Source of the DNA: Anaerohalosphaeraceae bacterium | GTDB taxonomy: Bacteria; Planctomycetota; Phycisphaerae; Sedimentisphaerales; Anaerohalosphaeraceae | Assembly (NCBI GenBank): GCA_963675525.2 | Contig: CAXXSL010000001.1 | Location: 96,001 to 160,000 of the forward strand | Direction of reading: 5' to 3' | DNA length: 64,000 bases | In this document: in pieces, positions 1 to 64,000 of the stretch | Layout: each line of letters opens with the position of its first letter | Numbering within the stretch: the first letter of the stretch is position 1 | Program-made: the position numbers and the translations under genes | Notes under the pieces: generated by a model | The model's input: only the letters and a program-made list of their open reading frames with translations | Told to the model about the DNA's origin: nothing | The model's database searches: none

Positions 1-205
1 GGCGAGCCCTGTGGGCCCTGCGGATGGCCTGACGGCTCTTGGATGAGGCGATGTGCGTGACACAGCAGGTGTTGACCACGACCACGTCCGCCGGATGGGT
101 ACGCGACGATATCGCCAGCCCGGATCGTTCCATCGCCTGACGAATTTGCTGGCTTTCGTACTGGTTGACTTTGCAGCCGAGAGTATGGATCGCATAAGTC
201 TTCAT
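1..205 (-). CDS. mtaB: tRNA methylthiotransferase, MtaB-like (N-terminal part; runs off window start)
   Basis: Manual translation from ATG at 205: MKTYAIHTLGCKVNQYESQQIRQ...ADVVVVNTCCVTHIASSKSRQAIRRA. The TLGCKVNQYES and NTCxVT motifs mark the UPF0004 domain, MtaB type. Not in the ORF track. Confidence 0.8.
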   Translation of the reverse strand, partial: MKTYAIHTLGCKVNQYESQQIRQAMERSGLAISSRTHPADVVVVNTCCVTHIASSKSRQAIRRAHRAR

Positions 206-306
206 CGGGTCGATATGGTAGCAGATGCGGCAATTTTGATTCAAGTATTTTTATGAAATAATCAAGAAATCATTATTTTTATTATTCCGTATCACGGGAG
301 ATTGTT

Positions 307-2643
307 ATGGCAGCAAATGGATTTTGGGCAATTGATATCGGGACCACGTCTCTGAAGGCACTGCGGATGCGTCACGGAGACGAAGGACTGGAAGTTGTCG
401 GATTCAGTCACATTGAGCATTCCCGGTCGCTGACGAGCATGGGGGTTGAGCATGACCAGCGCGAGCAGATCGTCGCGGAAACGCTCCGGCGATTCATGGA
501 AGAATACGAGATCGCCAAAGATGAGGTTGCTATCTCCATTTCCGGACAGAACAGCTTTTCCCGCTTTATTAAATTGCCCCCCGTCGAACCGAAGAAGATA
601 CCCGAGATCGTTCAGTTTGAAGCTGTCCAGCAGATCCCCTTTGACATTAATGAGGTGGAGTGGGACTGGCAGTTGATGGAGGACGAGAACAGCCCCGATA
701 AAGAGGTGGGTCTGTTTGCCATTAAGAATGAACTGATCTCCGAAGTGATGGACCATTTCACACGGGAAAACCTGCGGGTCACCTGTGTGCAGATCGCGCC
801 GATGGCACTGTACAACTATGCGTATTACGATCGCGACGACGTGGCCGCTTCGGCAGATAAGGCGACGGTTATTCTGGATATGGGCGCCGACAGTTCCACG
901 CTGGTGATCTGTACGAAAAGCAGTGTCTGGCAGCGCAGCATCCGGATTGGCGGCAACACCTTTACGCAGGCGATTGCCGATGCGTTCCACAAAGATATGC
1001 GGACTGCTGAAAAACTCAAACGCACTGCGCCGATGAGCAAATACATGCGTCAGATCTATACCGCGATGAAGCCGGTCTATACGGACTTCGGCAGTGAGAT
1101 CCAGCGGAGCCTGGGTTTTTACAGCAGCAGTCCCGCCGGTCGAGGTAAGACGTTTACCAAAGTCATCGCCCTCGGCGGCGGCGTAAAGCTGCAGGGGCTG
1201 GCCAAGTATCTGACTCAGACCCTCGGGATACCGGTTATCAAGCCGGACTCGTTTGAGAAATTGAATTTATCGCCGGATGTTTCTGCGGCTAAGTTCCATG
1301 AAAACGTTTCCGACTTTGGGGTGGTGTATGGCCTGGGCGCCCAGTTGCTCGGCGAGGCCCGGATTGCAACGAACCTGCTGCCCCGGCGGATCGCTCGTGC
1401 CATGGCCTGGACCCGCAAGGCCCGCATCTTTACCATTGCCGCCAGCGTGCTGCTGGCCGTCATGGTGCTGGGGTTGGGCAAGGCCTTCAGTGACTTAAAG
1501 AAGATACAGGGACACAGTGCCATACAGAATAAAAACAAACAAGCCATCAACCAGACCCGTGACGTGATCAATCAGATCGATGAGCAAAAGGCGCGTCTGG
1601 AACCGCTGACCGCAACGGTCGAGAAAGAAAAGGGACGCTTTCAGTATCGTGACGCGGTTCCGGAACTGAATGCGACTATCTTAAAATGCCTGCCCGGCAA
1701 GGATTATGCCGCCTCGGAGGAAGAAGAGGCCATGTATGCGGCGTTTGAGGCCGGCAATGTTAAGGAATTGACGAAAGTGCCCCGGGCGGAACGGAAACTG
1801 CTGTTTATCACCCGGGTCGCTATGGACTATACCCAAGACGTGGAAACCACAGACTTTACCCAATTTAAAAACCAGGGCATGGGCATGGGCATGCGGTTTA
1901 CCGGCAGGCCAGGGGCGACGTCGACAATCGACATGGAGATGCCTGGCGGTATGCTGGGCGGTATGCCAGGTGGAATGCCGGGCGAAATGAGTCCCGGTGG
2001 AATGCAACCCGCCAATCAGGGAGCCGTCGAGGAGGAGACGGGCGGAGCCGGTTTCGTGGTCGTGATCGAAGGATACAGCCCGTATCGGGATCTGCCGAAA
2101 CTGCTGGATCCCTTAATGGCCGGGCAGGTTCAGAGCCGTTGGGGAGTTGTCACGCGGTTTGAAAATCTTCAAACCCTTTTCCCGGACAGTCCGTTCACAC
2201 TGTTCAATAAACATGAGATCACGCATTTTAAAGTGGAGACCGGACTGGTCGATCTGAGCTTGAAGGAGATGCCCGCAGGTATCGGTGTCCAAAAGGAGAT
2301 CGAACGGGTTTCCTCCGACCAAGCCGTCCCGACTGCGGTAGGTGTCAGAGGCGGCGGCGGGTCTCGGGGTACGGATTTTGTTTACAAAGAAACCGTTCTG
2401 CTGGACCCGATGACCGGCGAGGAGATCAGCAAAACGTATGATATTGTTACCCAGCGGGATGTGGATGCCGATTCGGACTTGACGGATCGGGACCTGGGCC
2501 GCAAGAAACGGACCCCTTTCGGCGAAGATATTTTTATCGAGCGCGATCAATGGTTCCGTATTCAGGCCAAGTTCATCTGGACCGGGGGGCCAAAAATCGA
2601 AAAGCCCGCCGCGTCAGGCTATGGTGATATGTATGATTTATGA
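307..2643 (+). CDS. pilM: Type IV pilus assembly protein PilM with TM segment and long C-terminal (PilN-like) extension
   Basis: Actin-like PilM motifs WAIDIGTTSLKA, EAVQQIPF, LDMGADSS, IGGNTFT, EIQRSLGFY and GLGAQLLG...NLLP, then a TM helix and a coiled coil. Confidence 0.85.
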   Translation: MAANGFWAIDIGTTSLKALRMRHGDEGLEVVGFSHIEHSRSLTSMGVEHDQREQIVAETLRRFMEEYEIAKDEVAISISGQNSFSRFIKLPPVEPKKIPEIVQFEAVQQIPFDINEVEWDWQLMEDENSPDKEVGLFAIKNELISEVMDHFTRENLRVTCVQIAPMALYNYAYYDRDDVAASADKATVILDMGADSSTLVICTKSSVWQRSIRIGGNTFTQAIADAFHKDMRTAEKLKRTAPMSKYMRQIYTAMKPVYTDFGSEIQRSLGFYSSSPAGRGKTFTKVIALGGGVKLQGLAKYLTQTLGIPVIKPDSFEKLNLSPDVSAAKFHENVSDFGVVYGLGAQLLGEARIATNLLPRRIARAMAWTRKARIFTIAASVLLAVMVLGLGKAFSDLKKIQGHSAIQNKNKQAINQTRDVINQIDEQKARLEPLTATVEKEKGRFQYRDAVPELNATILKCLPGKDYAASEEEEAMYAAFEAGNVKELTKVPRAERKLLFITRVAMDYTQDVETTDFTQFKNQGMGMGMRFTGRPGATSTIDMEMPGGMLGGMPGGMPGEMSPGGMQPANQGAVEEETGGAGFVVVIEGYSPYRDLPKLLDPLMAGQVQSRWGVVTRFENLQTLFPDSPFTLFNKHEITHFKVETGLVDLSLKEMPAGIGVQKEIERVSSDQAVPTAVGVRGGGGSRGTDFVYKETVLLDPMTGEEISKTYDIVTQRDVDADSDLTDRDLGRKKRTPFGEDIFIERDQWFRIQAKFIWTGGPKIEKPAASGYGDMYDL

Positions 2644-2691
2644 TTGAATTGAGAGAGTAAACCGAAACAGAAATTATTTCAGGTCATAACG

Positions 2692-4098
2692 ATGAAAGCA
2701 AAGCTATCAATGGATTTTATGAAACCGGTTGCCGGCTTTTTCCGGAAATATACCGCACTGCTGCCGTCACTTATCCTTCTGGTGGTGGCCCTGCTGTTAT
2801 TTTTGCCGATTCTCTTCGTTGGTAATTCGGTCAAGGCGGAGATGAAAAAGAGTGTGGACACCGCCCGGAATGTCAGCAGTTTGTTGAACAACGTTCCTTC
2901 CAAAGACGATCCCCGGCGCGTCAAAAGCTATATGGATCGTCTGGCTGAGGAAGTGTCCCAGATCGAAACGCTGGCCATTCGCAGCAGCATGCGCGAGTTG
3001 ATCAGCTATAATATCTTTCCGCCCAAGGGCACTTCGGCACAGTTGTACGTTGAATTTGGCGAGAAGTACCGCCAGGCGGTCAACGGCCTGATCGAAAGCA
3101 TGAACGCGCTGGACGCACCCAGCGAAGCGGAGATTCGCGCTCAAAGCGGAACAGGCGAACCCCGCATGGCCGGCGGCGACATGATGGAATTCCGCATGCC
3201 GCCAGGTCGTATGCGTGGCCGCGGCACTTCTGCCCTTGCGACCAACCCGATGGTAGAAGCCCTGTGCCTGACACGCGCACGAGAGATTTCGGTGTATGCA
3301 AAACCGTCGATCTTTTCCTGGTATGATTTTTGGCAGACCTATGAATTTGCCGGTCAGGACCAGGGGCAGGAAGACTGTTGGGATTCTCAAGTGGCTTTCT
3401 GGATTTACGAGGATATTGTTGAAACGATCCGAAAAATGAACGAAGGTTCCGACAAGATTTCATCCTCGGCGGTGAAGCGGTTTGTCGGGGTCAGTTTTAC
3501 CATGCCGCTCACGATGGACAGTAGTGCGCAATCGTTTAACAACTCCGAGTTTTCCCGCCGAGGCACCACCACCACATCACGTGATAAGCCCAATTATATT
3601 GGCCAAAGCGCTGATACCGCCGGACAGGGGGTCAACCCCCGCACCAGAAGGAGGGCAACGACGATGACGACTCTGGTCAGCAATTTCGTGAACAATCCGC
3701 TGACCAATCGCAGCAGCGACAGCGATGTGGATATTATTCATTTCGCGGTTTCGGTACTGGTGGACAATCGTTCCGTGATGGCGTTCATGAAAGAACTCTG
3801 CAGTGAAAAGCCGCATACCTTCAGAGCGGAGTTTAAGGAAGACGGTCAAATAACAGATGCGGTCCATAATCAGATCACGATCTTGAGCAGTGATATCAGT
3901 GCGGTAGACAAACAGGCTCCCGAACATGCCCTGTATCGCTATGGGGACGGGGCCGTCATGCGGCTGGATTTGATTTGTGAGTATCAGTTTTATCGCAAGG
4001 GATATGACAGCATCAAACCTGAACCGGTAAAGGTGTTATTGGGGCAGGATCAACCCGCCGAAACTCAGGCGGTTCCCACAAACCCAATGTTTAATTAA
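2692..4098 (+). CDS. Membrane-anchored hypothetical protein of the pilM operon (possible PilO-like)
   Basis: 468-aa ORF with N-terminal TM helix, co-oriented 48 bp after pilM. Confidence 0.6.
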   Translation: MKAKLSMDFMKPVAGFFRKYTALLPSLILLVVALLLFLPILFVGNSVKAEMKKSVDTARNVSSLLNNVPSKDDPRRVKSYMDRLAEEVSQIETLAIRSSMRELISYNIFPPKGTSAQLYVEFGEKYRQAVNGLIESMNALDAPSEAEIRAQSGTGEPRMAGGDMMEFRMPPGRMRGRGTSALATNPMVEALCLTRAREISVYAKPSIFSWYDFWQTYEFAGQDQGQEDCWDSQVAFWIYEDIVETIRKMNEGSDKISSSAVKRFVGVSFTMPLTMDSSAQSFNNSEFSRRGTTTTSRDKPNYIGQSADTAGQGVNPRTRRRATTMTTLVSNFVNNPLTNRSSDSDVDIIHFAVSVLVDNRSVMAFMKELCSEKPHTFRAEFKEDGQITDAVHNQITILSSDISAVDKQAPEHALYRYGDGAVMRLDLICEYQFYRKGYDSIKPEPVKVLLGQDQPAETQAVPTNPMFN

Positions 4099-4161
4099 TG
4101 ACAGGTGTCAGTCGGTATTATCTCATAACGGTTATACAAATAACAGATCAGGAAGATTGCG

Positions 4162-6105
4162 ATGAGTAAAAAAAAGAATATTCTGTTGATTCTCGAAAGT
4201 CAGGTTGACAAGATTGTGTTGGGGGTGATCGTTCTGGTCAGCTTGGTTTTGTTATGGATGTACGTCATTGGCAATCCGTATGGTGAGAAAGTGAGATTGG
4301 GCGGACGTGAAGTCAGCGCCACCCCCGGCAACATTGACGAGAAGATCAAACAACAGGCGGAGCGTCTTTTGGATGAACTGGAACAGTCCAGCCAAATGGA
4401 AGATTTTCGCGTCTACGACAAGAACTATGCGACTGATTATATACGCCAGTTTCAGTGTGCGGTTTTGGATCTGCCCGCAAATCTGGTTGTTCCGTGTCCG
4501 GGCGTCGGCGATGTTCTGATCGAAGAGGAACGGCTCTATACGATTCCGGTGATCCCTTCGCTGGAAGAGGTTCAGATGGCCATTCTCCGCGGGGCCGCAC
4601 AGGTTCCGGTCGATGAGGTCAACCCCGGCAATCCGTACGAAATGATTGAGACCCAGATGACCGATCTCGATCTTGTGACGGTTTCGGCACGGTTGGATTT
4701 CCAGAAACTCTATTATAATTTCCAGTTGAGCTTCAACGGCCCCGGGCTGAAATCATCGTGGAAAGATGCCCGTTTGGCAAAGCCTGTTTTCGCACGGGTT
4801 GAACTGCAGCGCCGCGCCGTCAAACAAGACGGTTCCTACGAACCGTGGACCGTTGTGCCGCGGGCCAAAGTGGATATGTATAAAAAGCTGCTCGAGCAGT
4901 TGCCGCTGGAAGTCGATCAAATGCAGTTTGGCGCCAGTGTCTGGATATCGCAATTCGAAACCCAGGCCGTTCAGTTCGATATTCTGCAGCCTGCGCCCTA
5001 TTTCTTTGGTAGAGCGAGATCTGAATGGATGCCTCCGGAATATCTGACTGAGTCTCTTGGTATACTCAAGAAGCAAGCCGACGAACTGAAACGGAAACTG
5101 AGCGAAGAACGGAAAGCGGCTCGGGAAATGCAACGGGTCGGGGACCGGGGGGGCCGTACCCAACCGCGTCAACAGCCACGCCAACAGCCGCGTCAGCAAC
5201 CGCGTCAACAACCGCGTCCGGGGACAAGGCAGGATATGCAACCACAGACACCTACGCCCGCGGAACTGGCGGCGCGCAGAACGGAACGTGAGCGAACCAT
5301 CAAGGACATTCAGCGCGATATTGACAATGATACGCTGAAAACAGGGTCGCGTTTGGATGCAAACCGTGATCCCATACTGGTCTGGGCGCACGACGATACA
5401 GCTCAGCCGGGAAAAACTTATGAGTATCGTATGCGGGTGGGTGTCTTCAATCCCATTATGGGCAAGGACTGGTTCCGCAAGGAACAAGCCGGATTTAAAA
5501 ATCAGCTCGTTCTATGGAGCGATTATCTGAATGTTCGAAAGCCAGTTGAAATTCCTAAGATGCTGCATGTTTTCCCCATGGAAACACTGACGAAAAAAGA
5601 CGGTACCAAGGAGACTGAAGGCGTCAAGGTTGAGGTTGTAAAGTATTTTATGGGGCAATGGAGGACGGAAACGTTTGATGTTTATCCCGGCCAGGTCATG
5701 GGGAATCTGGTCGAACAGTCGCCTCAGGACGCTCAGGGACCGGGCGATATGAATTTTGGGGGTGATGCAATGAGACGGTTCGTGGATAATACCATACCAA
5801 CGCCGACTGAGATTGATTTTACGTCCGGGATAACGCTGGTGGATCTGATCAAAGAATTTACCTGGAACACGCGGCTTAAACGCAGTGATTACTATGCGAT
5901 CCTGTATTTCGATGGACAAGATTTGGGCCAGGTTGCGGTCGGCAAATCGAATTGGCCGTCGGATTATTCCAAAGCGTATCGAATGGTGCAGGAGGAAATG
6001 TCGCAGGATGCTACGGGAACGGAAGGCGAATTCATGACTCCGCGGGGTTTACCGGGCGGAGCCCAGCCCGGGATGCCGCCGATGATGGAGTTGGAAGGTG
6101 GTTGA
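4162..6105 (+). CDS. Membrane-anchored hypothetical protein of the pilM operon, with QQPR repeats
   Basis: 647-aa ORF with N-terminal TM helix, an FN3-like signature (HDDTAQPGKTYEYRMRV) and a Gly/Met/Pro-rich tail. Confidence 0.6.
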   Translation: MSKKKNILLILESQVDKIVLGVIVLVSLVLLWMYVIGNPYGEKVRLGGREVSATPGNIDEKIKQQAERLLDELEQSSQMEDFRVYDKNYATDYIRQFQCAVLDLPANLVVPCPGVGDVLIEEERLYTIPVIPSLEEVQMAILRGAAQVPVDEVNPGNPYEMIETQMTDLDLVTVSARLDFQKLYYNFQLSFNGPGLKSSWKDARLAKPVFARVELQRRAVKQDGSYEPWTVVPRAKVDMYKKLLEQLPLEVDQMQFGASVWISQFETQAVQFDILQPAPYFFGRARSEWMPPEYLTESLGILKKQADELKRKLSEERKAAREMQRVGDRGGRTQPRQQPRQQPRQQPRQQPRPGTRQDMQPQTPTPAELAARRTERERTIKDIQRDIDNDTLKTGSRLDANRDPILVWAHDDTAQPGKTYEYRMRVGVFNPIMGKDWFRKEQAGFKNQLVLWSDYLNVRKPVEIPKMLHVFPMETLTKKDGTKETEGVKVEVVKYFMGQWRTETFDVYPGQVMGNLVEQSPQDAQGPGDMNFGGDAMRRFVDNTIPTPTEIDFTSGITLVDLIKEFTWNTRLKRSDYYAILYFDGQDLGQVAVGKSNWPSDYSKAYRMVQEEMSQDATGTEGEFMTPRGLPGGAQPGMPPMMELEGG

Positions 6106-6139
6106 TCAGGGCAGATTTTTTTGACCCGAAGATGTTTTG

Positions 6140-6171
6140 AAACGGACGGATTGAATGCCGTCCGTTTTTTT
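6140..6171 (+). terminator. Intrinsic terminator (possibly bidirectional)
   Basis: AAACGGACGG-attgaatg-CCGTCCGTTT followed by a T tract, between convergent genes. Confidence 0.75.
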
Positions 6172-6183
6172 ATGTCCTCATGT

Positions 6184-8682
6184 TCACAAACAGTTGGGTC
6201 CGTGGTTCAAGTTGGCCGAGAATATTTCCACCGGTGTCTGAAGCGAGGGCGCCTTGTTGTTGAATTCGATCCGGATCGTTTTGGCCCGCCCCGGCAGCAG
6301 CGTGAAAAAATTGTCACTGAGCTGCGACGCGCAGGGAGCGATCAACTGCAGGTCGCCTGCAACAACCTCCGATGTCAGAGAGACCTGCCAGGCGTTGGAA
6401 TGTTCGGGTGATACTTCCAATTCGATATCGCCGGGGACCCATTGCAGGTATTTGTCCGGTGCGAAGAAATGGACATTTTCCGCGATCGTCCTGTCGTCGG
6501 CCGACAGACACAAATGTAAAAACGCAGTACGCTGATATTCAGGGCGGCTGAACGACTTTGGCAGCGGGTATCGGCTTGAACTGGACATCGGTGATAGCGC
6601 CACCGGCAGTTGCATTTGATCCAGCAGCCTCCCGGAAAAATCCAGCAGACGGCAATCCAGCGTGGCCGTGATACGTTTGGAACTGTCATTGATGACCATG
6701 ACCTGACCGGCTCCGGCCAGCGTGACCAGCACCGGAGCGAAAAACCGTCGGGCATAGTAGTACAGCGCCTTAGGATTGCCGCGATTATCAATAGCCGAGA
6801 AACTAATGGCCGGAGCCGAATCGTTCAATGTCCAGAACAAACATCCGGTATTGATCGAAGAATGGGACCGCAGATGCTCCACATAGCGGCGAACAGCGCG
6901 TGCCTGTGTGACCTGGCTTTGCCAGACGGCTCGGGATATATGCTGCGATGGCGTAAACTCCTCGGCCATATACCGGGCCATCCGTTGTTGTCCGCCGGGC
7001 TGGTAGTTGTGTTTTTCAAGTTCCCATGAACCGGCTGAGAAATTGTATTTGCCGCTGAAGGATGAAATCGTTTCCATGCCCGGTAGCGACTGCAATCCGA
7101 ACTCTGTGACGAAGCGGGGGACCCTGTCGGCCGGTACCAGGTAATCCTGCGGCCCGGCATAATGATTCCAGACGTTCCAACTGTGGCTTGTGCCGGAACC
7201 GGGATCATGGCAGGAGTTTGACGATTCTTCGGAAAAGGGCGTGCTCGGGATGTAGTCACGGTTCGGGTCCATTTCGCTCAGCAGTCCGGGCAGAAGCGTG
7301 TGATAGATCCCCTTCCCGTAAAACTTCCGGCCGGTTCCCAGGCGGCCGTCTTCATGCAGCGAATCGATCCGGCTGTTGCCGCACCACAGCGCCAGGCACG
7401 GATAATTCCGAAGCCGCTGGATGACCGTCCTGACTTCCGTCGTAATCATGTTGGTAAACCACTGCCGGTCCGGGTAATAGGCACTGGCGAACATGAAGTC
7501 CTGCCAGAGCAAAATTCCCAGCCGGCTGCATTCTTCGTAGAACGCCGGGGACTCGTACAGTCCGCCGCCCCAGATGCGCAGCATGTTAAAATGTGCATCT
7601 GCTGCCAGTTTCAGGACGGGACCATAATCGGAAGCGGCTGCTTCGCCCGGCAAAACAGACAGCGGCATCCAGTTGGCGCCTTTGATATGGATCGGGACTT
7701 CGTTGACCTCGAATTGAAATCGGTTACCTGTTTCATCGGCGGTGCGGTTGATACGGATATTTCGGATACCGAAATTGGTCTCGACCGTATCCAGGTGACT
7801 ATCGTTGCCGAACAGTTCTGCTTTGAGATGGTATTGGTGCTGAACACCATAGCCCGCCGGCCACCAGAGGATCGGCCGTTCAATGTGGATCAGGGTCGAA
7901 TGCTGATCTTCATCGGCATCGAAATTCAGGTCCTGTGTGATGTCCAGCCCGCCGCCGGAAAGATGCATCCGGCACCGGAGCGGTGTTTGAATATGCCGGA
8001 TGCGATCCAGGGTGATCGCGATCCGAATATCCGCCGCATGCTGGTTACAGTCTACGGTACGAACATGCAGGTTGTCGATCTGTGCGATGCGGGCGGCCTC
8101 CAGACGGACGGAACGAAAAATCCCGCACCCGATCAGTGCCGGTCCCATCGCCGATCCGAATTGATACTGGGCCTTTCGGAGATACGAGCGGCGAATGTCA
8201 CCGAAATGATGTTCGCTCAGCCGGCCGTAACGTTGTATCAGCCGTTCGGCATGGATCAGAGCAGGTAGGAACTTGACACAGAGAACATTGCCCGACGGTT
8301 TCAGAAGATCGGTGACATCGAACGTATGCGGGATGAACATGTTTTCCGTTTTCCCGATGAGCTTATCGTTCAGCCAGACATGGGACACCGTATCCAGCCC
8401 GTCAAAGATCAAGTTGACCCGATCACTGTCTGTCATAGAAGGGCGGACATCAAATCGCTTTCGAAAGATCCAGCTTACCTGACTGACCCAGCCGAAATCG
8501 TCCGGGTTGGCATCCAGTTCGCTGCGATCGATCCGGCCCGCTTCGGCCAGGCAGGTATAGATCGAAGAGGGAACGGTTGCCCGCATCCATCCGCCGCCGT
8601 CCAGATCGCGCATGCGGCGGGCCGTTTCGGGAAACTCCTTAAACTCCCACGAACCGTCAAGTTGCAGAACATCCTTTTCCAT
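6184..8682 (-). CDS. Glycoside hydrolase family 2, beta-mannosidase-like
   Basis: Motifs FDGLDT, LRKAQYQFG, WWPAGYG.Q, KGANW.P, NMLRIWGGG.YE, WQDFMFA, WCGN and RFVTEFG. Start at ATG 8682 or TTG 8697. Confidence 0.9.
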   Translation of the reverse strand: MEKDVLQLDGSWEFKEFPETARRMRDLDGGGWMRATVPSSIYTCLAEAGRIDRSELDANPDDFGWVSQVSWIFRKRFDVRPSMTDSDRVNLIFDGLDTVSHVWLNDKLIGKTENMFIPHTFDVTDLLKPSGNVLCVKFLPALIHAERLIQRYGRLSEHHFGDIRRSYLRKAQYQFGSAMGPALIGCGIFRSVRLEAARIAQIDNLHVRTVDCNQHAADIRIAITLDRIRHIQTPLRCRMHLSGGGLDITQDLNFDADEDQHSTLIHIERPILWWPAGYGVQHQYHLKAELFGNDSHLDTVETNFGIRNIRINRTADETGNRFQFEVNEVPIHIKGANWMPLSVLPGEAAASDYGPVLKLAADAHFNMLRIWGGGLYESPAFYEECSRLGILLWQDFMFASAYYPDRQWFTNMITTEVRTVIQRLRNYPCLALWCGNSRIDSLHEDGRLGTGRKFYGKGIYHTLLPGLLSEMDPNRDYIPSTPFSEESSNSCHDPGSGTSHSWNVWNHYAGPQDYLVPADRVPRFVTEFGLQSLPGMETISSFSGKYNFSAGSWELEKHNYQPGGQQRMARYMAEEFTPSQHISRAVWQSQVTQARAVRRYVEHLRSHSSINTGCLFWTLNDSAPAISFSAIDNRGNPKALYYYARRFFAPVLVTLAGAGQVMVINDSSKRITATLDCRLLDFSGRLLDQMQLPVALSPMSSSSRYPLPKSFSRPEYQRTAFLHLCLSADDRTIAENVHFFAPDKYLQWVPGDIELEVSPEHSNAWQVSLTSEVVAGDLQLIAPCASQLSDNFFTLLPGRAKTIRIEFNNKAPSLQTPVEIFSANLNHGPNCL

Positions 8683-8791
8683 ACGCTCCAATCCCAATAA
8701 TGCCGTTTAAAACCGCATTTTACAGGGGCATCGAAAGGATTCAAGCAATTTCCGCCGACCTTTGCGGAAACGTCCGGGTATCGAACATGAA

Positions 8792-8877
8792 CTGTCATTC
8801 CCGCTTCCAACTGTCATTCCCGCGAAGGCGGGAATCCACTTTTCACACGCTGGACCCCCGCCTGCGCGGGGGTGACA
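8792..8877. repeat. Palindromic REP/dRS3-like element
   Basis: CTGTCATTCCCGC occurs twice. ATTCCC-GCGAAGGC-GGGAAT (8816-8835) fits the ATTCCC-N8-GGGAAT pattern, with an inverted partner TGGACCCCCGCCTGCGCGGGGGTGACA. Confidence 0.8.
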
Positions 8878-8950
8878 TTGTTGAGGTTATATTCTATCGA
8901 GGGGCATCAAAAGGATTCAAGTCATTTTTGCAGACGCCGGTCAGAAGCCT

Positions 8951-9592
8951 TTAGGCAGTGACGTCCTGGGCGATGATCTCGTGGGCGTATTCGCTCCAGG
9001 CGCTGGGGCCTTGGTGTGTGAAGATATGGAACGATTCGTCGCTGGTCAGTCGGCCCAAAACAGCTTTACGCTGATTGGCATCGGCGATTTCGGTGAGAAT
9101 GTGCTGACGTGTTTTTTCGAGCTGTTCGACAAACCGGCCGTGCTCTTCGGTAAAGGATTCTTCCAGTTTACGCCGGACGTGACCGGAGTACGCCGGGCAG
9201 TTTCCATCCGTGCCGATTGCGATCTGCAGGTCGCCGCGTTTAACGATGGCAGGCATGTAGAAGTCGCACAGCTCGGGCTGGTCCACCACGTTGCACAGCA
9301 CTTCCAGTTCCTGGCAGTCGTGGAACACTTTTTTATTGAGAACCGGGTCATGGGTGGCCGTGACCGCCAGCGTGGCTCCGGCGAGATAATGTTTTTGATA
9401 GATCGCCAGGATCAGCTCGACATTGGGAAGGGAAAAGGCTTCTTCCATCGCGGGTTTGACATGCTCAGCAATGACGGTGACGCGTGCCCCGGCTTCATGC
9501 AGGGTCTGGACGATTCTGGCCGCGACGGAACCGGCCCCGATGACGACCGCCCGCCGATTACTCAGTTCGAGATAAATCGGGAATTTGGCCAT
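8951..9592 (-). CDS. Precorrin-2 dehydrogenase / sirohydrochlorin ferrochelatase (SirC / CysG N-terminal type)
   Basis: FPIYLEL, VVIGAGSVA Rossmann motif, CNVVDQPELCDFYMPAIVKRGDLQIAIGTDG. Confidence 0.9.
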   Translation of the reverse strand: MAKFPIYLELSNRRAVVIGAGSVAARIVQTLHEAGARVTVIAEHVKPAMEEAFSLPNVELILAIYQKHYLAGATLAVTATHDPVLNKKVFHDCQELEVLCNVVDQPELCDFYMPAIVKRGDLQIAIGTDGNCPAYSGHVRRKLEESFTEEHGRFVEQLEKTRQHILTEIADANQRKAVLGRLTSDESFHIFTHQGPSAWSEYAHEIIAQDVTA

Positions 9593-9598
9593 GCTTCT

Positions 9599-9627
9599 AT
9601 TATACCTTTCGGCCGGAGGCAATGCAA
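9599..9627 (-). promoter_or_regulatory. Sigma70-type promoter, probably giving a leaderless sirC-like transcript
   Basis: Minus strand TTGCAT-17 nt-TATAAT, then 6 nt, then ATG (9592). Confidence 0.6.
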
Positions 9628-9700
9628 AGCAATTCAGGAATCATTCTGATACCGGAATGTTTGTTTTTGGGGTTTAAATGCGGTTTTTTGGGGTATTTAT

Positions 9701-9804
9701 GACGCCAAACGTGTCCAAAGGTGCGCCAAAGTGCGCCCCAACGGCGCCAAAGTGTGCCATAAATGCGCCAAAGTTTGCCAAAAGGGCGCCAAGTTGCGCC
9801 TAAA
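9701..9804. repeat. Degenerate tandem array with alternating 10/11-bp units
   Basis: Ten GyGCCAAA-like units. CC cores at 9705, 9715, 9726, 9736, 9747, 9757, 9768, 9778, 9789, 9799. Confidence 0.85.
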
Positions 9805-10397
9805 GAATACAGGAATACAAGAACACATGGACTCAAGAATGTGGAATCTCGACGAGGCGGGGGGCTGTTTTTTGGTCGGGCGATGTGGTTTCGCACTCTG
9901 TTGAAATTTTCAATTTCAGTCTCGAGGCCTGAGACTCGAGACTTGAGGTTTTTAGGCCTCAGCGGGCGGTTTTCGCCCACACAAGTATTATAGCAAATCG
10001 GGGTGAGGATTGCGGCTGTTTTTTTGGAATTTTTTGACACTGATTTACGCAGATTTACACTGAATATTTTAGACGGGATTTACAGAATTGACGCGAATCA
10101 ATTTAACCATGAAGATAATGAAGGGCGGGAAGGTTTTTTGCCACAGAGAGCCACAGAGAAAACACAGAGGGAATCGTTGGGGCGTTTTCAACGCTCCACA
10201 GGTCAAGTCGGGCGGGCTATGCTCCAAACGCGTTTGTGCGCTACCCCACCAGCCTCGTCCTGCTGTCCTCCGGCCAGACGATTCCGGGAGGATTCTCCTA
10301 TTTTGCTTGATTTGCTTAAAACGGGCCGGAAGTGCTCGATGCAAGCGTCTGTGCCATCCGACCTATTTTAATCAGCCATCCTATCGCTGAGGCGATT

Positions 10398-10711
10398 CGG
10401 TGTGAATTAGCCTGGCGGGTTCCTTCGCTAAAGCTACGGAGGATGAGTTTTTTTGGGGTTTTTGGTTGTTGATTTGGAATATAAGGGGTAGAATTAGGGG
10501 GCATCATTTGTTTTTACACAAAACAGGGCAGGGATAATTTTTAATTCTTAATTTTGAGTTTTGAATTATTTGAAATCCGCCTACGCTAAAGCTTTGGCGG
10601 GACAAGATGGCGGGAGAGGCGGAAATTATGAAGAGGAACTTTTTTGTTTTACTATTCATGAACATTGCAAAGGAATGGATGGACGTTTTGACCAAAATGT
10701 TTTAGAGCGAG
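10398..10711 (+). repeat. ~300-bp direct repeat, copy 1
   Basis: Aligns by eye with 11238-11520 (TGGAATATAAGGG...CAGGGATAATTTTT...AAATCCGCCTACGCT...GATGGCGGGAGAGGCGGAAATTATGAAGAGGAAC...GGAATGGATGGA.GTTTTGACCA). Confidence 0.9.
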
Positions 10712-10767
10712 GAGAAAAAGGGAGATGATTTCTTGATTTATCTCAAATGGAATGACAGGGGTATAAT

Positions 10768-11220
10768 ATGAGTCTTATAGATCTCATAGAGGACGCAAAA
10801 ATGCTTTGGTGTGCTGGTCGCAAAGAGAGCGCATTTGTTCTTGTGTTGATTGCAGTTGCTGCAACTTCGAGAAAACGATTTCCCAAGCCAATTTCCGATA
10901 GAGATGCGTTTAAGAGATTTGTTTTAAGTGTAATGGACACAATTACTGGAGGCCCAAAATATAATGTTGCTTTTCCTTTTAAAGGGGTAAAAACTCCGCT
11001 GGAAGACATCCTTTATCACCATTTACGTTGCCAATTAGTACACGAAGGCGAAATGCCAGAAAGTATAGTCTTTACAGCACCTGTGAGGGGAAAAGGAAAA
11101 TCATTTAATGTACTCCGTTTGAATGATCCGCTAGGTTTTCCTGAGGGGTGGGTATTAAATTTACTTCGTTCTGTCGAAAGTGCCCCCGAAAATAACGGAA
11201 TAGGAGGAAAAGGTGTCTGA
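10768..11220 (+). CDS. Hypothetical protein (AT-rich, 150 aa)
   Basis: Intact ORF between the two direct repeats. Contains LYHHLRCQLVHEG, an RxxxxH HEPN-like pattern (inference). Confidence 0.7.
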   Translation: MSLIDLIEDAKMLWCAGRKESAFVLVLIAVAATSRKRFPKPISDRDAFKRFVLSVMDTITGGPKYNVAFPFKGVKTPLEDILYHHLRCQLVHEGEMPESIVFTAPVRGKGKSFNVLRLNDPLGFPEGWVLNLLRSVESAPENNGIGGKGV

Positions 11221-11237
11221 CCCCTTGGTAATTTATC

Positions 11238-11520
11238 CGGTGTCGAATTAGCCAATGGATGGTTCGTTCGCTAAAGCTACGTGGAATATAAGGGTTAGAA
11301 TTAGGGGGAATCATTTGTATTTACACAAAATAGGGCAGGGATAATTTTTAATGCTTAATTTTGAGTTTTGAATTATTTAAAATCCGCCTACGCTTGAGCT
11401 TTGGCGTGATCAAGATGGCGGGAGAGGCGGAAATTATGAAGAGGAACTTTTCTGTTTGACTATTCCTGAACATTACAAAGGAATGGATGGAGGTTTTGAC
11501 CAGAAGGTTTTCGAGAGAGA
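11238..11520 (+). repeat. ~300-bp direct repeat, copy 2
   Basis: Second copy, with scattered substitutions and a ~35-bp deletion after GCTAAAGCTACG. Confidence 0.9.
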
Positions 11521-11576
11521 AAGGTCCGGAAGAAGGGGACTGATCCTTTAATTTATCTGAAGAGCAAACAAGATAA

Positions 11577-12686
11577 TGAAAAAGTTTATTGTATTCGGGC
11601 TACTGTTGAATGTCGTAAATATTCTATGCTAATGACCCTAATCAAATAGTCTTGTTATATATGGCTCAAGATGTTTCTCAGTCAATTACTACTGATGAAA
11701 CAATTTCTGTAATTAAACGAGGCGAAATAGGACAACTTGAATAATACAAATCGCTCGATAATAAAGTACTTGCATTGGAGGAGAGCATAAATCAAACGAA
11801 AACAGAACTTTGACTCCGAGTTGGACTACCAAATCAAATGCAATGAGAAAGCTATAAATAGTGTCAACATCAGTATATCAGGCGCTTCTTGTGCTTTATC
11901 ATTTTGGGGGAATCTGATTACTGTGGTTGGGATAGTCGTTGGTATTCTGGCTATTGGTCTTGGGATTTCTATAACAAGACAAGTTGAAAAAGTGAAGAGT
12001 ATAGCAGAAGAAAGCAGAGTAATTTTTGATAGACATTTAAAAATCCGAAATGAGGTGAGATATCTTGACAAAAACATAAAGAGTAATATGAAGGGGCTAT
12101 ATAGTGATCTAAAGACAGAAGAAACAAGGGCATTAGTTGAAAGACTGGTCGAAGTGCCAGAGGATGTGGAGAATCTTTCTGAAAGCTTGTTAAGTCGAGA
12201 AATCTCGGGAGAATTATTTCCGAAAATTAAAAAAGCTTACCAATTTGTTTCAGAAACAGATACTGTGATGTTGGCAGGTTGCAAACAAAAATATCGTATT
12301 TTACTTTTTCAGCATTTTTCAGGTCAATCTCTTTTTGATAGAGATTTAGAGGATGAAATGGAAAACGACTATCCTACCTTGATGGATTGTAGCTTTAGTA
12401 ATGATATAATAAAAGCATCGGGAGATTTCATTGCAGTAACGATAGAAAAAGGCGATATTTTTAAGTATAGTGAAAAAATAAAGAAATTCCTGTTGCCGGG
12501 ATTCAACAAAGTAGATATAAAGATGATTTAAAGGTATTTAAGCACATGTATAACAGCTTGCGCACAAAGGAAAATAGATTCAATTTGAACTCGATTGTAC
12601 AACAGGGAAAAGGGGCGTTGGTAGTTGTTAACAAATTTCGTGAGTGCCTGATGGCTGATTACAAAGATAGTCCGGAAATTCTGTGA
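11577..12686 (+). pseudogene. Fragmented AT-rich membrane-anchored protein gene
   Basis: Signal-like start MKKFIVFGLLL at 11577, then the main ORF 11821-12531 with a TM helix. An open continuation in another frame (DDLKVFKHMY...SPEIL*) runs to 12686. Confidence 0.55.
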
Positions 12687-12742
12687 CATAGAATGAAATA
12701 CTAACTGGTATTACAGAAACAATCGAGAGCGGAAAAAGAGAA

Positions 12743-13597
12743 ATGAATAAAGAAAAAGATCTTCTAGTGAATTATTACATAGTGGCTTGTATCGACCTTC
12801 TAGGGCAGCAAGAGTTATTGCGAGAACTAACTTCTTTACCAGATAAAAAATCAGCATAAGAAATACAGAGTTTCAAGCAGACACTCCGGGATACGTACGC
12901 TCGGTTCTAGAAATGCGTGAACTATTTAATTGCTTTTACAAGAGTTTTACTGAAAAACCAACTATAGTTCTAAGTAAACTCACAGCGGAACAGCAAATAG
13001 AATTTGAATCTAATAAGATGTACACCGATAAAATTCCAGCAATTTTCTGATTCACTAATTATATATATGAGCTTTAATGCAGACCATGTAAAATGTCCAA
13101 CTTGTGGAATTTATGGCATATTTTTAGCTGCAGCATCTACTTTTATAACATGTATGTCTCTTGGTCACCCTATCAGAGGAGGTATTGATGTTGGCTTAGG
13201 GATGGAGATTTCAGATGATGAAATTTATGGGTCAGCATTATCCCGTGCATTCACTTTAGAATCAACGATAGCAAATTATCCAAGAATTATAATTGGCGAC
13301 GAACTAATACATTATTTAAAGATTACAAAAAAACAAAAGGCTACAGAACCTTGTTCAATTGCAGCGAAAAGCTTTGCGAATGAATGCTTAAACCTTTTAG
13401 CGGAAGATGAGGATGGTTACCCTTTTATAGATTATTTGGGTGAAACGATGAAACCATTAATCTATACGGAAAATACGCCTGTTTCCTATATTCATAAGGC
13501 ATACGAAAAAATAGTAGCGTGTTCTGAAAAGTTTAAGAAAATCAAGAACAGCAAACTTGCATTTCGTTACACTCTTTTACGAAATTATTTTGAGTAA
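12743..13597 (+). pseudogene. Disrupted class III nucleotide-cyclase-like hypothetical protein
   Basis: MNKEK...VACIDLLGQQ, then an in-frame TAA at 12857 and two frameshifts, then FSDS...IRGGIDVG...YGSALSRAFTLE...YPRIII. Confidence 0.55.
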
Positions 13598-13714
13598 CGA
13601 TTACCGCTTATAGAAAGATTGATGTTATCTGTTTCTCAATTTCTATTTCAAATTCTTGAAAGTTGGCCCTCGGCGGAAAAATCAGGGGGGGGGATGCATG
13701 ATTGGGCTTTCTAT

Positions 13715-13905
13715 CCACGCCCTCACGGGCGAGGCTACAACGTTGCGCCCGCTGCGCGGGCTTGTGGATGGGGATGCGATTTTTTTCCACGGGCTGACGG
13801 ACGAGGCTAGAACATGGCGCCCGCTGCGCGGGCTTGTCGATGGGGATGTGTTTTTGTTTCCACGGGCTGACGGGCGAGGCTACAACATGGCGCCCTGCGG
13901 GCTTC
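13715..13905. repeat. Three tandem ~72-bp REP/BIME-like palindromic units
   Basis: CCACG..CT.ACGG.CGAGGCTA.AAC.T.GCGCCC(GC)TGCG(CG)GGCT starting at 13715, 13787 and 13860. Confidence 0.85.
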
Positions 13906-13918
13906 CCACCCTATGGTA

Positions 13919-16247
13919 TTAAATCCAGCGACGAATCCATGATCGTACGCCGATGTCGCTTTTTACCATTACGACTGGTTTTGGGGTTCTGGTGGCTATT
14001 TTTTCGGGGAGTGACATTTGGCCCATCTGGGCGAGGAGTGGTTTTTCGGTTGTTCCGAGGACGACGAGGTCGTAGTCTTTTGCTTCTTTCAAAATGGCCT
14101 TGACGACGGATTTTGCCTTGACGGTTTTTGTCCTGAGGGTGGCGCGGGGGATATCGAATTTTTTGGCGCTGGCTTCGAGGAACTCCTCGAAGTCCAGCGC
14201 GCCGCGGCCGGTATCGACGCTGAAGGCGGTGACGGTTCCTTCGTCGGGGGCGGTCAGGATCGAGGCGATCTCGAGGGCGAGTGCTCCGTTGGGGCCGCCT
14301 GCGATGGGGACGAGTGCGGTTTTGAAGACCTTGTTGCCGCCGCAGTCTTTGAGGACGACGACGTTGCAGGGGGACTGCTCGATGATGGGGTCGATTTTTG
14401 AGCCAAGGTTGAAGATCCGGTGATGGGTGGCGCCGTGCCAGCCGAGGACCAGCATCTTGGTTCTTTTTTCACGGATGGCGGTGACGATGCCGCGTGCGAC
14501 GTTTCGGCAGTAGCGTATGGTCGTGCTGATGGGGAAGTGCAGCGTCAGCGAGAGCATGACTTCGTAGAGGGCTTCTTTGCCGGTTTGGGTGTATTTTTCG
14601 GCATCATGCAGCGAGACCTGGTCGGGGACCTGTACCATGTGGATGAGTTCGAGCTGTGCATCCTTTGCCCCGCACAGACGGAAGGTGCTTTGTATGAGCT
14701 GGTTTGCGTTGGCGGGATTGGCGACGGCGACCATGATCTGGATATTTGTCTTTGAGCGGTTCTTGTGTAGTGCTGTATGCTCCTCGATGACGAGTATTTC
14801 GTCTTCGGTTGTGGTGGCCCGCGAGCGTGCATAGAACCAATAGATGCCCATGCCCGCTGAATATCCATAGGGGTGCGACGATCCAGGCGATCAGGCTCAT
14901 GTGGACCAGCCAGACGGCGAGGACGACCTGACAGATGATGGCGAGTATCGGGAACAGCGGAAACAGCGGCATCAGGAAGCCGTAGGTCAGCTCGTCGGCC
15001 ATGGAGCGGCGAATCTTGATGACGCAGAGGTTGACCAGGAAAAACAGGAACAGGAACATGATGGACGCGCTGGAGGCGACGTCTTTGGTCGGCAGCAGGG
15101 TTGTGACAACGAGGACGATGACGCTGGTTGCGATGAGCGCGCCGTAGGGGGTGTTTTTGGTTTTGTGAATCAGGGCGAAGAACTTCGGGAGCATGCTGTC
15201 GCGGCCGAGGGCGTAGGAGGCACGCGTCGCCGAGTAGATGGTGGCGTTGAGCGCCGAGGTTGAGGAGAAGATGACGGCCAGCGTTAAGATGAAGTGGCCG
15301 AAGGGCATCAGTCGCGACACGGCTTCGCCAAAGCCCTTTTCGTGAAAGCTGCCGATCCATTGCCAGGCGGGCCCTTCGACGCCTTGTGTGCCGGTCTTGA
15401 CCGAGACGACGGTCGCAAAGGCGACGAGAATATAGATTATCGTGACGATGCAGACCGAGTAGATCATGGCTTTGGGCAGATTGCGGCGTGGGTCGATGGC
15501 TTCGTCGCCGGCCTGCGCGATGACCTCGTAGCCTTCGAAGGCGACGTAGGTAAAGCCCATGGTGACCAGTAACTGTGACCAGCCCTTGGGCATGAACGGC
15601 GTGAAGTTGGCCAGACGCGATGGGTCCTTTATCACGGCGATAATGCCGACGATGCCGATGGTGACGACAAAGACCGTCTGGCCCATGGTGATGATGGCGC
15701 CGATCTTGCCGGTTTCGGACGCGCCGCGAAAGTTGATGTAGATGAACGTGATCACTGTGATGACGGCGACGACTTTGACGATGGTCATCTCAAGTGATTG
15801 TGCCTGGACGGAGCCGGGGGGCAATCCGGCCATATTGTATAAACCGTTGAGCCAGCCGAGTGCATTGATGAAATGAACGGTGTAGATGGCGAAGGTCAGT
15901 GCATACATGCTGCCGGCAACGGAGGAGGCGAACCATTCCATCCAGCCGGCCAAAAAGCTTGTGCCCCTGCCAAAGCCGATGCGTGCGAAATTATAGGCAC
16001 CGCCGGCGCGGGGGATGGCGGAGCTTAACTCGGCAAAACTCATCGCGGTGAACATCGCAAGCAGTCCGTTGAGGGCGAAGGTCAGGACGACTCCGCCGGG
16101 GCCTGCTTCGGCAATAGAGATTCCCATGCCGAGAAAGACGCCGGCGCCGATCATCATGCCGAGGCCCATCATGGTAATATGAAAGAGCGACAGTTCGCGG
16201 GAAAGTTCCGGTGTTGGTTGGGAAGAAGGGCGGGGGCTAGGTGCCAT
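13919..16247 (-). CDS. APC-family amino acid permease with C-terminal universal-stress-protein (USP) domains; one frameshift near 14860
   Basis: ORF 14604-16247 has GMMIGAGVF, ELSSAIPRAGGAY and AFEGYE motifs. ORF 13919-14851 has USP motifs (LVLGWHG, LVPIAGGPN, YDLVVLG). The two join at LWI/xAGMGIYWFY if one base is removed. Confidence 0.8.
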
Positions 16248-16395
16248 TATTCTTGTCCTTCAGCGTTTCCCGGGCCGTCCGGTAGCCGTCAGACGCGATA
16301 CGCTCAATCGAAGCTCTTGACAGAAGGGTTATCACGATAACCGTCAATAAAGCCGCTGCGGTTAAAATAATGCCGATTAGAATGTCCTTTTCCAT
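16237..16395 (-). CDS. Small single-TM protein (52 aa) upstream of the permease
   Basis: MEKDILIGIILTAAALLTVIVITLLSRASIERIASDGYRTARETLKDKNNGT*. It overlaps the permease start and follows TTGCAT-17-TATAAA. Confidence 0.55.
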   Translation of the reverse strand: MEKDILIGIILTAAALLTVIVITLLSRASIERIASDGYRTARETLKDKNNGT

Positions 16396-16575
16396 AACGC
16401 GGTTTTATACCAGAAACAGCGACAATATGCAATGGCGGCCTTGACAAAGTGAAAATATCCGATTCCGGTTCGGTATTCGTTTCACAATGGCTGTTTTTTG
16501 CTGGATTTAGGGGGCTTTCGCTATACAATGCGAGATTGATTTGAAGGCAAAGCAGATTAACGGGATTATGACGAA

Positions 16576-17112
16576 ATGGAACAGGAAAAACGCATTCAGG
16601 TGCCGCTAAGCGATGAGGTGGTGCGTCGATTACGGGCCGGGGACGAGGTGTTGATTTCGGGGACGGTGCTGACCGCCCGGGACCAGGCACACAAACGGTT
16701 GTGTGCACTGATCGAACAGGGACGTCCTTTGCCGGTTGAGTTAGCCGGCGCCGTCATTTACTTTGTCGGGCCCACTCCGGCAGCGCCGGGAAAAGTGATC
16801 GGTGCGGCAGGGCCGACGACGTCGTCCCGCATGGATGCCTTTTCGCCGATGCTGTTTGCCGCCGGCTTGAAAGGGACCATTGGCAAGGGCTATCGCGGAC
16901 AGGCGGTACGCGAGGCGATGGTTCGCTGCGGCGGTGTGCATTTCGCAACACTGGGCGGGGCCGGGGCACTGTTGAGCAAGCACATTGTGAAAAGTGAGAT
17001 CGTGGCGTATGAAGACCTGGGTACCGAGGCCATCCGCCGGTTAACATTAGATAAGTTTCCGGCAATTGTGGCCTATGATTGCCACGGCAACAGCGTTTAT
17101 CAAAATCAGTAA
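16576..17112 (+). CDS. Fe-S hydro-lyase (fumarate hydratase / tartrate dehydratase) beta subunit
   Basis: TARDQAHKRL, GPTTSSRMD, IGKG and EDLGTEAIRRL motifs. Confidence 0.9.
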   Translation: MEQEKRIQVPLSDEVVRRLRAGDEVLISGTVLTARDQAHKRLCALIEQGRPLPVELAGAVIYFVGPTPAAPGKVIGAAGPTTSSRMDAFSPMLFAAGLKGTIGKGYRGQAVREAMVRCGGVHFATLGGAGALLSKHIVKSEIVAYEDLGTEAIRRLTLDKFPAIVAYDCHGNSVYQNQ

Positions 17113-17143
17113 TTTTTATTGATTATAATCAGGAGAAATTTCA

Positions 17144-18214
17144 TTGAAAGTTGCGTTGATAGGTTTAGTGCAGTCGGGGAAAAGTTCGGTGTTGTCCGCC
17201 GTCGGCGGCAAGGAACCGGCGATGGCGGGTTCGACGGATATTCACGAACAGGTGGTCCCGGTGCCGGATGACCGGCTGGACTGGCTGACGGGTCTGTACC
17301 AGCCGAAGAAAACAGTGCATGCGACGGTGGATTGCCAGGACCTGCCGGGGCTGTCGTTTCTGGATGAACACGGCCGCTCGGCGGCCCGCCGGTTGTTTAA
17401 TGATGTGCGTACGGTCGATATGTTTGTGATGGTGGTGCGGGCGTTTGACAATCCTTCTGTTCCGGCTTATCGCAATACGGTCAATCCGGCACGCGACCTG
17501 GAGGAGTTGAAGACCGAAATGCTTCTGGCCGATCTGGAGCTGGTAACCACGCGTATCGAACGGCTCGAAAAGCAGGTCCACAAGCCCACCAAGACGCAAA
17601 TGCGGGACAAGGCCGAATTGGAACTTCAGCTAAAACTGCAGGCGGCCATCGAATCCGAAAACCCCATCAGCAGCGTCATTGAAAATGATCTGCAACTGGA
17701 CCTGATCAAGCCGCTGAATTTTCTGACCCTTAAACCTGTGATGGTTGTTGTCAATATCGGCGAAGGCAAGCTCGATGAAACAGTCGATCTGAAAAAAGCA
17801 GTCGGTGATGAGGTCGAAGTCGTTCAATTGTGTGCGTCACTGGAAAGCGAACTGGCGCAACTGGATGAGGCGGACCGCGCCGAGTTTATGTCGGACATGG
17901 GGCTGACCGAGCCGGCGTCAAAGACATTTATTCAGTGTTGTTACCGAACGCTGGGACTGATCAGTTTTCTGACCGTGGGCAAAGACGAGGTCCGTGCCTG
18001 GACGATCCAGAAGGGCAACAGTGCGGTCGAAGCCGCGGGCAAGGTCCATAGCGATATCCAGCGGGGATTCATCCGGGCCGAAACGATGGCCTATGACGAC
18101 CTGAAAGAACTGGGCGATGAAAAAGCGGTCAAAGCCGCCGGCAAAATGCGGTTGGAAGGAAAGACCTACATCGTCAGCGATGGCGATATCATCAACTTCC
18201 GCTTTAATGTCTGA
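17144..18214 (+). CDS. YchF/Obg-family ATPase with C-terminal TGS (DUF933) domain
   Basis: VPVPDDRLD, DLPGL, EVRAWTI, AAGKVHSDIQRGFIRAE, RLEGKTYIVSDGDIINFRFNV. TTG start behind an AGGAG RBS. The P-loop is divergent (GLVQSGKSS). Confidence 0.85.
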   Translation: MKVALIGLVQSGKSSVLSAVGGKEPAMAGSTDIHEQVVPVPDDRLDWLTGLYQPKKTVHATVDCQDLPGLSFLDEHGRSAARRLFNDVRTVDMFVMVVRAFDNPSVPAYRNTVNPARDLEELKTEMLLADLELVTTRIERLEKQVHKPTKTQMRDKAELELQLKLQAAIESENPISSVIENDLQLDLIKPLNFLTLKPVMVVVNIGEGKLDETVDLKKAVGDEVEVVQLCASLESELAQLDEADRAEFMSDMGLTEPASKTFIQCCYRTLGLISFLTVGKDEVRAWTIQKGNSAVEAAGKVHSDIQRGFIRAETMAYDDLKELGDEKAVKAAGKMRLEGKTYIVSDGDIINFRFNV

Positions 18215-18235
18215 GACAGAAGGGTTGCGTGCAGA

Positions 18236-18268
18236 CTTTCGGAGATCATTTCTCTGAAAGGCCTTTTT
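18236..18268 (+). terminator. Intrinsic terminator
   Basis: CTTTCGGAGA-tcatt-TCTCTGAAAG followed by GCCTTTTT. Confidence 0.5.
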
Positions 18269-18362
18269 CAATTAATTCATCGATATCAAGGTACTTGAGC
18301 ACGATATGGACACAAAAAGATAAAGCCTTGTAAATAATTGCATTTACAAGACTTTAAAGGAA

Positions 18363-18435
18363 TGAAGGTGTTGGGGCTCGAACCCAAGACCTACGGCTTA
18401 AAAGGCCGTTGCTCTACCAACTGAGCTACACCTCC
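18363..18435 (-). tRNA. tRNA-Lys (anticodon TTT)
   Basis: GGAGGTGTAGCTCAGTTGGTAGAGCAACGGCCTTTTAAGCCGTAGGTCTTGGGTTCGAGCCCCAACACCTTCA folds into a cloverleaf with loop CTTTTAA. CCA is not encoded. Confidence 0.95.
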
Positions 18436-18653
18436 GGTCAAAGAATCCAATACTGTAAAGATTATATCGCCGATTTCAAGAAAAAACACCTGAATTCGAT
18501 GAAAAAAATCATTTTAACGGTTTCAGGCAGGCTTTGAGCTGGATTTTTGTGCTTATTTCCGTCCGGTTTTCAGTGGGGTTCAAAGTGATTGTTTTCCAAT
18601 CCTGTTTCCGGTACAATTTGATTGGCCATAACGGGTTTAAAGTGTGAGGTATT

Positions 18654-19730
18654 ATGACAAGGCCGTTACAATTGGACGAGTTGCGGAAGACCAAAAAGAT
18701 CGCGGTTCTGTCACCGGTGGCGTGGCGGACGCCGCCGCGGCAGTATGGGGCGTGGGAAACCGTGGCGAGCAATATTGCCGAAGGATTGGTCCATCGCGGC
18801 TGGGATGTAACCCTGTTTGCGACGGCTGATTCGGTCACAAAGGCTAAACTGCATTCTGTGATCGAGTGTGGTTATGAGGAAGACCCGACGCAGGAAGCAA
18901 AGGTGGTCGAGTGCCTGCAGATTTCCGAAATGATGGAGCATGCGGATGAGTTTGATTTGATTCACAATAATTACGACTTTTTGCCGCTGACGTACAGCCG
19001 CCTGATTCATACGCCGATGCTGACGACAATACACGGGTTTTCATCAGACAACATTCGCCGGGTCTATCACAAATATAAACATGATTCGTACTATGTTTCC
19101 ATCAGTGACTCGGACAGGGATAACCAATTACCATATCTGGCGACGGTTTATAACGGGATAGATATGTCGAATCTGACTTTCAGAGAAAAGGGCGGCGACA
19201 AACTTGTGTTTCTTGGCCGCATTCATCCGGATAAAGGCACGCACCTGGCTTGCGAAACAGCTAAAAAAGCGGGGATGCAGTTGATTATTGCCGGGATTAT
19301 TCAGGATGAGAACTATTTCAACGAAAAGGTTAAGCCGACTATTGATGATAAGCAGATTACCTATATCGGTCCGGTTGGGCCGAAAGAGCGGGACGCGTTG
19401 TTTGAACAGGCATACGCGGTATTGCACTTGAATGAGTTACCCGAGCGGTTCGGGCTGGTGATGGCTGAGGCGATGGCGGCAGGTGTTCCGGTGATTGCTT
19501 ATGACAGGGGTTCGTGCCGGGAGGTTGTGGCGGATAAGGAAACGGGTTTTTTGGTAACCAATGTGGATGAAGCGGTTGAAGCGGTTAAAAAGATTGATAC
19601 AATAGACCGTACTGCTTGCCGCAGGCGTGTGGAAGAGAATTTTTCGATTCCGACGATGATTGCGGCGTATGAAAAAGTGTATAGTGACATCTTCCAACTC
19701 GAAGAAGAAAAAACACATGCGAGGTATTAA
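18654..19730 (+). CDS. Glycosyltransferase family 4
   Basis: PPRQYGAWE, FLGRIHPDKG and ERFGLVMAEAMAAGVPVI motifs. Confidence 0.9.
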   Translation: MTRPLQLDELRKTKKIAVLSPVAWRTPPRQYGAWETVASNIAEGLVHRGWDVTLFATADSVTKAKLHSVIECGYEEDPTQEAKVVECLQISEMMEHADEFDLIHNNYDFLPLTYSRLIHTPMLTTIHGFSSDNIRRVYHKYKHDSYYVSISDSDRDNQLPYLATVYNGIDMSNLTFREKGGDKLVFLGRIHPDKGTHLACETAKKAGMQLIIAGIIQDENYFNEKVKPTIDDKQITYIGPVGPKERDALFEQAYAVLHLNELPERFGLVMAEAMAAGVPVIAYDRGSCREVVADKETGFLVTNVDEAVEAVKKIDTIDRTACRRRVEENFSIPTMIAAYEKVYSDIFQLEEEKTHARY

Positions 19731-19731
19731 T

Positions 19732-20258
19732 GTTAGCCCTCGCAACTTTAGTTGCGGGGTTTGGAGAAGGAGAAAAATGATTGCGTATATGTTGACATGG
19801 ACGACGTATGGAACATGGCTTCAGGGTGATAAAAGAGGGTATGTCAAGGATGGAAAAACGTATGCAACCAATCCAGGACTTTACAACTCGAATCGAATGG
19901 CTCTCAAGCATCTGCCCGTTTATTTGTCGGAGGACCAAAGAAATCTTGTAAAGGTCCAAATCATCGAGGAAGCAGAACGGATCGGACAAAAAATTTATGC
20001 ATTGACGATCCAGGATAGACATGTACATTTGGTTGCTGAAAAAACAAATGAGACAATTGAGTCCGCGGTTCATCATTATAAGCGGACAGCGACGTATGTT
20101 CTTCGTCAAAATGGTTTTATCGGAAAAGTATGGACAAAAGGGTATGATAAGCGTTATTGTTTGAATCAGGGCCAGTTGAAGGCAAGGGTTGAATACGTGT
20201 TAAGGCATGATGTGAAAATTGAGAAAAGACCCCCGCAACTGAGTTGCAAGGGCTAAAC
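19732..20258 (+). mobile_element. REP-associated tyrosine transposase (RAYT) module flanked by inverted REPs
   Basis: Left REP GTTAGCCCTCGCAAC-TTTA-GTTGCGGGG (19732-19759). The right REP is an inverted copy, CCCCCGCAAC-TGA-GTTGCAAGGGCTAAAC (20230-20258). Confidence 0.8.
19777..20256 (+). CDS. IS200/IS605-like Y1 HUH transposase (RAYT type)
   Basis: YMLTWTTYGTWL.GD.RG, HUH motif HVHLV, VWTKGY and catalytic Tyr in VEYV. Confidence 0.85.
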   Translation: MIAYMLTWTTYGTWLQGDKRGYVKDGKTYATNPGLYNSNRMALKHLPVYLSEDQRNLVKVQIIEEAERIGQKIYALTIQDRHVHLVAEKTNETIESAVHHYKRTATYVLRQNGFIGKVWTKGYDKRYCLNQGQLKARVEYVLRHDVKIEKRPPQLSCKG

Positions 20259-20295
20259 GGGAATACGGTTGCGGGGTTTAAACGAGGAGAATAAC

Positions 20296-21234
20296 ATGCG
20301 AAAAGAATTTGTGACGCGGTATGAGGGCAATCCGATTTTGACGAAGGCGGATGTGCCGTATAAGGTGGAGACGGTTCATAATGCCGGCGTGGTCAAGCAC
20401 AACGGCCAATACATTATGCTGTTTCGTTCGCATCTGGATACGGGCCGCTCGATCATCGGTAAGGCCGTCAGCGATGACGGGTTTAACTTTACCGTCGAAC
20501 CGAGCCCCGTTTATGACTCCGTCCAAAGAGGGTGATTTTGCCGAGTATGAGGCGTTCGGCGTCGAGGACCCGCGCATCAATCCGCTGGAAGGGGCGTATT
20601 ACATCACCTACAGCGCCTATTCCAAGCACGGCGTGCGAATCGGGCTGGCGAAAACGACCGATTTTATCAGACAATTGAACGGATTGCCTTTATTACGCAG
20701 GCCGATTACCGCAATACGGTGATTTTTCCGGAAAAAATCAATGGCCGGTATGTCAAGCTGGACCGCCCGCATTCGGACATCAGCCCGTGGTCGATCTGGT
20801 GTGAGTATTCGCCCGATCTGCGGCACTGGGGCGATTCCAAGGTCATCATGAAGCCGGTCACCTATCACTGGGACGAGATGAAGATCGGTCCCGGCGCACC
20901 ACCGATCAAGACCGCCAAGGGCTGGCTGAATATCTATCACGGCGTGTACCCCACAATGGACGGCAGTGTGTACCGCCTCGGCGTCTGCCTGCATAAGCTG
21001 GATGATCCGGCGGCGATTCTGGGTGTATCGGACCGATGGATTCTAACGCCGGAGGACCCGTGGGAGCTGGTTGGTTATGTGCATAACGTGGTCTTTACCT
21101 GTGCCGCGGTCCCGGAGGACGACGGAACGCTGAAACTCTACTGGGGCGCCGCTGATACCGTCATGTGTGCCGGCACGGCGAATATTGATGAACTGGTCGA
21201 CCTTTGTCTGACTGACAGCCGCCCGCCGATGTGA
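20296..21234 (+). CDS. GH130 glycoside phosphorylase/glycosidase; two frameshifts (~20505, ~20665)
   Basis: Three consecutive frames join: RYEGNPILT..VHNAGV / FGVEDPRI / YRNTVIFPEKING..KIGPGAPPIKT..GYVHNVVF..LYWGAADT. Confidence 0.8.
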
Positions 21235-21312
21235 TTTGAAACCGCAGATTTCGCGGATTGCACAGATTTTAATAAAAAGATAATTACAGGACCCGAGTAG
21301 AATGGAAAATAA

Positions 21313-22479
21313 ATGAAAACCATTAATGTTGTACTGCTCAGCATAATCATATCTATTGGCATCTTGCTGGCTGGTTATGCAGGCTTGATGTACCTTGGCG
21401 CCAAGATGTGGGAAAGTGGTTGGGTTAGAGGTGATTCGATTGAAGGGCCTGATGGATATACATATTGCCTAATGCTCGAAACTGGTTTGATGCAGGATCC
21501 ACATACAAAACTCATTAGAACAAAAGATATAAAAAACGAAGATACTTATGAAGTTTTAGGTTCAACAAATGATGAGTCAAGTTGGTTGCCAGTTATTCGA
21601 CCTTTAAACTCTCCAAAGGTTGAAGGAGACATGCGATATTTACCAACAAACAATGTTGTATACGGGGTTTCTCATTATAATAAAGTTTATTTTATATATG
21701 ATATTGATAACGATCAATATTATGAAGGTTACGAAAGCGGAGAAATGTCTCCATTTATACTAATTGAACATGAAGATACAAAGTTATATAAACCTGACAT
21801 ATTCCCAGTTCTTATGCGTGTTGTAAAGGAATATGATTTCTATATCGACACCAAAAAGTATCTGGAGCCAGATATTAAAGATTCAGAAATTGAAGAACAG
21901 TTAGGAAAGCAATATTTGGCTGACTGGCCTTCACCAGAGGCATTAAAAGGGGGAATGAGTCATCCAAATGAAGAAGTAAGGAAATTATCTAAGTGGATTA
22001 TGGCAATTCAAGAAAATGGATTGTCGCATGATTCCGAAGCCATTGATGAACTCATAACTTTCTTAATTGAAAACATAAATATTAAAGATGATTATGCTCA
22101 AGACTGCCTAATTTCAACATTGGGATATTTTAGAAATTCCTACATAACAAAAGCCATACCTTGTATGGAAGAGATTATATTGCGTAAAGACGAGAAAATT
22201 GCTTCTGATGTTGCAGAAAGTTTGGGAAGAATGGGTTCTCCTGCATATCCTTTTTTAGTTGAGTGTTTGAAGTCAGAAGATGAATCAATACGTCATTTAG
22301 GATTGGTGGGTTTTAGTAATGCTGATGCTGATGCCAGAATTTACGTAGAAGAAATTAAGTTATTATTAAATGACAGCAGTATAAATGTACGACAGCAGGC
22401 ATCAGAAGCGTTAGATCGCATTAAATGGAGTTGCGAGATGGTGCAACTCATTCAATTACATAGGCAACCCAATGAATAG
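21313..22479 (+). CDS. Membrane-anchored HEAT-repeat protein (AT-rich)
   Basis: N-terminal TM helix and C-terminal HEAT-like repeats (LLNDSSINVRQQASEALDRI). Confidence 0.7.
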   Translation: MKTINVVLLSIIISIGILLAGYAGLMYLGAKMWESGWVRGDSIEGPDGYTYCLMLETGLMQDPHTKLIRTKDIKNEDTYEVLGSTNDESSWLPVIRPLNSPKVEGDMRYLPTNNVVYGVSHYNKVYFIYDIDNDQYYEGYESGEMSPFILIEHEDTKLYKPDIFPVLMRVVKEYDFYIDTKKYLEPDIKDSEIEEQLGKQYLADWPSPEALKGGMSHPNEEVRKLSKWIMAIQENGLSHDSEAIDELITFLIENINIKDDYAQDCLISTLGYFRNSYITKAIPCMEEIILRKDEKIASDVAESLGRMGSPAYPFLVECLKSEDESIRHLGLVGFSNADADARIYVEEIKLLLNDSSINVRQQASEALDRIKWSCEMVQLIQLHRQPNE

Positions 22480-22993
22480 TACGATTGAAGTATATTATCG
22501 TTTGCGTGCTGAGGTGGACCGTCAGACTGCCGCGTTAGAGAGTGTGCATTCTGATTGGATGGCTTGCAAGAAGGGGTGCTGTGGGTGTTGTATGGACCTC
22601 ACGGTCTGGCCGGTGGAGTTTTATTCGATTGTTGAAGAAATAAAGCAGCTTGAGTGGGATAAACCCCAATTCAACGACGATGCAGCATGCGGTTTTTTGA
22701 AAGACGGTCTTTGTGTTATCTATCCATTCAGACCGATTATTTGCCGGACGCATGGATTGCCGCTGGTGTACTGGCACGAGGAAACCGACCCGCCGGGTTA
22801 CGGTGTGATGTTTTGTGAGAAAAACTTCAGAGATGCCGACGAAATTGAATTCGGCCCGGACAGCACGCTGAATATGGATAAGGTTAACGAGAAACTGGCC
22901 CGGCTCAATGTCGCCTTTGTCGAGGAAAAAAAAGACCTGTCACTGGAATCCGACACGCGAATAGAAATGCGAAAGTTATTGGATTATCTTTAA
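22472..22993 (+). CDS. YkgJ-family Cys-cluster (Zn/Fe-chelating) protein
   Basis: CKKGCCGCC...CGFL..GLCVIYPFRPIICRTHGLP. Confidence 0.85.
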   Translation: MNSTIEVYYRLRAEVDRQTAALESVHSDWMACKKGCCGCCMDLTVWPVEFYSIVEEIKQLEWDKPQFNDDAACGFLKDGLCVIYPFRPIICRTHGLPLVYWHEETDPPGYGVMFCEKNFRDADEIEFGPDSTLNMDKVNEKLARLNVAFVEEKKDLSLESDTRIEMRKLLDYL

Positions 22994-23068
22994 CGACTGT
23001 GTGTCTTAGAGATTATAGCACTATCTGACATCCCCAATAAGGAACCGCTTCGCGGGGCTATTTTTAAT

Positions 23069-23095
23069 AGATTCCTCACATTTGTTCGGGATGAC
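23069..23095. repeat. REP-like half element
   Basis: Reverse complement GTCATCCCGAACAAATGTGAGGAATCT has the same GTCAT.CC terminus as the 8792 and 23813 elements. Confidence 0.5.
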
Positions 23096-23118
23096 CCGAT
23101 GGGTTTTCTTAGACGGTT

Positions 23119-23796
23119 TTAGTGCATGATATTGAACAGCATTGCCATGTCAATTTGCGAAAAATCGTCATAAACGCCCTTTGCATCATGGGCTTCGGTC
23201 AGTTCATGCGGATCACCGCCGAATGTGATGACGATATACGGCATGCCCGCGGCACGTGCGGCTTTGAAACCGGAGGCTGAATCTTCAATAACCAGGCATT
23301 TTTCCGGCAGAACTGCCATTCCCTCGGCGGCTTTTAAAAACAGTTCCGGGTCCGGTTTTCCAACAGAGACAAGATCACGGTAGACAACAGCCTGAAAAAA
23401 TTTCCGAATCCCCAGTTCGTCCAGCACAAAATCGACATTTTCCTTGGGGGAATTTGATGCGGCCGCACAGGGGGTCTCTTTTTCGGCAAGCTGTTCCAAC
23501 AGGGCGACCAAGCCGGGCGTTTCTTTCATCACCGGCCGGAATGTTTGGCGATACAGGGATTCTTTCTCGATCTCGATCTTGCGGATAAAGGCTGCGTCCA
23601 CGTCCGGGCCGAACAGGTTTACTACGATCTGGTCGTTGCTGCGTGCGTGGATCTTCTCATGATACGATTGATGGTCCAGCGGAATCTCGTACCGGGCGCA
23701 CAGATCGAACCACGCCTGGCGGTGATAGCTGGTGTTATTGACCATCGTGCCGTCAATGTCAAAAATGACGCCGAACTGATATTTATTCTCTGCCAT
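23119..23796 (-). CDS. HAD-family phosphatase (beta-phosphoglucomutase-like)
   Basis: FDIDGT, KPDPELF and IEDSASGFKAARAAGM motifs. Confidence 0.9.
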   Translation of the reverse strand: MAENKYQFGVIFDIDGTMVNNTSYHRQAWFDLCARYEIPLDHQSYHEKIHARSNDQIVVNLFGPDVDAAFIRKIEIEKESLYRQTFRPVMKETPGLVALLEQLAEKETPCAAASNSPKENVDFVLDELGIRKFFQAVVYRDLVSVGKPDPELFLKAAEGMAVLPEKCLVIEDSASGFKAARAAGMPYIVITFGGDPHELTEAHDAKGVYDDFSQIDMAMLFNIMH

Positions 23797-23812
23797 TCTG
23801 GTTCCTTTACGT

Positions 23813-23882
23813 TGTCATCCCGGATATCGAGCCGAAATCCGGTCCGTCACCCTCTGGATGCCGGGTCAAGCCCGGCATGACA
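23813..23882. repeat. Palindromic REP-like element
   Basis: TGTCATCCCGG...ATCC...TGGATGCCGGGTCAAGCCCGGCATGACA. Confidence 0.75.
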
Positions 23883-23939
23883 AGCGAAATAATACGAGCC
23901 GGATACCCTACACTAAAATCACAAAAAGTCAAGTACCGA

Positions 23940-24248
23940 TCAAAGGGCGGGGAGGTGATGGCCGGAGGTAAAGGTTTCGCGGTGTATCTGCCCGACGTAA
24001 AACCGGCCGTCATTGAGGATGAAATTGACGATCTTGTCCAGTTGTTCATCCAGATGCGAGCCTTCGTTGGAGATAACGCCCACACCGACAACGGCCAACC
24101 TGGTACTGTCCTGGGCGGCGATTTCCGCAACCGAAGCGTTGAAACGGTTGCGCAGACGCTCAACAAGGCTTTTGACGATGCTGCGCTTGCCTTTCAGCGA
24201 GCCGACGGCCTCCAGATGAAGATGAATTGTCAACAAACCGATAACCAT
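23940..24248 (-). CDS. DUF503 family protein
   Basis: SLKGKRSIVKSLVERLRNRFNASVAE signature. Confidence 0.85.
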   Translation of the reverse strand: MVIGLLTIHLHLEAVGSLKGKRSIVKSLVERLRNRFNASVAEIAAQDSTRLAVVGVGVISNEGSHLDEQLDKIVNFILNDGRFYVGQIHRETFTSGHHLPAL

Positions 24249-24270
24249 AATTACAGTTACTGCTTTATAA

Positions 24271-25263
24271 TTAAACCTCCGTTACAGGTTCGATCAGGCA
24301 GGGCTTCAAATGCAGGTAGCTTGTTGTCCGGCGCTTCTGATCAATGTCCTCATAGACCCATTGTACCTGATCGGATTCCAGACCCACCGCCGGGGCAACC
24401 TGTTCGGGTGTAAAGCCGTTATTTTTGCCGTAGAGACACAGGTCCATTTTATCATACGGCAGGGAGAAATAGAATTCTTCCTGCGACTGCGGCATGGAAT
24501 AGGTGTCCGTAGTGGGGGGGCGGTTGCAGATATCGTCGGGCAGACCGAGATACCGGGCCATCGCGTACACCTGCGTTTTATACAGGTGTGCGATCGGCTT
24601 GATGTCCGCCAATCCATCGCCGCCTTTGACGAAGAACCCCTGGTCGTACTCAAGCCGGTTCGGTGTACCGGTAACGGCGTAGTTCAGCCGGTCGGCATGA
24701 TAATACTCAAGCATTTTACGGGTTCGCTGCTTGAAGTTGGTCGCGGCGACGATGCCCAGGTAAGCGGTTGGTGGGAGTCGTTTTTGGATCGTTTCACCTT
24801 TAGGCGACATGGCGACAACGGAGAAAAACCGCAGACTTTTGCTGTCCGTGACACTTGGCAGAACGATTTTGGATTTCCAGCCGGCCGACGAATCATATTC
24901 AGGGATGACTTCGCGAATCGCGTCGTCGCGGCGCTGATAACAGCCAAAAGCCTCAAGCATGGGCGTAATGATCTCCTTTTTGCTGTCAATGCCCAAATGG
25001 TCAGAAACCATTGTACTCAAGCGGATTGTTTCGGGTGAAGAGTCGACCTCCGGCATATGCAAACCGAATACCCGTTCTTTACCGATCGCCGCGACGCACA
25101 GGGCCGCGACGGTGCTGCTGTCAATGCCGCCGGACAGGCCGACAACCAGCCCTTTTCGCTTTAAATCGCCTCTTAATGATTTCTGAATAGCGGTTTTGAC
25201 TTTTTCCAGTTCCTGAGCGAAGTCCAACTCCAGAACATTTTCTGTTAGCATTTTCGAATTCAC
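24271..25263 (-). CDS. nadE: NAD synthetase (NadE)-like ATP pyrophosphatase
   Basis: GLSGGIDSS, NFKQRTR, GTPNRLE, KGGDG.ADIKPIAHLYKTQVY. Confidence 0.85.
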   Translation of the reverse strand: MNSKMLTENVLELDFAQELEKVKTAIQKSLRGDLKRKGLVVGLSGGIDSSTVAALCVAAIGKERVFGLHMPEVDSSPETIRLSTMVSDHLGIDSKKEIITPMLEAFGCYQRRDDAIREVIPEYDSSAGWKSKIVLPSVTDSKSLRFFSVVAMSPKGETIQKRLPPTAYLGIVAATNFKQRTRKMLEYYHADRLNYAVTGTPNRLEYDQGFFVKGGDGLADIKPIAHLYKTQVYAMARYLGLPDDICNRPPTTDTYSMPQSQEEFYFSLPYDKMDLCLYGKNNGFTPEQVAPAVGLESDQVQWVYEDIDQKRRTTSYLHLKPCLIEPVTEV

Positions 25264-26861
25264 GGATTTAATTCCTCCCGTTTTTTTAATTGTTTTTTAT
25301 CAATTTTTCCATTCGGTGTTTTTGGCAAGGCTTCTACAATTTCGATATATTTGGGAACCATGTAGTTTTCCATTGTTTCCGAACACGATTTTAAAATCTG
25401 CTGATCGGTCAAAGGATATCCTTCGTTCAGGACTACAAACGCCTTAACGACCTGCCCGAAGATTTCGTCCGGGACCCCGATGACAGCGGTTTCGGAAATA
25501 CCGTCAATTTGTAACAGCAGGTTTTCCACTTCAAGCGGACTGACACGTTCTCCGCGTGTTTTGATCATATCTCCTTTTCGGCTGACAAAATAAAGAAAAC
25601 CGTCTTTATCGCGTCTGAAGAAATCCCCCGTGTAGAGGTGGACCTGTTCGGGCAGAGGTCCGGGGCGAAATACCTGAGCGGTCAGTTCCGGGTCCTTATA
25701 ATAGCCGTCCATCACATTGGCTCCGGTGACGACCAATTCACCGACCTCGTCGGGCCCGGTTTCATGGCCGTTTTCATCGGCGATCCAAACCTTGCAGTTT
25801 GGGATTTCAAAACCCACCGAATCCGGGCGTTCGTCGATAAATTCGGGTTTCAGGTAACAGGTTCGTACGCATTCTGTCAGACCGTACATCGGGTAAATCT
25901 TCACATGCGGGATCAGTTTTCGTAACTGTCGTGTGTAACGTACCGGAAGGGCGGCTCCTGCGTTTGTGATATATTTAAGGCTTGAGAAATCATACTCTTC
26001 GATGCCCTGAAGTTTGAGCATCATCGCCAGCACTGTCGGCACAACCGGCAAAGCGGTGACACAGTGTTCTGAGATTTTCCTCAGGGTATCATGCAAATAA
26101 ACAAACCCTTTTTCGAGAACAACGGTTCCGCCGAATATCGCGGCCATAAGGACCTGATAAAGACCGTACCCGAAGGACAGTGACAGGACATTTAATATGA
26201 CGTCATCATGGTCATTTTCGAGGTAATGGATTATGCTTTGGGCAACATTTATCATTTTATGATGCGGCTGCATGACCCCTTTGGGCTGACCGGTGGAACC
26301 GGACGTATAGATCAATGCAGCAAGGTCTTTTTCATCGGCCCGGGGCAAAGAGACAGATGCGACCGCTTTTTCCTGCGAGGTCAGTTCATTCCAGTTATAA
26401 GATACCATTGCGGTTTTTAATGCCGGGGGAATAGTGCCCGTTGGCGTGACCCAGATAACCGAGGGCTTTTCTTCACAAACGTCGATTGCCTGTAATACAA
26501 TTCGGGCCTTGGCCGTATGCGTAATGAGTATTTTGGCGTCGCTGTTATTGAGGATATAATTGAGCTTTCCGGCTTTGACGGTACTGTTGATAATAACGAA
26601 AGTTCCGGCAGCTTTGGAAATAGCATAGAGGGCTACGACTGTTTCAGCGGAATTATCCAGAAGGACGGCGACCTTGTCCTGAGGCCGAATGCCACGATCG
26701 AGCAATTGAAATGCCAGTGAGGTTGAGATGTCGTCCATTTCCTGAAAAGACACGTGTTTTGACCCGCAAATAATAAACGGCTTATCGCCGTGTTGTTTTG
26801 CGGCTTCCGTCAAATAATCATGTATGAGTGCAGGTTTTAACATATTTGCTTTATCGATCAT
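25260..26861 (-). CDS. AMP-dependent acyl ligase (ANL superfamily)
   Basis: YTSGSTGQPKGV, MYGLTEC, YTGD and PKTPNGKIDK motifs. Confidence 0.9.
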   Translation of the reverse strand: MIDKANMLKPALIHDYLTEAAKQHGDKPFIICGSKHVSFQEMDDISTSLAFQLLDRGIRPQDKVAVLLDNSAETVVALYAISKAAGTFVIINSTVKAGKLNYILNNSDAKILITHTAKARIVLQAIDVCEEKPSVIWVTPTGTIPPALKTAMVSYNWNELTSQEKAVASVSLPRADEKDLAALIYTSGSTGQPKGVMQPHHKMINVAQSIIHYLENDHDDVILNVLSLSFGYGLYQVLMAAIFGGTVVLEKGFVYLHDTLRKISEHCVTALPVVPTVLAMMLKLQGIEEYDFSSLKYITNAGAALPVRYTRQLRKLIPHVKIYPMYGLTECVRTCYLKPEFIDERPDSVGFEIPNCKVWIADENGHETGPDEVGELVVTGANVMDGYYKDPELTAQVFRPGPLPEQVHLYTGDFFRRDKDGFLYFVSRKGDMIKTRGERVSPLEVENLLLQIDGISETAVIGVPDEIFGQVVKAFVVLNEGYPLTDQQILKSCSETMENYMVPKYIEIVEALPKTPNGKIDKKQLKKREELNP

Positions 26862-26865
26862 TTGT

Positions 26866-28857
26866 TCAATTGTTATCGGCGACGGCACGGCTTCTTTTAT
26901 CAACGAAAACGGTCAGATTGCTGACGGTTGAGGCGGCCCGAGGCCGGTTTTGAATAAACCGGTCATTGATTATTTGAGTCGAGAGAATGCCCGCCAGAGC
27001 CATTCCGTCGACTTCGCTGATGTTTTTTGAGGTTCGCAGTTTTTCAATAAGGCGTTGTGTTTTTACAGGATCAAAAATTCCCGCTTGTGCGATAGCGCTG
27101 GAACAGAGCATTTCCTCGATATATTCTGTGCTGTTATACAGCAGGGTTTGTGCAATCGGGGCCCGATACGGGTGTTTAGAGCGGTACGTGATCGAATCGG
27201 GAAGGAGATCGTTAAACACCTTTTTCAGTAAGAATTTTTCATTCAGGCCAAGAATTTTCCAGCGGGCCGGAACACAGCTCATGTATTCCATTAGACGATA
27301 ATCCAGATAGGGCAGGCGAATCTCCAGTGAATGCGCCATGGCCATTCTGTCGCCCTGAGACGAAAGCAGATAGTTGCTGAGAAAAACAGTCGATTCAAGG
27401 TACTGAGCCTTTGAAAGCCAGTGCCAGTGATTAAACCCTTCCGGCAGGGCTGATATAATATCCTGATAACAATCATAGGAACCGATCGATTCCTGAGTAT
27501 CTTGTGAGAAGAATCCTTTTATCTTACTGGTATTCATCCAGCGGATTTTGTGCGAATACAGCGGGTCAGATGTATTTTCAAGGTCCTTGGCGAAGAATGA
27601 TTTTAGTGTTCCGGCCAGGCGGGGATTGTTCAGGATGTAGGGGTACAATTCCTTTAACAGGTCCGCTCTTCGTGAAGAATTGGGCTGACGAGCCCAGAAA
27701 TGCCTTATTTTTGCTTCCCGGAAAATATTGTACCCTCCAAACATTTCATCGGCCCCCTCACCGGTCAGGACGACTTTGAGCCCGGATTCATTGACCTTTT
27801 TGGACAGCAGGAACAGGGGGGTGGGGGCGGTTCGAAGCTGAGGTTTTTCAGCATGATAGACCACGTCAGTAAACGATTCTGCGATGAGCTGATTGGTCGC
27901 CAGCATTTCCGTATGAGCGACATTCAGATGGGCGACCATTTGACGCTGATGTTGGCCCTCATCAAAGGCGGCCTCTTCGAAGCGAATGCCGAAGGTTTGC
28001 AGATTATTGTTGAAATGACGAGCGATTTTTGCCGTGATGCCGGAAGAATCCAGACCGCCGCTGAGATAGGAACCGACCGGAACATCGGCACGAAGCCGGA
28101 TACGGATGGCATCTGTCAGGATTTCATCGACCTTGTCCCGAATCCTTTCTACCGAATCGTGATTTTGATCCTGTGGAACGGCAAAATCAAGCTGCCAGTA
28201 TTTGTGAATGCTGATTTGCCCGTTTTTGGCAAGAAGATAATGTCCCGGCGGCAATTCATGAATATCTTTAAACATGGTACGTCCGGACAGAGTTGTCCAG
28301 AATGTAAAAATCTGGTCCAATGCAACGGGGTCCAGGTTATTCGGAATTTCATTAAGTGTTAATAAGGATTTTATTTCGGAAGCGAAATACAACGTATTAT
28401 TTTGAACAGTATAATGCACCGGACGAATCCCGATTCGGTCACGTGCCAGAAAGAGTTCCTGAGTTTGGTTGTTCCAGATGGCCAGTCCATACTGCCCATT
28501 CATATGCTTGAGACATTCGGGTCCATATTCCTCATATAAGTGCAGAATGACTTCGGTGTCCGATGTGGTATAAAATTGATGCCCGCAAGATAACAGCTTA
28601 TCTCTTAGTTCGGGATAATTAAACATCTCGCCATTATAGATGATCCAGAGGGTATGATCTTCGTTGTGAATGGGTTGGCCGCCGCCGCTTAAATCGATAA
28701 TGCTTAAACGCGCATGTCCCAAGCCTGCCCGGTCATCAATATAGATTCCCGCCTCATCGGGTCCCCGATGAAGCATGATGGAGATCATTTGCATCAGGGT
28801 TTTTGGGTCAGGCGGGTTGAGTGAATCCAGGGAACATATTCCGCTTATTCCACACAT
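26866..28857 (-). CDS. asnB: Asparagine synthase (glutamine-hydrolysing)-like amidotransferase
   Basis: MCGI N-terminus, HRGPD, LSGGLDSS and LTGEGADE motifs. Confidence 0.9.
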   Translation of the reverse strand: MCGISGICSLDSLNPPDPKTLMQMISIMLHRGPDEAGIYIDDRAGLGHARLSIIDLSGGGQPIHNEDHTLWIIYNGEMFNYPELRDKLLSCGHQFYTTSDTEVILHLYEEYGPECLKHMNGQYGLAIWNNQTQELFLARDRIGIRPVHYTVQNNTLYFASEIKSLLTLNEIPNNLDPVALDQIFTFWTTLSGRTMFKDIHELPPGHYLLAKNGQISIHKYWQLDFAVPQDQNHDSVERIRDKVDEILTDAIRIRLRADVPVGSYLSGGLDSSGITAKIARHFNNNLQTFGIRFEEAAFDEGQHQRQMVAHLNVAHTEMLATNQLIAESFTDVVYHAEKPQLRTAPTPLFLLSKKVNESGLKVVLTGEGADEMFGGYNIFREAKIRHFWARQPNSSRRADLLKELYPYILNNPRLAGTLKSFFAKDLENTSDPLYSHKIRWMNTSKIKGFFSQDTQESIGSYDCYQDIISALPEGFNHWHWLSKAQYLESTVFLSNYLLSSQGDRMAMAHSLEIRLPYLDYRLMEYMSCVPARWKILGLNEKFLLKKVFNDLLPDSITYRSKHPYRAPIAQTLLYNSTEYIEEMLCSSAIAQAGIFDPVKTQRLIEKLRTSKNISEVDGMALAGILSTQIINDRFIQNRPRAASTVSNLTVFVDKRSRAVADNN

Positions 28858-29099
28858 GCAAGTTTCTTTTTAAGGAATTGTTCAATATTAACGATAGAGT
28901 CCAGATTTTCGGGAACCAGTTCATCGTCATGTATCTGGATGCCGTAAGTTTCTTCCATGAATGTGACGAGTTCAAGAATACCTGTAGAATCGATGATGCC
29001 TGATTCTAAAAAAGAGGCATCATTTTGTAGCCCCTGACCGTCCCCGAACATAAAGTTATTTATAATAAATTCTCTGATACTGGTAACGATTTCTTCCAT
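28845..29099 (-). CDS. Acyl carrier protein
   Basis: 84-aa acidic ORF with the GIIDSTG phosphopantetheine site. Confidence 0.9.
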   Translation of the reverse strand: MEEIVTSIREFIINNFMFGDGQGLQNDASFLESGIIDSTGILELVTFMEETYGIQIHDDELVPENLDSIVNIEQFLKKKLACVE

Positions 29100-29248
29100 A
29101 TTTTCTCCTTTTGAAATTCCTTAAATCATATATAATAATAATTTATTGACAATAAATCAAGGTCTTAGGGGGGAAATTTATCCAATTTTCATATCCCCAA
29201 GGCCTTTGTGTGTGTTTTTGTGGGCCAAGATGGTATACTATCAGGTTC

Positions 29249-29278
29249 TTGACAAGCTTTATTTGATAAAGATATAAT
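29249..29278 (+). promoter_or_regulatory. Sigma70-type promoter for the epsI-like gene, with a palindrome in the spacer
   Basis: TTGACA-18 nt-TATAAT. The spacer contains CTTTAT-ttg-ATAAAG. Confidence 0.6.
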
Positions 29279-29340
29279 AAACGGAAAAGAGCAAGGACAC
29301 TATTTGCTTTCAACTATCAGATAGATGGGTATTATTACCG

Positions 29341-30000
29341 ATGAGCACAAAGAGACGATTTTTTTTATTATCGGGACTGACCATTCTTTTTTTTCTGGGA
29401 TCAGGATGGTTGTATCAAAAATCTGCCCATTACTTAAATGCCTTAAGTGATATCAAAGTAATGCCGGCCATTCCCTTTGATCAGTTTCCCTATCAAATCG
29501 GTCCCTGGCAGGGGGTCGATCGTCCCTTGTCGGAAACAGTTTTGAAGGTGGCAGCCAATGATGATTATCTCAGCCGTTATTACGTAGACAACAACAGGCA
29601 TCTTCAGGCGACGCTTTATGTGGCTTATACCGCAGAGCCCAGAAAGATGTTAGGGCATCGTCCGCGTGTGTGTTATGTCAACAGCGGTTGGATCCATGAC
29701 GGAACCGAAGAGCAGCGTTTCGAAACAAGTGGAGTCCACAGAATTCCCTGCCAGATCCACCGTTTTCACAAGACCGGATTAGATTATCAGGACGTTGTTG
29801 TATTAAATTACTATGTTGTTAACGGGGAAACGACGTCAGATCACAAAGCGTTTTCCGGCCTGCGCTGGCGGCGGCCTAAAATGGGAAACGGCCGGCTCGA
29901 CTACGTGGCTCAAGTTCAGATCAGTTCCGCATCCGAGTCCAGTGCCCGGATATTAGCGGAAGAGTTATCGGATCTGATTCTTCAGTATCTTCCCGATTAA
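29341..30000 (+). CDS. epsI: Exosortase-associated EpsI family protein
   Basis: FPYQIGPWQG, DDYLSRYY and HRPRVCYVNSGW motifs, with an N-terminal TM helix. Confidence 0.8.
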   Translation: MSTKRRFFLLSGLTILFFLGSGWLYQKSAHYLNALSDIKVMPAIPFDQFPYQIGPWQGVDRPLSETVLKVAANDDYLSRYYVDNNRHLQATLYVAYTAEPRKMLGHRPRVCYVNSGWIHDGTEEQRFETSGVHRIPCQIHRFHKTGLDYQDVVVLNYYVVNGETTSDHKAFSGLRWRRPKMGNGRLDYVAQVQISSASESSARILAEELSDLILQYLPD

Positions 30001-30003
30001 ACA

Positions 30004-31722
30004 TTACAACCCTTTTCGTGCATACCAGTCATCTCTCTTGGCACGGAGGACGTCAATAGAAACCAATTTGCTGGTTGTGGCTATTCCATCAGAGACTGTA
30101 AATAAAACCTGATAGTTTCCATATTCCCCGAAATTGGGAATCCATGAGAGTGTTGTTCCGTCAAAGATGGCCCCGGCAGGCAGGTAATCGGCCGTAATTA
30201 TGACGGAATCGCCGTCAGGATCGACGACTTGAGGCGTAATCAGCAGTTGTTGTTTCTCTTTGATCTGATTAGTATCTTCAATGACCAGGGCAGGGGCCGT
30301 ATTTTCTGATCTGACTAAAATCGAGATTGTATGGAAACATTCCAGTAAACCGTCTGTTGCGATAAATTTGACGGCATGTGTTCCTTCTTGTGTTTCGGTA
30401 GGGGTCCATGTGAAAGTGCCGTTTTCAAACACTGCCCCTTGTGGTAAACTTTCTGTAGATAAACTAACGGCATCTCCGTCGGGGTCACTGCCGGAAACGG
30501 CGAATGTTAAGGTTTTTGATACGGTGATAGTCTGGTTGGCAATGGCCCCTATCACAGGAGCCCGGTTTGTGGCATTGACAGCGATCAAAAAGGTTTCGCT
30601 GTCGAGGAGTGTTCCATCTGAAGCGGTAACAGTTAGAGGATAGTTGCCCGCTTGTTCGTAGCCCGGAGTCCATGTGAAGGTTCCATTGGTAAATGTGGCA
30701 CCGCTTGGCAACTCGACACAAGTGACGCTGACAAGGTCATTATCAGGATCAGTTGCCATTACACTAAACGTCAATAATTGGCCTTCAGAGACGGTTTTTT
30801 CACCGATGGCTACAAGGACAGGAGGTTGGTTCTCATTGAGAACGGTCAGTGTGACTGTTTGGCTGTCTGACAGGTCGCCATCGTCGGCTATAAAGGTTAC
30901 TTCATAAGTGCCGGATTGCTGGATTGTGGGTGTCCATATGAAAGTTGCTCCCGTAAAAACGGCTCCTTCGGGGAGGTTTGTTGCCGAATACGTTAAATTG
31001 TCACCGTCCGCATCTGTGGCGGATACGGAAAAGCTAATCGTTTCCATCTCATTGATGGTTACATCTATGATGGAATCTAATACGGGTGGTGAATTCAAAT
31101 TACCGGCGTAAAATGACAGTATCGTCGGAGGTATTATTTCTGTTGCCGACTGAATCGTCAGGTTCAGGCTGACGGCAGGGACGGATACACCGTCACAATC
31201 GATCCCAAAACCAAAGGATCGTCCCGTTCCGGCGTAATCCAGAAGAGTCAGCAAAGAGGAGGCGTTGAATTCAACGGTTGTAGAATCAGCCAATGATATG
31301 ACAGGGACTTGCGAAAAGATTTGCCAGACCCATGAATCAGGGTTGTCGATCTGCTTGAGATCGATCATGATATCCTGAGGTGCGGCCGTCAATTCCGTAT
31401 TACTAAGAGTCCTTAGGATCGAGCCATATCCCTCGAAATAATTACCGTGCTGCCCATCGTAAAATTCAACAATGTCTGGTTCAGGGTTATCGAGAAGATG
31501 GACCGACAGTGCGGTTTGCGAGTCGGAGCGAACTTTGCTGACATTGTGCAGTATAAGTGTCGCATCGGTTATAATGCTTCCGGACGGGATGGGTAATTCA
31601 CTGTTTGTGATTCCCCATGTACAGGCGTTTTCTTCATTAAGGATTTCAGCGTATGACAATGACTGAACTAAAACGATGAGAATGACGATTCGCAGTGTGG
31701 CTAGACAATGACTCCGTTTCAT
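30004..31722 (-). CDS. Secreted protein: unrecognised N-terminal domain plus four cadherin/putative-Ig repeats
   Basis: Signal peptide and repeats NxPPVL..ATDxDGD..LPxGAxF..FTWTP..G.Y...DG. Confidence 0.8.
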   Translation of the reverse strand: MKRSHCLATLRIVILIVLVQSLSYAEILNEENACTWGITNSELPIPSGSIITDATLILHNVSKVRSDSQTALSVHLLDNPEPDIVEFYDGQHGNYFEGYGSILRTLSNTELTAAPQDIMIDLKQIDNPDSWVWQIFSQVPVISLADSTTVEFNASSLLTLLDYAGTGRSFGFGIDCDGVSVPAVSLNLTIQSATEIIPPTILSFYAGNLNSPPVLDSIIDVTINEMETISFSVSATDADGDNLTYSATNLPEGAVFTGATFIWTPTIQQSGTYEVTFIADDGDLSDSQTVTLTVLNENQPPVLVAIGEKTVSEGQLLTFSVMATDPDNDLVSVTCVELPSGATFTNGTFTWTPGYEQAGNYPLTVTASDGTLLDSETFLIAVNATNRAPVIGAIANQTITVSKTLTFAVSGSDPDGDAVSLSTESLPQGAVFENGTFTWTPTETQEGTHAVKFIATDGLLECFHTISILVRSENTAPALVIEDTNQIKEKQQLLITPQVVDPDGDSVIITADYLPAGAIFDGTTLSWIPNFGEYGNYQVLFTVSDGIATTSKLVSIDVLRAKRDDWYARKGL

Positions 31723-31913
31723 GATACAGACCTTCCATGTTAGATTAAGCTAAATCGGCAACACTCTTAGCAGAGTGCAACAAAACCTTGGCGATTTGTA
31801 TTACTTACTCCCCCAAATCGCGGTCTTACAACTATATTGATTATGTCTGAAAAGACACAATCAATCTTGTTTTGAGCAGGAATAAATGCTTCCGGCTATA
31901 TATAGTATAATAT

Positions 31914-33272
31914 TTATTTAGCCAGGATGTTAATTTCATCAATATAAATATCATCATAATTGCTGGATGCACTGCATACAAAGCGGATATTCATCGTTGT
32001 TGAGAAGTTATATTCCACGGCTGAAAGGGTAATTGTTTCAAAGTAAAATTGGTCATTCTGGAAATCAATGCCCTGAGTCCAGGTTTTCAGAGTGATCCAC
32101 TGTGACCCGTCCCAGAAATCGAGCCTGAAGTTCTCGCTTGTATTATCCATTGAGACGGGCATATACCAGAAATCGATTTTAATTTCCGAATACCCCGATG
32201 CGTCGACAGCGTTGGTTAGATGGAATGACGATTCAGTGCCATGACCGTCTTGTATATTCGCCGTATTATTTCCCTGATGGGCAAAGTCTGTACCTGTATA
32301 AAATGAACAGTCTTCGCCGCCGGGAGTATAATTGCCCCATCCTGACTCGAAATCGTCATACGCCAATGAGGTCCATTGAGGAAGGTCATTGACGGTGATT
32401 GATACGCGCTGGAAGGCCACTCCACCGTTTCCATCAAGAACAACAAAGAGCAGCAGATATGTTTGGGCTTGCTGGTCTGTCGGTGTCCAGGTGAATGTTT
32501 GATCGGTAAAGTCCGCTCCGGACGGCAATCTCAGGGCACGGTAGGTTAATGGGTCTCCGTCGGAATCGGTAGCTGAAACCGTAAAGCTTAGTGTTTCTGT
32601 TTCAGTGACGGTCTGATCAGGGATGAAATCCAGTACAGGGGCACTGTTTGGATTGCCGACCACAAAGTGTAATGCCACAGGGGCGGTTGCGTTTGTGACA
32701 GACTGAATGGTTAAATTCAGGCTGATTGCGCCGACTGATACGCCATCACAATCCAGTCCAAAACCAAAGGAACGTCCGGTTCCGGCATAATCCAACAGGG
32801 TCAGCAGGGATGAACTGAATTTGATGATTGTGTTGTCAGCCAGTGTGATGACAGGGGGGGTATCGAAAACATTCCAGACCCATGACCGGGTGTCATTAAC
32901 TTGATTTAGGTCTATTATGATGTCTCGGGGTGTGGTGCTAAGTTCAGAAACCCCAATCTCATACAGCAATGCCCCGTATCCGTCAAAATAATTACCTAGC
33001 TGTGAATCCGCTATCTCTTCCAGATCGAGATTCGGATTATCAAGGAGTTGTATAAAGAGTCCCATCTCCGGATCGTTGTGCATGAGACTGACATTATGCA
33101 GCGTCAGGACGGCGCTTGTAATAATGCTGCCGTGAGGAATTGGAAGTGAATTGTTTGAAATCCCCCATGTACAGGCGTTTTCGTCGTTAATGAGTTGTGC
33201 GCAAGCAGAAGGCGCTGCCACTTGCATGGCAACGCACGCTGCCAATATCAATATCCAACAATCTTTTTTCAT
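31914..33272 (-). CDS. Secreted paralog: same N-terminal domain, one Ig repeat, C-terminal beta-sandwich (DDFESGWG...YIDEI)
   Basis: The N-terminal ~190 aa is clearly homologous to 30004-31722. Confidence 0.8.
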   Translation of the reverse strand: MKKDCWILILAACVAMQVAAPSACAQLINDENACTWGISNNSLPIPHGSIITSAVLTLHNVSLMHNDPEMGLFIQLLDNPNLDLEEIADSQLGNYFDGYGALLYEIGVSELSTTPRDIIIDLNQVNDTRSWVWNVFDTPPVITLADNTIIKFSSSLLTLLDYAGTGRSFGFGLDCDGVSVGAISLNLTIQSVTNATAPVALHFVVGNPNSAPVLDFIPDQTVTETETLSFTVSATDSDGDPLTYRALRLPSGADFTDQTFTWTPTDQQAQTYLLLFVVLDGNGGVAFQRVSITVNDLPQWTSLAYDDFESGWGNYTPGGEDCSFYTGTDFAHQGNNTANIQDGHGTESSFHLTNAVDASGYSEIKIDFWYMPVSMDNTSENFRLDFWDGSQWITLKTWTQGIDFQNDQFYFETITLSAVEYNFSTTMNIRFVCSASSNYDDIYIDEINILAK

Positions 33273-33578
33273 CACTCTCTCTGTCTTCTTGTGTTAATCC
33301 ATTAATAAGCTATATTCTGGCTCTCATACCTGACGCGAGAAAAAGCATTCGTTAGAAGTAATTGATAGCGAATCATTCCTAAGAAGACATCCTAGCACAC
33401 GATATCTTGATAACTGTTTGTTCGTCTGATTCCATCCGGCGAAAACAGAAATTTGATAGTTTCCAGCCTGCCCATAAAATGGGGTCCAGGTAACTAGTTT
33501 TTCCATTTCTCCATCAAATGACGGCACCAAGGTGGCAAATTCTGTGACTGATATTTATAGGGAATGACATTGATTGAT

Positions 33579-36500
33579 CTAGATCTCTGACGACGATCGT
33601 AAGTCGTTTTGCATCTCTTTTATTTCCAGTGTGTTAGACAGGGTCGTTATTTCTTGAGCGGAAAGAGCCCGGTTGTAAATCTGGACGTCATCCACGAAGC
33701 CGTTAAATCCCAAATCTAGTGAACGATATGCATCCGCTCCCACGTTGGCGATATCTGCGGTCGCCGCAAGGGCGGTCAGTCCGGAGAATGTTCCTGAGAT
33801 CTTTTGTTCGCCTTCGAGATAAACGGCGTATTCTGTTCCGTTCCAGGTCAGGGCGACATGCTGCATCACACCGGATTCAAGAGTATCTGTGGCAAGTTGG
33901 TTGGCATCGCCAACTTCAACGCCCAGACGCCCATCCGCTGTATAGAGGAGAATTCTATTGTTGCCGGCAGGGCTATGTCCAAATAGGACCTGATGGCCGA
34001 CCGTTGTTTCTGGTTGCACCCAAAGGGCAACTGTGCCCGCCTCGGCCTGCATGGAATCACAACTGATCTGTACAGCCTGATTAGTGCCGTTGAATAGCAG
34101 CCAACCTTCTCGACCATCTTTGTATGAATCACCCCATTCGGGAGCCGCAATGACGCTTGCATCTTGACTATAACCAGAGCGGTCTTTAACGAGAGTCTTA
34201 TCGAAATTAGGGTATGATTGATCTGTGATATTCAATGAGTTAATCAACCCATAATCTCTACCAAGTTCAGTAAGACTTGAAATTTCCTCGCTTGTCAGAG
34301 CTCTGTTATAAATTCTCATGGAATCGATTTCACCATCAAAAGCACGCTGCATATCATAGTAGCGAATGCCGATTACAAGCGGACTTGATTCAGAATCAAC
34401 AGGGTTCTCTGAATAAGCCGTTTGTCCTGAAAGAATTCCATTGATATAAAAACTTACTTGTCCGGTGTTTTCGTCATATGTGACAGCGACATGCTGCCAT
34501 TGATTCAATAGAAGAATATTTGGATTGGAGAAAGCCAGACTTCCCCCATAAACCGTATATCCAAGATTATTGTTTGCGGCATTAACAAAAAACGTAAATC
34601 CCGTATTCGATGTCCCTTTGTCGATAATTCTGCCGTAACCTGCTTGGCCGAAACTTTGAGGCGAAATCCATGCAGAAAGCGTCAAATCCCCTGTAAGATT
34701 CAATGTTGAATCGTTGCTGCAAGTGATGTAATCATTAGTTCCATCTAATAGTATAGTACCTTGATTCCATTGGGGATGGTTAACAAGGGTCGCCGTATTT
34801 GCTCCACCAGAGTGGTCAACTGAGATCTCCCCGTAATTTTCATTAAATCGCCAATCCCCAATAAGACCTGTTGTGACATCACTCGAAGAGTTCTGTGGAG
34901 GTTGCACGTCTTGTTCAACGGTAACAGTAACTGTAGCGGAGGAGGTTCCACCGTTGCCATCTGATACGGTATAGGCAAATGAATCCATGCCGATGTAACC
35001 CACTGTGGGGATATAGTTGATCTTGGTATTGCTGTCAATTCTTGTTGCCGTACCATGACTTGGTACAGTGACACTTGCAATAGTTAAGTTATCCCCGTCA
35101 GAGTCACTATCATTTGACAATACCGTCAAAGAATTGGCGGTACTATTGTTTTCGATACTGAAGGAGTCATTCGCGGCGATTGGGACACGGTTTTCAGTTG
35201 AGCCGGGATTATATTCATATGCACCTATTGAAGGTGTTGTGTTCCAGCGATTTCCGTTCTTGTCTTTTGTGAAATCAAAACTGGGAAATAGCGATGTTAC
35301 GCCTATTGATGCTAAGTCGGAGATGACTGAAATCCCTGAACCAATGGCTGGACTGCCTAACTTTAATTGCCAGTTTCTTGCTGTGGTAAGCACTGGATTT
35401 ACAAAAATATCTTCATTTGAGAGATTTGTGCCGTCAATATCTCCAACCTCCTTCGTGCCCGCAAGATAAAGGTTATGAGATTGGGTCAGGTTGCCGCCAA
35501 CAACAATGGCGTCACCGTATGTGATATTATTTCTTATATAACCGTCGCCGGATGTTAAAAACCTCAAAGCAGTGTCACCCTGAGGTGACGCCGAAGAAAT
35601 AATTGTGTTATTAACAACAACGTGATAATCAGTGCCTGTTGACCAGTGTGTCATTACATAGTATGAACCACCGATCAAGACATTGTTTGCGACGACCAGT
35701 TTTTGCTGATTGTGGAAAGTTAAAGCGTAGTTATTTGCAAACTCTACGATATTGTTTGCAACGAGAACGCTTTTATTGGAGCCCGCATCGCCGTATATTG
35801 CGATTCCGTTTCCGTGAACACTTGCAGGTTCCGAAATATTATTTCCAATAACTTGATAGTTATCACCGCCGGAGGCATAAACACAAGTTCCCACTGTTCG
35901 ACTGATTGTGCAATTTTGTACAGTTGTGTCATTGGCTCCCAATAAATTAAAACCAAAATAATCATAATTTCTTACGGTGCAATTATCAATAACAAGGTCA
36001 TATATCCCATATGAATATATGGCGCTGCTTGCGCTATTTGCACCAGCGCTATTTTCAAAAACGCAATCTTTGATAAGATACCCGCCAGATTCACGTCCGG
36101 CGTATTGCACATCTCCATTAAGGTGGATGCCGCCTCTATACCCACGAATTTTGAAGCCTTCAATATGGATATTTTCTCTGAAGCCACCTGTCGCTCCACC
36201 TTTCCACTTAATAAAAAAGGCCTCGCCTCTGGTTCCTGCATACCCTATATTTCCGTTCAGCAAATTATTAATGTCTATTGGCCAGTAATAGATTGTAATA
36301 TTACCATTACTGTCCATAACTTTGGTGTGGTAGTACTCCCCAGGTTGTGTAACAAGGTGGGGATGGTTATTAATTGAATAAGCATCACTTTGGCCTGTTG
36401 CACCGTTTGGAAGAACAGGCGAAACATATAAACGATGGGTGTCGGGGTCAAACTCGGTAATTGAGACTGTGCCGATCTTATTTCCGCCGGAAAGATGTCT

Positions 36501-37184
36501 TCGGGTTAACCATGAGCCGTTCCAGTATGAGCTTAATTGCTCATTGCTTAGACCGTTTATCCAAGGATACCAATAAGAATTTGAATTGGTCCTGTCAAGA
36601 TTAGTTGAATCTTGAATGTAAGTGTCAACTCCGTATGATTCAGGCAAAAGAGGTTCCAGTTCGCTTATTTTAATTATAAAATTATCTGTTTGCTGGGGCC
36701 ATCTACCTATTTTTGCTAATTCACCATTTTCGAAAAGCACGACTCTCGAAAAACCTGGTTCTCGTAATTTATCAAAATCATTGAATACCTTAATATCTGT
36801 TTTGTAAATTGAAGTTGCTTGTGGATGAGTGACTCCGTTAACCGTAAGACCGGGTTCATCAGGAGCACATTGAGTCCACTGGGTTAAGGAAACTGTTCCA
36901 TCTAAAACTGGCATTTCATTAGGATATGCTTTTATTGTAATCGGGTTGTCTTTGGTTCCATTAACGGTGATGATTACTTCTTCGGGATATGTTCCCCCTC
37001 TGACAAGTAACGTGTCGCCAGGTAAAAGAAATGATTGGCCTTTTTGAATTGTCTTCCATGGGCTAATGATTGAACCGTTACCGGTCATGTCATTACCGGT
37101 TGTCGCAACATAATATGTTGCTGCCTCAAGTGTAAAACCTATGAGACTCAGAAAAGCAATAATCAAAAACCTTTTAATACTCAT
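33579..37184 (-). CDS. Large secreted protein: right-handed beta-helix, cadherin-like domain, two LamG domains; degenerate Ig tail probably continues to ~33400
   Basis: YYVATTGND..PWKTIQ..PGDTLLVRGGTY, PbH repeats, IGAYEY, PIAANDS..F.YTVSDGNGG, LamG motifs WQHVAVTYD and F.G.IDxxxIYNRAL. Confidence 0.85.
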   Translation of the reverse strand: MSIKRFLIIAFLSLIGFTLEAATYYVATTGNDMTGNGSIISPWKTIQKGQSFLLPGDTLLVRGGTYPEEVIITVNGTKDNPITIKAYPNEMPVLDGTVSLTQWTQCAPDEPGLTVNGVTHPQATSIYKTDIKVFNDFDKLREPGFSRVVLFENGELAKIGRWPQQTDNFIIKISELEPLLPESYGVDTYIQDSTNLDRTNSNSYWYPWINGLSNEQLSSYWNGSWLTRRHLSGGNKIGTVSITEFDPDTHRLYVSPVLPNGATGQSDAYSINNHPHLVTQPGEYYHTKVMDSNGNITIYYWPIDINNLLNGNIGYAGTRGEAFFIKWKGGATGGFRENIHIEGFKIRGYRGGIHLNGDVQYAGRESGGYLIKDCVFENSAGANSASSAIYSYGIYDLVIDNCTVRNYDYFGFNLLGANDTTVQNCTISRTVGTCVYASGGDNYQVIGNNISEPASVHGNGIAIYGDAGSNKSVLVANNIVEFANNYALTFHNQQKLVVANNVLIGGSYYVMTHWSTGTDYHVVVNNTIISSASPQGDTALRFLTSGDGYIRNNITYGDAIVVGGNLTQSHNLYLAGTKEVGDIDGTNLSNEDIFVNPVLTTARNWQLKLGSPAIGSGISVISDLASIGVTSLFPSFDFTKDKNGNRWNTTPSIGAYEYNPGSTENRVPIAANDSFSIENNSTANSLTVLSNDSDSDGDNLTIASVTVPSHGTATRIDSNTKINYIPTVGYIGMDSFAYTVSDGNGGTSSATVTVTVEQDVQPPQNSSSDVTTGLIGDWRFNENYGEISVDHSGGANTATLVNHPQWNQGTILLDGTNDYITCSNDSTLNLTGDLTLSAWISPQSFGQAGYGRIIDKGTSNTGFTFFVNAANNNLGYTVYGGSLAFSNPNILLLNQWQHVAVTYDENTGQVSFYINGILSGQTAYSENPVDSESSPLVIGIRYYDMQRAFDGEIDSMRIYNRALTSEEISSLTELGRDYGLINSLNITDQSYPNFDKTLVKDRSGYSQDASVIAAPEWGDSYKDGREGWLLFNGTNQAVQISCDSMQAEAGTVALWVQPETTVGHQVLFGHSPAGNNRILLYTADGRLGVEVGDANQLATDTLESGVMQHVALTWNGTEYAVYLEGEQKISGTFSGLTALAATADIANVGADAYRSLDLGFNGFVDDVQIYNRALSAQEITTLSNTLEIKEMQNDLRSSSEI

Positions 37185-37931
37185 TGAATTAACTCCATTT
37201 TAATTACATACTTTGCCGTATTTCACGGAATCCATTTGCTAATCGTATGTTTTTGACAAGAATCTTTAGTCAACCCACATAAAAATATAAAAAACAAAAA
37301 CGTAACACGCGAGGAATTATTGTAAATTCCTGAGTTTTTAGTGTTAACATCATTATTTTATTAGAGTTATGGTTATTGGAACAGGCCGATGGATTTGATT
37401 GGGAAACAACCTTGAAGACCCCCGGCTTATTCAAAACAAAACAAACAGAACTCGGTCCAGATTTCAAAAACGATAAAAGTCGCCTAGTCCGATAAAACTG
37501 AGTGGTTTTGTTAAGCGATAAAATAAAACGAGCAGAAATAAATAATAATGGCTTAATATATAAATAATTATTATAACCGCTCAGAACAACAATATAGTGA
37601 TTTCCCCTCGCTGATAGTTCCATAATACCAAGCCATTCTCCTTTTTCAATGGAGAAAATAATTAATTTCATTATTTTTTTTGGGTGTGGAAGCAAGATTT
37701 TTTATAAATTCTCTTTTTATTTCAGAGTTCAAAAAACCGATAATAGCCTTAGAAATCATTGACTGTCATGAAGGTAATGATACAATGTAACAGATAAATT
37801 GTATAGAGAGAGTCAATATATTTGGTTGTTTTGGGCTCTGTAATGTATATTTACATCGCTCAAGGGGACGGAGTCTGCTTGGTGACAGTGAAAAACAAAA
37901 AACTCAAATATAATTGTGGTTTCTAAAAGCT

Positions 37932-38342
37932 ATGGCTGATAATAAACCCATAATCATAGATTTACCCAAGATTGAGGATCCTCGGGGTAATCTTTCATTT
38001 ATTGAAGAAGAAAGCCACGTTCCATTCAAGGTGGCTCGGGCATACTGGATTTATGATGTTCCAGGCGGGCAGGTTCGAGGCGAACATGCTTTTAAGGAGC
38101 AGCAGGAGTTTATTGTCGCCTTGTCAGGCAGTTTTGATGTCGTGATCGATGACGGCCAGGCCCAAGAGAGGTTTCATCTGAATCGTTCTTATTTCGGGCT
38201 TTATATTCCTCCGGGATATTGGCGGAAAATGGACAACTTCTCAACCAATTCACTGGCTGTCGTTTTGAGTTCCACACATTATGAAGAAAAGGATTATATC
38301 CGCGATTATGAACAGTTTCTTCAGTACAGAAAACAGATCTAA
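37932..38342 (+). CDS. FdtA/QdtA-family sugar 3,4-ketoisomerase-like cupin (copy 1)
   Basis: DPRGNLSFIE, RGEHAF, GLYIPPGYW. Confidence 0.85.
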   Translation: MADNKPIIIDLPKIEDPRGNLSFIEEESHVPFKVARAYWIYDVPGGQVRGEHAFKEQQEFIVALSGSFDVVIDDGQAQERFHLNRSYFGLYIPPGYWRKMDNFSTNSLAVVLSSTHYEEKDYIRDYEQFLQYRKQI

Positions 38343-38751
38343 TACGATCTACGATTGTGTTGTATTACCCTTAAGCAAAATATATAACAGGGCGGGAAAT
38401 CTTACGGTTATTGAGGGTGGGATCAATGTGCCTTTTTCGATTCGTCGTATTTATTATTTGTACGATATTCCCGGCGGAGAGACTCGGGGAGGGCATGCTC
38501 ATCACAAATTATATCAGCTTATTATTGCTGCCGGCGGCAGTTTTGATGTGTTGCTTGATGATGGTGTCAACCAGAAGGTTGTGACATTGAACCGCCCGAA
38601 CTATGGTCTGTTGGTGGTTCCCGGAATATGGAGGGAGTTGCTGGAGTTCTCGTCGGGGTCGGTTTGTTTGGTTTTGGCGTCTGAAAAATATGACGAAACG
38701 GATTATATCAGGGATTATGCTAAATTCAAGGAATTCAAATGCAAGGCGTGA
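38281..38751 (+). CDS. FdtA/QdtA-family sugar 3,4-ketoisomerase (copy 2); start may be 38308
   Basis: GNLTVIE, YYLYDIPGGETRGGHAH, LASEKYDETDYIRDY. Confidence 0.85.
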   Translation: MKKRIISAIMNSFFSTENRSNTIYDCVVLPLSKIYNRAGNLTVIEGGINVPFSIRRIYYLYDIPGGETRGGHAHHKLYQLIIAAGGSFDVLLDDGVNQKVVTLNRPNYGLLVVPGIWRELLEFSSGSVCLVLASEKYDETDYIRDYAKFKEFKCKA

Positions 38752-40073
38752 TGATTCACCCAACGGCTGAAGTGCAGACAAAGCATATAGGCGAAGGATC
38801 CTGTGTGTGGCAGTATTGTGTGGTTTTAGAAGGCGCCAGGATCGGGAAGAAGTGTAACCTCAATTGCCATGTGTTTGTTGAAAATGATGTTGTATTGGGT
38901 AATAATGTGACCATTAAGTCAGGTGTGCAGTTATGGGATGGATTACGAATAGAAGATGATGTGTTTGTGGGGCCGAATGTAACATTCACAAATGACTTAA
39001 GACCTCGCTCTGGCAGACATTTACAGAGATATTTGCAAACAACACTTAAAAAGGGTGCAAGCATTGGAGCCAAATCAGTAATTGTTGGCAGCAAGACAAT
39101 TGGTCGTTATGCAATGGTTGGCGCAGGAAGTGTTGTAACACATGATATTCCCGACAATACTTTATGGTACGGTAATCCCGCAAGATTCAAAGGATATATA
39201 TGTACATGCGGAAATAAGCTGGATGATGAACAATGGTGTGAGAGATGCAAGAAGAAACTGGATATAGATAGAACGTTAACCATTTCCAGTCAAGTGCAGG
39301 GATTAGCCGTTTCAGATCGAAGAATGGATATTCTTGGCAGGATATCCAAAAAAAGCACGATCTATGAAAATGTCAAACTCGGGAAAGATGTTACAATTTG
39401 TGACGATGCTGTTATTTACAGCAATGTTGAGATTGGAGACGGTTCCTTTATTGGGCAGGGCTGTATTATTGGAGAGCCCCTTGCTGAATTTTATAGCAAT
39501 CGAACAGGTTACGAAAACCCAGCGCTTATAATAGGTAAAAATTCTATTATTCGCAGCCATAGTATACTATATGCGGGTTCAACGATAGGGGAATTTTTTC
39601 ATACAGGTCACAAGGTTGCGATTCGCGAAGGAAGCCAATTCGGGAAAAACTGTTCCGTTGGAACTTATAGCGATATCCAAGGGCATGTCAAGGTAGGGGA
39701 TTATTGTCGTTTTCATAGCAGTGTGCATATCAGTCAGCATACTTTGATTGGAAGTTATGTATTCATTTTCCCGAATGCTGTTTTGACGAATGATCCGCAC
39801 CCGCCTTCGACTTGCATCAAGGGTCCTATCCTGGAGGATTATTGTATTATCAGTGCCGGCGCAATTTTGATGCCTGGTATTACCATCGGAAAGGACAGTA
39901 TTGTCGGAGCAAACTCTCTTGCCAGTAAAGATGTTCCACCTGAATCAGTGGTTATGGGGGTACCGGCTCGTCGAATCTGCTCAATCCATGACATCAAATG
40001 CCAGAATGGATGTGTCGAGAAGCCTTACCCGTGGCGGGATCATTTTTCACGAGGTATGCCTTGGGGGACGTGA
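38739..40073 (+). CDS. Two-domain hexapeptide-repeat (LbH) acyltransferase fusion
   Basis: Two LbH domains, each with FTND/LTND and GNPA/GVPA motifs, linked by CTCG..CERC. Confidence 0.8.
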   Translation: MQGVMIHPTAEVQTKHIGEGSCVWQYCVVLEGARIGKKCNLNCHVFVENDVVLGNNVTIKSGVQLWDGLRIEDDVFVGPNVTFTNDLRPRSGRHLQRYLQTTLKKGASIGAKSVIVGSKTIGRYAMVGAGSVVTHDIPDNTLWYGNPARFKGYICTCGNKLDDEQWCERCKKKLDIDRTLTISSQVQGLAVSDRRMDILGRISKKSTIYENVKLGKDVTICDDAVIYSNVEIGDGSFIGQGCIIGEPLAEFYSNRTGYENPALIIGKNSIIRSHSILYAGSTIGEFFHTGHKVAIREGSQFGKNCSVGTYSDIQGHVKVGDYCRFHSSVHISQHTLIGSYVFIFPNAVLTNDPHPPSTCIKGPILEDYCIISAGAILMPGITIGKDSIVGANSLASKDVPPESVVMGVPARRICSIHDIKCQNGCVEKPYPWRDHFSRGMPWGT

Positions 40074-40114
40074 TTATTGATCGTTAAGCAGGGATTTATC
40101 AGGAGTAAGAAGAC

Positions 40115-41242
40115 TTGTCTTGTACAATTAATTTTCTTGATTTATTAAAGATTAACAAAAGCTATGAGCCGCAATTAAGTAAAGCTGTCCAGCGTGTCAT
40201 TCATTCCGGATGGTATTTGCAGGGCAGTGAGCTTGAGGCTTTCGAAAATGAATATGCCCGTTATATTGGCACCCGATATTGTATCGGTTTGGCAAATGGC
40301 TTGGATGCCTTGCGGCTGATTTTAAAGGCCTATATCGAAATGGGAGTGATGGCCGAAGGTGACGAAGTCATTGTCCCGGCCAACACCTACATTGCCAGCA
40401 TTCTGGCGATTACCGACAACCGGCTTAAACCGGTTTTAGTTGAGCCGGATATTCATACATATAATATCGACCAATCTTTGATTGAAGAAAAGATTACAGA
40501 TCGTACAAGGGCAATTATGGTCGTTCATCTATACGGGCGGAATGCGATGTGCCCGGAGATTCAGAAACTGGCTGAAAAATATAATCTGAAGTTGATCGAA
40601 GACAATGCTCAGGCCCAGGGGTGTTATTGCGACCATAGAAAAACGGGATCATTGGGACATGCCGCTGGGAATAGTTTTTATCCGGGCAAGAACCTGGGGG
40701 CACTTGGTGATGCCGGTGCTGTTACAACGGATGATGAAAAACTGGCAGAAGTCGTGAGAGCCTTAGGAAATTACGGTTCTTCAAAAAAATATGTGAATGA
40801 TTATCAGGGGTTGAATTCCCGGCTCGATGAGATCCAGGCTGCAGTGCTGCGAGTTAAGTTGACCAGATTAGACGAGGATAATCAAAAACGGCGGAATATA
40901 GCAGCTTTTTACAAACAACAGATCAAACATTCGGAGATGATTCTTCCGCAGACGGGGCAGGATTGGAACTCTGTCCGGGAAGACAATAATCATGTTTGGC
41001 ATTTATTTGTCTTGCGGCATAAACAACGTGATATACTGCAGGACTATTTGAAAGAAAACGGGGTTCAAACGCTGATTCATTATCCGATTGCCCCACACAA
41101 GCAAAAAGCTTATCGGGGTTGGAATCACATGACCTTTCCGGTGACCGAACAAATTCACAAAGAAGTCCTTAGCTTGCCGATCAGTCCGGTATTGACAGTT
41201 GATGAAGCGAGCAGGGTCTCTGAGCTCATTAATATGTTTTAG
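40115..41242 (+). CDS. DegT/DnrJ-family sugar aminotransferase (FdtB/QdtB-like)
   Basis: [24 protein letters not shown] and [10 protein letters not shown] motifs. Confidence 0.9.
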
Positions 41243-41279
41243 GGTGGATGAGTGACATGCGATTATATGGGAGCATTTC

Positions 41280-41723
41280 ATGATTATTGATCATGTGGGG
41301 ATTGCGGTAAGGTCTCTAACGGAGGGAATAGAGCATTGGAAAAAAGTTTTTGGCTACGAGCAAGCCACTGAGATTGTGGTTAATACGAGACAAAAGGTTA
41401 AAGTCGTCTTCCTGGAGAAAAAGGATTCTTTGACCATTAAATTGATAGAGCCGCTTGATGAAACATCTCCAGTGTTTGAATTTGCCAAAAAAGGGGGTGG
41501 GTTGCATCACTTGTGTTTTAAATGTGATGACATGAAATATGAGCTTGAACAGTTAAAAGCGATGGGGCTTAGGACTTTAGCTGCTCCCCAACCGGGAGAG
41601 GCTTTTGAGAATGAAAATATTGCTTTTGTTTACGCCAAACAAGGCCTGAATATCGAACTTATTGATACCGACAAAAAGGCCAAGCGACTGAATATAGACT
41701 CATTTCCTGATACAAACGTATAA
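41280..41723 (+). CDS. VOC-family protein, methylmalonyl-CoA epimerase-like
   Basis: IDHVGIAV, GGGLHHLCF and IELI motifs. Confidence 0.8.
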   Translation: MIIDHVGIAVRSLTEGIEHWKKVFGYEQATEIVVNTRQKVKVVFLEKKDSLTIKLIEPLDETSPVFEFAKKGGGLHHLCFKCDDMKYELEQLKAMGLRTLAAPQPGEAFENENIAFVYAKQGLNIELIDTDKKAKRLNIDSFPDTNV

Positions 41724-41877
41724 TCAAAAAATGTGTCAAGGATGAAGAGGGCAATGTTTTTCTGTCATTGAAGGAGCCTATCAATAAATTTTATGTCTTC
41801 CGATAAAGCGCGGGATTAAAAAACATGTGAACCGGTCGGTTAATACTTTTAAATGCAATAATTGATATTATTTTTAT

Positions 41878-43374
41878 ATGGATACAACAGAGAAAAGTTC
41901 GCACAAACAAATTTTAAAGGCTACGGGCATTGTTGGCGGCGCCCAGGTGATTTCAATTCTCATACGAATGCTGCGCAACAAGGTGATTGCTGTTTTGATG
42001 GGGCCTGCGGGGTACGGAATTCACGCCTTGTATCAACGGACATTGGATCTTATCCGCAGCGCAACTGGATTTGGAATTCAATATAGTGCTGTCCGTGATA
42101 TTGCCGAGGCGGCTGGCACTGATGACCATACTCGAATTTCCCGGACGGTCCTGATACTTCGCAGGTGGGTTTGGTTTACGGGGTTATTAGGATTGGTCCT
42201 GACAGCAGTTTTCAGTAAACCAATAAGTCTACGCACTTTTGGAGATGAAAAACATACATGGGGCATATTAGGTCTTTCTGTGATTTTGCTATTAGAAGCG
42301 ATCACAGGGGGAAATCTAGCATTTCTGCAAGGCTTGCGTCGCATCAGCTCAATGGCGAAAGCAAATGTTTTAGGTGTTTTAGCAGGTTTTATTATTTCTG
42401 TACCATTGTATTGGTTTTTTGGTTTTAAAGGTATTGTTCCGGCACTATTAGTTGCAAGCGCTGTCAATCTCCTTCTTTCCTGGCTTTATACTCGGAAAAT
42501 CCCTGTCGAACATGTGCCGCTAACCCTTAAAGAAACATGTATAGGTGGATTGAGCATGGTGCGGTTGGGTTTTTTTTTAGTAATTACCGGGTTTGCAACA
42601 ACTGCGGCAATGTACTTAGTTATGATTTTTGTCACAAAAAAGTCAGGCATTAAAGATGTAGGCCAATATCAGGCTGCTTGGACTCTTAGCCTGACCTATG
42701 TGGGCCTGGTCCTGCAAGCAATGGGGGCCGATTACTTTCCAAGATTAAGTGCCGTTAATCATGATAATACCCAGGTTATTAAGCTTGTTAACGAGCAGAC
42801 GGAAATAGCGTTGCTTATAGCGGGGCCTTTAGTTGTAGGAATGTTATCTTTTGTTGCCCCAGTTGTCTATTTATTATATTCGACCGAGTTCGACAAAGCA
42901 ATTAATATACTACATTGGCAGTTGGCTGGATCATTATTAAAGGTTTTGTCATGGCCCATGGCCTTTATTCTGCTATCTAAAAAGAAAGGGATTTTGTTTT
43001 TGGTCACAGAGCTTAGTTGGAATATTATTTTTGTGACCTTGGTTTATTTTGGTTGGGAATATGTTGGGCTTGAGATAACCGGCGTGTCATTTTTCATTTC
43101 ATTTGTGCTTTACAATCTTATACTTTTATTAATAACTCGAAAGTTGTGTCAATTTAGATGGGGGAACCGAAACATCAAATTCATCCTTGTTTTTGGTGTA
43201 TTTACATTTGTGGCATTTCTTAATAGTAGGTATGTACTCGGCATGAAAGGTTACTTTGCGGGAGGAATCCTGTCACTTTGTGTTGTGGTATATTCATTTT
43301 TCGAGCTTCATAAAATCGTTGATTTGAAAGAAATATATAAAAAGTTTTTAAATAAACTTCCGGGAAGAAATTGA
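41878..43374 (+). CDS. wzx: O-antigen/EPS flippase (WzxE-like)
   Basis: Multi-TM protein with RNKVIAVLMGPAGYG and DYFPRLS motifs. Confidence 0.85.
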   Translation: MDTTEKSSHKQILKATGIVGGAQVISILIRMLRNKVIAVLMGPAGYGIHALYQRTLDLIRSATGFGIQYSAVRDIAEAAGTDDHTRISRTVLILRRWVWFTGLLGLVLTAVFSKPISLRTFGDEKHTWGILGLSVILLLEAITGGNLAFLQGLRRISSMAKANVLGVLAGFIISVPLYWFFGFKGIVPALLVASAVNLLLSWLYTRKIPVEHVPLTLKETCIGGLSMVRLGFFLVITGFATTAAMYLVMIFVTKKSGIKDVGQYQAAWTLSLTYVGLVLQAMGADYFPRLSAVNHDNTQVIKLVNEQTEIALLIAGPLVVGMLSFVAPVVYLLYSTEFDKAINILHWQLAGSLLKVLSWPMAFILLSKKKGILFLVTELSWNIIFVTLVYFGWEYVGLEITGVSFFISFVLYNLILLLITRKLCQFRWGNRNIKFILVFGVFTFVAFLNSRYVLGMKGYFAGGILSLCVVVYSFFELHKIVDLKEIYKKFLNKLPGRN

Positions 43375-43447
43375 TTTCGAGCGGCTTTGTCAATTGTGGT
43401 TTGTGTGTTTTTGCGGGGATGACAAAGTCTTGTTTAGAGAGGACGGG

Positions 43448-44419
43448 ATGGGCATGATCAAAGAACAACCCCTTGTCAGTTTTTTTGTGATTTCGTATAA
43501 ACAGGAGGAATTTATCCGGGATGCGATACAAGGCGCCTTTGCTCAGACATATGAGCCGCTTGAAATTATTCTGTCGGATGATTGTTCGCCGGATCGCACA
43601 TTTGAAATCATCAAGGAAGAGACCGAATCTTATTCCGGCCCGCATCGGATTATTCTTAACCAGAATGAAAGCAATCAAGGCATCGCAGGGAATCTGAATC
43701 GAGCCTTAGAATTAGCCAAAGGGCAATTTATAATAGCTTCTGCGGGCGATGATATTTCCTTGCCGGAAAGAACTGCGGAGATTGTGAAGCGTTTGCAGGA
43801 AACGGAATCTCCTGTCGACATGGTCTGCTCTTATTGCGAAGAGATCGATGAGACAGGGAAGCCAATAGGACAGATTCAAAAAGATGTTCTTTTTCTGCCG
43901 GACACCAATGAACCGGTGCGTAAATGGGCATGCGGGGCGACAGGGGCCTGTTTGGGCTACAACCGGAAACTATATGACAAATTTGGGCCACTTGATATAC
44001 GTGTCATTGCTGAAGATTGGGTTCTTCCTTTTAGAGCATGGGTAGAGTCGGGGATTGCCCTTGTTGATAAACCACTTGTTAAACATCGTGTCCATGGCAG
44101 ATGTCTTTCTGTAATTTACCAGGATATCAATGCCGAGCGAACGCCCGAATCAAGACATTTGTTGCGGCGAAAAACAACCGGCAGCACTCTGGCACGAGCA
44201 AAAGATTGGCTCCATGTCTGGCAGATTTCAGGTGATGACAAAGATGGTCACATTGGAAAGCAGATGAAAGAATGGATTCGATTGCTGGAAATTGAATGGC
44301 GAGCTTATGATCTTAATCGTCTGCAGGCATTAAAATCAGCAATAAAAGCGATGCATTACAGTGGCGGATTTAAGGTTGCACTCAGGATTTTCTATCGTTT
44401 AGTGCTTCGCAGACAATAA
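43448..44419 (+). CDS. Glycosyltransferase family 2
   Basis: EIILSDDCSPD, AGDDIS and AEDW motifs. Confidence 0.9.
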   Translation: MGMIKEQPLVSFFVISYKQEEFIRDAIQGAFAQTYEPLEIILSDDCSPDRTFEIIKEETESYSGPHRIILNQNESNQGIAGNLNRALELAKGQFIIASAGDDISLPERTAEIVKRLQETESPVDMVCSYCEEIDETGKPIGQIQKDVLFLPDTNEPVRKWACGATGACLGYNRKLYDKFGPLDIRVIAEDWVLPFRAWVESGIALVDKPLVKHRVHGRCLSVIYQDINAERTPESRHLLRRKTTGSTLARAKDWLHVWQISGDDKDGHIGKQMKEWIRLLEIEWRAYDLNRLQALKSAIKAMHYSGGFKVALRIFYRLVLRRQ

Positions 44420-44436
44420 ATTTTGAATAAAACGAT

Positions 44437-45783
44437 ATGGTAGAAGAAGTTTACATTATAGGAGATACTGCTTATGCCGGGCATACGACAGTTCACCCAC
44501 TGGCTATATGTACAGTAATAGTTTTGGGTATTTCTGTTTTGTTCTTGCCAAGGCGTTGGTCTGTTTTCCCGATTCTGTTTATGACGTGTTTTATTTCATC
44601 GGCGCAACGAATTGTTATAGCCGGGATGGACTTCGATTTTCTGCGGATTATGGTTCTCTTTGGTGTTATGCGATTGCTTTTACGCAAGGAATATATTGGT
44701 TTTGTATGGAAATCACTGGACTCTATGGTAGCCCTTTGGGTTGCTTCTTCTGTTTTTTTCTTTATTCTTCGTGAAGGTACATTTGGCGCCGTCATAAATC
44801 GCCTTGGCTTTGCATTCGATGTATTTGGCATGTATTTTCTTTTTCGGTGCCTGATCAGAAGTTGGATAGATATCGATAGAATTATCTTGAGTGTTATTTT
44901 GATAAGTATTCCAGTGATGATTTTTTTTTTACTTGAACACGGATCTGGTCGCAATCTGTTTTCGATTTTCGGTGGTGTCCCGGAAATCACTGAGATTCGA
45001 GGAGAGCGTCTTCGCTGTCAAGGTGCATTCTCTCACCCGATTCTGGCAGGTTGTTTCTGGGCCTTACTGATGCCGCTTATTGCGGCTTATTGGTGGAAAT
45101 CTGCCAGAGACAGAATGATTGCCGTGATAGGAATTATAGCTTCATGTATTGTTGTTATCTGCAGTGCGTCTAGCACCCCGGTAATGGGGGTCTTGTCGGC
45201 CGTCATTGGAGGATGCTTTTTTTTTCTCCGAAAATACATGCGGTTCGTTTGCATGGGAGTTATTTTGACTCTGATAGCCTTGCACCTTGTAATGAATGGG
45301 CCCGTCTGGGGTTTGATTGCCCGGATCCATTCAGTTGGAGGATCGACGGGTTGGCACCGCTACAATCTTATCAATCAGGCTATAATAAATATCAATGATT
45401 GGTGGTTTAGCGGTTGTTCGGGTTATACTGTAGCATCATGGGGGATTCATGCTGGTGACGTAACTAATCAATATGTGTTGGAAGGTGTTAAAGGTGGACT
45501 TATCACAATGGTTTTATTTATTGCGGTGATCCTGACAGCGTTTCGTGATGTTGGTCGTTTGTGCCGGTTCCAGTCCAATCATACTTATCAACTTGCATTG
45601 TCTTGGGCACTTGGAGTTATCCTTTTTGTTCATTGTTCAAATTTTATAGGTGTGTCCTATTTTGGTCAAATTTGGATATTATGGTATTTATTGCTCGGGA
45701 TGATTGGCAGTATGTCATGTAAAAAAGTTAAAAATATAAGATCAAAAATTACATATTCAAAGTTAGTAAATAGATCTTATTAA
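44437..45783 (+). CDS. O-antigen polymerase/ligase-like membrane protein
   Basis: Multi-TM protein with R.QGAFSHPILAG and D.TNQY motifs. Confidence 0.7.
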   Translation: MVEEVYIIGDTAYAGHTTVHPLAICTVIVLGISVLFLPRRWSVFPILFMTCFISSAQRIVIAGMDFDFLRIMVLFGVMRLLLRKEYIGFVWKSLDSMVALWVASSVFFFILREGTFGAVINRLGFAFDVFGMYFLFRCLIRSWIDIDRIILSVILISIPVMIFFLLEHGSGRNLFSIFGGVPEITEIRGERLRCQGAFSHPILAGCFWALLMPLIAAYWWKSARDRMIAVIGIIASCIVVICSASSTPVMGVLSAVIGGCFFFLRKYMRFVCMGVILTLIALHLVMNGPVWGLIARIHSVGGSTGWHRYNLINQAIININDWWFSGCSGYTVASWGIHAGDVTNQYVLEGVKGGLITMVLFIAVILTAFRDVGRLCRFQSNHTYQLALSWALGVILFVHCSNFIGVSYFGQIWILWYLLLGMIGSMSCKKVKNIRSKITYSKLVNRSY

Positions 45784-45909
45784 AAGCCTACAGTGGTGAT
45801 ATTTAAAGTTAATGCCAAAAACTGCCCATACGGTTTAAATACAACTTTATTGCATTAAAATATTTTGATAGTTTTAGGTCGTAATGATTTAAAGATTGGA
45901 GTTTGAGAG

Positions 45910-46884
45910 TTGGCGTTTTCAGATCAATACTTGCTGGTAAAAGGCTCAGGGGGCATGGGCAATAGGATGTTGTGTGCTGTCAGCGGCATTCTTTATGGAG
46001 AGATTTCAAAACGGAAAGTTATTATTGACTGGTCAGACAAGGCTTATTCGGTGGATGGAACCAATGTATTTGGGTCATATTTTAATTGTCCTGGTGTTTA
46101 TGGACTGGAGAGTCTTCCGGATACCGATGATATATCGCCTGAGATATGGAGGGGACGCTTAGATAAATCCATGGGCTGGATGTTAGAAAATTATGACCGG
46201 GACAAAGTAAGCAGTATTTTTATTCATAATAAATACTCTATTAATGTCAAACAGCTTAATCATCATCAGAGGATAGCCGTATTTTGGTATTATACTCATC
46301 GTATTCCAGCCATTATACCACATTTACATGGTACACAGTATGCTAAAATGGGCATCAAGGGCTTATTGAGAAAAGTATTGAATGACACGATGGCTCTCAA
46401 TGATGAGATTTTTCAAAAAGTCTACGACTTCCAATTAGAACACTTCAAGAAGGCTGTTGTTGGATTACATATTCGCCAGACAGATCGTCAAGTATCTCTA
46501 GAGAAATACCTAAAACCTTTGAGGGGAATCTTAAGAAGAAAACCACATGCTCGGATATTTTTAGCGACCGACAATAAAAAAATAGAGGCATATTTAGAGG
46601 ATGAATACCACGATAGGGTGTTAAAGACTGTCAAATGGCAACCTAATGAGAATGAAACAATGCATATGAATTCCAGTTGTCCTGATAGATTTCAAAATGG
46701 CATCGAAGCCTTGGTAGATATGTATTTGTTATCGAGGTGTAATTATCTTATATATCCGGGATGTTCAACATTCTCATGGATATCCTCGATTTTATCACAG
46801 GCGGAGTCTGAGCATATCATAGATATTCAACGATATAATTTGCTGGTTCGGTTCAAACGATGGCTGAGGCATTTCGTAGCCTGA
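45910..46884 (+). CDS. NodZ-like fucosyltransferase
   Basis: KGSGGMGNRM, GLHIRQTD, IFLATDN, ALVDMYLLSRC..STFS. Confidence 0.75.
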   Translation: MAFSDQYLLVKGSGGMGNRMLCAVSGILYGEISKRKVIIDWSDKAYSVDGTNVFGSYFNCPGVYGLESLPDTDDISPEIWRGRLDKSMGWMLENYDRDKVSSIFIHNKYSINVKQLNHHQRIAVFWYYTHRIPAIIPHLHGTQYAKMGIKGLLRKVLNDTMALNDEIFQKVYDFQLEHFKKAVVGLHIRQTDRQVSLEKYLKPLRGILRRKPHARIFLATDNKKIEAYLEDEYHDRVLKTVKWQPNENETMHMNSSCPDRFQNGIEALVDMYLLSRCNYLIYPGCSTFSWISSILSQAESEHIIDIQRYNLLVRFKRWLRHFVA

Positions 46885-46907
46885 ATGATTTCAATAAATG
46901 GGCTTAT

Positions 46908-47894
46908 ATGATTTTAGATAAAAATAATTCAAATCCTTATCGACTTGATGTGTCGATTATAATAGTTAATTGGAATACGCGGGATATTTTACGGGATTGT
47001 CTATGTTCGATTTTCGAACAGATCCGAAATATAAGTTTTGAAGTTATCGTTATTGACAATGCATCTTCAGATGGTTCTGTAGAGATGGTTAAGCAGGAAT
47101 TCCATAAGGTCAAATTGATTGAAAACAGGGAAAATCGTGGCTTTGCCGCAGCCAATAATCAAGGGATAAAGATTGCCGATGGACGTTATATACTTTGTTT
47201 GAACAGTGATACAATTGTGCTGGATGGAGCAATCCAAAAAACGATGAATTTCGCGGACAAGCACACAGATACTGCTGTAATTGGTTGCAAAGTGCTAAAT
47301 CCGGATATGACTCTTCAACCGACCTGCTTTATGTTCCCCTCACTGCTGAATTTGTTTTTATCGGCAACTTTCCTTTCTAATCTATTTTCAAGCTCTCGTT
47401 TTTGGGGTCGAGAACGAATGGGTTGGTGGAACCGTGATAAGGTACTTGAAGTGGAGGTGGTTACCGGGTGTTTTATGTTGGTGCGGCACAAAGCACTTGA
47501 AGCGGTTGGATTAATGGATGAAAGTTTCTATATGTATGCCGAAGAAACCGACTGGTGTTTTAGGTTCTCAAAATCAGGATGGAAAAATCTTTTCTATCCG
47601 AATGCTCAAATCATCCATTTGGGTGGTCAGAGTAGCAAGAAAGTCCGCCAAGAGATGATTTTACAGACACGAGCAGGGATTTTGTATTTTATTAAGAAGC
47701 ATTATTCGTATCTGGAATATATATTGTGTTGCTTCTTGTTTTCGTTACATGCTTTGTTTCGATTGCCTTTTTGGGGTAGCAAAGTTTTATTTGGTCCTGA
47801 CAAGTTATTTGCATTGACTACTTTTAAGGCCTATTTAAAGGGTGTTATTAAGCCTTTTGGTGGGTGGCACTCTTTGTCCTCTAAAAAAGAATGA
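46908..47894 (+). CDS. Glycosyltransferase family 2 (WbbL/RfbF-like)
   Basis: IIVNWN, DNASSDGS, GFAAANN, LNSD and YAEETDWC motifs. Confidence 0.9.
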   Translation: MILDKNNSNPYRLDVSIIIVNWNTRDILRDCLCSIFEQIRNISFEVIVIDNASSDGSVEMVKQEFHKVKLIENRENRGFAAANNQGIKIADGRYILCLNSDTIVLDGAIQKTMNFADKHTDTAVIGCKVLNPDMTLQPTCFMFPSLLNLFLSATFLSNLFSSSRFWGRERMGWWNRDKVLEVEVVTGCFMLVRHKALEAVGLMDESFYMYAEETDWCFRFSKSGWKNLFYPNAQIIHLGGQSSKKVRQEMILQTRAGILYFIKKHYSYLEYILCCFLFSLHALFRLPFWGSKVLFGPDKLFALTTFKAYLKGVIKPFGGWHSLSSKKE

Positions 47895-47990
47895 TTCGTT
47901 TTGAAATTTGTTTATTGCAGTGTTCAAATTATAAAGACAGATTAAATGGTCTGTAACCTACACTTGGGCATTGGTGGAAAAAGGTTATAA

Positions 47991-49310
47991 ATGAAAACGG
48001 CATTAACCGGCCTAACAACGTATATTGTTAAAAGATGCATTGGTCCTTTCAGGTACAGGCGGCTATGGCTGAAAAAGACACAAAGATATTCTTCGGGGCA
48101 ACTTGAAGCAATTCAACTGAAACTACTTCAGGAGTTAATCAAATACGCTTACAAGAATGTTCCTTATTATCGTCAACTTATGGGCGATCGAGCTATTGAG
48201 CCGGCGGATATTCAAGCAATTGAGGATATCCAGAAATTTCCTATATTGACAAAAAAGGATCTATTAAAAGCGGGGTGTTCAATTGTTTCGAAGCGAGTCC
48301 CGAAAATTTTCTTGCGTAAAGCTTACACAGGAGGAACTACTGGAACGCCAGTTATTTTACACAGAAATTTATTTTCAATTGGTAATGAACATGCATTTGT
48401 TCGACGGCAATTCGAGTGGGCAGATATCAAAACGCATGATCGGGTCGCCTATTTAACAGGCCGGGTTATTATCCCTCCTGACCAAACAGAAGGTAATCTA
48501 TATGTCTATGACCCAATAATGAAGGAGCTGATTCTTTCAACCTACCATTTATCAGAAAAATCGGCGAAGCAGTATATTAATACAATGAAAAGATATAATG
48601 TTGAGGCGATTACCGGATACCCTTCAGCAGTGTCTTTTCTGGCTCGAATTTGTTTGGATTCAGAGGAAACTTTTTCGCTCAAGGCTGCTTTAACGACATC
48701 TGAAACCTTAACAAATTCAATGCGTGACCTGATCTCTCGAGCTTTTAGCTGCCCTGTATATGATTATTATGGAAGCGCTGAACGTGTTTGCTATATTTTT
48801 ACGTGTGAAAAAGGAGGTTATCATATTCAACCGGAATATGGATATACGGAATTGATTCCCGTAGACAATACAGGATTGTGCAAAGTTGTTTCAACAGGAT
48901 TTTGGAACAAGTCGATGCCTTTTATTAGATACGACACCGGCGATACGGTTGTAAAATCGAATAATAAATGCTCATGCGGTCGCAATTTCCCCATGATTGA
49001 GGAAATCAAAGGAAGGGTTGCTGATACAATTAAAACGCCTTCTGGACGTGAGTTTGGAGCAGCAATTTTGACACATCTTCTTTATGGTACCGATCATATA
49101 TTTGAAAGTCAGATCCTGCAAGATCGAATAGATCATGTATTTATTGACTATGTACCAAGTGAGTTATTCAACCAACGGGATTACGATGCGTTTGTTGATT
49201 TGATCAAACATCATTTGCCCAGTGAGTTAAAAGTTGATTTTCGTCGCACTGAAAGCATTCCAAGGACGTCGAGTGGAAAGGTACGACCTGTGGTATCAAT
49301 GATACAATGA
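47991..49310 (+). CDS. Phenylacetate-CoA ligase-like / CapK-family adenylating enzyme
   Basis: TGGTTGTP, YGSAE, PFIRYDTGD and RTSSGK motifs. Confidence 0.85.
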   Translation: MKTALTGLTTYIVKRCIGPFRYRRLWLKKTQRYSSGQLEAIQLKLLQELIKYAYKNVPYYRQLMGDRAIEPADIQAIEDIQKFPILTKKDLLKAGCSIVSKRVPKIFLRKAYTGGTTGTPVILHRNLFSIGNEHAFVRRQFEWADIKTHDRVAYLTGRVIIPPDQTEGNLYVYDPIMKELILSTYHLSEKSAKQYINTMKRYNVEAITGYPSAVSFLARICLDSEETFSLKAALTTSETLTNSMRDLISRAFSCPVYDYYGSAERVCYIFTCEKGGYHIQPEYGYTELIPVDNTGLCKVVSTGFWNKSMPFIRYDTGDTVVKSNNKCSCGRNFPMIEEIKGRVADTIKTPSGREFGAAILTHLLYGTDHIFESQILQDRIDHVFIDYVPSELFNQRDYDAFVDLIKHHLPSELKVDFRRTESIPRTSSGKVRPVVSMIQ

Positions 49311-49341
49311 AAGCAAGAAACCGAATAAGAAAGATTAAGCA

Positions 49342-50241
49342 GTGAAATATGTAATTGTTACCCCTGCCTTTAACGAAGAAAAATATATTAGTGAGACAAT
49401 TGACAGTGTACTTTCGCAAACCATTCTTCCGCTCTTATGGACTATAGTCGATGACGGCTCAACTGATCAAACTGCTGATATCATAAAGCGTTATGCTGCA
49501 CAGTATCATTGGATTCGTTATGTTAATAGAACAAAGGATTCTCGTCAAAGTTATTATGCAAGCAATGTGTTTGCAATCCGAGAAGGCATTAAATACCTGC
49601 AGAGCATAGACTATGATTATATTGCTGTTCTGGATGCAGACATTTCGTTGCCCGCGGATTATTATCAGAAGATAGAAGAGATCTTTTCTCATGAACCCCA
49701 GCTTGGAATTACTTCTGGAAACTGTGCTGATCTGATCGATGGAAAACTCAAAAAACATTTATATGACCGTCGTTCTTGTGCAAAAGCGATTATGGTCTTC
49801 CGCAAGCAGTGCTTTGATCAGATTGGGGGGTTTGTCCCGATGATATACGGGGGGGAGGATACCTGTGCGTGTTTTCAGGCGAGAATGCATGGCTGGAAGA
49901 CGTGGGCATTTCATGAATTACTGGTGTCGCATAACAAGCCTCTTGGAACGGGGCCGTCAAATAATATGCTTAAAATTCGCTTTCGTCAGGGAATTTGTGA
50001 TTGGGGATTGGCAGCGAATCCGCTGTTTATGACGATAAAGTGCCTTCGGCGGTGTTTTAAGGAATCGCCATTTATTGTAAGTGGAATTGCTCGATTCGCG
50101 GGCTTTGTCTATGCGCATTTTAAGGGAGAAAAGCGGCAGATTCCAAATGACCTTGTAAAATATATTCGAAAAGAACAACTTAAGCGTGTTTTTAAGGGCA
50201 ATAAAATTCCCGCCGAACATCAGGTTTCTATATCATTATGA
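49342..50241 (+). CDS. Glycosyltransferase family 2
   Basis: TPAFNEE, VDDGSTD, LDAD and GGED motifs. Confidence 0.9.
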   Translation: MKYVIVTPAFNEEKYISETIDSVLSQTILPLLWTIVDDGSTDQTADIIKRYAAQYHWIRYVNRTKDSRQSYYASNVFAIREGIKYLQSIDYDYIAVLDADISLPADYYQKIEEIFSHEPQLGITSGNCADLIDGKLKKHLYDRRSCAKAIMVFRKQCFDQIGGFVPMIYGGEDTCACFQARMHGWKTWAFHELLVSHNKPLGTGPSNNMLKIRFRQGICDWGLAANPLFMTIKCLRRCFKESPFIVSGIARFAGFVYAHFKGEKRQIPNDLVKYIRKEQLKRVFKGNKIPAEHQVSISL

Positions 50242-50687
50242 AAATATGTATTGTTGCATCCGCTGGAGGACACCTTAACCAACTACTGTTATTGCAGCCG
50301 ATTTGGGAAGGGCATGATGTCGTTTGCGTCTCTACCGGCCAGATGGTTCGCAAGAAACTGGAGGCAATTGGGCAAACGTATATTGTTGGCGAGTGCAACC
50401 GGGAACATCCCATTAAGACATTTAGTGTGATGTGGAAATGTTTAAGGATTATTGTGCATGAAAAGCCGAATGTGGTGATCAGTACTGGGGCAGCGGCGGG
50501 ATTTTTGATGTGTTTTTGGGGCAAGCTGTTTGGTGCGAAAGTGATCTGGCTGGACAGTATTGCGAATGCACGGAAACTGTCGATGAGCGGACGGATGATA
50601 CGTCCCTTTGCTAACTTTATTCTCAGCCAGTGGCCGGAGGTCGCGGCAAAGTATCCTGAGGTCGAATACGCAGGAGAGGTGATATGA
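50238..50687 (+). CDS. Alg14/PssD/CpsF-like glycosyltransferase subunit
   Basis: SAGGHL, ISTGA and QWPE motifs. Confidence 0.9.
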   Translation: MKICIVASAGGHLNQLLLLQPIWEGHDVVCVSTGQMVRKKLEAIGQTYIVGECNREHPIKTFSVMWKCLRIIVHEKPNVVISTGAAAGFLMCFWGKLFGAKVIWLDSIANARKLSMSGRMIRPFANFILSQWPEVAAKYPEVEYAGEVI

Positions 50688-51181
50688 TTTTTTTAACCAT
50701 CGGCACACTGTTTGAGTTTGAGCGGCTCGTTCAGGCTGTCGATAAGATTGCCGAAACAGAATTAATTCAGGAAGATATTTTTGCTCAAATTGGTCCCACC
50801 TCCTATAAGCCTCGGAATATGGAATATGTAGACTATCTGAATAAAATTGACTTTGAAGAGAAAATAAGAGTCTGTACGGCGATGATCAGTCATGCCGGTA
50901 TGGGCAGTATCAGTATGGCCCTGGACCATCAAAAACCCTTATTAGTGTTGCCGCGATTAAAAAAATATGGTGAACACGTCAACGATCATCAGTTGGATTC
51001 GGCTCAGAAATTTGAGCAATTGGGTCATATACTTGCAGTTTACGATACAGATGAGTTGGCAAATAAGGTTAGGCAGCTTAAAACCTTTGTTCCTAAACCT
51101 CGCATACCAAACCGGCAGGGAGTGGTGGACTGTATCAGTGAATACATATCATCTATATCCAAAAAGCTGGTACCGAAATAA
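50684..51181 (+). CDS. Alg13/PssE/CpsG-like glycosyltransferase subunit
   Basis: IFLTIGT, HAGMGS and EHVNDHQ motifs. Confidence 0.9.
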   Translation: MIFLTIGTLFEFERLVQAVDKIAETELIQEDIFAQIGPTSYKPRNMEYVDYLNKIDFEEKIRVCTAMISHAGMGSISMALDHQKPLLVLPRLKKYGEHVNDHQLDSAQKFEQLGHILAVYDTDELANKVRQLKTFVPKPRIPNRQGVVDCISEYISSISKKLVPK

Positions 51182-51201
51182 CCTTTTCGGCCTGAGTCTA
51201 T

Positions 51202-51624
51202 TTGAATGCCCATGAAACATCCCCTTGGCCGAAGGTGGTCATTAAGCCGCACTCTGCCTATGATGATCCCTGGGAAATGTTCAACCTTGATCTAAGTGAG
51301 CATGGCACCTGTCCACGTTTCATTGTCACCGATGGTATTGCCGGGGGACAGCTTGCAATAGCCTATGATAACACCATTACACTGAATCTGAGTCAGTGGT
51401 ATCATGTTGTGGGTACCTATGACGGCAGTACAATCGTTCTTTATCTGGACGGCCAGTTGATCGATTCAAATCCTGCTTCAATTCCAATCGGTCAGAATAT
51501 GGTGCCGGTGACTATCTGCAGACGTCAGGAAAAAAACAGCTTCAACGGGTTGATTGATGAAGTTCGTATTTACAATCTTGCTCTGAATGAGACAGAGGTA
51601 CAGAGTCTATATCAAAATCCCTGA
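51202..51624 (+). pseudogene. Orphan LamG domain fragment
   Basis: WYHVVGTYDG..FNGLIDEVRIYNLAL. TTG start, no signal peptide, N-terminal part of the domain missing. Confidence 0.6.
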
Positions 51625-51691
51625 GGAATGATGCTCCAGCATGGTGTAAATGCTGGTTTTATTCTTAATCAAGGAAGGAGACCGTTTTTTC

Positions 51692-51720
51692 TTGATTTAA
51701 CCCTGTCCATCGGGTACAAT
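51692..51720 (+). promoter_or_regulatory. Sigma70-type promoter
   Basis: TTGATT-17 nt-TACAAT upstream of the PEP-CTERM gene. Confidence 0.5.
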
Positions 51721-51770
51721 TGTAATTCAAAAATTAGAAAGCAAACCCACGGTTTTTGGAGTATGGGGAG

Positions 51771-52709
51771 ATGAAAAATATTAATAATTTCAGCTTCACA
51801 AAAATCAACAAAGGACTCCTGGTTTTCATTACGATAATAATAGCTCAAACAGTACACGCCTCTGTTGTGGGCGAGGTAATAAAAAAGACAGTAAACCCAT
51901 TTCCAGATTATTTTGGCTTCGGTCTGGCAAATGACGGTGAATATTTATATGTCGGGGGTGCTTCTGACGGTACAATACATGTGCTGGAACCGGATGATTT
52001 GTCTGTTGTCCGGACAATATCTACTCCGGCCCCCTATATATTGGGCATAGAATATTACAATGGTTCCTTGTACGTATCTGACTCAAAACGCATTTATCAA
52101 GTTGATACTTTAACCAATAACGTGACCTCTTTTTTTGACGCACCCAATGATTCGGTCGTCGGTCTTTCGGTCGGACCCGACGGCAGGCTTTATGCTATGG
52201 ACGGGTATGAGGGCAGTTCCTGGTCCAAATCGTATATCTATTCATTTAACATCACTGATAACACATTGAATGACACCTTTGAAATCGGCACCTTGAACCA
52301 AGACCTTGAAATTGACTATAGTGGAGGAAATGATATTATAGAATTCATTGGTGGTTATTTAGTAACAGATGATGATCTTTCGCCCTCTGATTTATCTGTT
52401 TATTCGTTACATGGCAATACATATATAAAAGAGGCTGATTTCCCCATTGAGACGATAAATGGAGATTGGCGAGGATCGACAATAATCGAGGAGACCTTAT
52501 ATTTATGGGGTCAAAATACAGGTTCTGGATATGAGAACGCTTTATTTGAAATACAAATCATCCCGGAACCCTCAACGTTATGTCTCCTTGGATTTGCTGC
52601 CGGAGTTATGCGAATCAAAAGGAGTTTTTCAAGAGGTATGCTTAAGAAATGTTCCAAACCGATAAGCAAAAATATGTGCTATGGATCGGCAGAAAGACAC
52701 TACATTTAA
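51771..52709 (+). CDS. PEP-CTERM protein with beta-propeller-like domain
   Basis: Signal peptide, GLANDGEYLYV-type blades, C-terminal IPEPSTLCLLGFAAGVMRIKR. Confidence 0.8.
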   Translation: MKNINNFSFTKINKGLLVFITIIIAQTVHASVVGEVIKKTVNPFPDYFGFGLANDGEYLYVGGASDGTIHVLEPDDLSVVRTISTPAPYILGIEYYNGSLYVSDSKRIYQVDTLTNNVTSFFDAPNDSVVGLSVGPDGRLYAMDGYEGSSWSKSYIYSFNITDNTLNDTFEIGTLNQDLEIDYSGGNDIIEFIGGYLVTDDDLSPSDLSVYSLHGNTYIKEADFPIETINGDWRGSTIIEETLYLWGQNTGSGYENALFEIQIIPEPSTLCLLGFAAGVMRIKRSFSRGMLKKCSKPISKNMCYGSAERHYI

Positions 52710-54871
52710 TAATTAATATCAAGCGTCAGTTATTGAGATTTATTTACCCAATAATTGGCTTGGCGGCTTTAATATGGTTCTTGATTCGTGTCATTCCCAA
52801 ACCGAGCAGAGCAACATATCCGTGCCAGCGTGCCGCGTTTCCGATTGCTTCTAGTTTCGTGATTTACTTGATGGGTTTACTGGGTGCGGTTGCGATTTTT
52901 CGTCGGGCACAGCATCGCATCAAACAGGCACGCTACGTTTTGGCCGCCGCGTGTATGGTGGTTGGATTGGCCGTGATCTTTTTTACCATGAGCTATCATT
53001 CTGAGACAGTTATAGGGGGAGAGTTTGTGCCGACTGATCTACCGAATTCACCGATTGGACAAGGCAAGGGGATCTTTCCGGGGCGGGTGGTGTGGGTTCA
53101 TGATCCGAACGCAACTTCCTGGGATGGTGTTAGCAACTACTGGTGGGATGACGATCATACGGATTCTGCGACGATCGAATCAATGATGACAAAAGCTGTT
53201 TGTTGGTTAACCCAGCAACCGGAAGAAACAAGTGCCTGGGACTCACTTTTTAGGCAGTATAACACGACACACGGCAAAGGGGATGTAGGCTATTCCGCTG
53301 GTGAAAGAATTGTTATTAAGCCCAACCACAATAACCAACTGTCCCATGACAATAGAGGCAACTCCGTTCCCGACACCCCTCCGGCCGTATATGTGGCCTT
53401 ACTGAAACAACTGGTTTACAAGGCCGGGATAGACCCCAATTATATTACCATATCTGAATCGTCGCGTTATATTGATGACAAGACTTACAATGCTTGTTTT
53501 GCGTTATTTCCCGAAATACGATATGAGGAAACAAATTATTATCTGCCTGAAAACAATCCCGGTACAAATGGTCGGCTGAAGGCCGAACCGGTTCCGAATA
53601 TGGTCGCATGGTCAAGCGTTAATCCGAATACCGGTCAATCGATAGCCAATTATCCACTTGCCAAGACATTTGTGGAAGCGGACTATGTCATCAATCTCGC
53701 CAGGATGCAGGGTCACGGTTTTGCCGGAGCAACACTTAGTGCCAAGAATTGGTATGGATGTTTCTGTCTCAGTCCTGAGTATGACGGCACCTTGCACAGT
53801 GGCAATGTTCTTCATGATCTTGTATCTTCGCCGCAATACGACAGGTATAGTCCATTAGTGGACTTGGCGGGTCATGAATGCCTGGGAGGCAAGACCATAC
53901 TCTATATATTGGACGGACTATGGGGTTTTGAGATTAATTATACGGGCTATCCGACTCAATTCACAAATGTTCCATTTAACGGAGATTACCCGTCGAGTAT
54001 ATTTGTGTCGCAGGATCCGGTGGCGATTGATTCTGTTGGGCTGGATTTTCTGACGTCACAATTTGATCTTAAAGATGTGCCGATCGATAGCTATCTTCAC
54101 GAAGCGGCGTTAGCGGATAATCCTACTTCTGGGGTCTTTTATGACCCTGAAGGGGACGGAACCTGTCTGGAAAGTCTGGGTGTGCATGAACACTGGAACA
54201 ATCCTGCAGATAAGCAGTATTCCCGCAATTTGGATACGGGAAGTGGGATTGAGTTAATCTATGTAAGCCCAACATCTCCTCCGGTTCCTGATCTGTTTGG
54301 GGATCTGGACAAAGACGGATGTGTCGGTATTCTGGATTTTGTCAAATTATCTTCTGCATGGGGTTCAAATCCATCGACCGGAAATTGGGATTCTGATTGT
54401 GATATTGCTCCAATTGGCGGAGACCAGTGTATCGACGTGAAGGATTTTGCGGTCATCAGTAATCAGTGGAACACAGTAACAACTTATGCACTGAAGGCCG
54501 ATTTTAATTTTGATCACAAGGTTTTCACGGATGATTTATATCAATTGCTGAGCCGGTGGCTGACAAATTCAGAACAACCAGGCTGGGTACCACGTTACGA
54601 TGTATTCCCCAATAACGGCGATGGGGTGATAAATAACAAGGATTTTTCATTCTTCAGCAAATACTGGTTGGATGGAGTCGAATTTATCCCGGCCGATTTG
54701 AATCGAGATTTAAGTGTGGACATTGCTGATTTTATTGTATTTATAGAAGCATGGCTTTCTGAGCAGGGGAATACGAATTGGAATGAAAAATGCGATTTTT
54801 GGCCTGTGGATGGCGATGGGCAGATTGATTTTAAGGATTTTTCGGTTTTAGCCCAAGAGTGGATAGAATAG
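52649..54871 (+). CDS. DUF362-domain protein with C-terminal dockerin-like EF-hand repeats
   Basis: PKPSRATYPCQR, GIFPGRVVW, IKPN, KNWYG, DPVAIDSV, GVHEHWN. Repeats GDLDKDGCV..DF..L..W occur three times. Confidence 0.75.
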   Translation: MFQTDKQKYVLWIGRKTLHLIINIKRQLLRFIYPIIGLAALIWFLIRVIPKPSRATYPCQRAAFPIASSFVIYLMGLLGAVAIFRRAQHRIKQARYVLAAACMVVGLAVIFFTMSYHSETVIGGEFVPTDLPNSPIGQGKGIFPGRVVWVHDPNATSWDGVSNYWWDDDHTDSATIESMMTKAVCWLTQQPEETSAWDSLFRQYNTTHGKGDVGYSAGERIVIKPNHNNQLSHDNRGNSVPDTPPAVYVALLKQLVYKAGIDPNYITISESSRYIDDKTYNACFALFPEIRYEETNYYLPENNPGTNGRLKAEPVPNMVAWSSVNPNTGQSIANYPLAKTFVEADYVINLARMQGHGFAGATLSAKNWYGCFCLSPEYDGTLHSGNVLHDLVSSPQYDRYSPLVDLAGHECLGGKTILYILDGLWGFEINYTGYPTQFTNVPFNGDYPSSIFVSQDPVAIDSVGLDFLTSQFDLKDVPIDSYLHEAALADNPTSGVFYDPEGDGTCLESLGVHEHWNNPADKQYSRNLDTGSGIELIYVSPTSPPVPDLFGDLDKDGCVGILDFVKLSSAWGSNPSTGNWDSDCDIAPIGGDQCIDVKDFAVISNQWNTVTTYALKADFNFDHKVFTDDLYQLLSRWLTNSEQPGWVPRYDVFPNNGDGVINNKDFSFFSKYWLDGVEFIPADLNRDLSVDIADFIVFIEAWLSEQGNTNWNEKCDFWPVDGDGQIDFKDFSVLAQEWIE

Positions 54872-55194
54872 ATATACACAAAACACGGTAAAGTATGTCT
54901 CGTCTTTGACCTTTGAGGTCTCAAAGACCGTTTTAACAAACAAACCCATTTTTCCTCAATGTTGGTTGTTGCCGACGGGCTTGTTGCCTGTAATGGTCTC
55001 CAAAGAATTGTTTCTGCCTGAAATAGAGCAGGCGAATTGAGCTGAGAATTGGCTTTTAGATAGCACTGAGAAAAGTTATAATCTGAAAATTCAACTTTAT
55101 ATCCGAGTGCGTGGATTGAAAAATAAACAGGCTGAATTTCTTATTGTTGTCTCAACAACGGCTTAATTAAAAATGTAGTATTAGGGAATTATTC

Positions 55195-56163
55195 ATGAAT
55201 ATCTTAATCACAGGCGGCGCAGGGTTTATCGGTTCACATTTGGCCGAGCGGTGTCTTCAGGACGGTCACAGGGTCACGGTGATTGATGATTTAAGTACGG
55301 GGTCCATGGAGAATATTGTTTCCATAAAGGATCACACCAAGTTTGAATTTGTCTATGATACAGTTCGCAATGAAAGCACGATGTATTTGCTGGTCGAAAA
55401 GTGTGATATGATTTTTCACCTGGCCGCCGCGGTAGGAGTACAGTTAATTGTGGATCGGCCGGTCCATACGATCGAGACGAATATTCACGGGACAGAGGTG
55501 GTTTTGTCCGTTGCGAATAAATTCCGTAAAAAAGTGCTGATCGCCTCCACCAGTGAAGTCTACGGCAAAAGCGAGATGGTTCCTTTCCACGAAGACGATG
55601 ATACGGTACTGGGCAGCACGCGTTTCAGCCGGTGGTCTTATGCCTGCAGTAAAGCAATTGATGAGTTCCTGAGTCTTGCCTATCATCAGCAATACGGCTT
55701 GCCAACGATCATTGTTCGGCTTTTTAATACGGTAGGGCCGCGACAAACAGGACGGTATGGCATGGTGATCCCCCGGTTTGTGGAGCGAGCTATGCGAAAC
55801 GAACCCATTCAGATATATGGAGACGGCAGGCAAAGCCGTTGTTTCTGTTGTGTTTATGATGTGGTGGATGGATTGGTGAATCTTATGGACTGTCCTCGGG
55901 CCGCCGGGAAGGTCTTCAATGTGGGCTCGGAAGAAGAGATTTCGATGGAGTTACTGGCAGATAAAATCATTCAAATGACCGCCAGTCAAAGCACCAAAGA
56001 ATATCTGTCTTACGAAGAGGCTTATGGCAAGCCGTTTGATGATATGCGAAAGCGTGTCCCATCACTGGAAAGAATTCAACAAACCGTCGGCTATTCGCCG
56101 AAGTATTCACTTGAGCAAACACTCGAATTGATTATTCAGGACATTAAAAGGCGATTGTCTTAA
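55195..56163 (+). CDS. NAD-dependent nucleotide-sugar epimerase/dehydratase (extended SDR)
   Basis: TGGAGFIGS, STSEVYG, YACSK and RLFNTVGPRQ motifs. Confidence 0.9.
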   Translation: MNILITGGAGFIGSHLAERCLQDGHRVTVIDDLSTGSMENIVSIKDHTKFEFVYDTVRNESTMYLLVEKCDMIFHLAAAVGVQLIVDRPVHTIETNIHGTEVVLSVANKFRKKVLIASTSEVYGKSEMVPFHEDDDTVLGSTRFSRWSYACSKAIDEFLSLAYHQQYGLPTIIVRLFNTVGPRQTGRYGMVIPRFVERAMRNEPIQIYGDGRQSRCFCCVYDVVDGLVNLMDCPRAAGKVFNVGSEEEISMELLADKIIQMTASQSTKEYLSYEEAYGKPFDDMRKRVPSLERIQQTVGYSPKYSLEQTLELIIQDIKRRLS

Positions 56164-56181
56164 GGGACGAACTGTTATCTA

Positions 56182-58188
56182 ATGGCTGACGTTTCCAACA
56201 ACATTGATTATATGAAGGCAGTGATACTCGTCGGGAGCCATGATTTTGGGCGGTGCCCGGTAGCTTCTCGAACGAATCGAGTCCTTTGGCCCGTTTTTGG
56301 AAAGCCGGCATTGCAGGTCCTTCTGGAACAGTTGGCCCGGCAGGGGATCATACGTATTGTCATAAGCTGTGAAAATCATTCTGACATCATTCAGAAATCC
56401 ATCCAATTGCCGAAAGAATTGAATGTCTCATTTCGAGAAGAAACTCTGCCTCGGGGGCCCGCCGGGTGCATTCGAAATGCAGCCGAGCCGGAAGATGAAC
56501 TTCTTTTAGTTCTTTCGGCAAGTATGCTTTATTTGCCCCCGATTGAAGAACTCCTTGATAAGCACCGTCGAACACAGGCGGATATGACGGTTTTTCTGGA
56601 TTCTCAAGAGAATAACAATAAACAATTCCAGCCGGAAGACTCCCAGATTTATCTGTGTGAACGGACTGTTTTATCCTGTATTCCGGAAACCGGTTTTTTT
56701 GATATTAAGGAAGGATTTATTCCTGCCGCCGTAAAAGAGGGATTGCGAATATGCGCTGCTCACTTACGATCCGGATCCGGACATTACCGGAACTGGGCGG
56801 AATACGCAACTCAGCTTAAAAAACAGTGCTTTAGTCAAACACAAAGAGAAATTTTCTTATCCGATTTTTCTTGTTGGTCTGATAGACCGGATGTTCTTAT
56901 CGGCTCGAATGTCCGGATTTCTGAAAAAGCGGAAATTTTCGGTCCTGTTGTCATCGGAGATGATTCAATCATTATGGATGATGTTATGATTTTTGGTCCT
57001 TGCGTTATTGGTCGAGACGCATGCCTCGGACCGGAAAGCATTATCGAAGAAAGTGTTTTGTGGGACCGGGTGACGACAGGGCGGCGATCCAGAATTCGAT
57101 ATTGTTTAGTTGATTATAATATGGCGGTTTCGGATGGTTGTGAAAGATCCAATCAATTAGTTCCTTTTTCCGGATCGAAGATTCAAAAAACATTTAATGC
57201 ATGGAAACGAAAAAAAACACAAAAGACAGTTCAGATTAAGAGTTGCGGTTCCAATGAAGCAGATGCAGAATCCCTGACTTTGGGTATGTTTTTTCAGAGT
57301 AAAACGGAAAAACTTATCGGACTGTTGTTTGCATTATTAATGCTTGGAATATTAATTATCTCATATTGGGAGCCGACGATCAAATCCTTGGCGAAGGTTT
57401 GGCTGGGGAGCGATGAATATTCCAGCGGTCTCTTGGTCCCCATTGTGGCGGTTTATATTCTTTGGTTAAGAAGAAAGACGTTTGGGCATATTATAATTAT
57501 CCCGTCTCTGTGGGCTTTTTTGTTGCTCTTGACAGCTCAAGGAATTCGCTTTTTCGGGCTCTATTATCGGTTCGAATCGGCGGAGCGATTGTCTTTTGTG
57601 CTTTCGATCGGCGCTGTTGTAATCTTGCTTTTGGGCGGACAATTTTTCAAAAAACTATTGCCGATATTTTTGTTCTTATTTCTGATGCTCCCACTGCCAA
57701 ATCGTGTGGAAACCTATATTACGGCACCGTTACAGGTGTGGGCGACGGTTTCTTCTGTTTTTTGCCTGGAAACGCTTGGGTTTTCGGTTATCCGTGAGGG
57801 CAATATTATCAATATTAATGGAACGTTAGTGGCTGTTGCGGAAGCCTGTAATGGATTACGCATGTTAACAGCCTTTGTTGTGGTCACGGCATTGGTAGCG
57901 CTTACAATTAAAAGGAAATGGACAGAGAAGGTCTTGATAGTGATGTCTTGTATTCCTATCGCCTTGATTTGTAATACATTAAGATTGACCGTTACGGCAA
58001 TTGCTTTTACAAAACTGGACACGGAAAGATGGGAAAAGATCTTCCATGATTTCGGGGGTTTTGCCATGATGCCGGTGGCCTTGGCCATTACGATTTTCGA
58101 GCTTTGGGTGTTATCCAATGTGTTGATTAATCCGAAAAATAAACAAGAACAAGTCGTTTATCGTAAAGATAACAATTATTCAAAATAA
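56182..58188 (+). CDS. Fusion: degenerate nucleotidyltransferase + LbH domain + exosortase
   Basis: MKAVILVG..WPVFGKP..REETLPRGPAGCI, LbH (GPVVIGDD..GPCVIGRD), then a multi-TM exosortase with VAEACNGLR (Cys), NTLR (Arg) and FHD (His). Confidence 0.85.
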   Translation: MADVSNNIDYMKAVILVGSHDFGRCPVASRTNRVLWPVFGKPALQVLLEQLARQGIIRIVISCENHSDIIQKSIQLPKELNVSFREETLPRGPAGCIRNAAEPEDELLLVLSASMLYLPPIEELLDKHRRTQADMTVFLDSQENNNKQFQPEDSQIYLCERTVLSCIPETGFFDIKEGFIPAAVKEGLRICAAHLRSGSGHYRNWAEYATQLKKQCFSQTQREIFLSDFSCWSDRPDVLIGSNVRISEKAEIFGPVVIGDDSIIMDDVMIFGPCVIGRDACLGPESIIEESVLWDRVTTGRRSRIRYCLVDYNMAVSDGCERSNQLVPFSGSKIQKTFNAWKRKKTQKTVQIKSCGSNEADAESLTLGMFFQSKTEKLIGLLFALLMLGILIISYWEPTIKSLAKVWLGSDEYSSGLLVPIVAVYILWLRRKTFGHIIIIPSLWAFLLLLTAQGIRFFGLYYRFESAERLSFVLSIGAVVILLLGGQFFKKLLPIFLFLFLMLPLPNRVETYITAPLQVWATVSSVFCLETLGFSVIREGNIININGTLVAVAEACNGLRMLTAFVVVTALVALTIKRKWTEKVLIVMSCIPIALICNTLRLTVTAIAFTKLDTERWEKIFHDFGGFAMMPVALAITIFELWVLSNVLINPKNKQEQVVYRKDNNYSK

Positions 58189-58201
58189 TAAGGATTGCTA
58201 C

Positions 58202-60448
58202 ATGGAGGAATTTGAAAAAAATCAAAATCTGCCGGTGCTCTCAGAGGTTGTTGAGTATGATATGCCGAATCAAGAGCCCGAGACCAATCCTATGGAGTTA
58301 TTGGGGGCTGTTTTGCGGCGATGGTATGTGGTACTACTGGTGTTATTGATTGTTTCCGGTGCCGGCATTTCTGCGGTCTATTTCCTGATGACTAAAAAGT
58401 ATGAGAGTAGCGGGATGATTCGAGTTTCTACTGTTGATACGCCCATCATGTATGAAATCGAAGGACGGTTGCCGCCATATGATACTTTTAAAAATACACA
58501 AGCGACCTTGATAGGACAGGATTTCGTTCTGAATCGTGCTGCCGATGAATTAAAAGATAGAAATTTAAACTTTTTTGAATCGAGACAGGATATTTTCTTA
58601 ACGCTGAAGAAAATGGTAGTTGATAAAGCGATTGAAATTATTCCGGACCGACAAAGTGAATTTATTCACATTCGAATGGAAACGGAATTTCCGCGAGATG
58701 CTGAGCAGGTGATTGATGCGATCATTCGCGGATACATGAGCATTGTTTTTTCCGAGGAAACCAAGGGAGACGATGCGAGATTGACCGCCCTGGAGAAGAG
58801 AAAGAAGATTCTGGAAGACCAGATGGAGCAGCAACGCCTCAAGATCCGTCAGCGTGCCCAAGAGTATGGGACTGAAGAGTTAACCTCTCGGCAGGAAATG
58901 ATGCTGGATCAGGTGGCGACGCTTCAGCAGGAACTGATCGCTATCAGCATTCGACGGATCATGCTGGAAACACAGGTCGAAATGAAGCAGAATCAAGTCG
59001 ATTCTGAGCTGACGGTTGGTGATTTAACCCGGCAGCGACAGGAACTTGTTGAAAGAGACCCGATTGTGCAATCTTTACAAGGTGATGTGAGTCGGTATGA
59101 GGAATTGGTCCGCGAAGGCCAGGCAACGATGCAGGAGAGCAATCCGGAATTAAAACGCCGGGTCGAGATTCTCGAAGATTTAAGACGTCAACTGGAAAAA
59201 CGAAGAAACGAAATTGCATCGGATGTTGAAGGGCGGTTAGCGAAAGAAATTGCCGGTTCACGTAAGGGCGAGTTAAATATGTTAGAGGGAGAATTGAAGC
59301 AGACAATTGCTTACGAAGAACGCCTTCGAAACAAACTCGAGAAAATTGATGCTGATACAATCGGCCTTGGCCGTAAGCAATTCGAAATTGACGATTATTC
59401 CGAACAGCTTGATCAGATCAGGCAGGTTTACAATGATGTCAGTCGACGCATTGAAGAATTGAACACGGAACGATCCCGTCAGCCGCGGATTTCCGTGGGG
59501 TCGTATGCCGGAAGCATTGAAGCAAAAGGCAAACGCAGAAAGATGGCGATGGCTTCAATTTTCGGCGGACTGGCTTTGGGTGTCTTTTTAGCGATTGTGA
59601 TCGATAAACTTGATAAAAGCCTGAAAGGACCGGCTGAGATGGTAAAGCGAATTGGCGTTCGAATTATCGGGACAACCACTTCGCCGCACGATGTCGATAA
59701 AGAGTTGCTTCCTCAGCAACTGATGGATGATTACCAGACAATTTGTACAAACATCGGTTTTCTGGATGATTCAGGAAAAACCAAAACAATTGTGGTGACC
59801 AGTCCCGGGATGGCGGATGGGAAAACGACGTTTTCAATTAACCTGGCGACGAGTTATGTCAAATCGGGATTTAAAACACTTTTGATTGATGGTGATCTTC
59901 GCAAGCCTGATGTCGCCAGAACTCTTAAAATACCGGCTGAGTACCAGCGGGGCCTTCAGGATTATTTATTCGGAGCCGACCTTCAGAAAGCTTTATACAA
60001 ACTTGATTCGATGGATTTCTATGTGTTAGCCGCCGATCATCGTAATTCGTCAGATGCACTTAAAATACTTGCACATCCGCAACTGATTCGTTGCATTCAG
60101 CAACTTCAGAATCATTTCGATAAGATTATCATTGATACGCCGCCTGTACTGGCATTTTCTGACGCGCTTGTTTTGGCACGTATATCGGATGGGGTGGTGC
60201 TGACCAGCTTTGTGGACCATACCTCCAAAGTGGAAATGCGTGAAGCGGTTGATCGACTGAATGAGGTTAATGCACGCATTCTGGGAACGGTCGTCAATAA
60301 TGTCAAGGTGTCTCATAGTTATCGACGCTATGGGTATGGGTATGGGTACGATTACGGAAAAGCATCACGTAAGAAGCAGTCCCAGCGAAGAAAAAGAAAC
60401 TCGGAATCGCTGTTGATTTCGGGAGATATTAATAACACAGGTGATTAG
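58202..60448 (+). CDS. wzc: Polysaccharide co-polymerase / tyrosine autokinase
   Basis: Two TMs around a coiled coil, Walker A SPGMADGKTT, IDGDLRKP, IIDTPP and Tyr cluster YRRYGYGYGYDYG. Confidence 0.9.
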   Translation: MEEFEKNQNLPVLSEVVEYDMPNQEPETNPMELLGAVLRRWYVVLLVLLIVSGAGISAVYFLMTKKYESSGMIRVSTVDTPIMYEIEGRLPPYDTFKNTQATLIGQDFVLNRAADELKDRNLNFFESRQDIFLTLKKMVVDKAIEIIPDRQSEFIHIRMETEFPRDAEQVIDAIIRGYMSIVFSEETKGDDARLTALEKRKKILEDQMEQQRLKIRQRAQEYGTEELTSRQEMMLDQVATLQQELIAISIRRIMLETQVEMKQNQVDSELTVGDLTRQRQELVERDPIVQSLQGDVSRYEELVREGQATMQESNPELKRRVEILEDLRRQLEKRRNEIASDVEGRLAKEIAGSRKGELNMLEGELKQTIAYEERLRNKLEKIDADTIGLGRKQFEIDDYSEQLDQIRQVYNDVSRRIEELNTERSRQPRISVGSYAGSIEAKGKRRKMAMASIFGGLALGVFLAIVIDKLDKSLKGPAEMVKRIGVRIIGTTTSPHDVDKELLPQQLMDDYQTICTNIGFLDDSGKTKTIVVTSPGMADGKTTFSINLATSYVKSGFKTLLIDGDLRKPDVARTLKIPAEYQRGLQDYLFGADLQKALYKLDSMDFYVLAADHRNSSDALKILAHPQLIRCIQQLQNHFDKIIIDTPPVLAFSDALVLARISDGVVLTSFVDHTSKVEMREAVDRLNEVNARILGTVVNNVKVSHSYRRYGYGYGYDYGKASRKKQSQRRKRNSESLLISGDINNTGD

Positions 60449-60475
60449 CCACAGAAGGTTCCCTAGGATAATTTC

Positions 60476-62077
60476 ATGAGGATACTGTTTTTTCCGGAAG
60501 AAGAAGACTTATTGCAGCAGGTTTGTCTGTCCCGGCCTTTCGGGGCGATGTTTATCAATCAGCTTAACCAAAAACTTTTTGTTGGCGGCAGAGATCTTCA
60601 TATTCTACTTCCTGAGCGATGGATGCGGGAAAATCCTCAACTCAAAACGCTCCACCCTTTAAGTTATCAGGAACCGTCTTGGAAAGTGCCCGATTCTTTT
60701 TACGGCTCAGTTCCTGATGAGATTTGTTTTTTGAATGGCCGATTCTTTTTCACAACAGATGAAGCCCACTTAAACGAAACGCTTAGAGGGTGCTCTTGGG
60801 ATATTGCATCAGTTCAGATATGTGCTGATTTGAAAAGCTCCAAAGAGATATTCAAGCTAACCCCTCAAAATCAGGTTGTAGGATTCCGCCGCTTTTACAG
60901 TTCTTCGATTGAGCCGATTGACGCGCCGGATTATTGGCCTCCCTTACTTATCTTGAAAAAAAGCGTTTTTCAAAAGCTTTGTATAAATGGCGGCTTCCCC
61001 ACCGATTTCCAAAGATTAAAACAGGAAATCAGCCGAATGCAATTGAATACCGTAAATTTGCGAGTGGGAGGGGAGATAACTTCTTTTGATGAGCAGTATG
61101 CGTTGTTAGACAGCATGGAAGGGTTTCAGGATAATATTCCGAATCGAAAACAAGCGGCTCTGGCAGCCTCAGGATGTAGAGTAATAGAGCCGGTTTTCAT
61201 TGGAAAGGATGTGATCATTGAATCGGGTACCCGGCTGATCGGCCCGGTGGTGTTATCTGACGGTGTTCATGTTAAGGCCGGATCGGTTGTTCGACGGTCG
61301 ATTCTCGGAGAAGGCATAACGGTTGAACAAAACGGGTTTGTTAATAATCAAGTGTGTTTGAATAGGACGCAAGCCGGATCACTGCTGCCGGCAAATAACA
61401 CGTTTGTACGCGTCGGAGAATTTTCTTTTCCAAAGTACGAATATCGAAGATGGCCGTTCTTTTCATATGCTCGGCTGGGCAAAAGGATTTTTGATATTAT
61501 CGCATCGCTATTGGTTCTGATTTTGCTGGTGCCGGTTTTTCCTTTGGTCATCGTGATGATTAAATTGACCTCACCCGGACCCATTTTTTATAAGGCTCGG
61601 CGTCAGGGGCTGTGGGGTAAAGAATTCGGCTGTATGAAATTTCGCACAATGGTTCAGCAGGCGGATGCAATGCAGGAACGACTTCGAGTTGTCAACCAGG
61701 TGGACGGTCCGCAGTTTAAAATTAAAAACGATCCTCGGATTTCAGGAGCCGGAAAATTTTTACGGGACACCTGTATTGACGAGCTTCCTCAGTTTATTAA
61801 TGTGCTCCTTGGACAAATGAGCATTGTGGGCCCCCGCCCTTCTCCGGAGAATGAAAATGATTCCTGTCCCACATGGCGGGATGCTCGACTGTCGGTCCGG
61901 CCGGGAATTACAGGACTTTGGCAGGTTTTACGGACTCGGCAGGCCGGGGAGGACTTTCAGGAATGGGTTTTTTATGACACCCAATATGTAAGAAATTTGT
62001 CATTTGGAAAAGATCTTTGGATTTGCGCAAAAACGGCCCACATGCTGATTAATACGTTTTTAAAGCAGTTTGGATAA
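60476..62077 (+). CDS. Priming (undecaprenyl-phosphate) sugar transferase with N-terminal degenerate nucleotidyltransferase/LbH module
   Basis: C-terminal KRIFDI..SPGPIFY..KFRTM..DPRI..DELPQFINVL.GQMSIVGPRP..RPGITGLWQV. N-terminal FLNGRF, VVGFRR and LbH (PVFIGKDVIIESGTRLIGPVVL). Confidence 0.85.
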   Translation: MRILFFPEEEDLLQQVCLSRPFGAMFINQLNQKLFVGGRDLHILLPERWMRENPQLKTLHPLSYQEPSWKVPDSFYGSVPDEICFLNGRFFFTTDEAHLNETLRGCSWDIASVQICADLKSSKEIFKLTPQNQVVGFRRFYSSSIEPIDAPDYWPPLLILKKSVFQKLCINGGFPTDFQRLKQEISRMQLNTVNLRVGGEITSFDEQYALLDSMEGFQDNIPNRKQAALAASGCRVIEPVFIGKDVIIESGTRLIGPVVLSDGVHVKAGSVVRRSILGEGITVEQNGFVNNQVCLNRTQAGSLLPANNTFVRVGEFSFPKYEYRRWPFFSYARLGKRIFDIIASLLVLILLVPVFPLVIVMIKLTSPGPIFYKARRQGLWGKEFGCMKFRTMVQQADAMQERLRVVNQVDGPQFKIKNDPRISGAGKFLRDTCIDELPQFINVLLGQMSIVGPRPSPENENDSCPTWRDARLSVRPGITGLWQVLRTRQAGEDFQEWVFYDTQYVRNLSFGKDLWICAKTAHMLINTFLKQFG

Positions 62078-62199
62078 ATCAGTGAGGAGATTCAAATTAT
62101 TTGGATATTGCTGTTTTTTCGGAATCTCTCAAAAATTTTCTTGTCAGTGATGTTTTTCAGTGCTAATCTGCTCGCAATCAAGCTCTTTTGAATAAAAAT

Positions 62200-62410
62200 A
62201 GATTGAGTTTCAGGTTCGGACGAAACACGATAGTTTCGGCCGAATAACGAAATGGGAACACGGTGAAAATCCGTGACGGTCGCGCCGCTGTGTGTGTCCA
62301 TTGTGTTGATGTTTTAGCACAAATCTTTCCGGCATTGTCCCACTGTCCGATTTAAGGATGGGAAGGGGCCGGCAAAGTAGGATACGAGTCAGAAAACCTG
62401 CCTGAGGTTC
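62200..62410 (+). ncRNA. Cobalamin riboswitch
   Basis: CAGGT...AATGGGAA-CACGGTGAAAATCCGTG-ACGGTCGCGCCGCTGT...CCACTG...GGGAAGG...B12-box GAGTCAGAAAACCTGCCTG. Confidence 0.92.
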
Positions 62411-62507
62411 AATATAGTTGTGATGCTCTCGCGATTGGAGTCATAGCGCAAGACCGAACTTCTCTGGTATCAGGGTTTCTTTCCGGGTTTGGTTTTTATG
62501 GATTTTT

Positions 62508-62545
62508 AAGCCGCTGTTTCTCGAATGAGAGCAGCGGCTTTTTTT
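62508..62545 (+). terminator. Intrinsic terminator of the riboswitch expression platform
   Basis: AAGCCGCTGTTTCTC-gaat-GAGAGCAGCGGCTT followed by TTTTT. Confidence 0.85.
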
Positions 62546-62776
62546 ATGTTATTTTTTTTAATCTGCGCAAGACAGATCAGAAAGGAGGCAGTTCAAAGAA
62601 AAACAAGAGATTTTTCCTCATTACGGGTTTGTATGTTATTTCCAATTCCAGTCCGGTGTAGGACTGGAAACCAAACCGGTAGATTGTCGCGGCAGGCAAG
62701 GGTCTGCCGCCAGCCGCGGCGTTCTGCCAAAACGAGAAATTGAATAATTTTGAAGTTGAAGGCTTCGGAGAGCAAG

Positions 62777-63745
62777 ATGATGAAAAATGTTGTTACTGTA
62801 TTAGTCATGATTTTTGTGATAACAAGTGTGGCAAACGCGGCAAATTCGGCAAGCATTGTTTCCGGTTCACTGGTACAGGGGGATGTGGCCGCCGCAATGG
62901 AAAAAGGCAACGCCGCGTACCAGGGCGGTTATGGCGAGGAGACAAGTAATTTGAGCGATTGGAATTTTGATACGGGTGAATTTCCCTGGAGTCCCGGCAC
63001 CTATGGGGCGATCTCCACAACAAATAGCAATTTGAACGCTTATAGCGACGGTTGGGGCAGCTACGGAACAGCCACTGATACTGTCATTGGATTTGGCAAT
63101 GGCGGTTCCGTGACGCTTCAACTTGACAATGTAATATATGGTGTTGACGGCGAAAAAGAGTTCGGTTTGTTCACCGCCCAAATGCTGGACGCCTACGGTT
63201 CGGCTGGTAGTTTCTGGAACGGCAATATGGAAGCAGCTATTCTGGTCAGCCAAAACGGATCTGATTGGGTAACGTTGGACGGGACAAATGTTGCTCAGGA
63301 TTACACAGCCAGCAGCCATTATCTCAATACGCCGACCGTGGGATACAACTACGAGACCCTTGCAACAGCATGGGCTTACGGCACGGGCGCGACAATGGCA
63401 CAACTGAATGCGTTATCCGTTGCGGATTACACAACTCCAATGATTGATGACGATCTTTTTAATGGCAGCGGTGATAATGATGCTCGAGCCGCAATGGCTT
63501 TGGATTCGACGACAGCCGGTTATGATTCCGTTTTCGGCACCTCCGGCGGCGGGAACTGGTTTGATATTTCCTTCTGCGGTCTTGGCAGTGTTGAATATAT
63601 TCAATTAAATGGTATTAATTGTACTCCCGGTAAGGGAATCCGCCTTGATGCTGTTTTTACCACAGATGCTGCAGTGGTTCCTGAACCGGCGACAATGTTC
63701 CTGCTTGGATTGGGAAGTTTACTCGTTAGAACAAGAAGAAAATAA
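62777..63745 (+). CDS. B12-riboswitch-controlled PEP-CTERM cell-surface protein
   Basis: GGAG RBS, signal peptide ending ANA, C-terminal VPEPATMFLLGLGSLLVRTRRK. Confidence 0.88.
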   Translation: MMKNVVTVLVMIFVITSVANAANSASIVSGSLVQGDVAAAMEKGNAAYQGGYGEETSNLSDWNFDTGEFPWSPGTYGAISTTNSNLNAYSDGWGSYGTATDTVIGFGNGGSVTLQLDNVIYGVDGEKEFGLFTAQMLDAYGSAGSFWNGNMEAAILVSQNGSDWVTLDGTNVAQDYTASSHYLNTPTVGYNYETLATAWAYGTGATMAQLNALSVADYTTPMIDDDLFNGSGDNDARAAMALDSTTAGYDSVFGTSGGGNWFDISFCGLGSVEYIQLNGINCTPGKGIRLDAVFTTDAAVVPEPATMFLLGLGSLLVRTRRK

Positions 63746-63761
63746 GGATACAAAAAACAGT

Positions 63762-63798
63762 GAACAGAGGCTGCTTTCTAAGCTGCCTCTGTTCTTTT
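63762..63798 (+). terminator. Hairpin/terminator after the PEP-CTERM gene
   Basis: GAACAGAGGC-TGC-TTTCTAA-GCT-GCCTCTGTTC followed by TTTT. Confidence 0.65.
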
Positions 63799-63819
63799 AG
63801 TTTTTGTTAGGTTGCGATA

Positions 63820-64000
63820 ATGTTTATGAAGTCGGCATTCTGGTTGCTGTTTCAGGTTTTAATTCTTGGCTCGTCTCTTTTTGCTGATCCGGGCGATTGG
63901 ACCCACTACGGGCACACGTCCAACCGAATTTCAATCGCGGTTGACGGTCCTGATACAATTGACCCTTCGACATTAGAGTGGCTTGCCTGGGAGGATCTTT
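63820..64000 (+). CDS. Secreted protein, possibly PQQ-like beta-propeller (partial; runs off window end)
   Basis: MFMKSAFWLLFQVLILGSSLFA-DPGDWTHYGHTSNRISIAVDGP...LEW: signal peptide plus a W..YG....R start typical of PQQ/BamB-like proteins. Confidence 0.5.
   Translation, partial: MFMKSAFWLLFQVLILGSSLFADPGDWTHYGHTSNRISIAVDGPDTIDPSTLEWLAWEDL

What the first reader, a model, noticed from the sequence alone, without database searches (positions are those of the whole stretch)
56182..62077. Exosortase and priming glycosyltransferase both carry a pseudo-nucleotidyltransferase/LbH module: candidate coupled sorting-glycosylation machine
Seen: the exosortase ORF (Cys/Arg/His residues intact) begins with ~370 aa of GDP-mannose-pyrophosphorylase-like architecture, an NT fold plus LbH. 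The canonical GxGTRL..PK signature there is replaced by GSHDFGRCP..NR. Two genes later the Bac_transf priming transferase has an even more degenerate NT-like plus LbH N-terminus. They flank wzc in one tight operon, and each fusion is a single open frame. Known: NT+LbH proteins form heteromers with non-catalytic regulatory subunits (GlgC/GlgD, GMPPA/GMPPB, eIF2B gamma/epsilon), and exosortases normally lack such domains. Inference: the two cytoplasmic pseudo-enzyme domains dock together or sense NDP-sugar/sugar-phosphate. That would couple PEP-CTERM protein processing to initiation of lipid-linked glycan synthesis.
Basis: partly seen in the sequence, partly recalled or inferred. Interest (0 to 1): 0.85.

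Follow-up and report, generated by a model that had tools for sequence, protein, structure and literature searches.

The report
Dead-enzyme docking pair on priming glycosyltransferase
In these planctomycete bacteria a protein-sorting enzyme and the enzyme that starts surface-sugar synthesis each carry a copy of a sugar-activating enzyme that has lost its catalytic residues; the two copies almost always occur together and likely clip onto each other, which would tie whatever carries the loose copy (the sorting enzyme here, a second sugar transferase in another lineage) to the first step of sugar-chain building.

Summary
Both fusions are real: single open frames, conserved, under purifying selection. 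The scan reported this exosortase fusion before in three other genomes. Domain A (on the exosortase) and domain B (on the priming transferase, PGT) are homologous GMPP/CugP-fold pseudo-enzymes. In 151 genomes of the class, 64 carry this PGT subfamily and all 64 carry A; one has A alone. A is fused to exosortase in one clade, fused to a WecG/TagA glycosyltransferase in 12 genomes of another family, and free elsewhere; 18 of 47 unfused cassettes show no exosortase. Single-chain pseudo-enzyme:PGT proteins lie outside the split clade and carry A's motifs, most also B's hairpin. A kept the base-binding loop and an invariant DIKE (charge swap of the catalytic Glu-Lys) but lost the hairpin; B kept only the hairpin (Glu124 60/60, Arg139 59/60). 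Best reading: after duplication A became a non-catalytic partner subunit of the PGT, and the exosortase is carried along. Binding is inferred, not shown; no complex model was available. No description found in nine literature searches.

The parts
56182..58188 (+). A:exosortase fusion gene, 668 aa (P0001)
   Evidence: conserved as one frame in 28 fetched loci
56212..56856 (+). Domain A, pseudo-nucleotidyltransferase (about residues 11-225), GMPP/CugP fold, sugar-binding hairpin deleted
56233..56256 (+). Degenerate glycine loop GSHDFGRC (replaces GGxGTRL; VTC1 Arg13 position is Gly23)
56440..56466 (+). Retained base-binding loop E87..P90-R91-G92-P-A-G95
   Evidence: G92 and G95 in 148/148, D/E87 in 141/148; VTC1 residues 80 and 85 bind guanine (PMC9168903)
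56701..56712 (+). Invariant D174-I-K176-E177; aligns to VTC1 S-I-E195-K196, a charge swap
   Evidence: D 149/149, K 147/149, E 149/149; alignment
56887..57159 (+). LbH domain of A (about residues 236-326)
57313..58131 (+). Exosortase domain, triad C556/R601/H622
   Evidence: PF09721 E 2e-52, TIGR02602 and TIGR04178 over cut-off; motifs in 28/28 fusions
58202..60448 (+). wzc, polysaccharide co-polymerase / tyrosine autokinase, 748 aa
   Evidence: TIGR01007 over cut-off
60476..62077 (+). B:PGT fusion gene, 533 aa (P0002)
60476..61120 (+). Domain B, more degenerate pseudo-nucleotidyltransferase; no glycine loop, no DIKE
60845..60892 (+). Beta-hairpin of B with invariant E124 and R139 (canonical Gly and Glu of the sugar site)
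   Evidence: strands 124-128 and 134-139 in the model; E 60/60, R 59/60; alignment
61169..61363 (+). LbH domain of B (about residues 232-296)
61481..62050 (+). Monotopic phosphoglycosyl transferase catalytic domain, D435-E436, single hydrophobic helix 340-358
   Evidence: PF02397 E 6e-60
55195..56163 (+). NAD-dependent epimerase/dehydratase, first gene of the operon here; not part of the conserved core
29341..30000 (+). EpsI-like gene (DUF3485); in many relatives it sits inside the cassette next to the exosortase

Best explanation
The priming phosphoglycosyl transferase (PGT) of this cluster carries a dead nucleotidyltransferase/LbH domain (B), and the related dead domain on the exosortase (A) is likely its partner subunit, predicted to bind B on the cytoplasmic face of the inner membrane and so to hold the exosortase next to the first step of lipid-linked glycan synthesis. 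Shown: both domains have the GMPP/CugP fold without the catalytic residues; A and this PGT subfamily co-occur almost perfectly; A is free, exosortase-fused or WecG-fused by lineage; single-chain relatives carry both motif sets. Inferred: a single-chain pseudo-enzyme:PGT that worked as a homo-oligomer was duplicated, one copy lost the PGT and the hairpin (A), the other lost the nucleotide loop and DIKE (B), so the two now make one obligate A-B unit, possibly with B's hairpin filling the gap in A. Inferred, weaker (about 45%): A's remodelled pocket binds a nucleotide or nucleotide-sugar without turnover and tunes PGT activity. The exosortase fusion arose once from neighbouring genes and works as a tether; direct control of the exosortase is not required.
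For: Co-occurrence: 64 of 64 genomes with this PGT subfamily have A or its divergent form A', 64 of 65 with A have the PGT, 86 of 151 have neither. Internal control for linkage: exosortase is missing from 18 and wzc from 5 of 47 unfused cassettes while A and the PGT stay; in G055 and G092 the two are unlinked yet both kept. Rosetta stones: A-type domain fused directly to PGT in 19 proteins and 3 loci, to WecG in 12 genomes. Complementary loss: single chains have RG[PT]AG and D-x-[KR]-[EG]-Q in 19/19, canonical relatives 0/39; B has the hairpin Glu in 60/60 and DIKE in 0/60; A has DIKE in 147-149/149 and a 23-residue gap at the hairpin. Trees: the 51 split-system PGTs are one clade (99/99) with single chains outside; clades of A mirror those of the PGT. 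dN/dS 0.09-0.46 for A and 0.09-0.52 for B in six pairs. LbH is shortened in both A' (25-62 of 94 columns, 7 rows) and B' (52-53 of 87, 7 rows) in the same lineage. Precedents: this fold dimerises through LbH (PMC9168903), inactive GMPPA regulates GMPPB (PMC11228364), and the WbaP cap domain dimerises by a swapped beta-hairpin and binds uridine nucleotides (PMC10942596).
Against: No direct evidence of binding. B has lost its LbH in 4 loci (L021, L049, L051, L052) while A kept it, so an LbH-LbH contact cannot be universal. A and B evolve faster than the catalytic domains (exosortase 0.06-0.14, PGT 0.05-0.22), and dS is near saturation, so the ratios are rough. Kin are not independent and the genes are usually linked. 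G074 has A and wzc without this PGT, and G026 has a stop between B and PGT. Both fusions of A are to a neighbouring gene, which adjacency alone could produce. The NT-domain tree is a quick search with weak deep support.
Confidence: 0.6

Rival explanations
1. Dedicated sorting-glycosylation switch: the pair exists to pass a signal between exosortase and PGT, so that PEP-CTERM processing and glycan initiation control each other.
For: The fusion is fixed in one clade (28 loci; 99/98 support). An exosortase gene lies in 29 of 47 unfused cassettes, often right behind A. The genome has 59 PEP-CTERM tails over cut-off.
Against: 18 of 47 unfused cassettes show no exosortase; A is fused to WecG in 12 genomes; G038 split the fusion again; a plain exosortase exists in this genome and in 40 of 41 relatives some exosortase is found while only 22 have A. 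The triad is predicted on the outer membrane face (PMC1569441), opposite A.
Confidence: 0.15
2. Independent modules: A and B do not touch. B is a cis cap of the PGT; A is a separate nucleotide sensor or homo-oligomeric scaffold acting on Wzc or another cluster protein, and co-occurrence reflects linkage.
For: A lies directly before wzc in many unfused cassettes; B can lose its LbH; the fold forms homodimers.
Against: Five cassettes have A and the PGT without wzc, three of them as adjacent genes (L037, L051, L052); two genomes keep both unlinked; complementary motif loss is not explained.
Confidence: 0.17
3. Hidden enzyme: A, or A and B together, still make or break a nucleotide-sugar for the PGT by altered chemistry.
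For: Invariant polar residues cluster at the former active site (G92, G95, D174, K176, E177); fusion to the consumer enzyme would suit channelling.
Against: GxG[TS]R at the loop, hairpin EKP and WxDxG are absent in 149 of 149 A proteins; B lacks them too, so the pair cannot complement; the genome has intact RmlA, ManC-type, GalU and GlmU-type enzymes elsewhere.
Confidence: 0.06
4. Decaying passenger domains with no function.
For: Low identity between lineages; several partial losses.
Against: dN/dS below 1 in all six pairs, invariant new motifs, confident folds (pLDDT 89 and 91), presence in 65 of 151 genomes.
Confidence: 0.02

Closest known systems
GMPPA/GMPPB (and plant VTC1 with KONJAC; PDB 7d72, 8yre)
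   Same: NT+LbH fold (TM 0.66-0.80 for A); an inactive paralogue as partner subunit; GMPPA binds GDP-mannose and inhibits GMPPB (PMC11228364, passages).
   Different: There the partner is an active pyrophosphorylase. Here both NT domains are dead and the catalytic unit is a fused membrane PGT.
eIF2B gamma/epsilon subcomplex
   Same: Second-best solved match of the A profile (E 2.5e-35); similar worn motifs in the alignment (PRCLLP, YQDIRKD). Recalled, not tested: two dead NT+LbH subunits, one carrying an unrelated catalytic domain at its C-terminus.
   Different: Eukaryotic translation factor. A's nearest active relatives are bacterial GMPP/CugP-type enzymes, so the likeness is probably convergent; eIF2B was not in my tree.
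Large monotopic PGTs (WbaP, EpsZ with EpsW)
   Same: Same catalytic domain with an N-terminal cytoplasmic cap. The WbaP cap dimerises by a swapped beta-hairpin and binds UMP/UDP/UTP (PMC10942596, passages); EpsZ lacks the hairpin and is activated by a partner in trans (PMC12802240, passages).
PEP-CTERM/exosortase EPS loci (EpsH/XrtA with EpsI, Wzc, TPR protein; PMC1569441)
   Same: Exosortase with CxG, NxxR, HxxxG; EpsI-like, wzc and TPR genes in the cassette of relatives; many PEP-CTERM substrates.
   Different: 330-aa cytoplasmic pseudo-enzyme at the N-terminus; below cut-off of every named subtype model (best XrtD 161 of 400 bits, XrtA 137 of 208).
Cyanobacterial CugP-type UDP-glucose pyrophosphorylase (PDB 8x7s, tlr0611)
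   Same: Best solved match of A by sequence profile (E 4e-47) and by fold.
   Different: Active enzyme with GxGTR, PKP and EKP intact in the alignment; A has none.

Membership tests
Active sugar-1-phosphate nucleotidyltransferase (GMPP/CugP/RmlA type) | NT fold followed by LbH | tested here: met
   models and fold searches
Active sugar-1-phosphate nucleotidyltransferase (GMPP/CugP/RmlA type) | GxG[TS]R loop and PK lysine (VTC1 Arg13, Lys23) | tested here: not met
   A: Gly23 and Arg33; loop motif in 0/149; Lys not among the six commonest residues. B: loop absent
Active sugar-1-phosphate nucleotidyltransferase (GMPP/CugP/RmlA type) | Metal-binding aspartates (VTC1 Asp111, Asp219) | tested here: not met
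   A: Ser114, WxDxG in 0/149; B: NGR for NGD
Active sugar-1-phosphate nucleotidyltransferase (GMPP/CugP/RmlA type) | Sugar-binding hairpin with EKP | tested here: not met
   deleted in A; in B present but Gly to Glu and Glu to Arg
Active sugar-1-phosphate nucleotidyltransferase (GMPP/CugP/RmlA type) | Pyrophosphorylase activity | not testable with these tools
   needs assay
Exosortase (TIGR02602 / TIGR04178) | Family model over cut-off | tested here: met
   121 bits vs 105.55; 57.7 vs 23
Exosortase (TIGR02602 / TIGR04178) | CxG, NxxR, HxxxG triad | tested here: met
   C556, R601, H622; 28/28 fusions
Exosortase (TIGR02602 / TIGR04178) | PEP-CTERM substrates in the genome | tested here: met
   59 of 62 matches over cut-off; which of the two exosortases serves them is unknown
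Named exosortase subtypes (XrtA, XrtD, XrtW and others) | Subtype model over cut-off | tested here: not met
Monotopic PGT (PF02397) | Catalytic domain with Asp-Glu dyad and one membrane helix | tested here: met
   E 6e-60; DE-x-PQ in 59/60 B proteins, the exception being the stop-split G026
Large monotopic PGT (WbaP/WcaJ type) | Four-helix membrane bundle plus PF13727 cap | tested here: not met
   no hydrophobic segment in the first 320 residues, no PF13727 hit
Pseudo-enzyme regulatory subunit (GMPPA-like) | Binds its paralogous partner | not testable with these tools
Pseudo-enzyme regulatory subunit (GMPPA-like) | Binds a nucleotide ligand without turnover | tested here: inconclusive
   base-binding loop kept, sugar site remodelled; no binding data

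The most novel reading that the evidence does not exclude
A is a portable docking tag for the priming transferase: a bacterial double-pseudo-enzyme heterodimer built like eIF2B gamma/epsilon that recruits whichever protein it is fused to. In one lineage it channels the PGT product to WecG; in this one it holds a dedicated exosortase on the glycan assembly line, and that exosortase transfers cleaved PEP-CTERM proteins onto the lipid-linked glycan begun by this PGT, which would identify the unknown exosortase acceptor.
Probability: 0.15. Interest if true: 0.88.

Novelty: new variant of a known kind. Interest (0 to 1): 0.63.

Why it matters
How the committed first step of surface-glycan synthesis is regulated after translation is only partly known, and what exosortases attach their substrates to is described as unidentified (PMC7468200, passage). 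This system offers two small soluble domains with invariant, mutable residues (K176/E177 in A, E124/R139 in B) and a natural series: single chain, split pair, WecG-fused, exosortase-fused. It makes a physical link between exosortase and glycan initiation directly testable, shows a homo- to hetero-oligomer transition of a pseudo-enzyme, and corrects annotation: these proteins look like pyrophosphorylases or are missed altogether. It occurs in 65 of 151 sampled genomes of the class.

Tried and rejected
Pairwise BLAST of A against B found only a weak LbH stretch (E 8e-5); profiles were needed. Promoter and terminator counts equal shuffles (13 vs 13.9; 11 vs 8.8). My first view that B can occur without A (family f14) was wrong: a divergent A' lies upstream. 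My first wzc profile was contaminated by a DUF362 protein of similar length (seen); wzc labels were redone by BLASTP and a clean profile. Six regex hits to canonical motifs among A proteins lie at other positions. Rejected: missing-enzyme role as for CugP (four intact NTs in the genome), frameshift or missed stop, decay. Two papers were not held: the monoPGT similarity-network study and Haft 2012; either, or supplements I did not open, may list these fusions. Covariation between A and B was not attempted (about 75 pairs in three clades).
Full report
OBSERVATION. The window holds a four-gene run on the + strand: epimerase (55195-56163), a 668-aa exosortase fusion (56182-58188), wzc (58202-60448) and a 533-aa priming phosphoglycosyl transferase, PGT (60476-62077). 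It closes a cluster with a flippase and several glycosyltransferases. The exosortase has NTP_transferase and LbH hits ahead of the membrane part and an intact C556/R601/H622 triad. The PGT has an LbH and an N-terminal domain that Pfam misses. I call the two N-terminal modules A and B. Their profiles match each other (P 99.4%). Both fold confidently (pLDDT 91 and 89) and match GMPP, CugP, GlmU and eIF2B structures. Neither has a hydrophobic segment before its membrane domain, so both should be cytoplasmic.

NOT AN ARTEFACT. Among the own genome and 40 relatives of the order, the same 22 carry both genes. Twenty have A and exosortase in one frame; G038 has A, epsI and exosortase as three genes; G020 is cut by contig ends. 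One of the 22 PGTs has a stop between B and the catalytic domain (G026). In six genome pairs dN/dS is 0.09-0.46 for A and 0.09-0.52 for B, against 0.06-0.14 for the exosortase (four pairs) and 0.05-0.22 for the PGT (five pairs); dS is about 0.7-2.9, so these are rough.

BOTH DOMAINS LACK THE CATALYTIC RESIDUES. I mapped A on plant GMPP VTC1 (alignment; residue roles from the Results section of PMC9168903). Arg13 becomes Gly23, Lys23 becomes Arg33, Asp111 becomes Ser114, the Asp219 motif is gone, and 23 residues of the sugar-binding hairpin are deleted. Among P0001 and 148 representatives from the profile search, the canonical loop, hairpin EKP and WxDxG occur in none. What is kept is the base-binding loop (G92 and G95 in 148 of 148, D/E87 in 141 of 148) and D174-I-K176-E177 (149, 147 and 149 of 149), which aligns with VTC1 S-I-E195-K196, a charge swap of two catalytic residues. 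B shows the reverse: no glycine loop, no DIKE (0 of 60), but the hairpin is kept with Glu124 in 60 of 60 and Arg139 in 59 of 60, at the positions of the canonical Gly and Glu. The model puts them at the base of two paired strands (124-128, 134-139). The genome has intact RmlA, ManC-type, GalU and GlmU-type enzymes elsewhere (names from motifs and my knowledge), so A fills no gap.

THE CONSERVED UNIT IS A PLUS PGT. In 151 genomes of the class, 32 have A and 35 a divergent form A', 65 in all. The PGT subfamily (E up to 1e-55; ordinary PGTs scored no better than 6e-38 with a family query) is in 64. All 64 have A or A'; only G074 has A without it; 86 have neither. Gene maps of the fetched loci give: 28 A:exosortase fusions; 12 fusions of A' to the C-terminus of a WecG/TagA glycosyltransferase, all in family f14 (7 confirmed by Pfam; 5 by my profile); and free A or A' in the rest. 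Of 47 cassettes in which A is not exosortase-fused and the PGT lies in the same stretch, 29 contain an exosortase gene and 18 do not; 5 lack wzc. Left out of that count: loci where a partner is outside the stretch or past a contig end (L047, L053, L068, L075, L076, L087, L103, L104) and the three single-chain loci. The stretches are 11-20 kb and exosortases elsewhere in those genomes were not searched. In G055 and G092 A' and the PGT are unlinked but both kept. Conversely 40 of 41 genomes of the order have some exosortase, and this genome has a second, plain one with its own wzc on C19. The fullest gene order is wecG, A, exosortase, epsI, wzc, B:PGT, TPR protein: A has fused to its left neighbour in one lineage and to its right neighbour in another. 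This genome has no WecG, its TPR orthologue is on C5 and its epsI 26 kb upstream.

ORIGIN. Single-chain proteins with one pseudo-NT/LbH on a PGT occur in three fetched loci (two outside the class) and as 19 database proteins. All 19 have RG[PT]AG and D-x-[KR]-[EG]-Q and none has the canonical loop, EKP or WxDxG; 39 canonical relatives show the opposite (0 of 39 and 35-38 of 39). Most single chains also keep the hairpin, many with B's Glu. Atlas clusters with NTP_transferase, Hexapep and Bac_transf are commonest in Acidobacteriota, Nitrospirota, Chloroflexota and Planctomycetota (whether all are degenerate was not checked). In a tree of PGT domains (58 rows) the 51 split-system enzymes form one clade (99/99) with the five single chains outside; the 21 exosortase-fused cassettes plus G038 form one clade (99/98) with G038 nested, so one fusion and a later split are inferred; the A'/B' lineage is a clade (100/99). 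A quick tree of A-type domains (53 rows, B left out) recovers the same groups and puts single chains next to the canonical enzymes, with weak deep support. The outgroup branches are long and no AU test was run.

MECHANISM. Shown: two dead paralogous domains with complementary conserved features, near-perfect co-occurrence, and fusion of A to three different partners, one of them the PGT itself. Inferred (0.6): the single-chain enzyme was a homo-oligomer; after duplication A kept one half of the functional surface and B the other, so A is now a partner subunit of the PGT. This fold dimerises through its LbH (PMC9168903), and the LbH is shortened in both A' and B' of one lineage, a single event. 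Against a universal LbH contact, B has lost it in four loci where A kept it; the hairpin is the part of B that never goes. WbaP offers a model: its cap dimerises by a swapped hairpin and binds UMP, UDP and UTP (PMC10942596, passages), and hairpin-less EpsZ needs a partner in trans (PMC12802240, passages). Inferred, weaker (about 0.45): A's pocket binds a nucleotide, as inactive GMPPA binds GDP-mannose (PMC11228364, passages). If A binds B, the exosortase here is tethered to the PGT, and WecG, which by established knowledge adds the second sugar to the PGT product, is tethered in family f14. The exosortase triad is predicted on the outer face (PMC1569441, passages), so tethering is more likely than direct allostery. 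No complex model could be made.

NOVELTY. Nine literature searches (listings only unless cited above) gave no description of either fusion or of the A/B pair; two relevant papers were not held and no supplements were read. Bifunctional PGTs with fused domains are a known class (PMC10942596), and pseudo-enzyme partners of this fold are known, so this is a new variant of a known kind. Three earlier notes of this scan report the exosortase fusion in other genomes; a word search for the WecG fusion returned nothing. The exosortase acceptor is described as unidentified (PMC7468200, passage; see also PMC11980579, passages), which sets the upside.

VERDICT. Observation confirmed; interpretation partly supported. 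Interest 0.63.

Noticed in passing
G000:C19 186-195 kb (L090:7945-18478, - strand): Second, plain exosortase in a run lipoprotein, exosortase, 336-aa ORF, 1603-aa TPR protein, wzc, with no PGT alongside; this type occurs in nearly all relatives.
   Followed up: partly
window 29341-30000: EpsI-like gene 26 kb upstream of the exosortase, separated from it by large secreted-protein genes and the glycosyltransferase cluster; the TPR orthologue lies on C5:131719-135936. The cassette is partly dispersed in this genome.
   Followed up: partly
window 38739-40073: 444-aa protein with two tandem LbH acetyltransferase-like units, between a cupin-like sugar isomerase candidate (38281) and a PLP aminotransferase (40115): looks like a dTDP-3-amino-sugar pathway.
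   Followed up: no
window 61481-62050 and all split-system PGTs: The PGT subfamily has its own motifs: vDGPQFK, GPRPSPxEN and DFxEWxxYD.
   Followed up: no
L092 and L093 (family f19): Minimal cassette A', exosortase, about 0.7 kb gap, B':PGT with no wzc.
   Followed up: partly
L038, L039, L042, L044, L046, L053: A heparinase II/III-like gene (about 700 aa) directly precedes free A in six loci.
   Followed up: no
Atlas cluster, rank 21: A 933-aa cluster (73 members, commonest Pseudomonadota) with WecG 100%, Bac_transf 96% and Hexapep 29%: a possible one-chain WecG-PGT version of the same link; score 0.90, a lead only.
   Followed up: no
window 52649-54871, 51756-52709, 62750-63745: DUF362 plus dockerin-like protein and two PEP-CTERM proteins flank the operon; candidate substrates of the fused exosortase.
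   Followed up: no
window 14604-16247 and 13919-14851: Amino-acid permease and a following USP-like ORF overlap in different frames, possibly one frameshifted gene.
   Followed up: no
window 24271-28857 (- strand): Asparagine synthase (glutamine-hydrolysing)-like, AMP-ligase and NAD-synthetase-like trio; similar genes precede the fused exosortase in L019.
   Followed up: no
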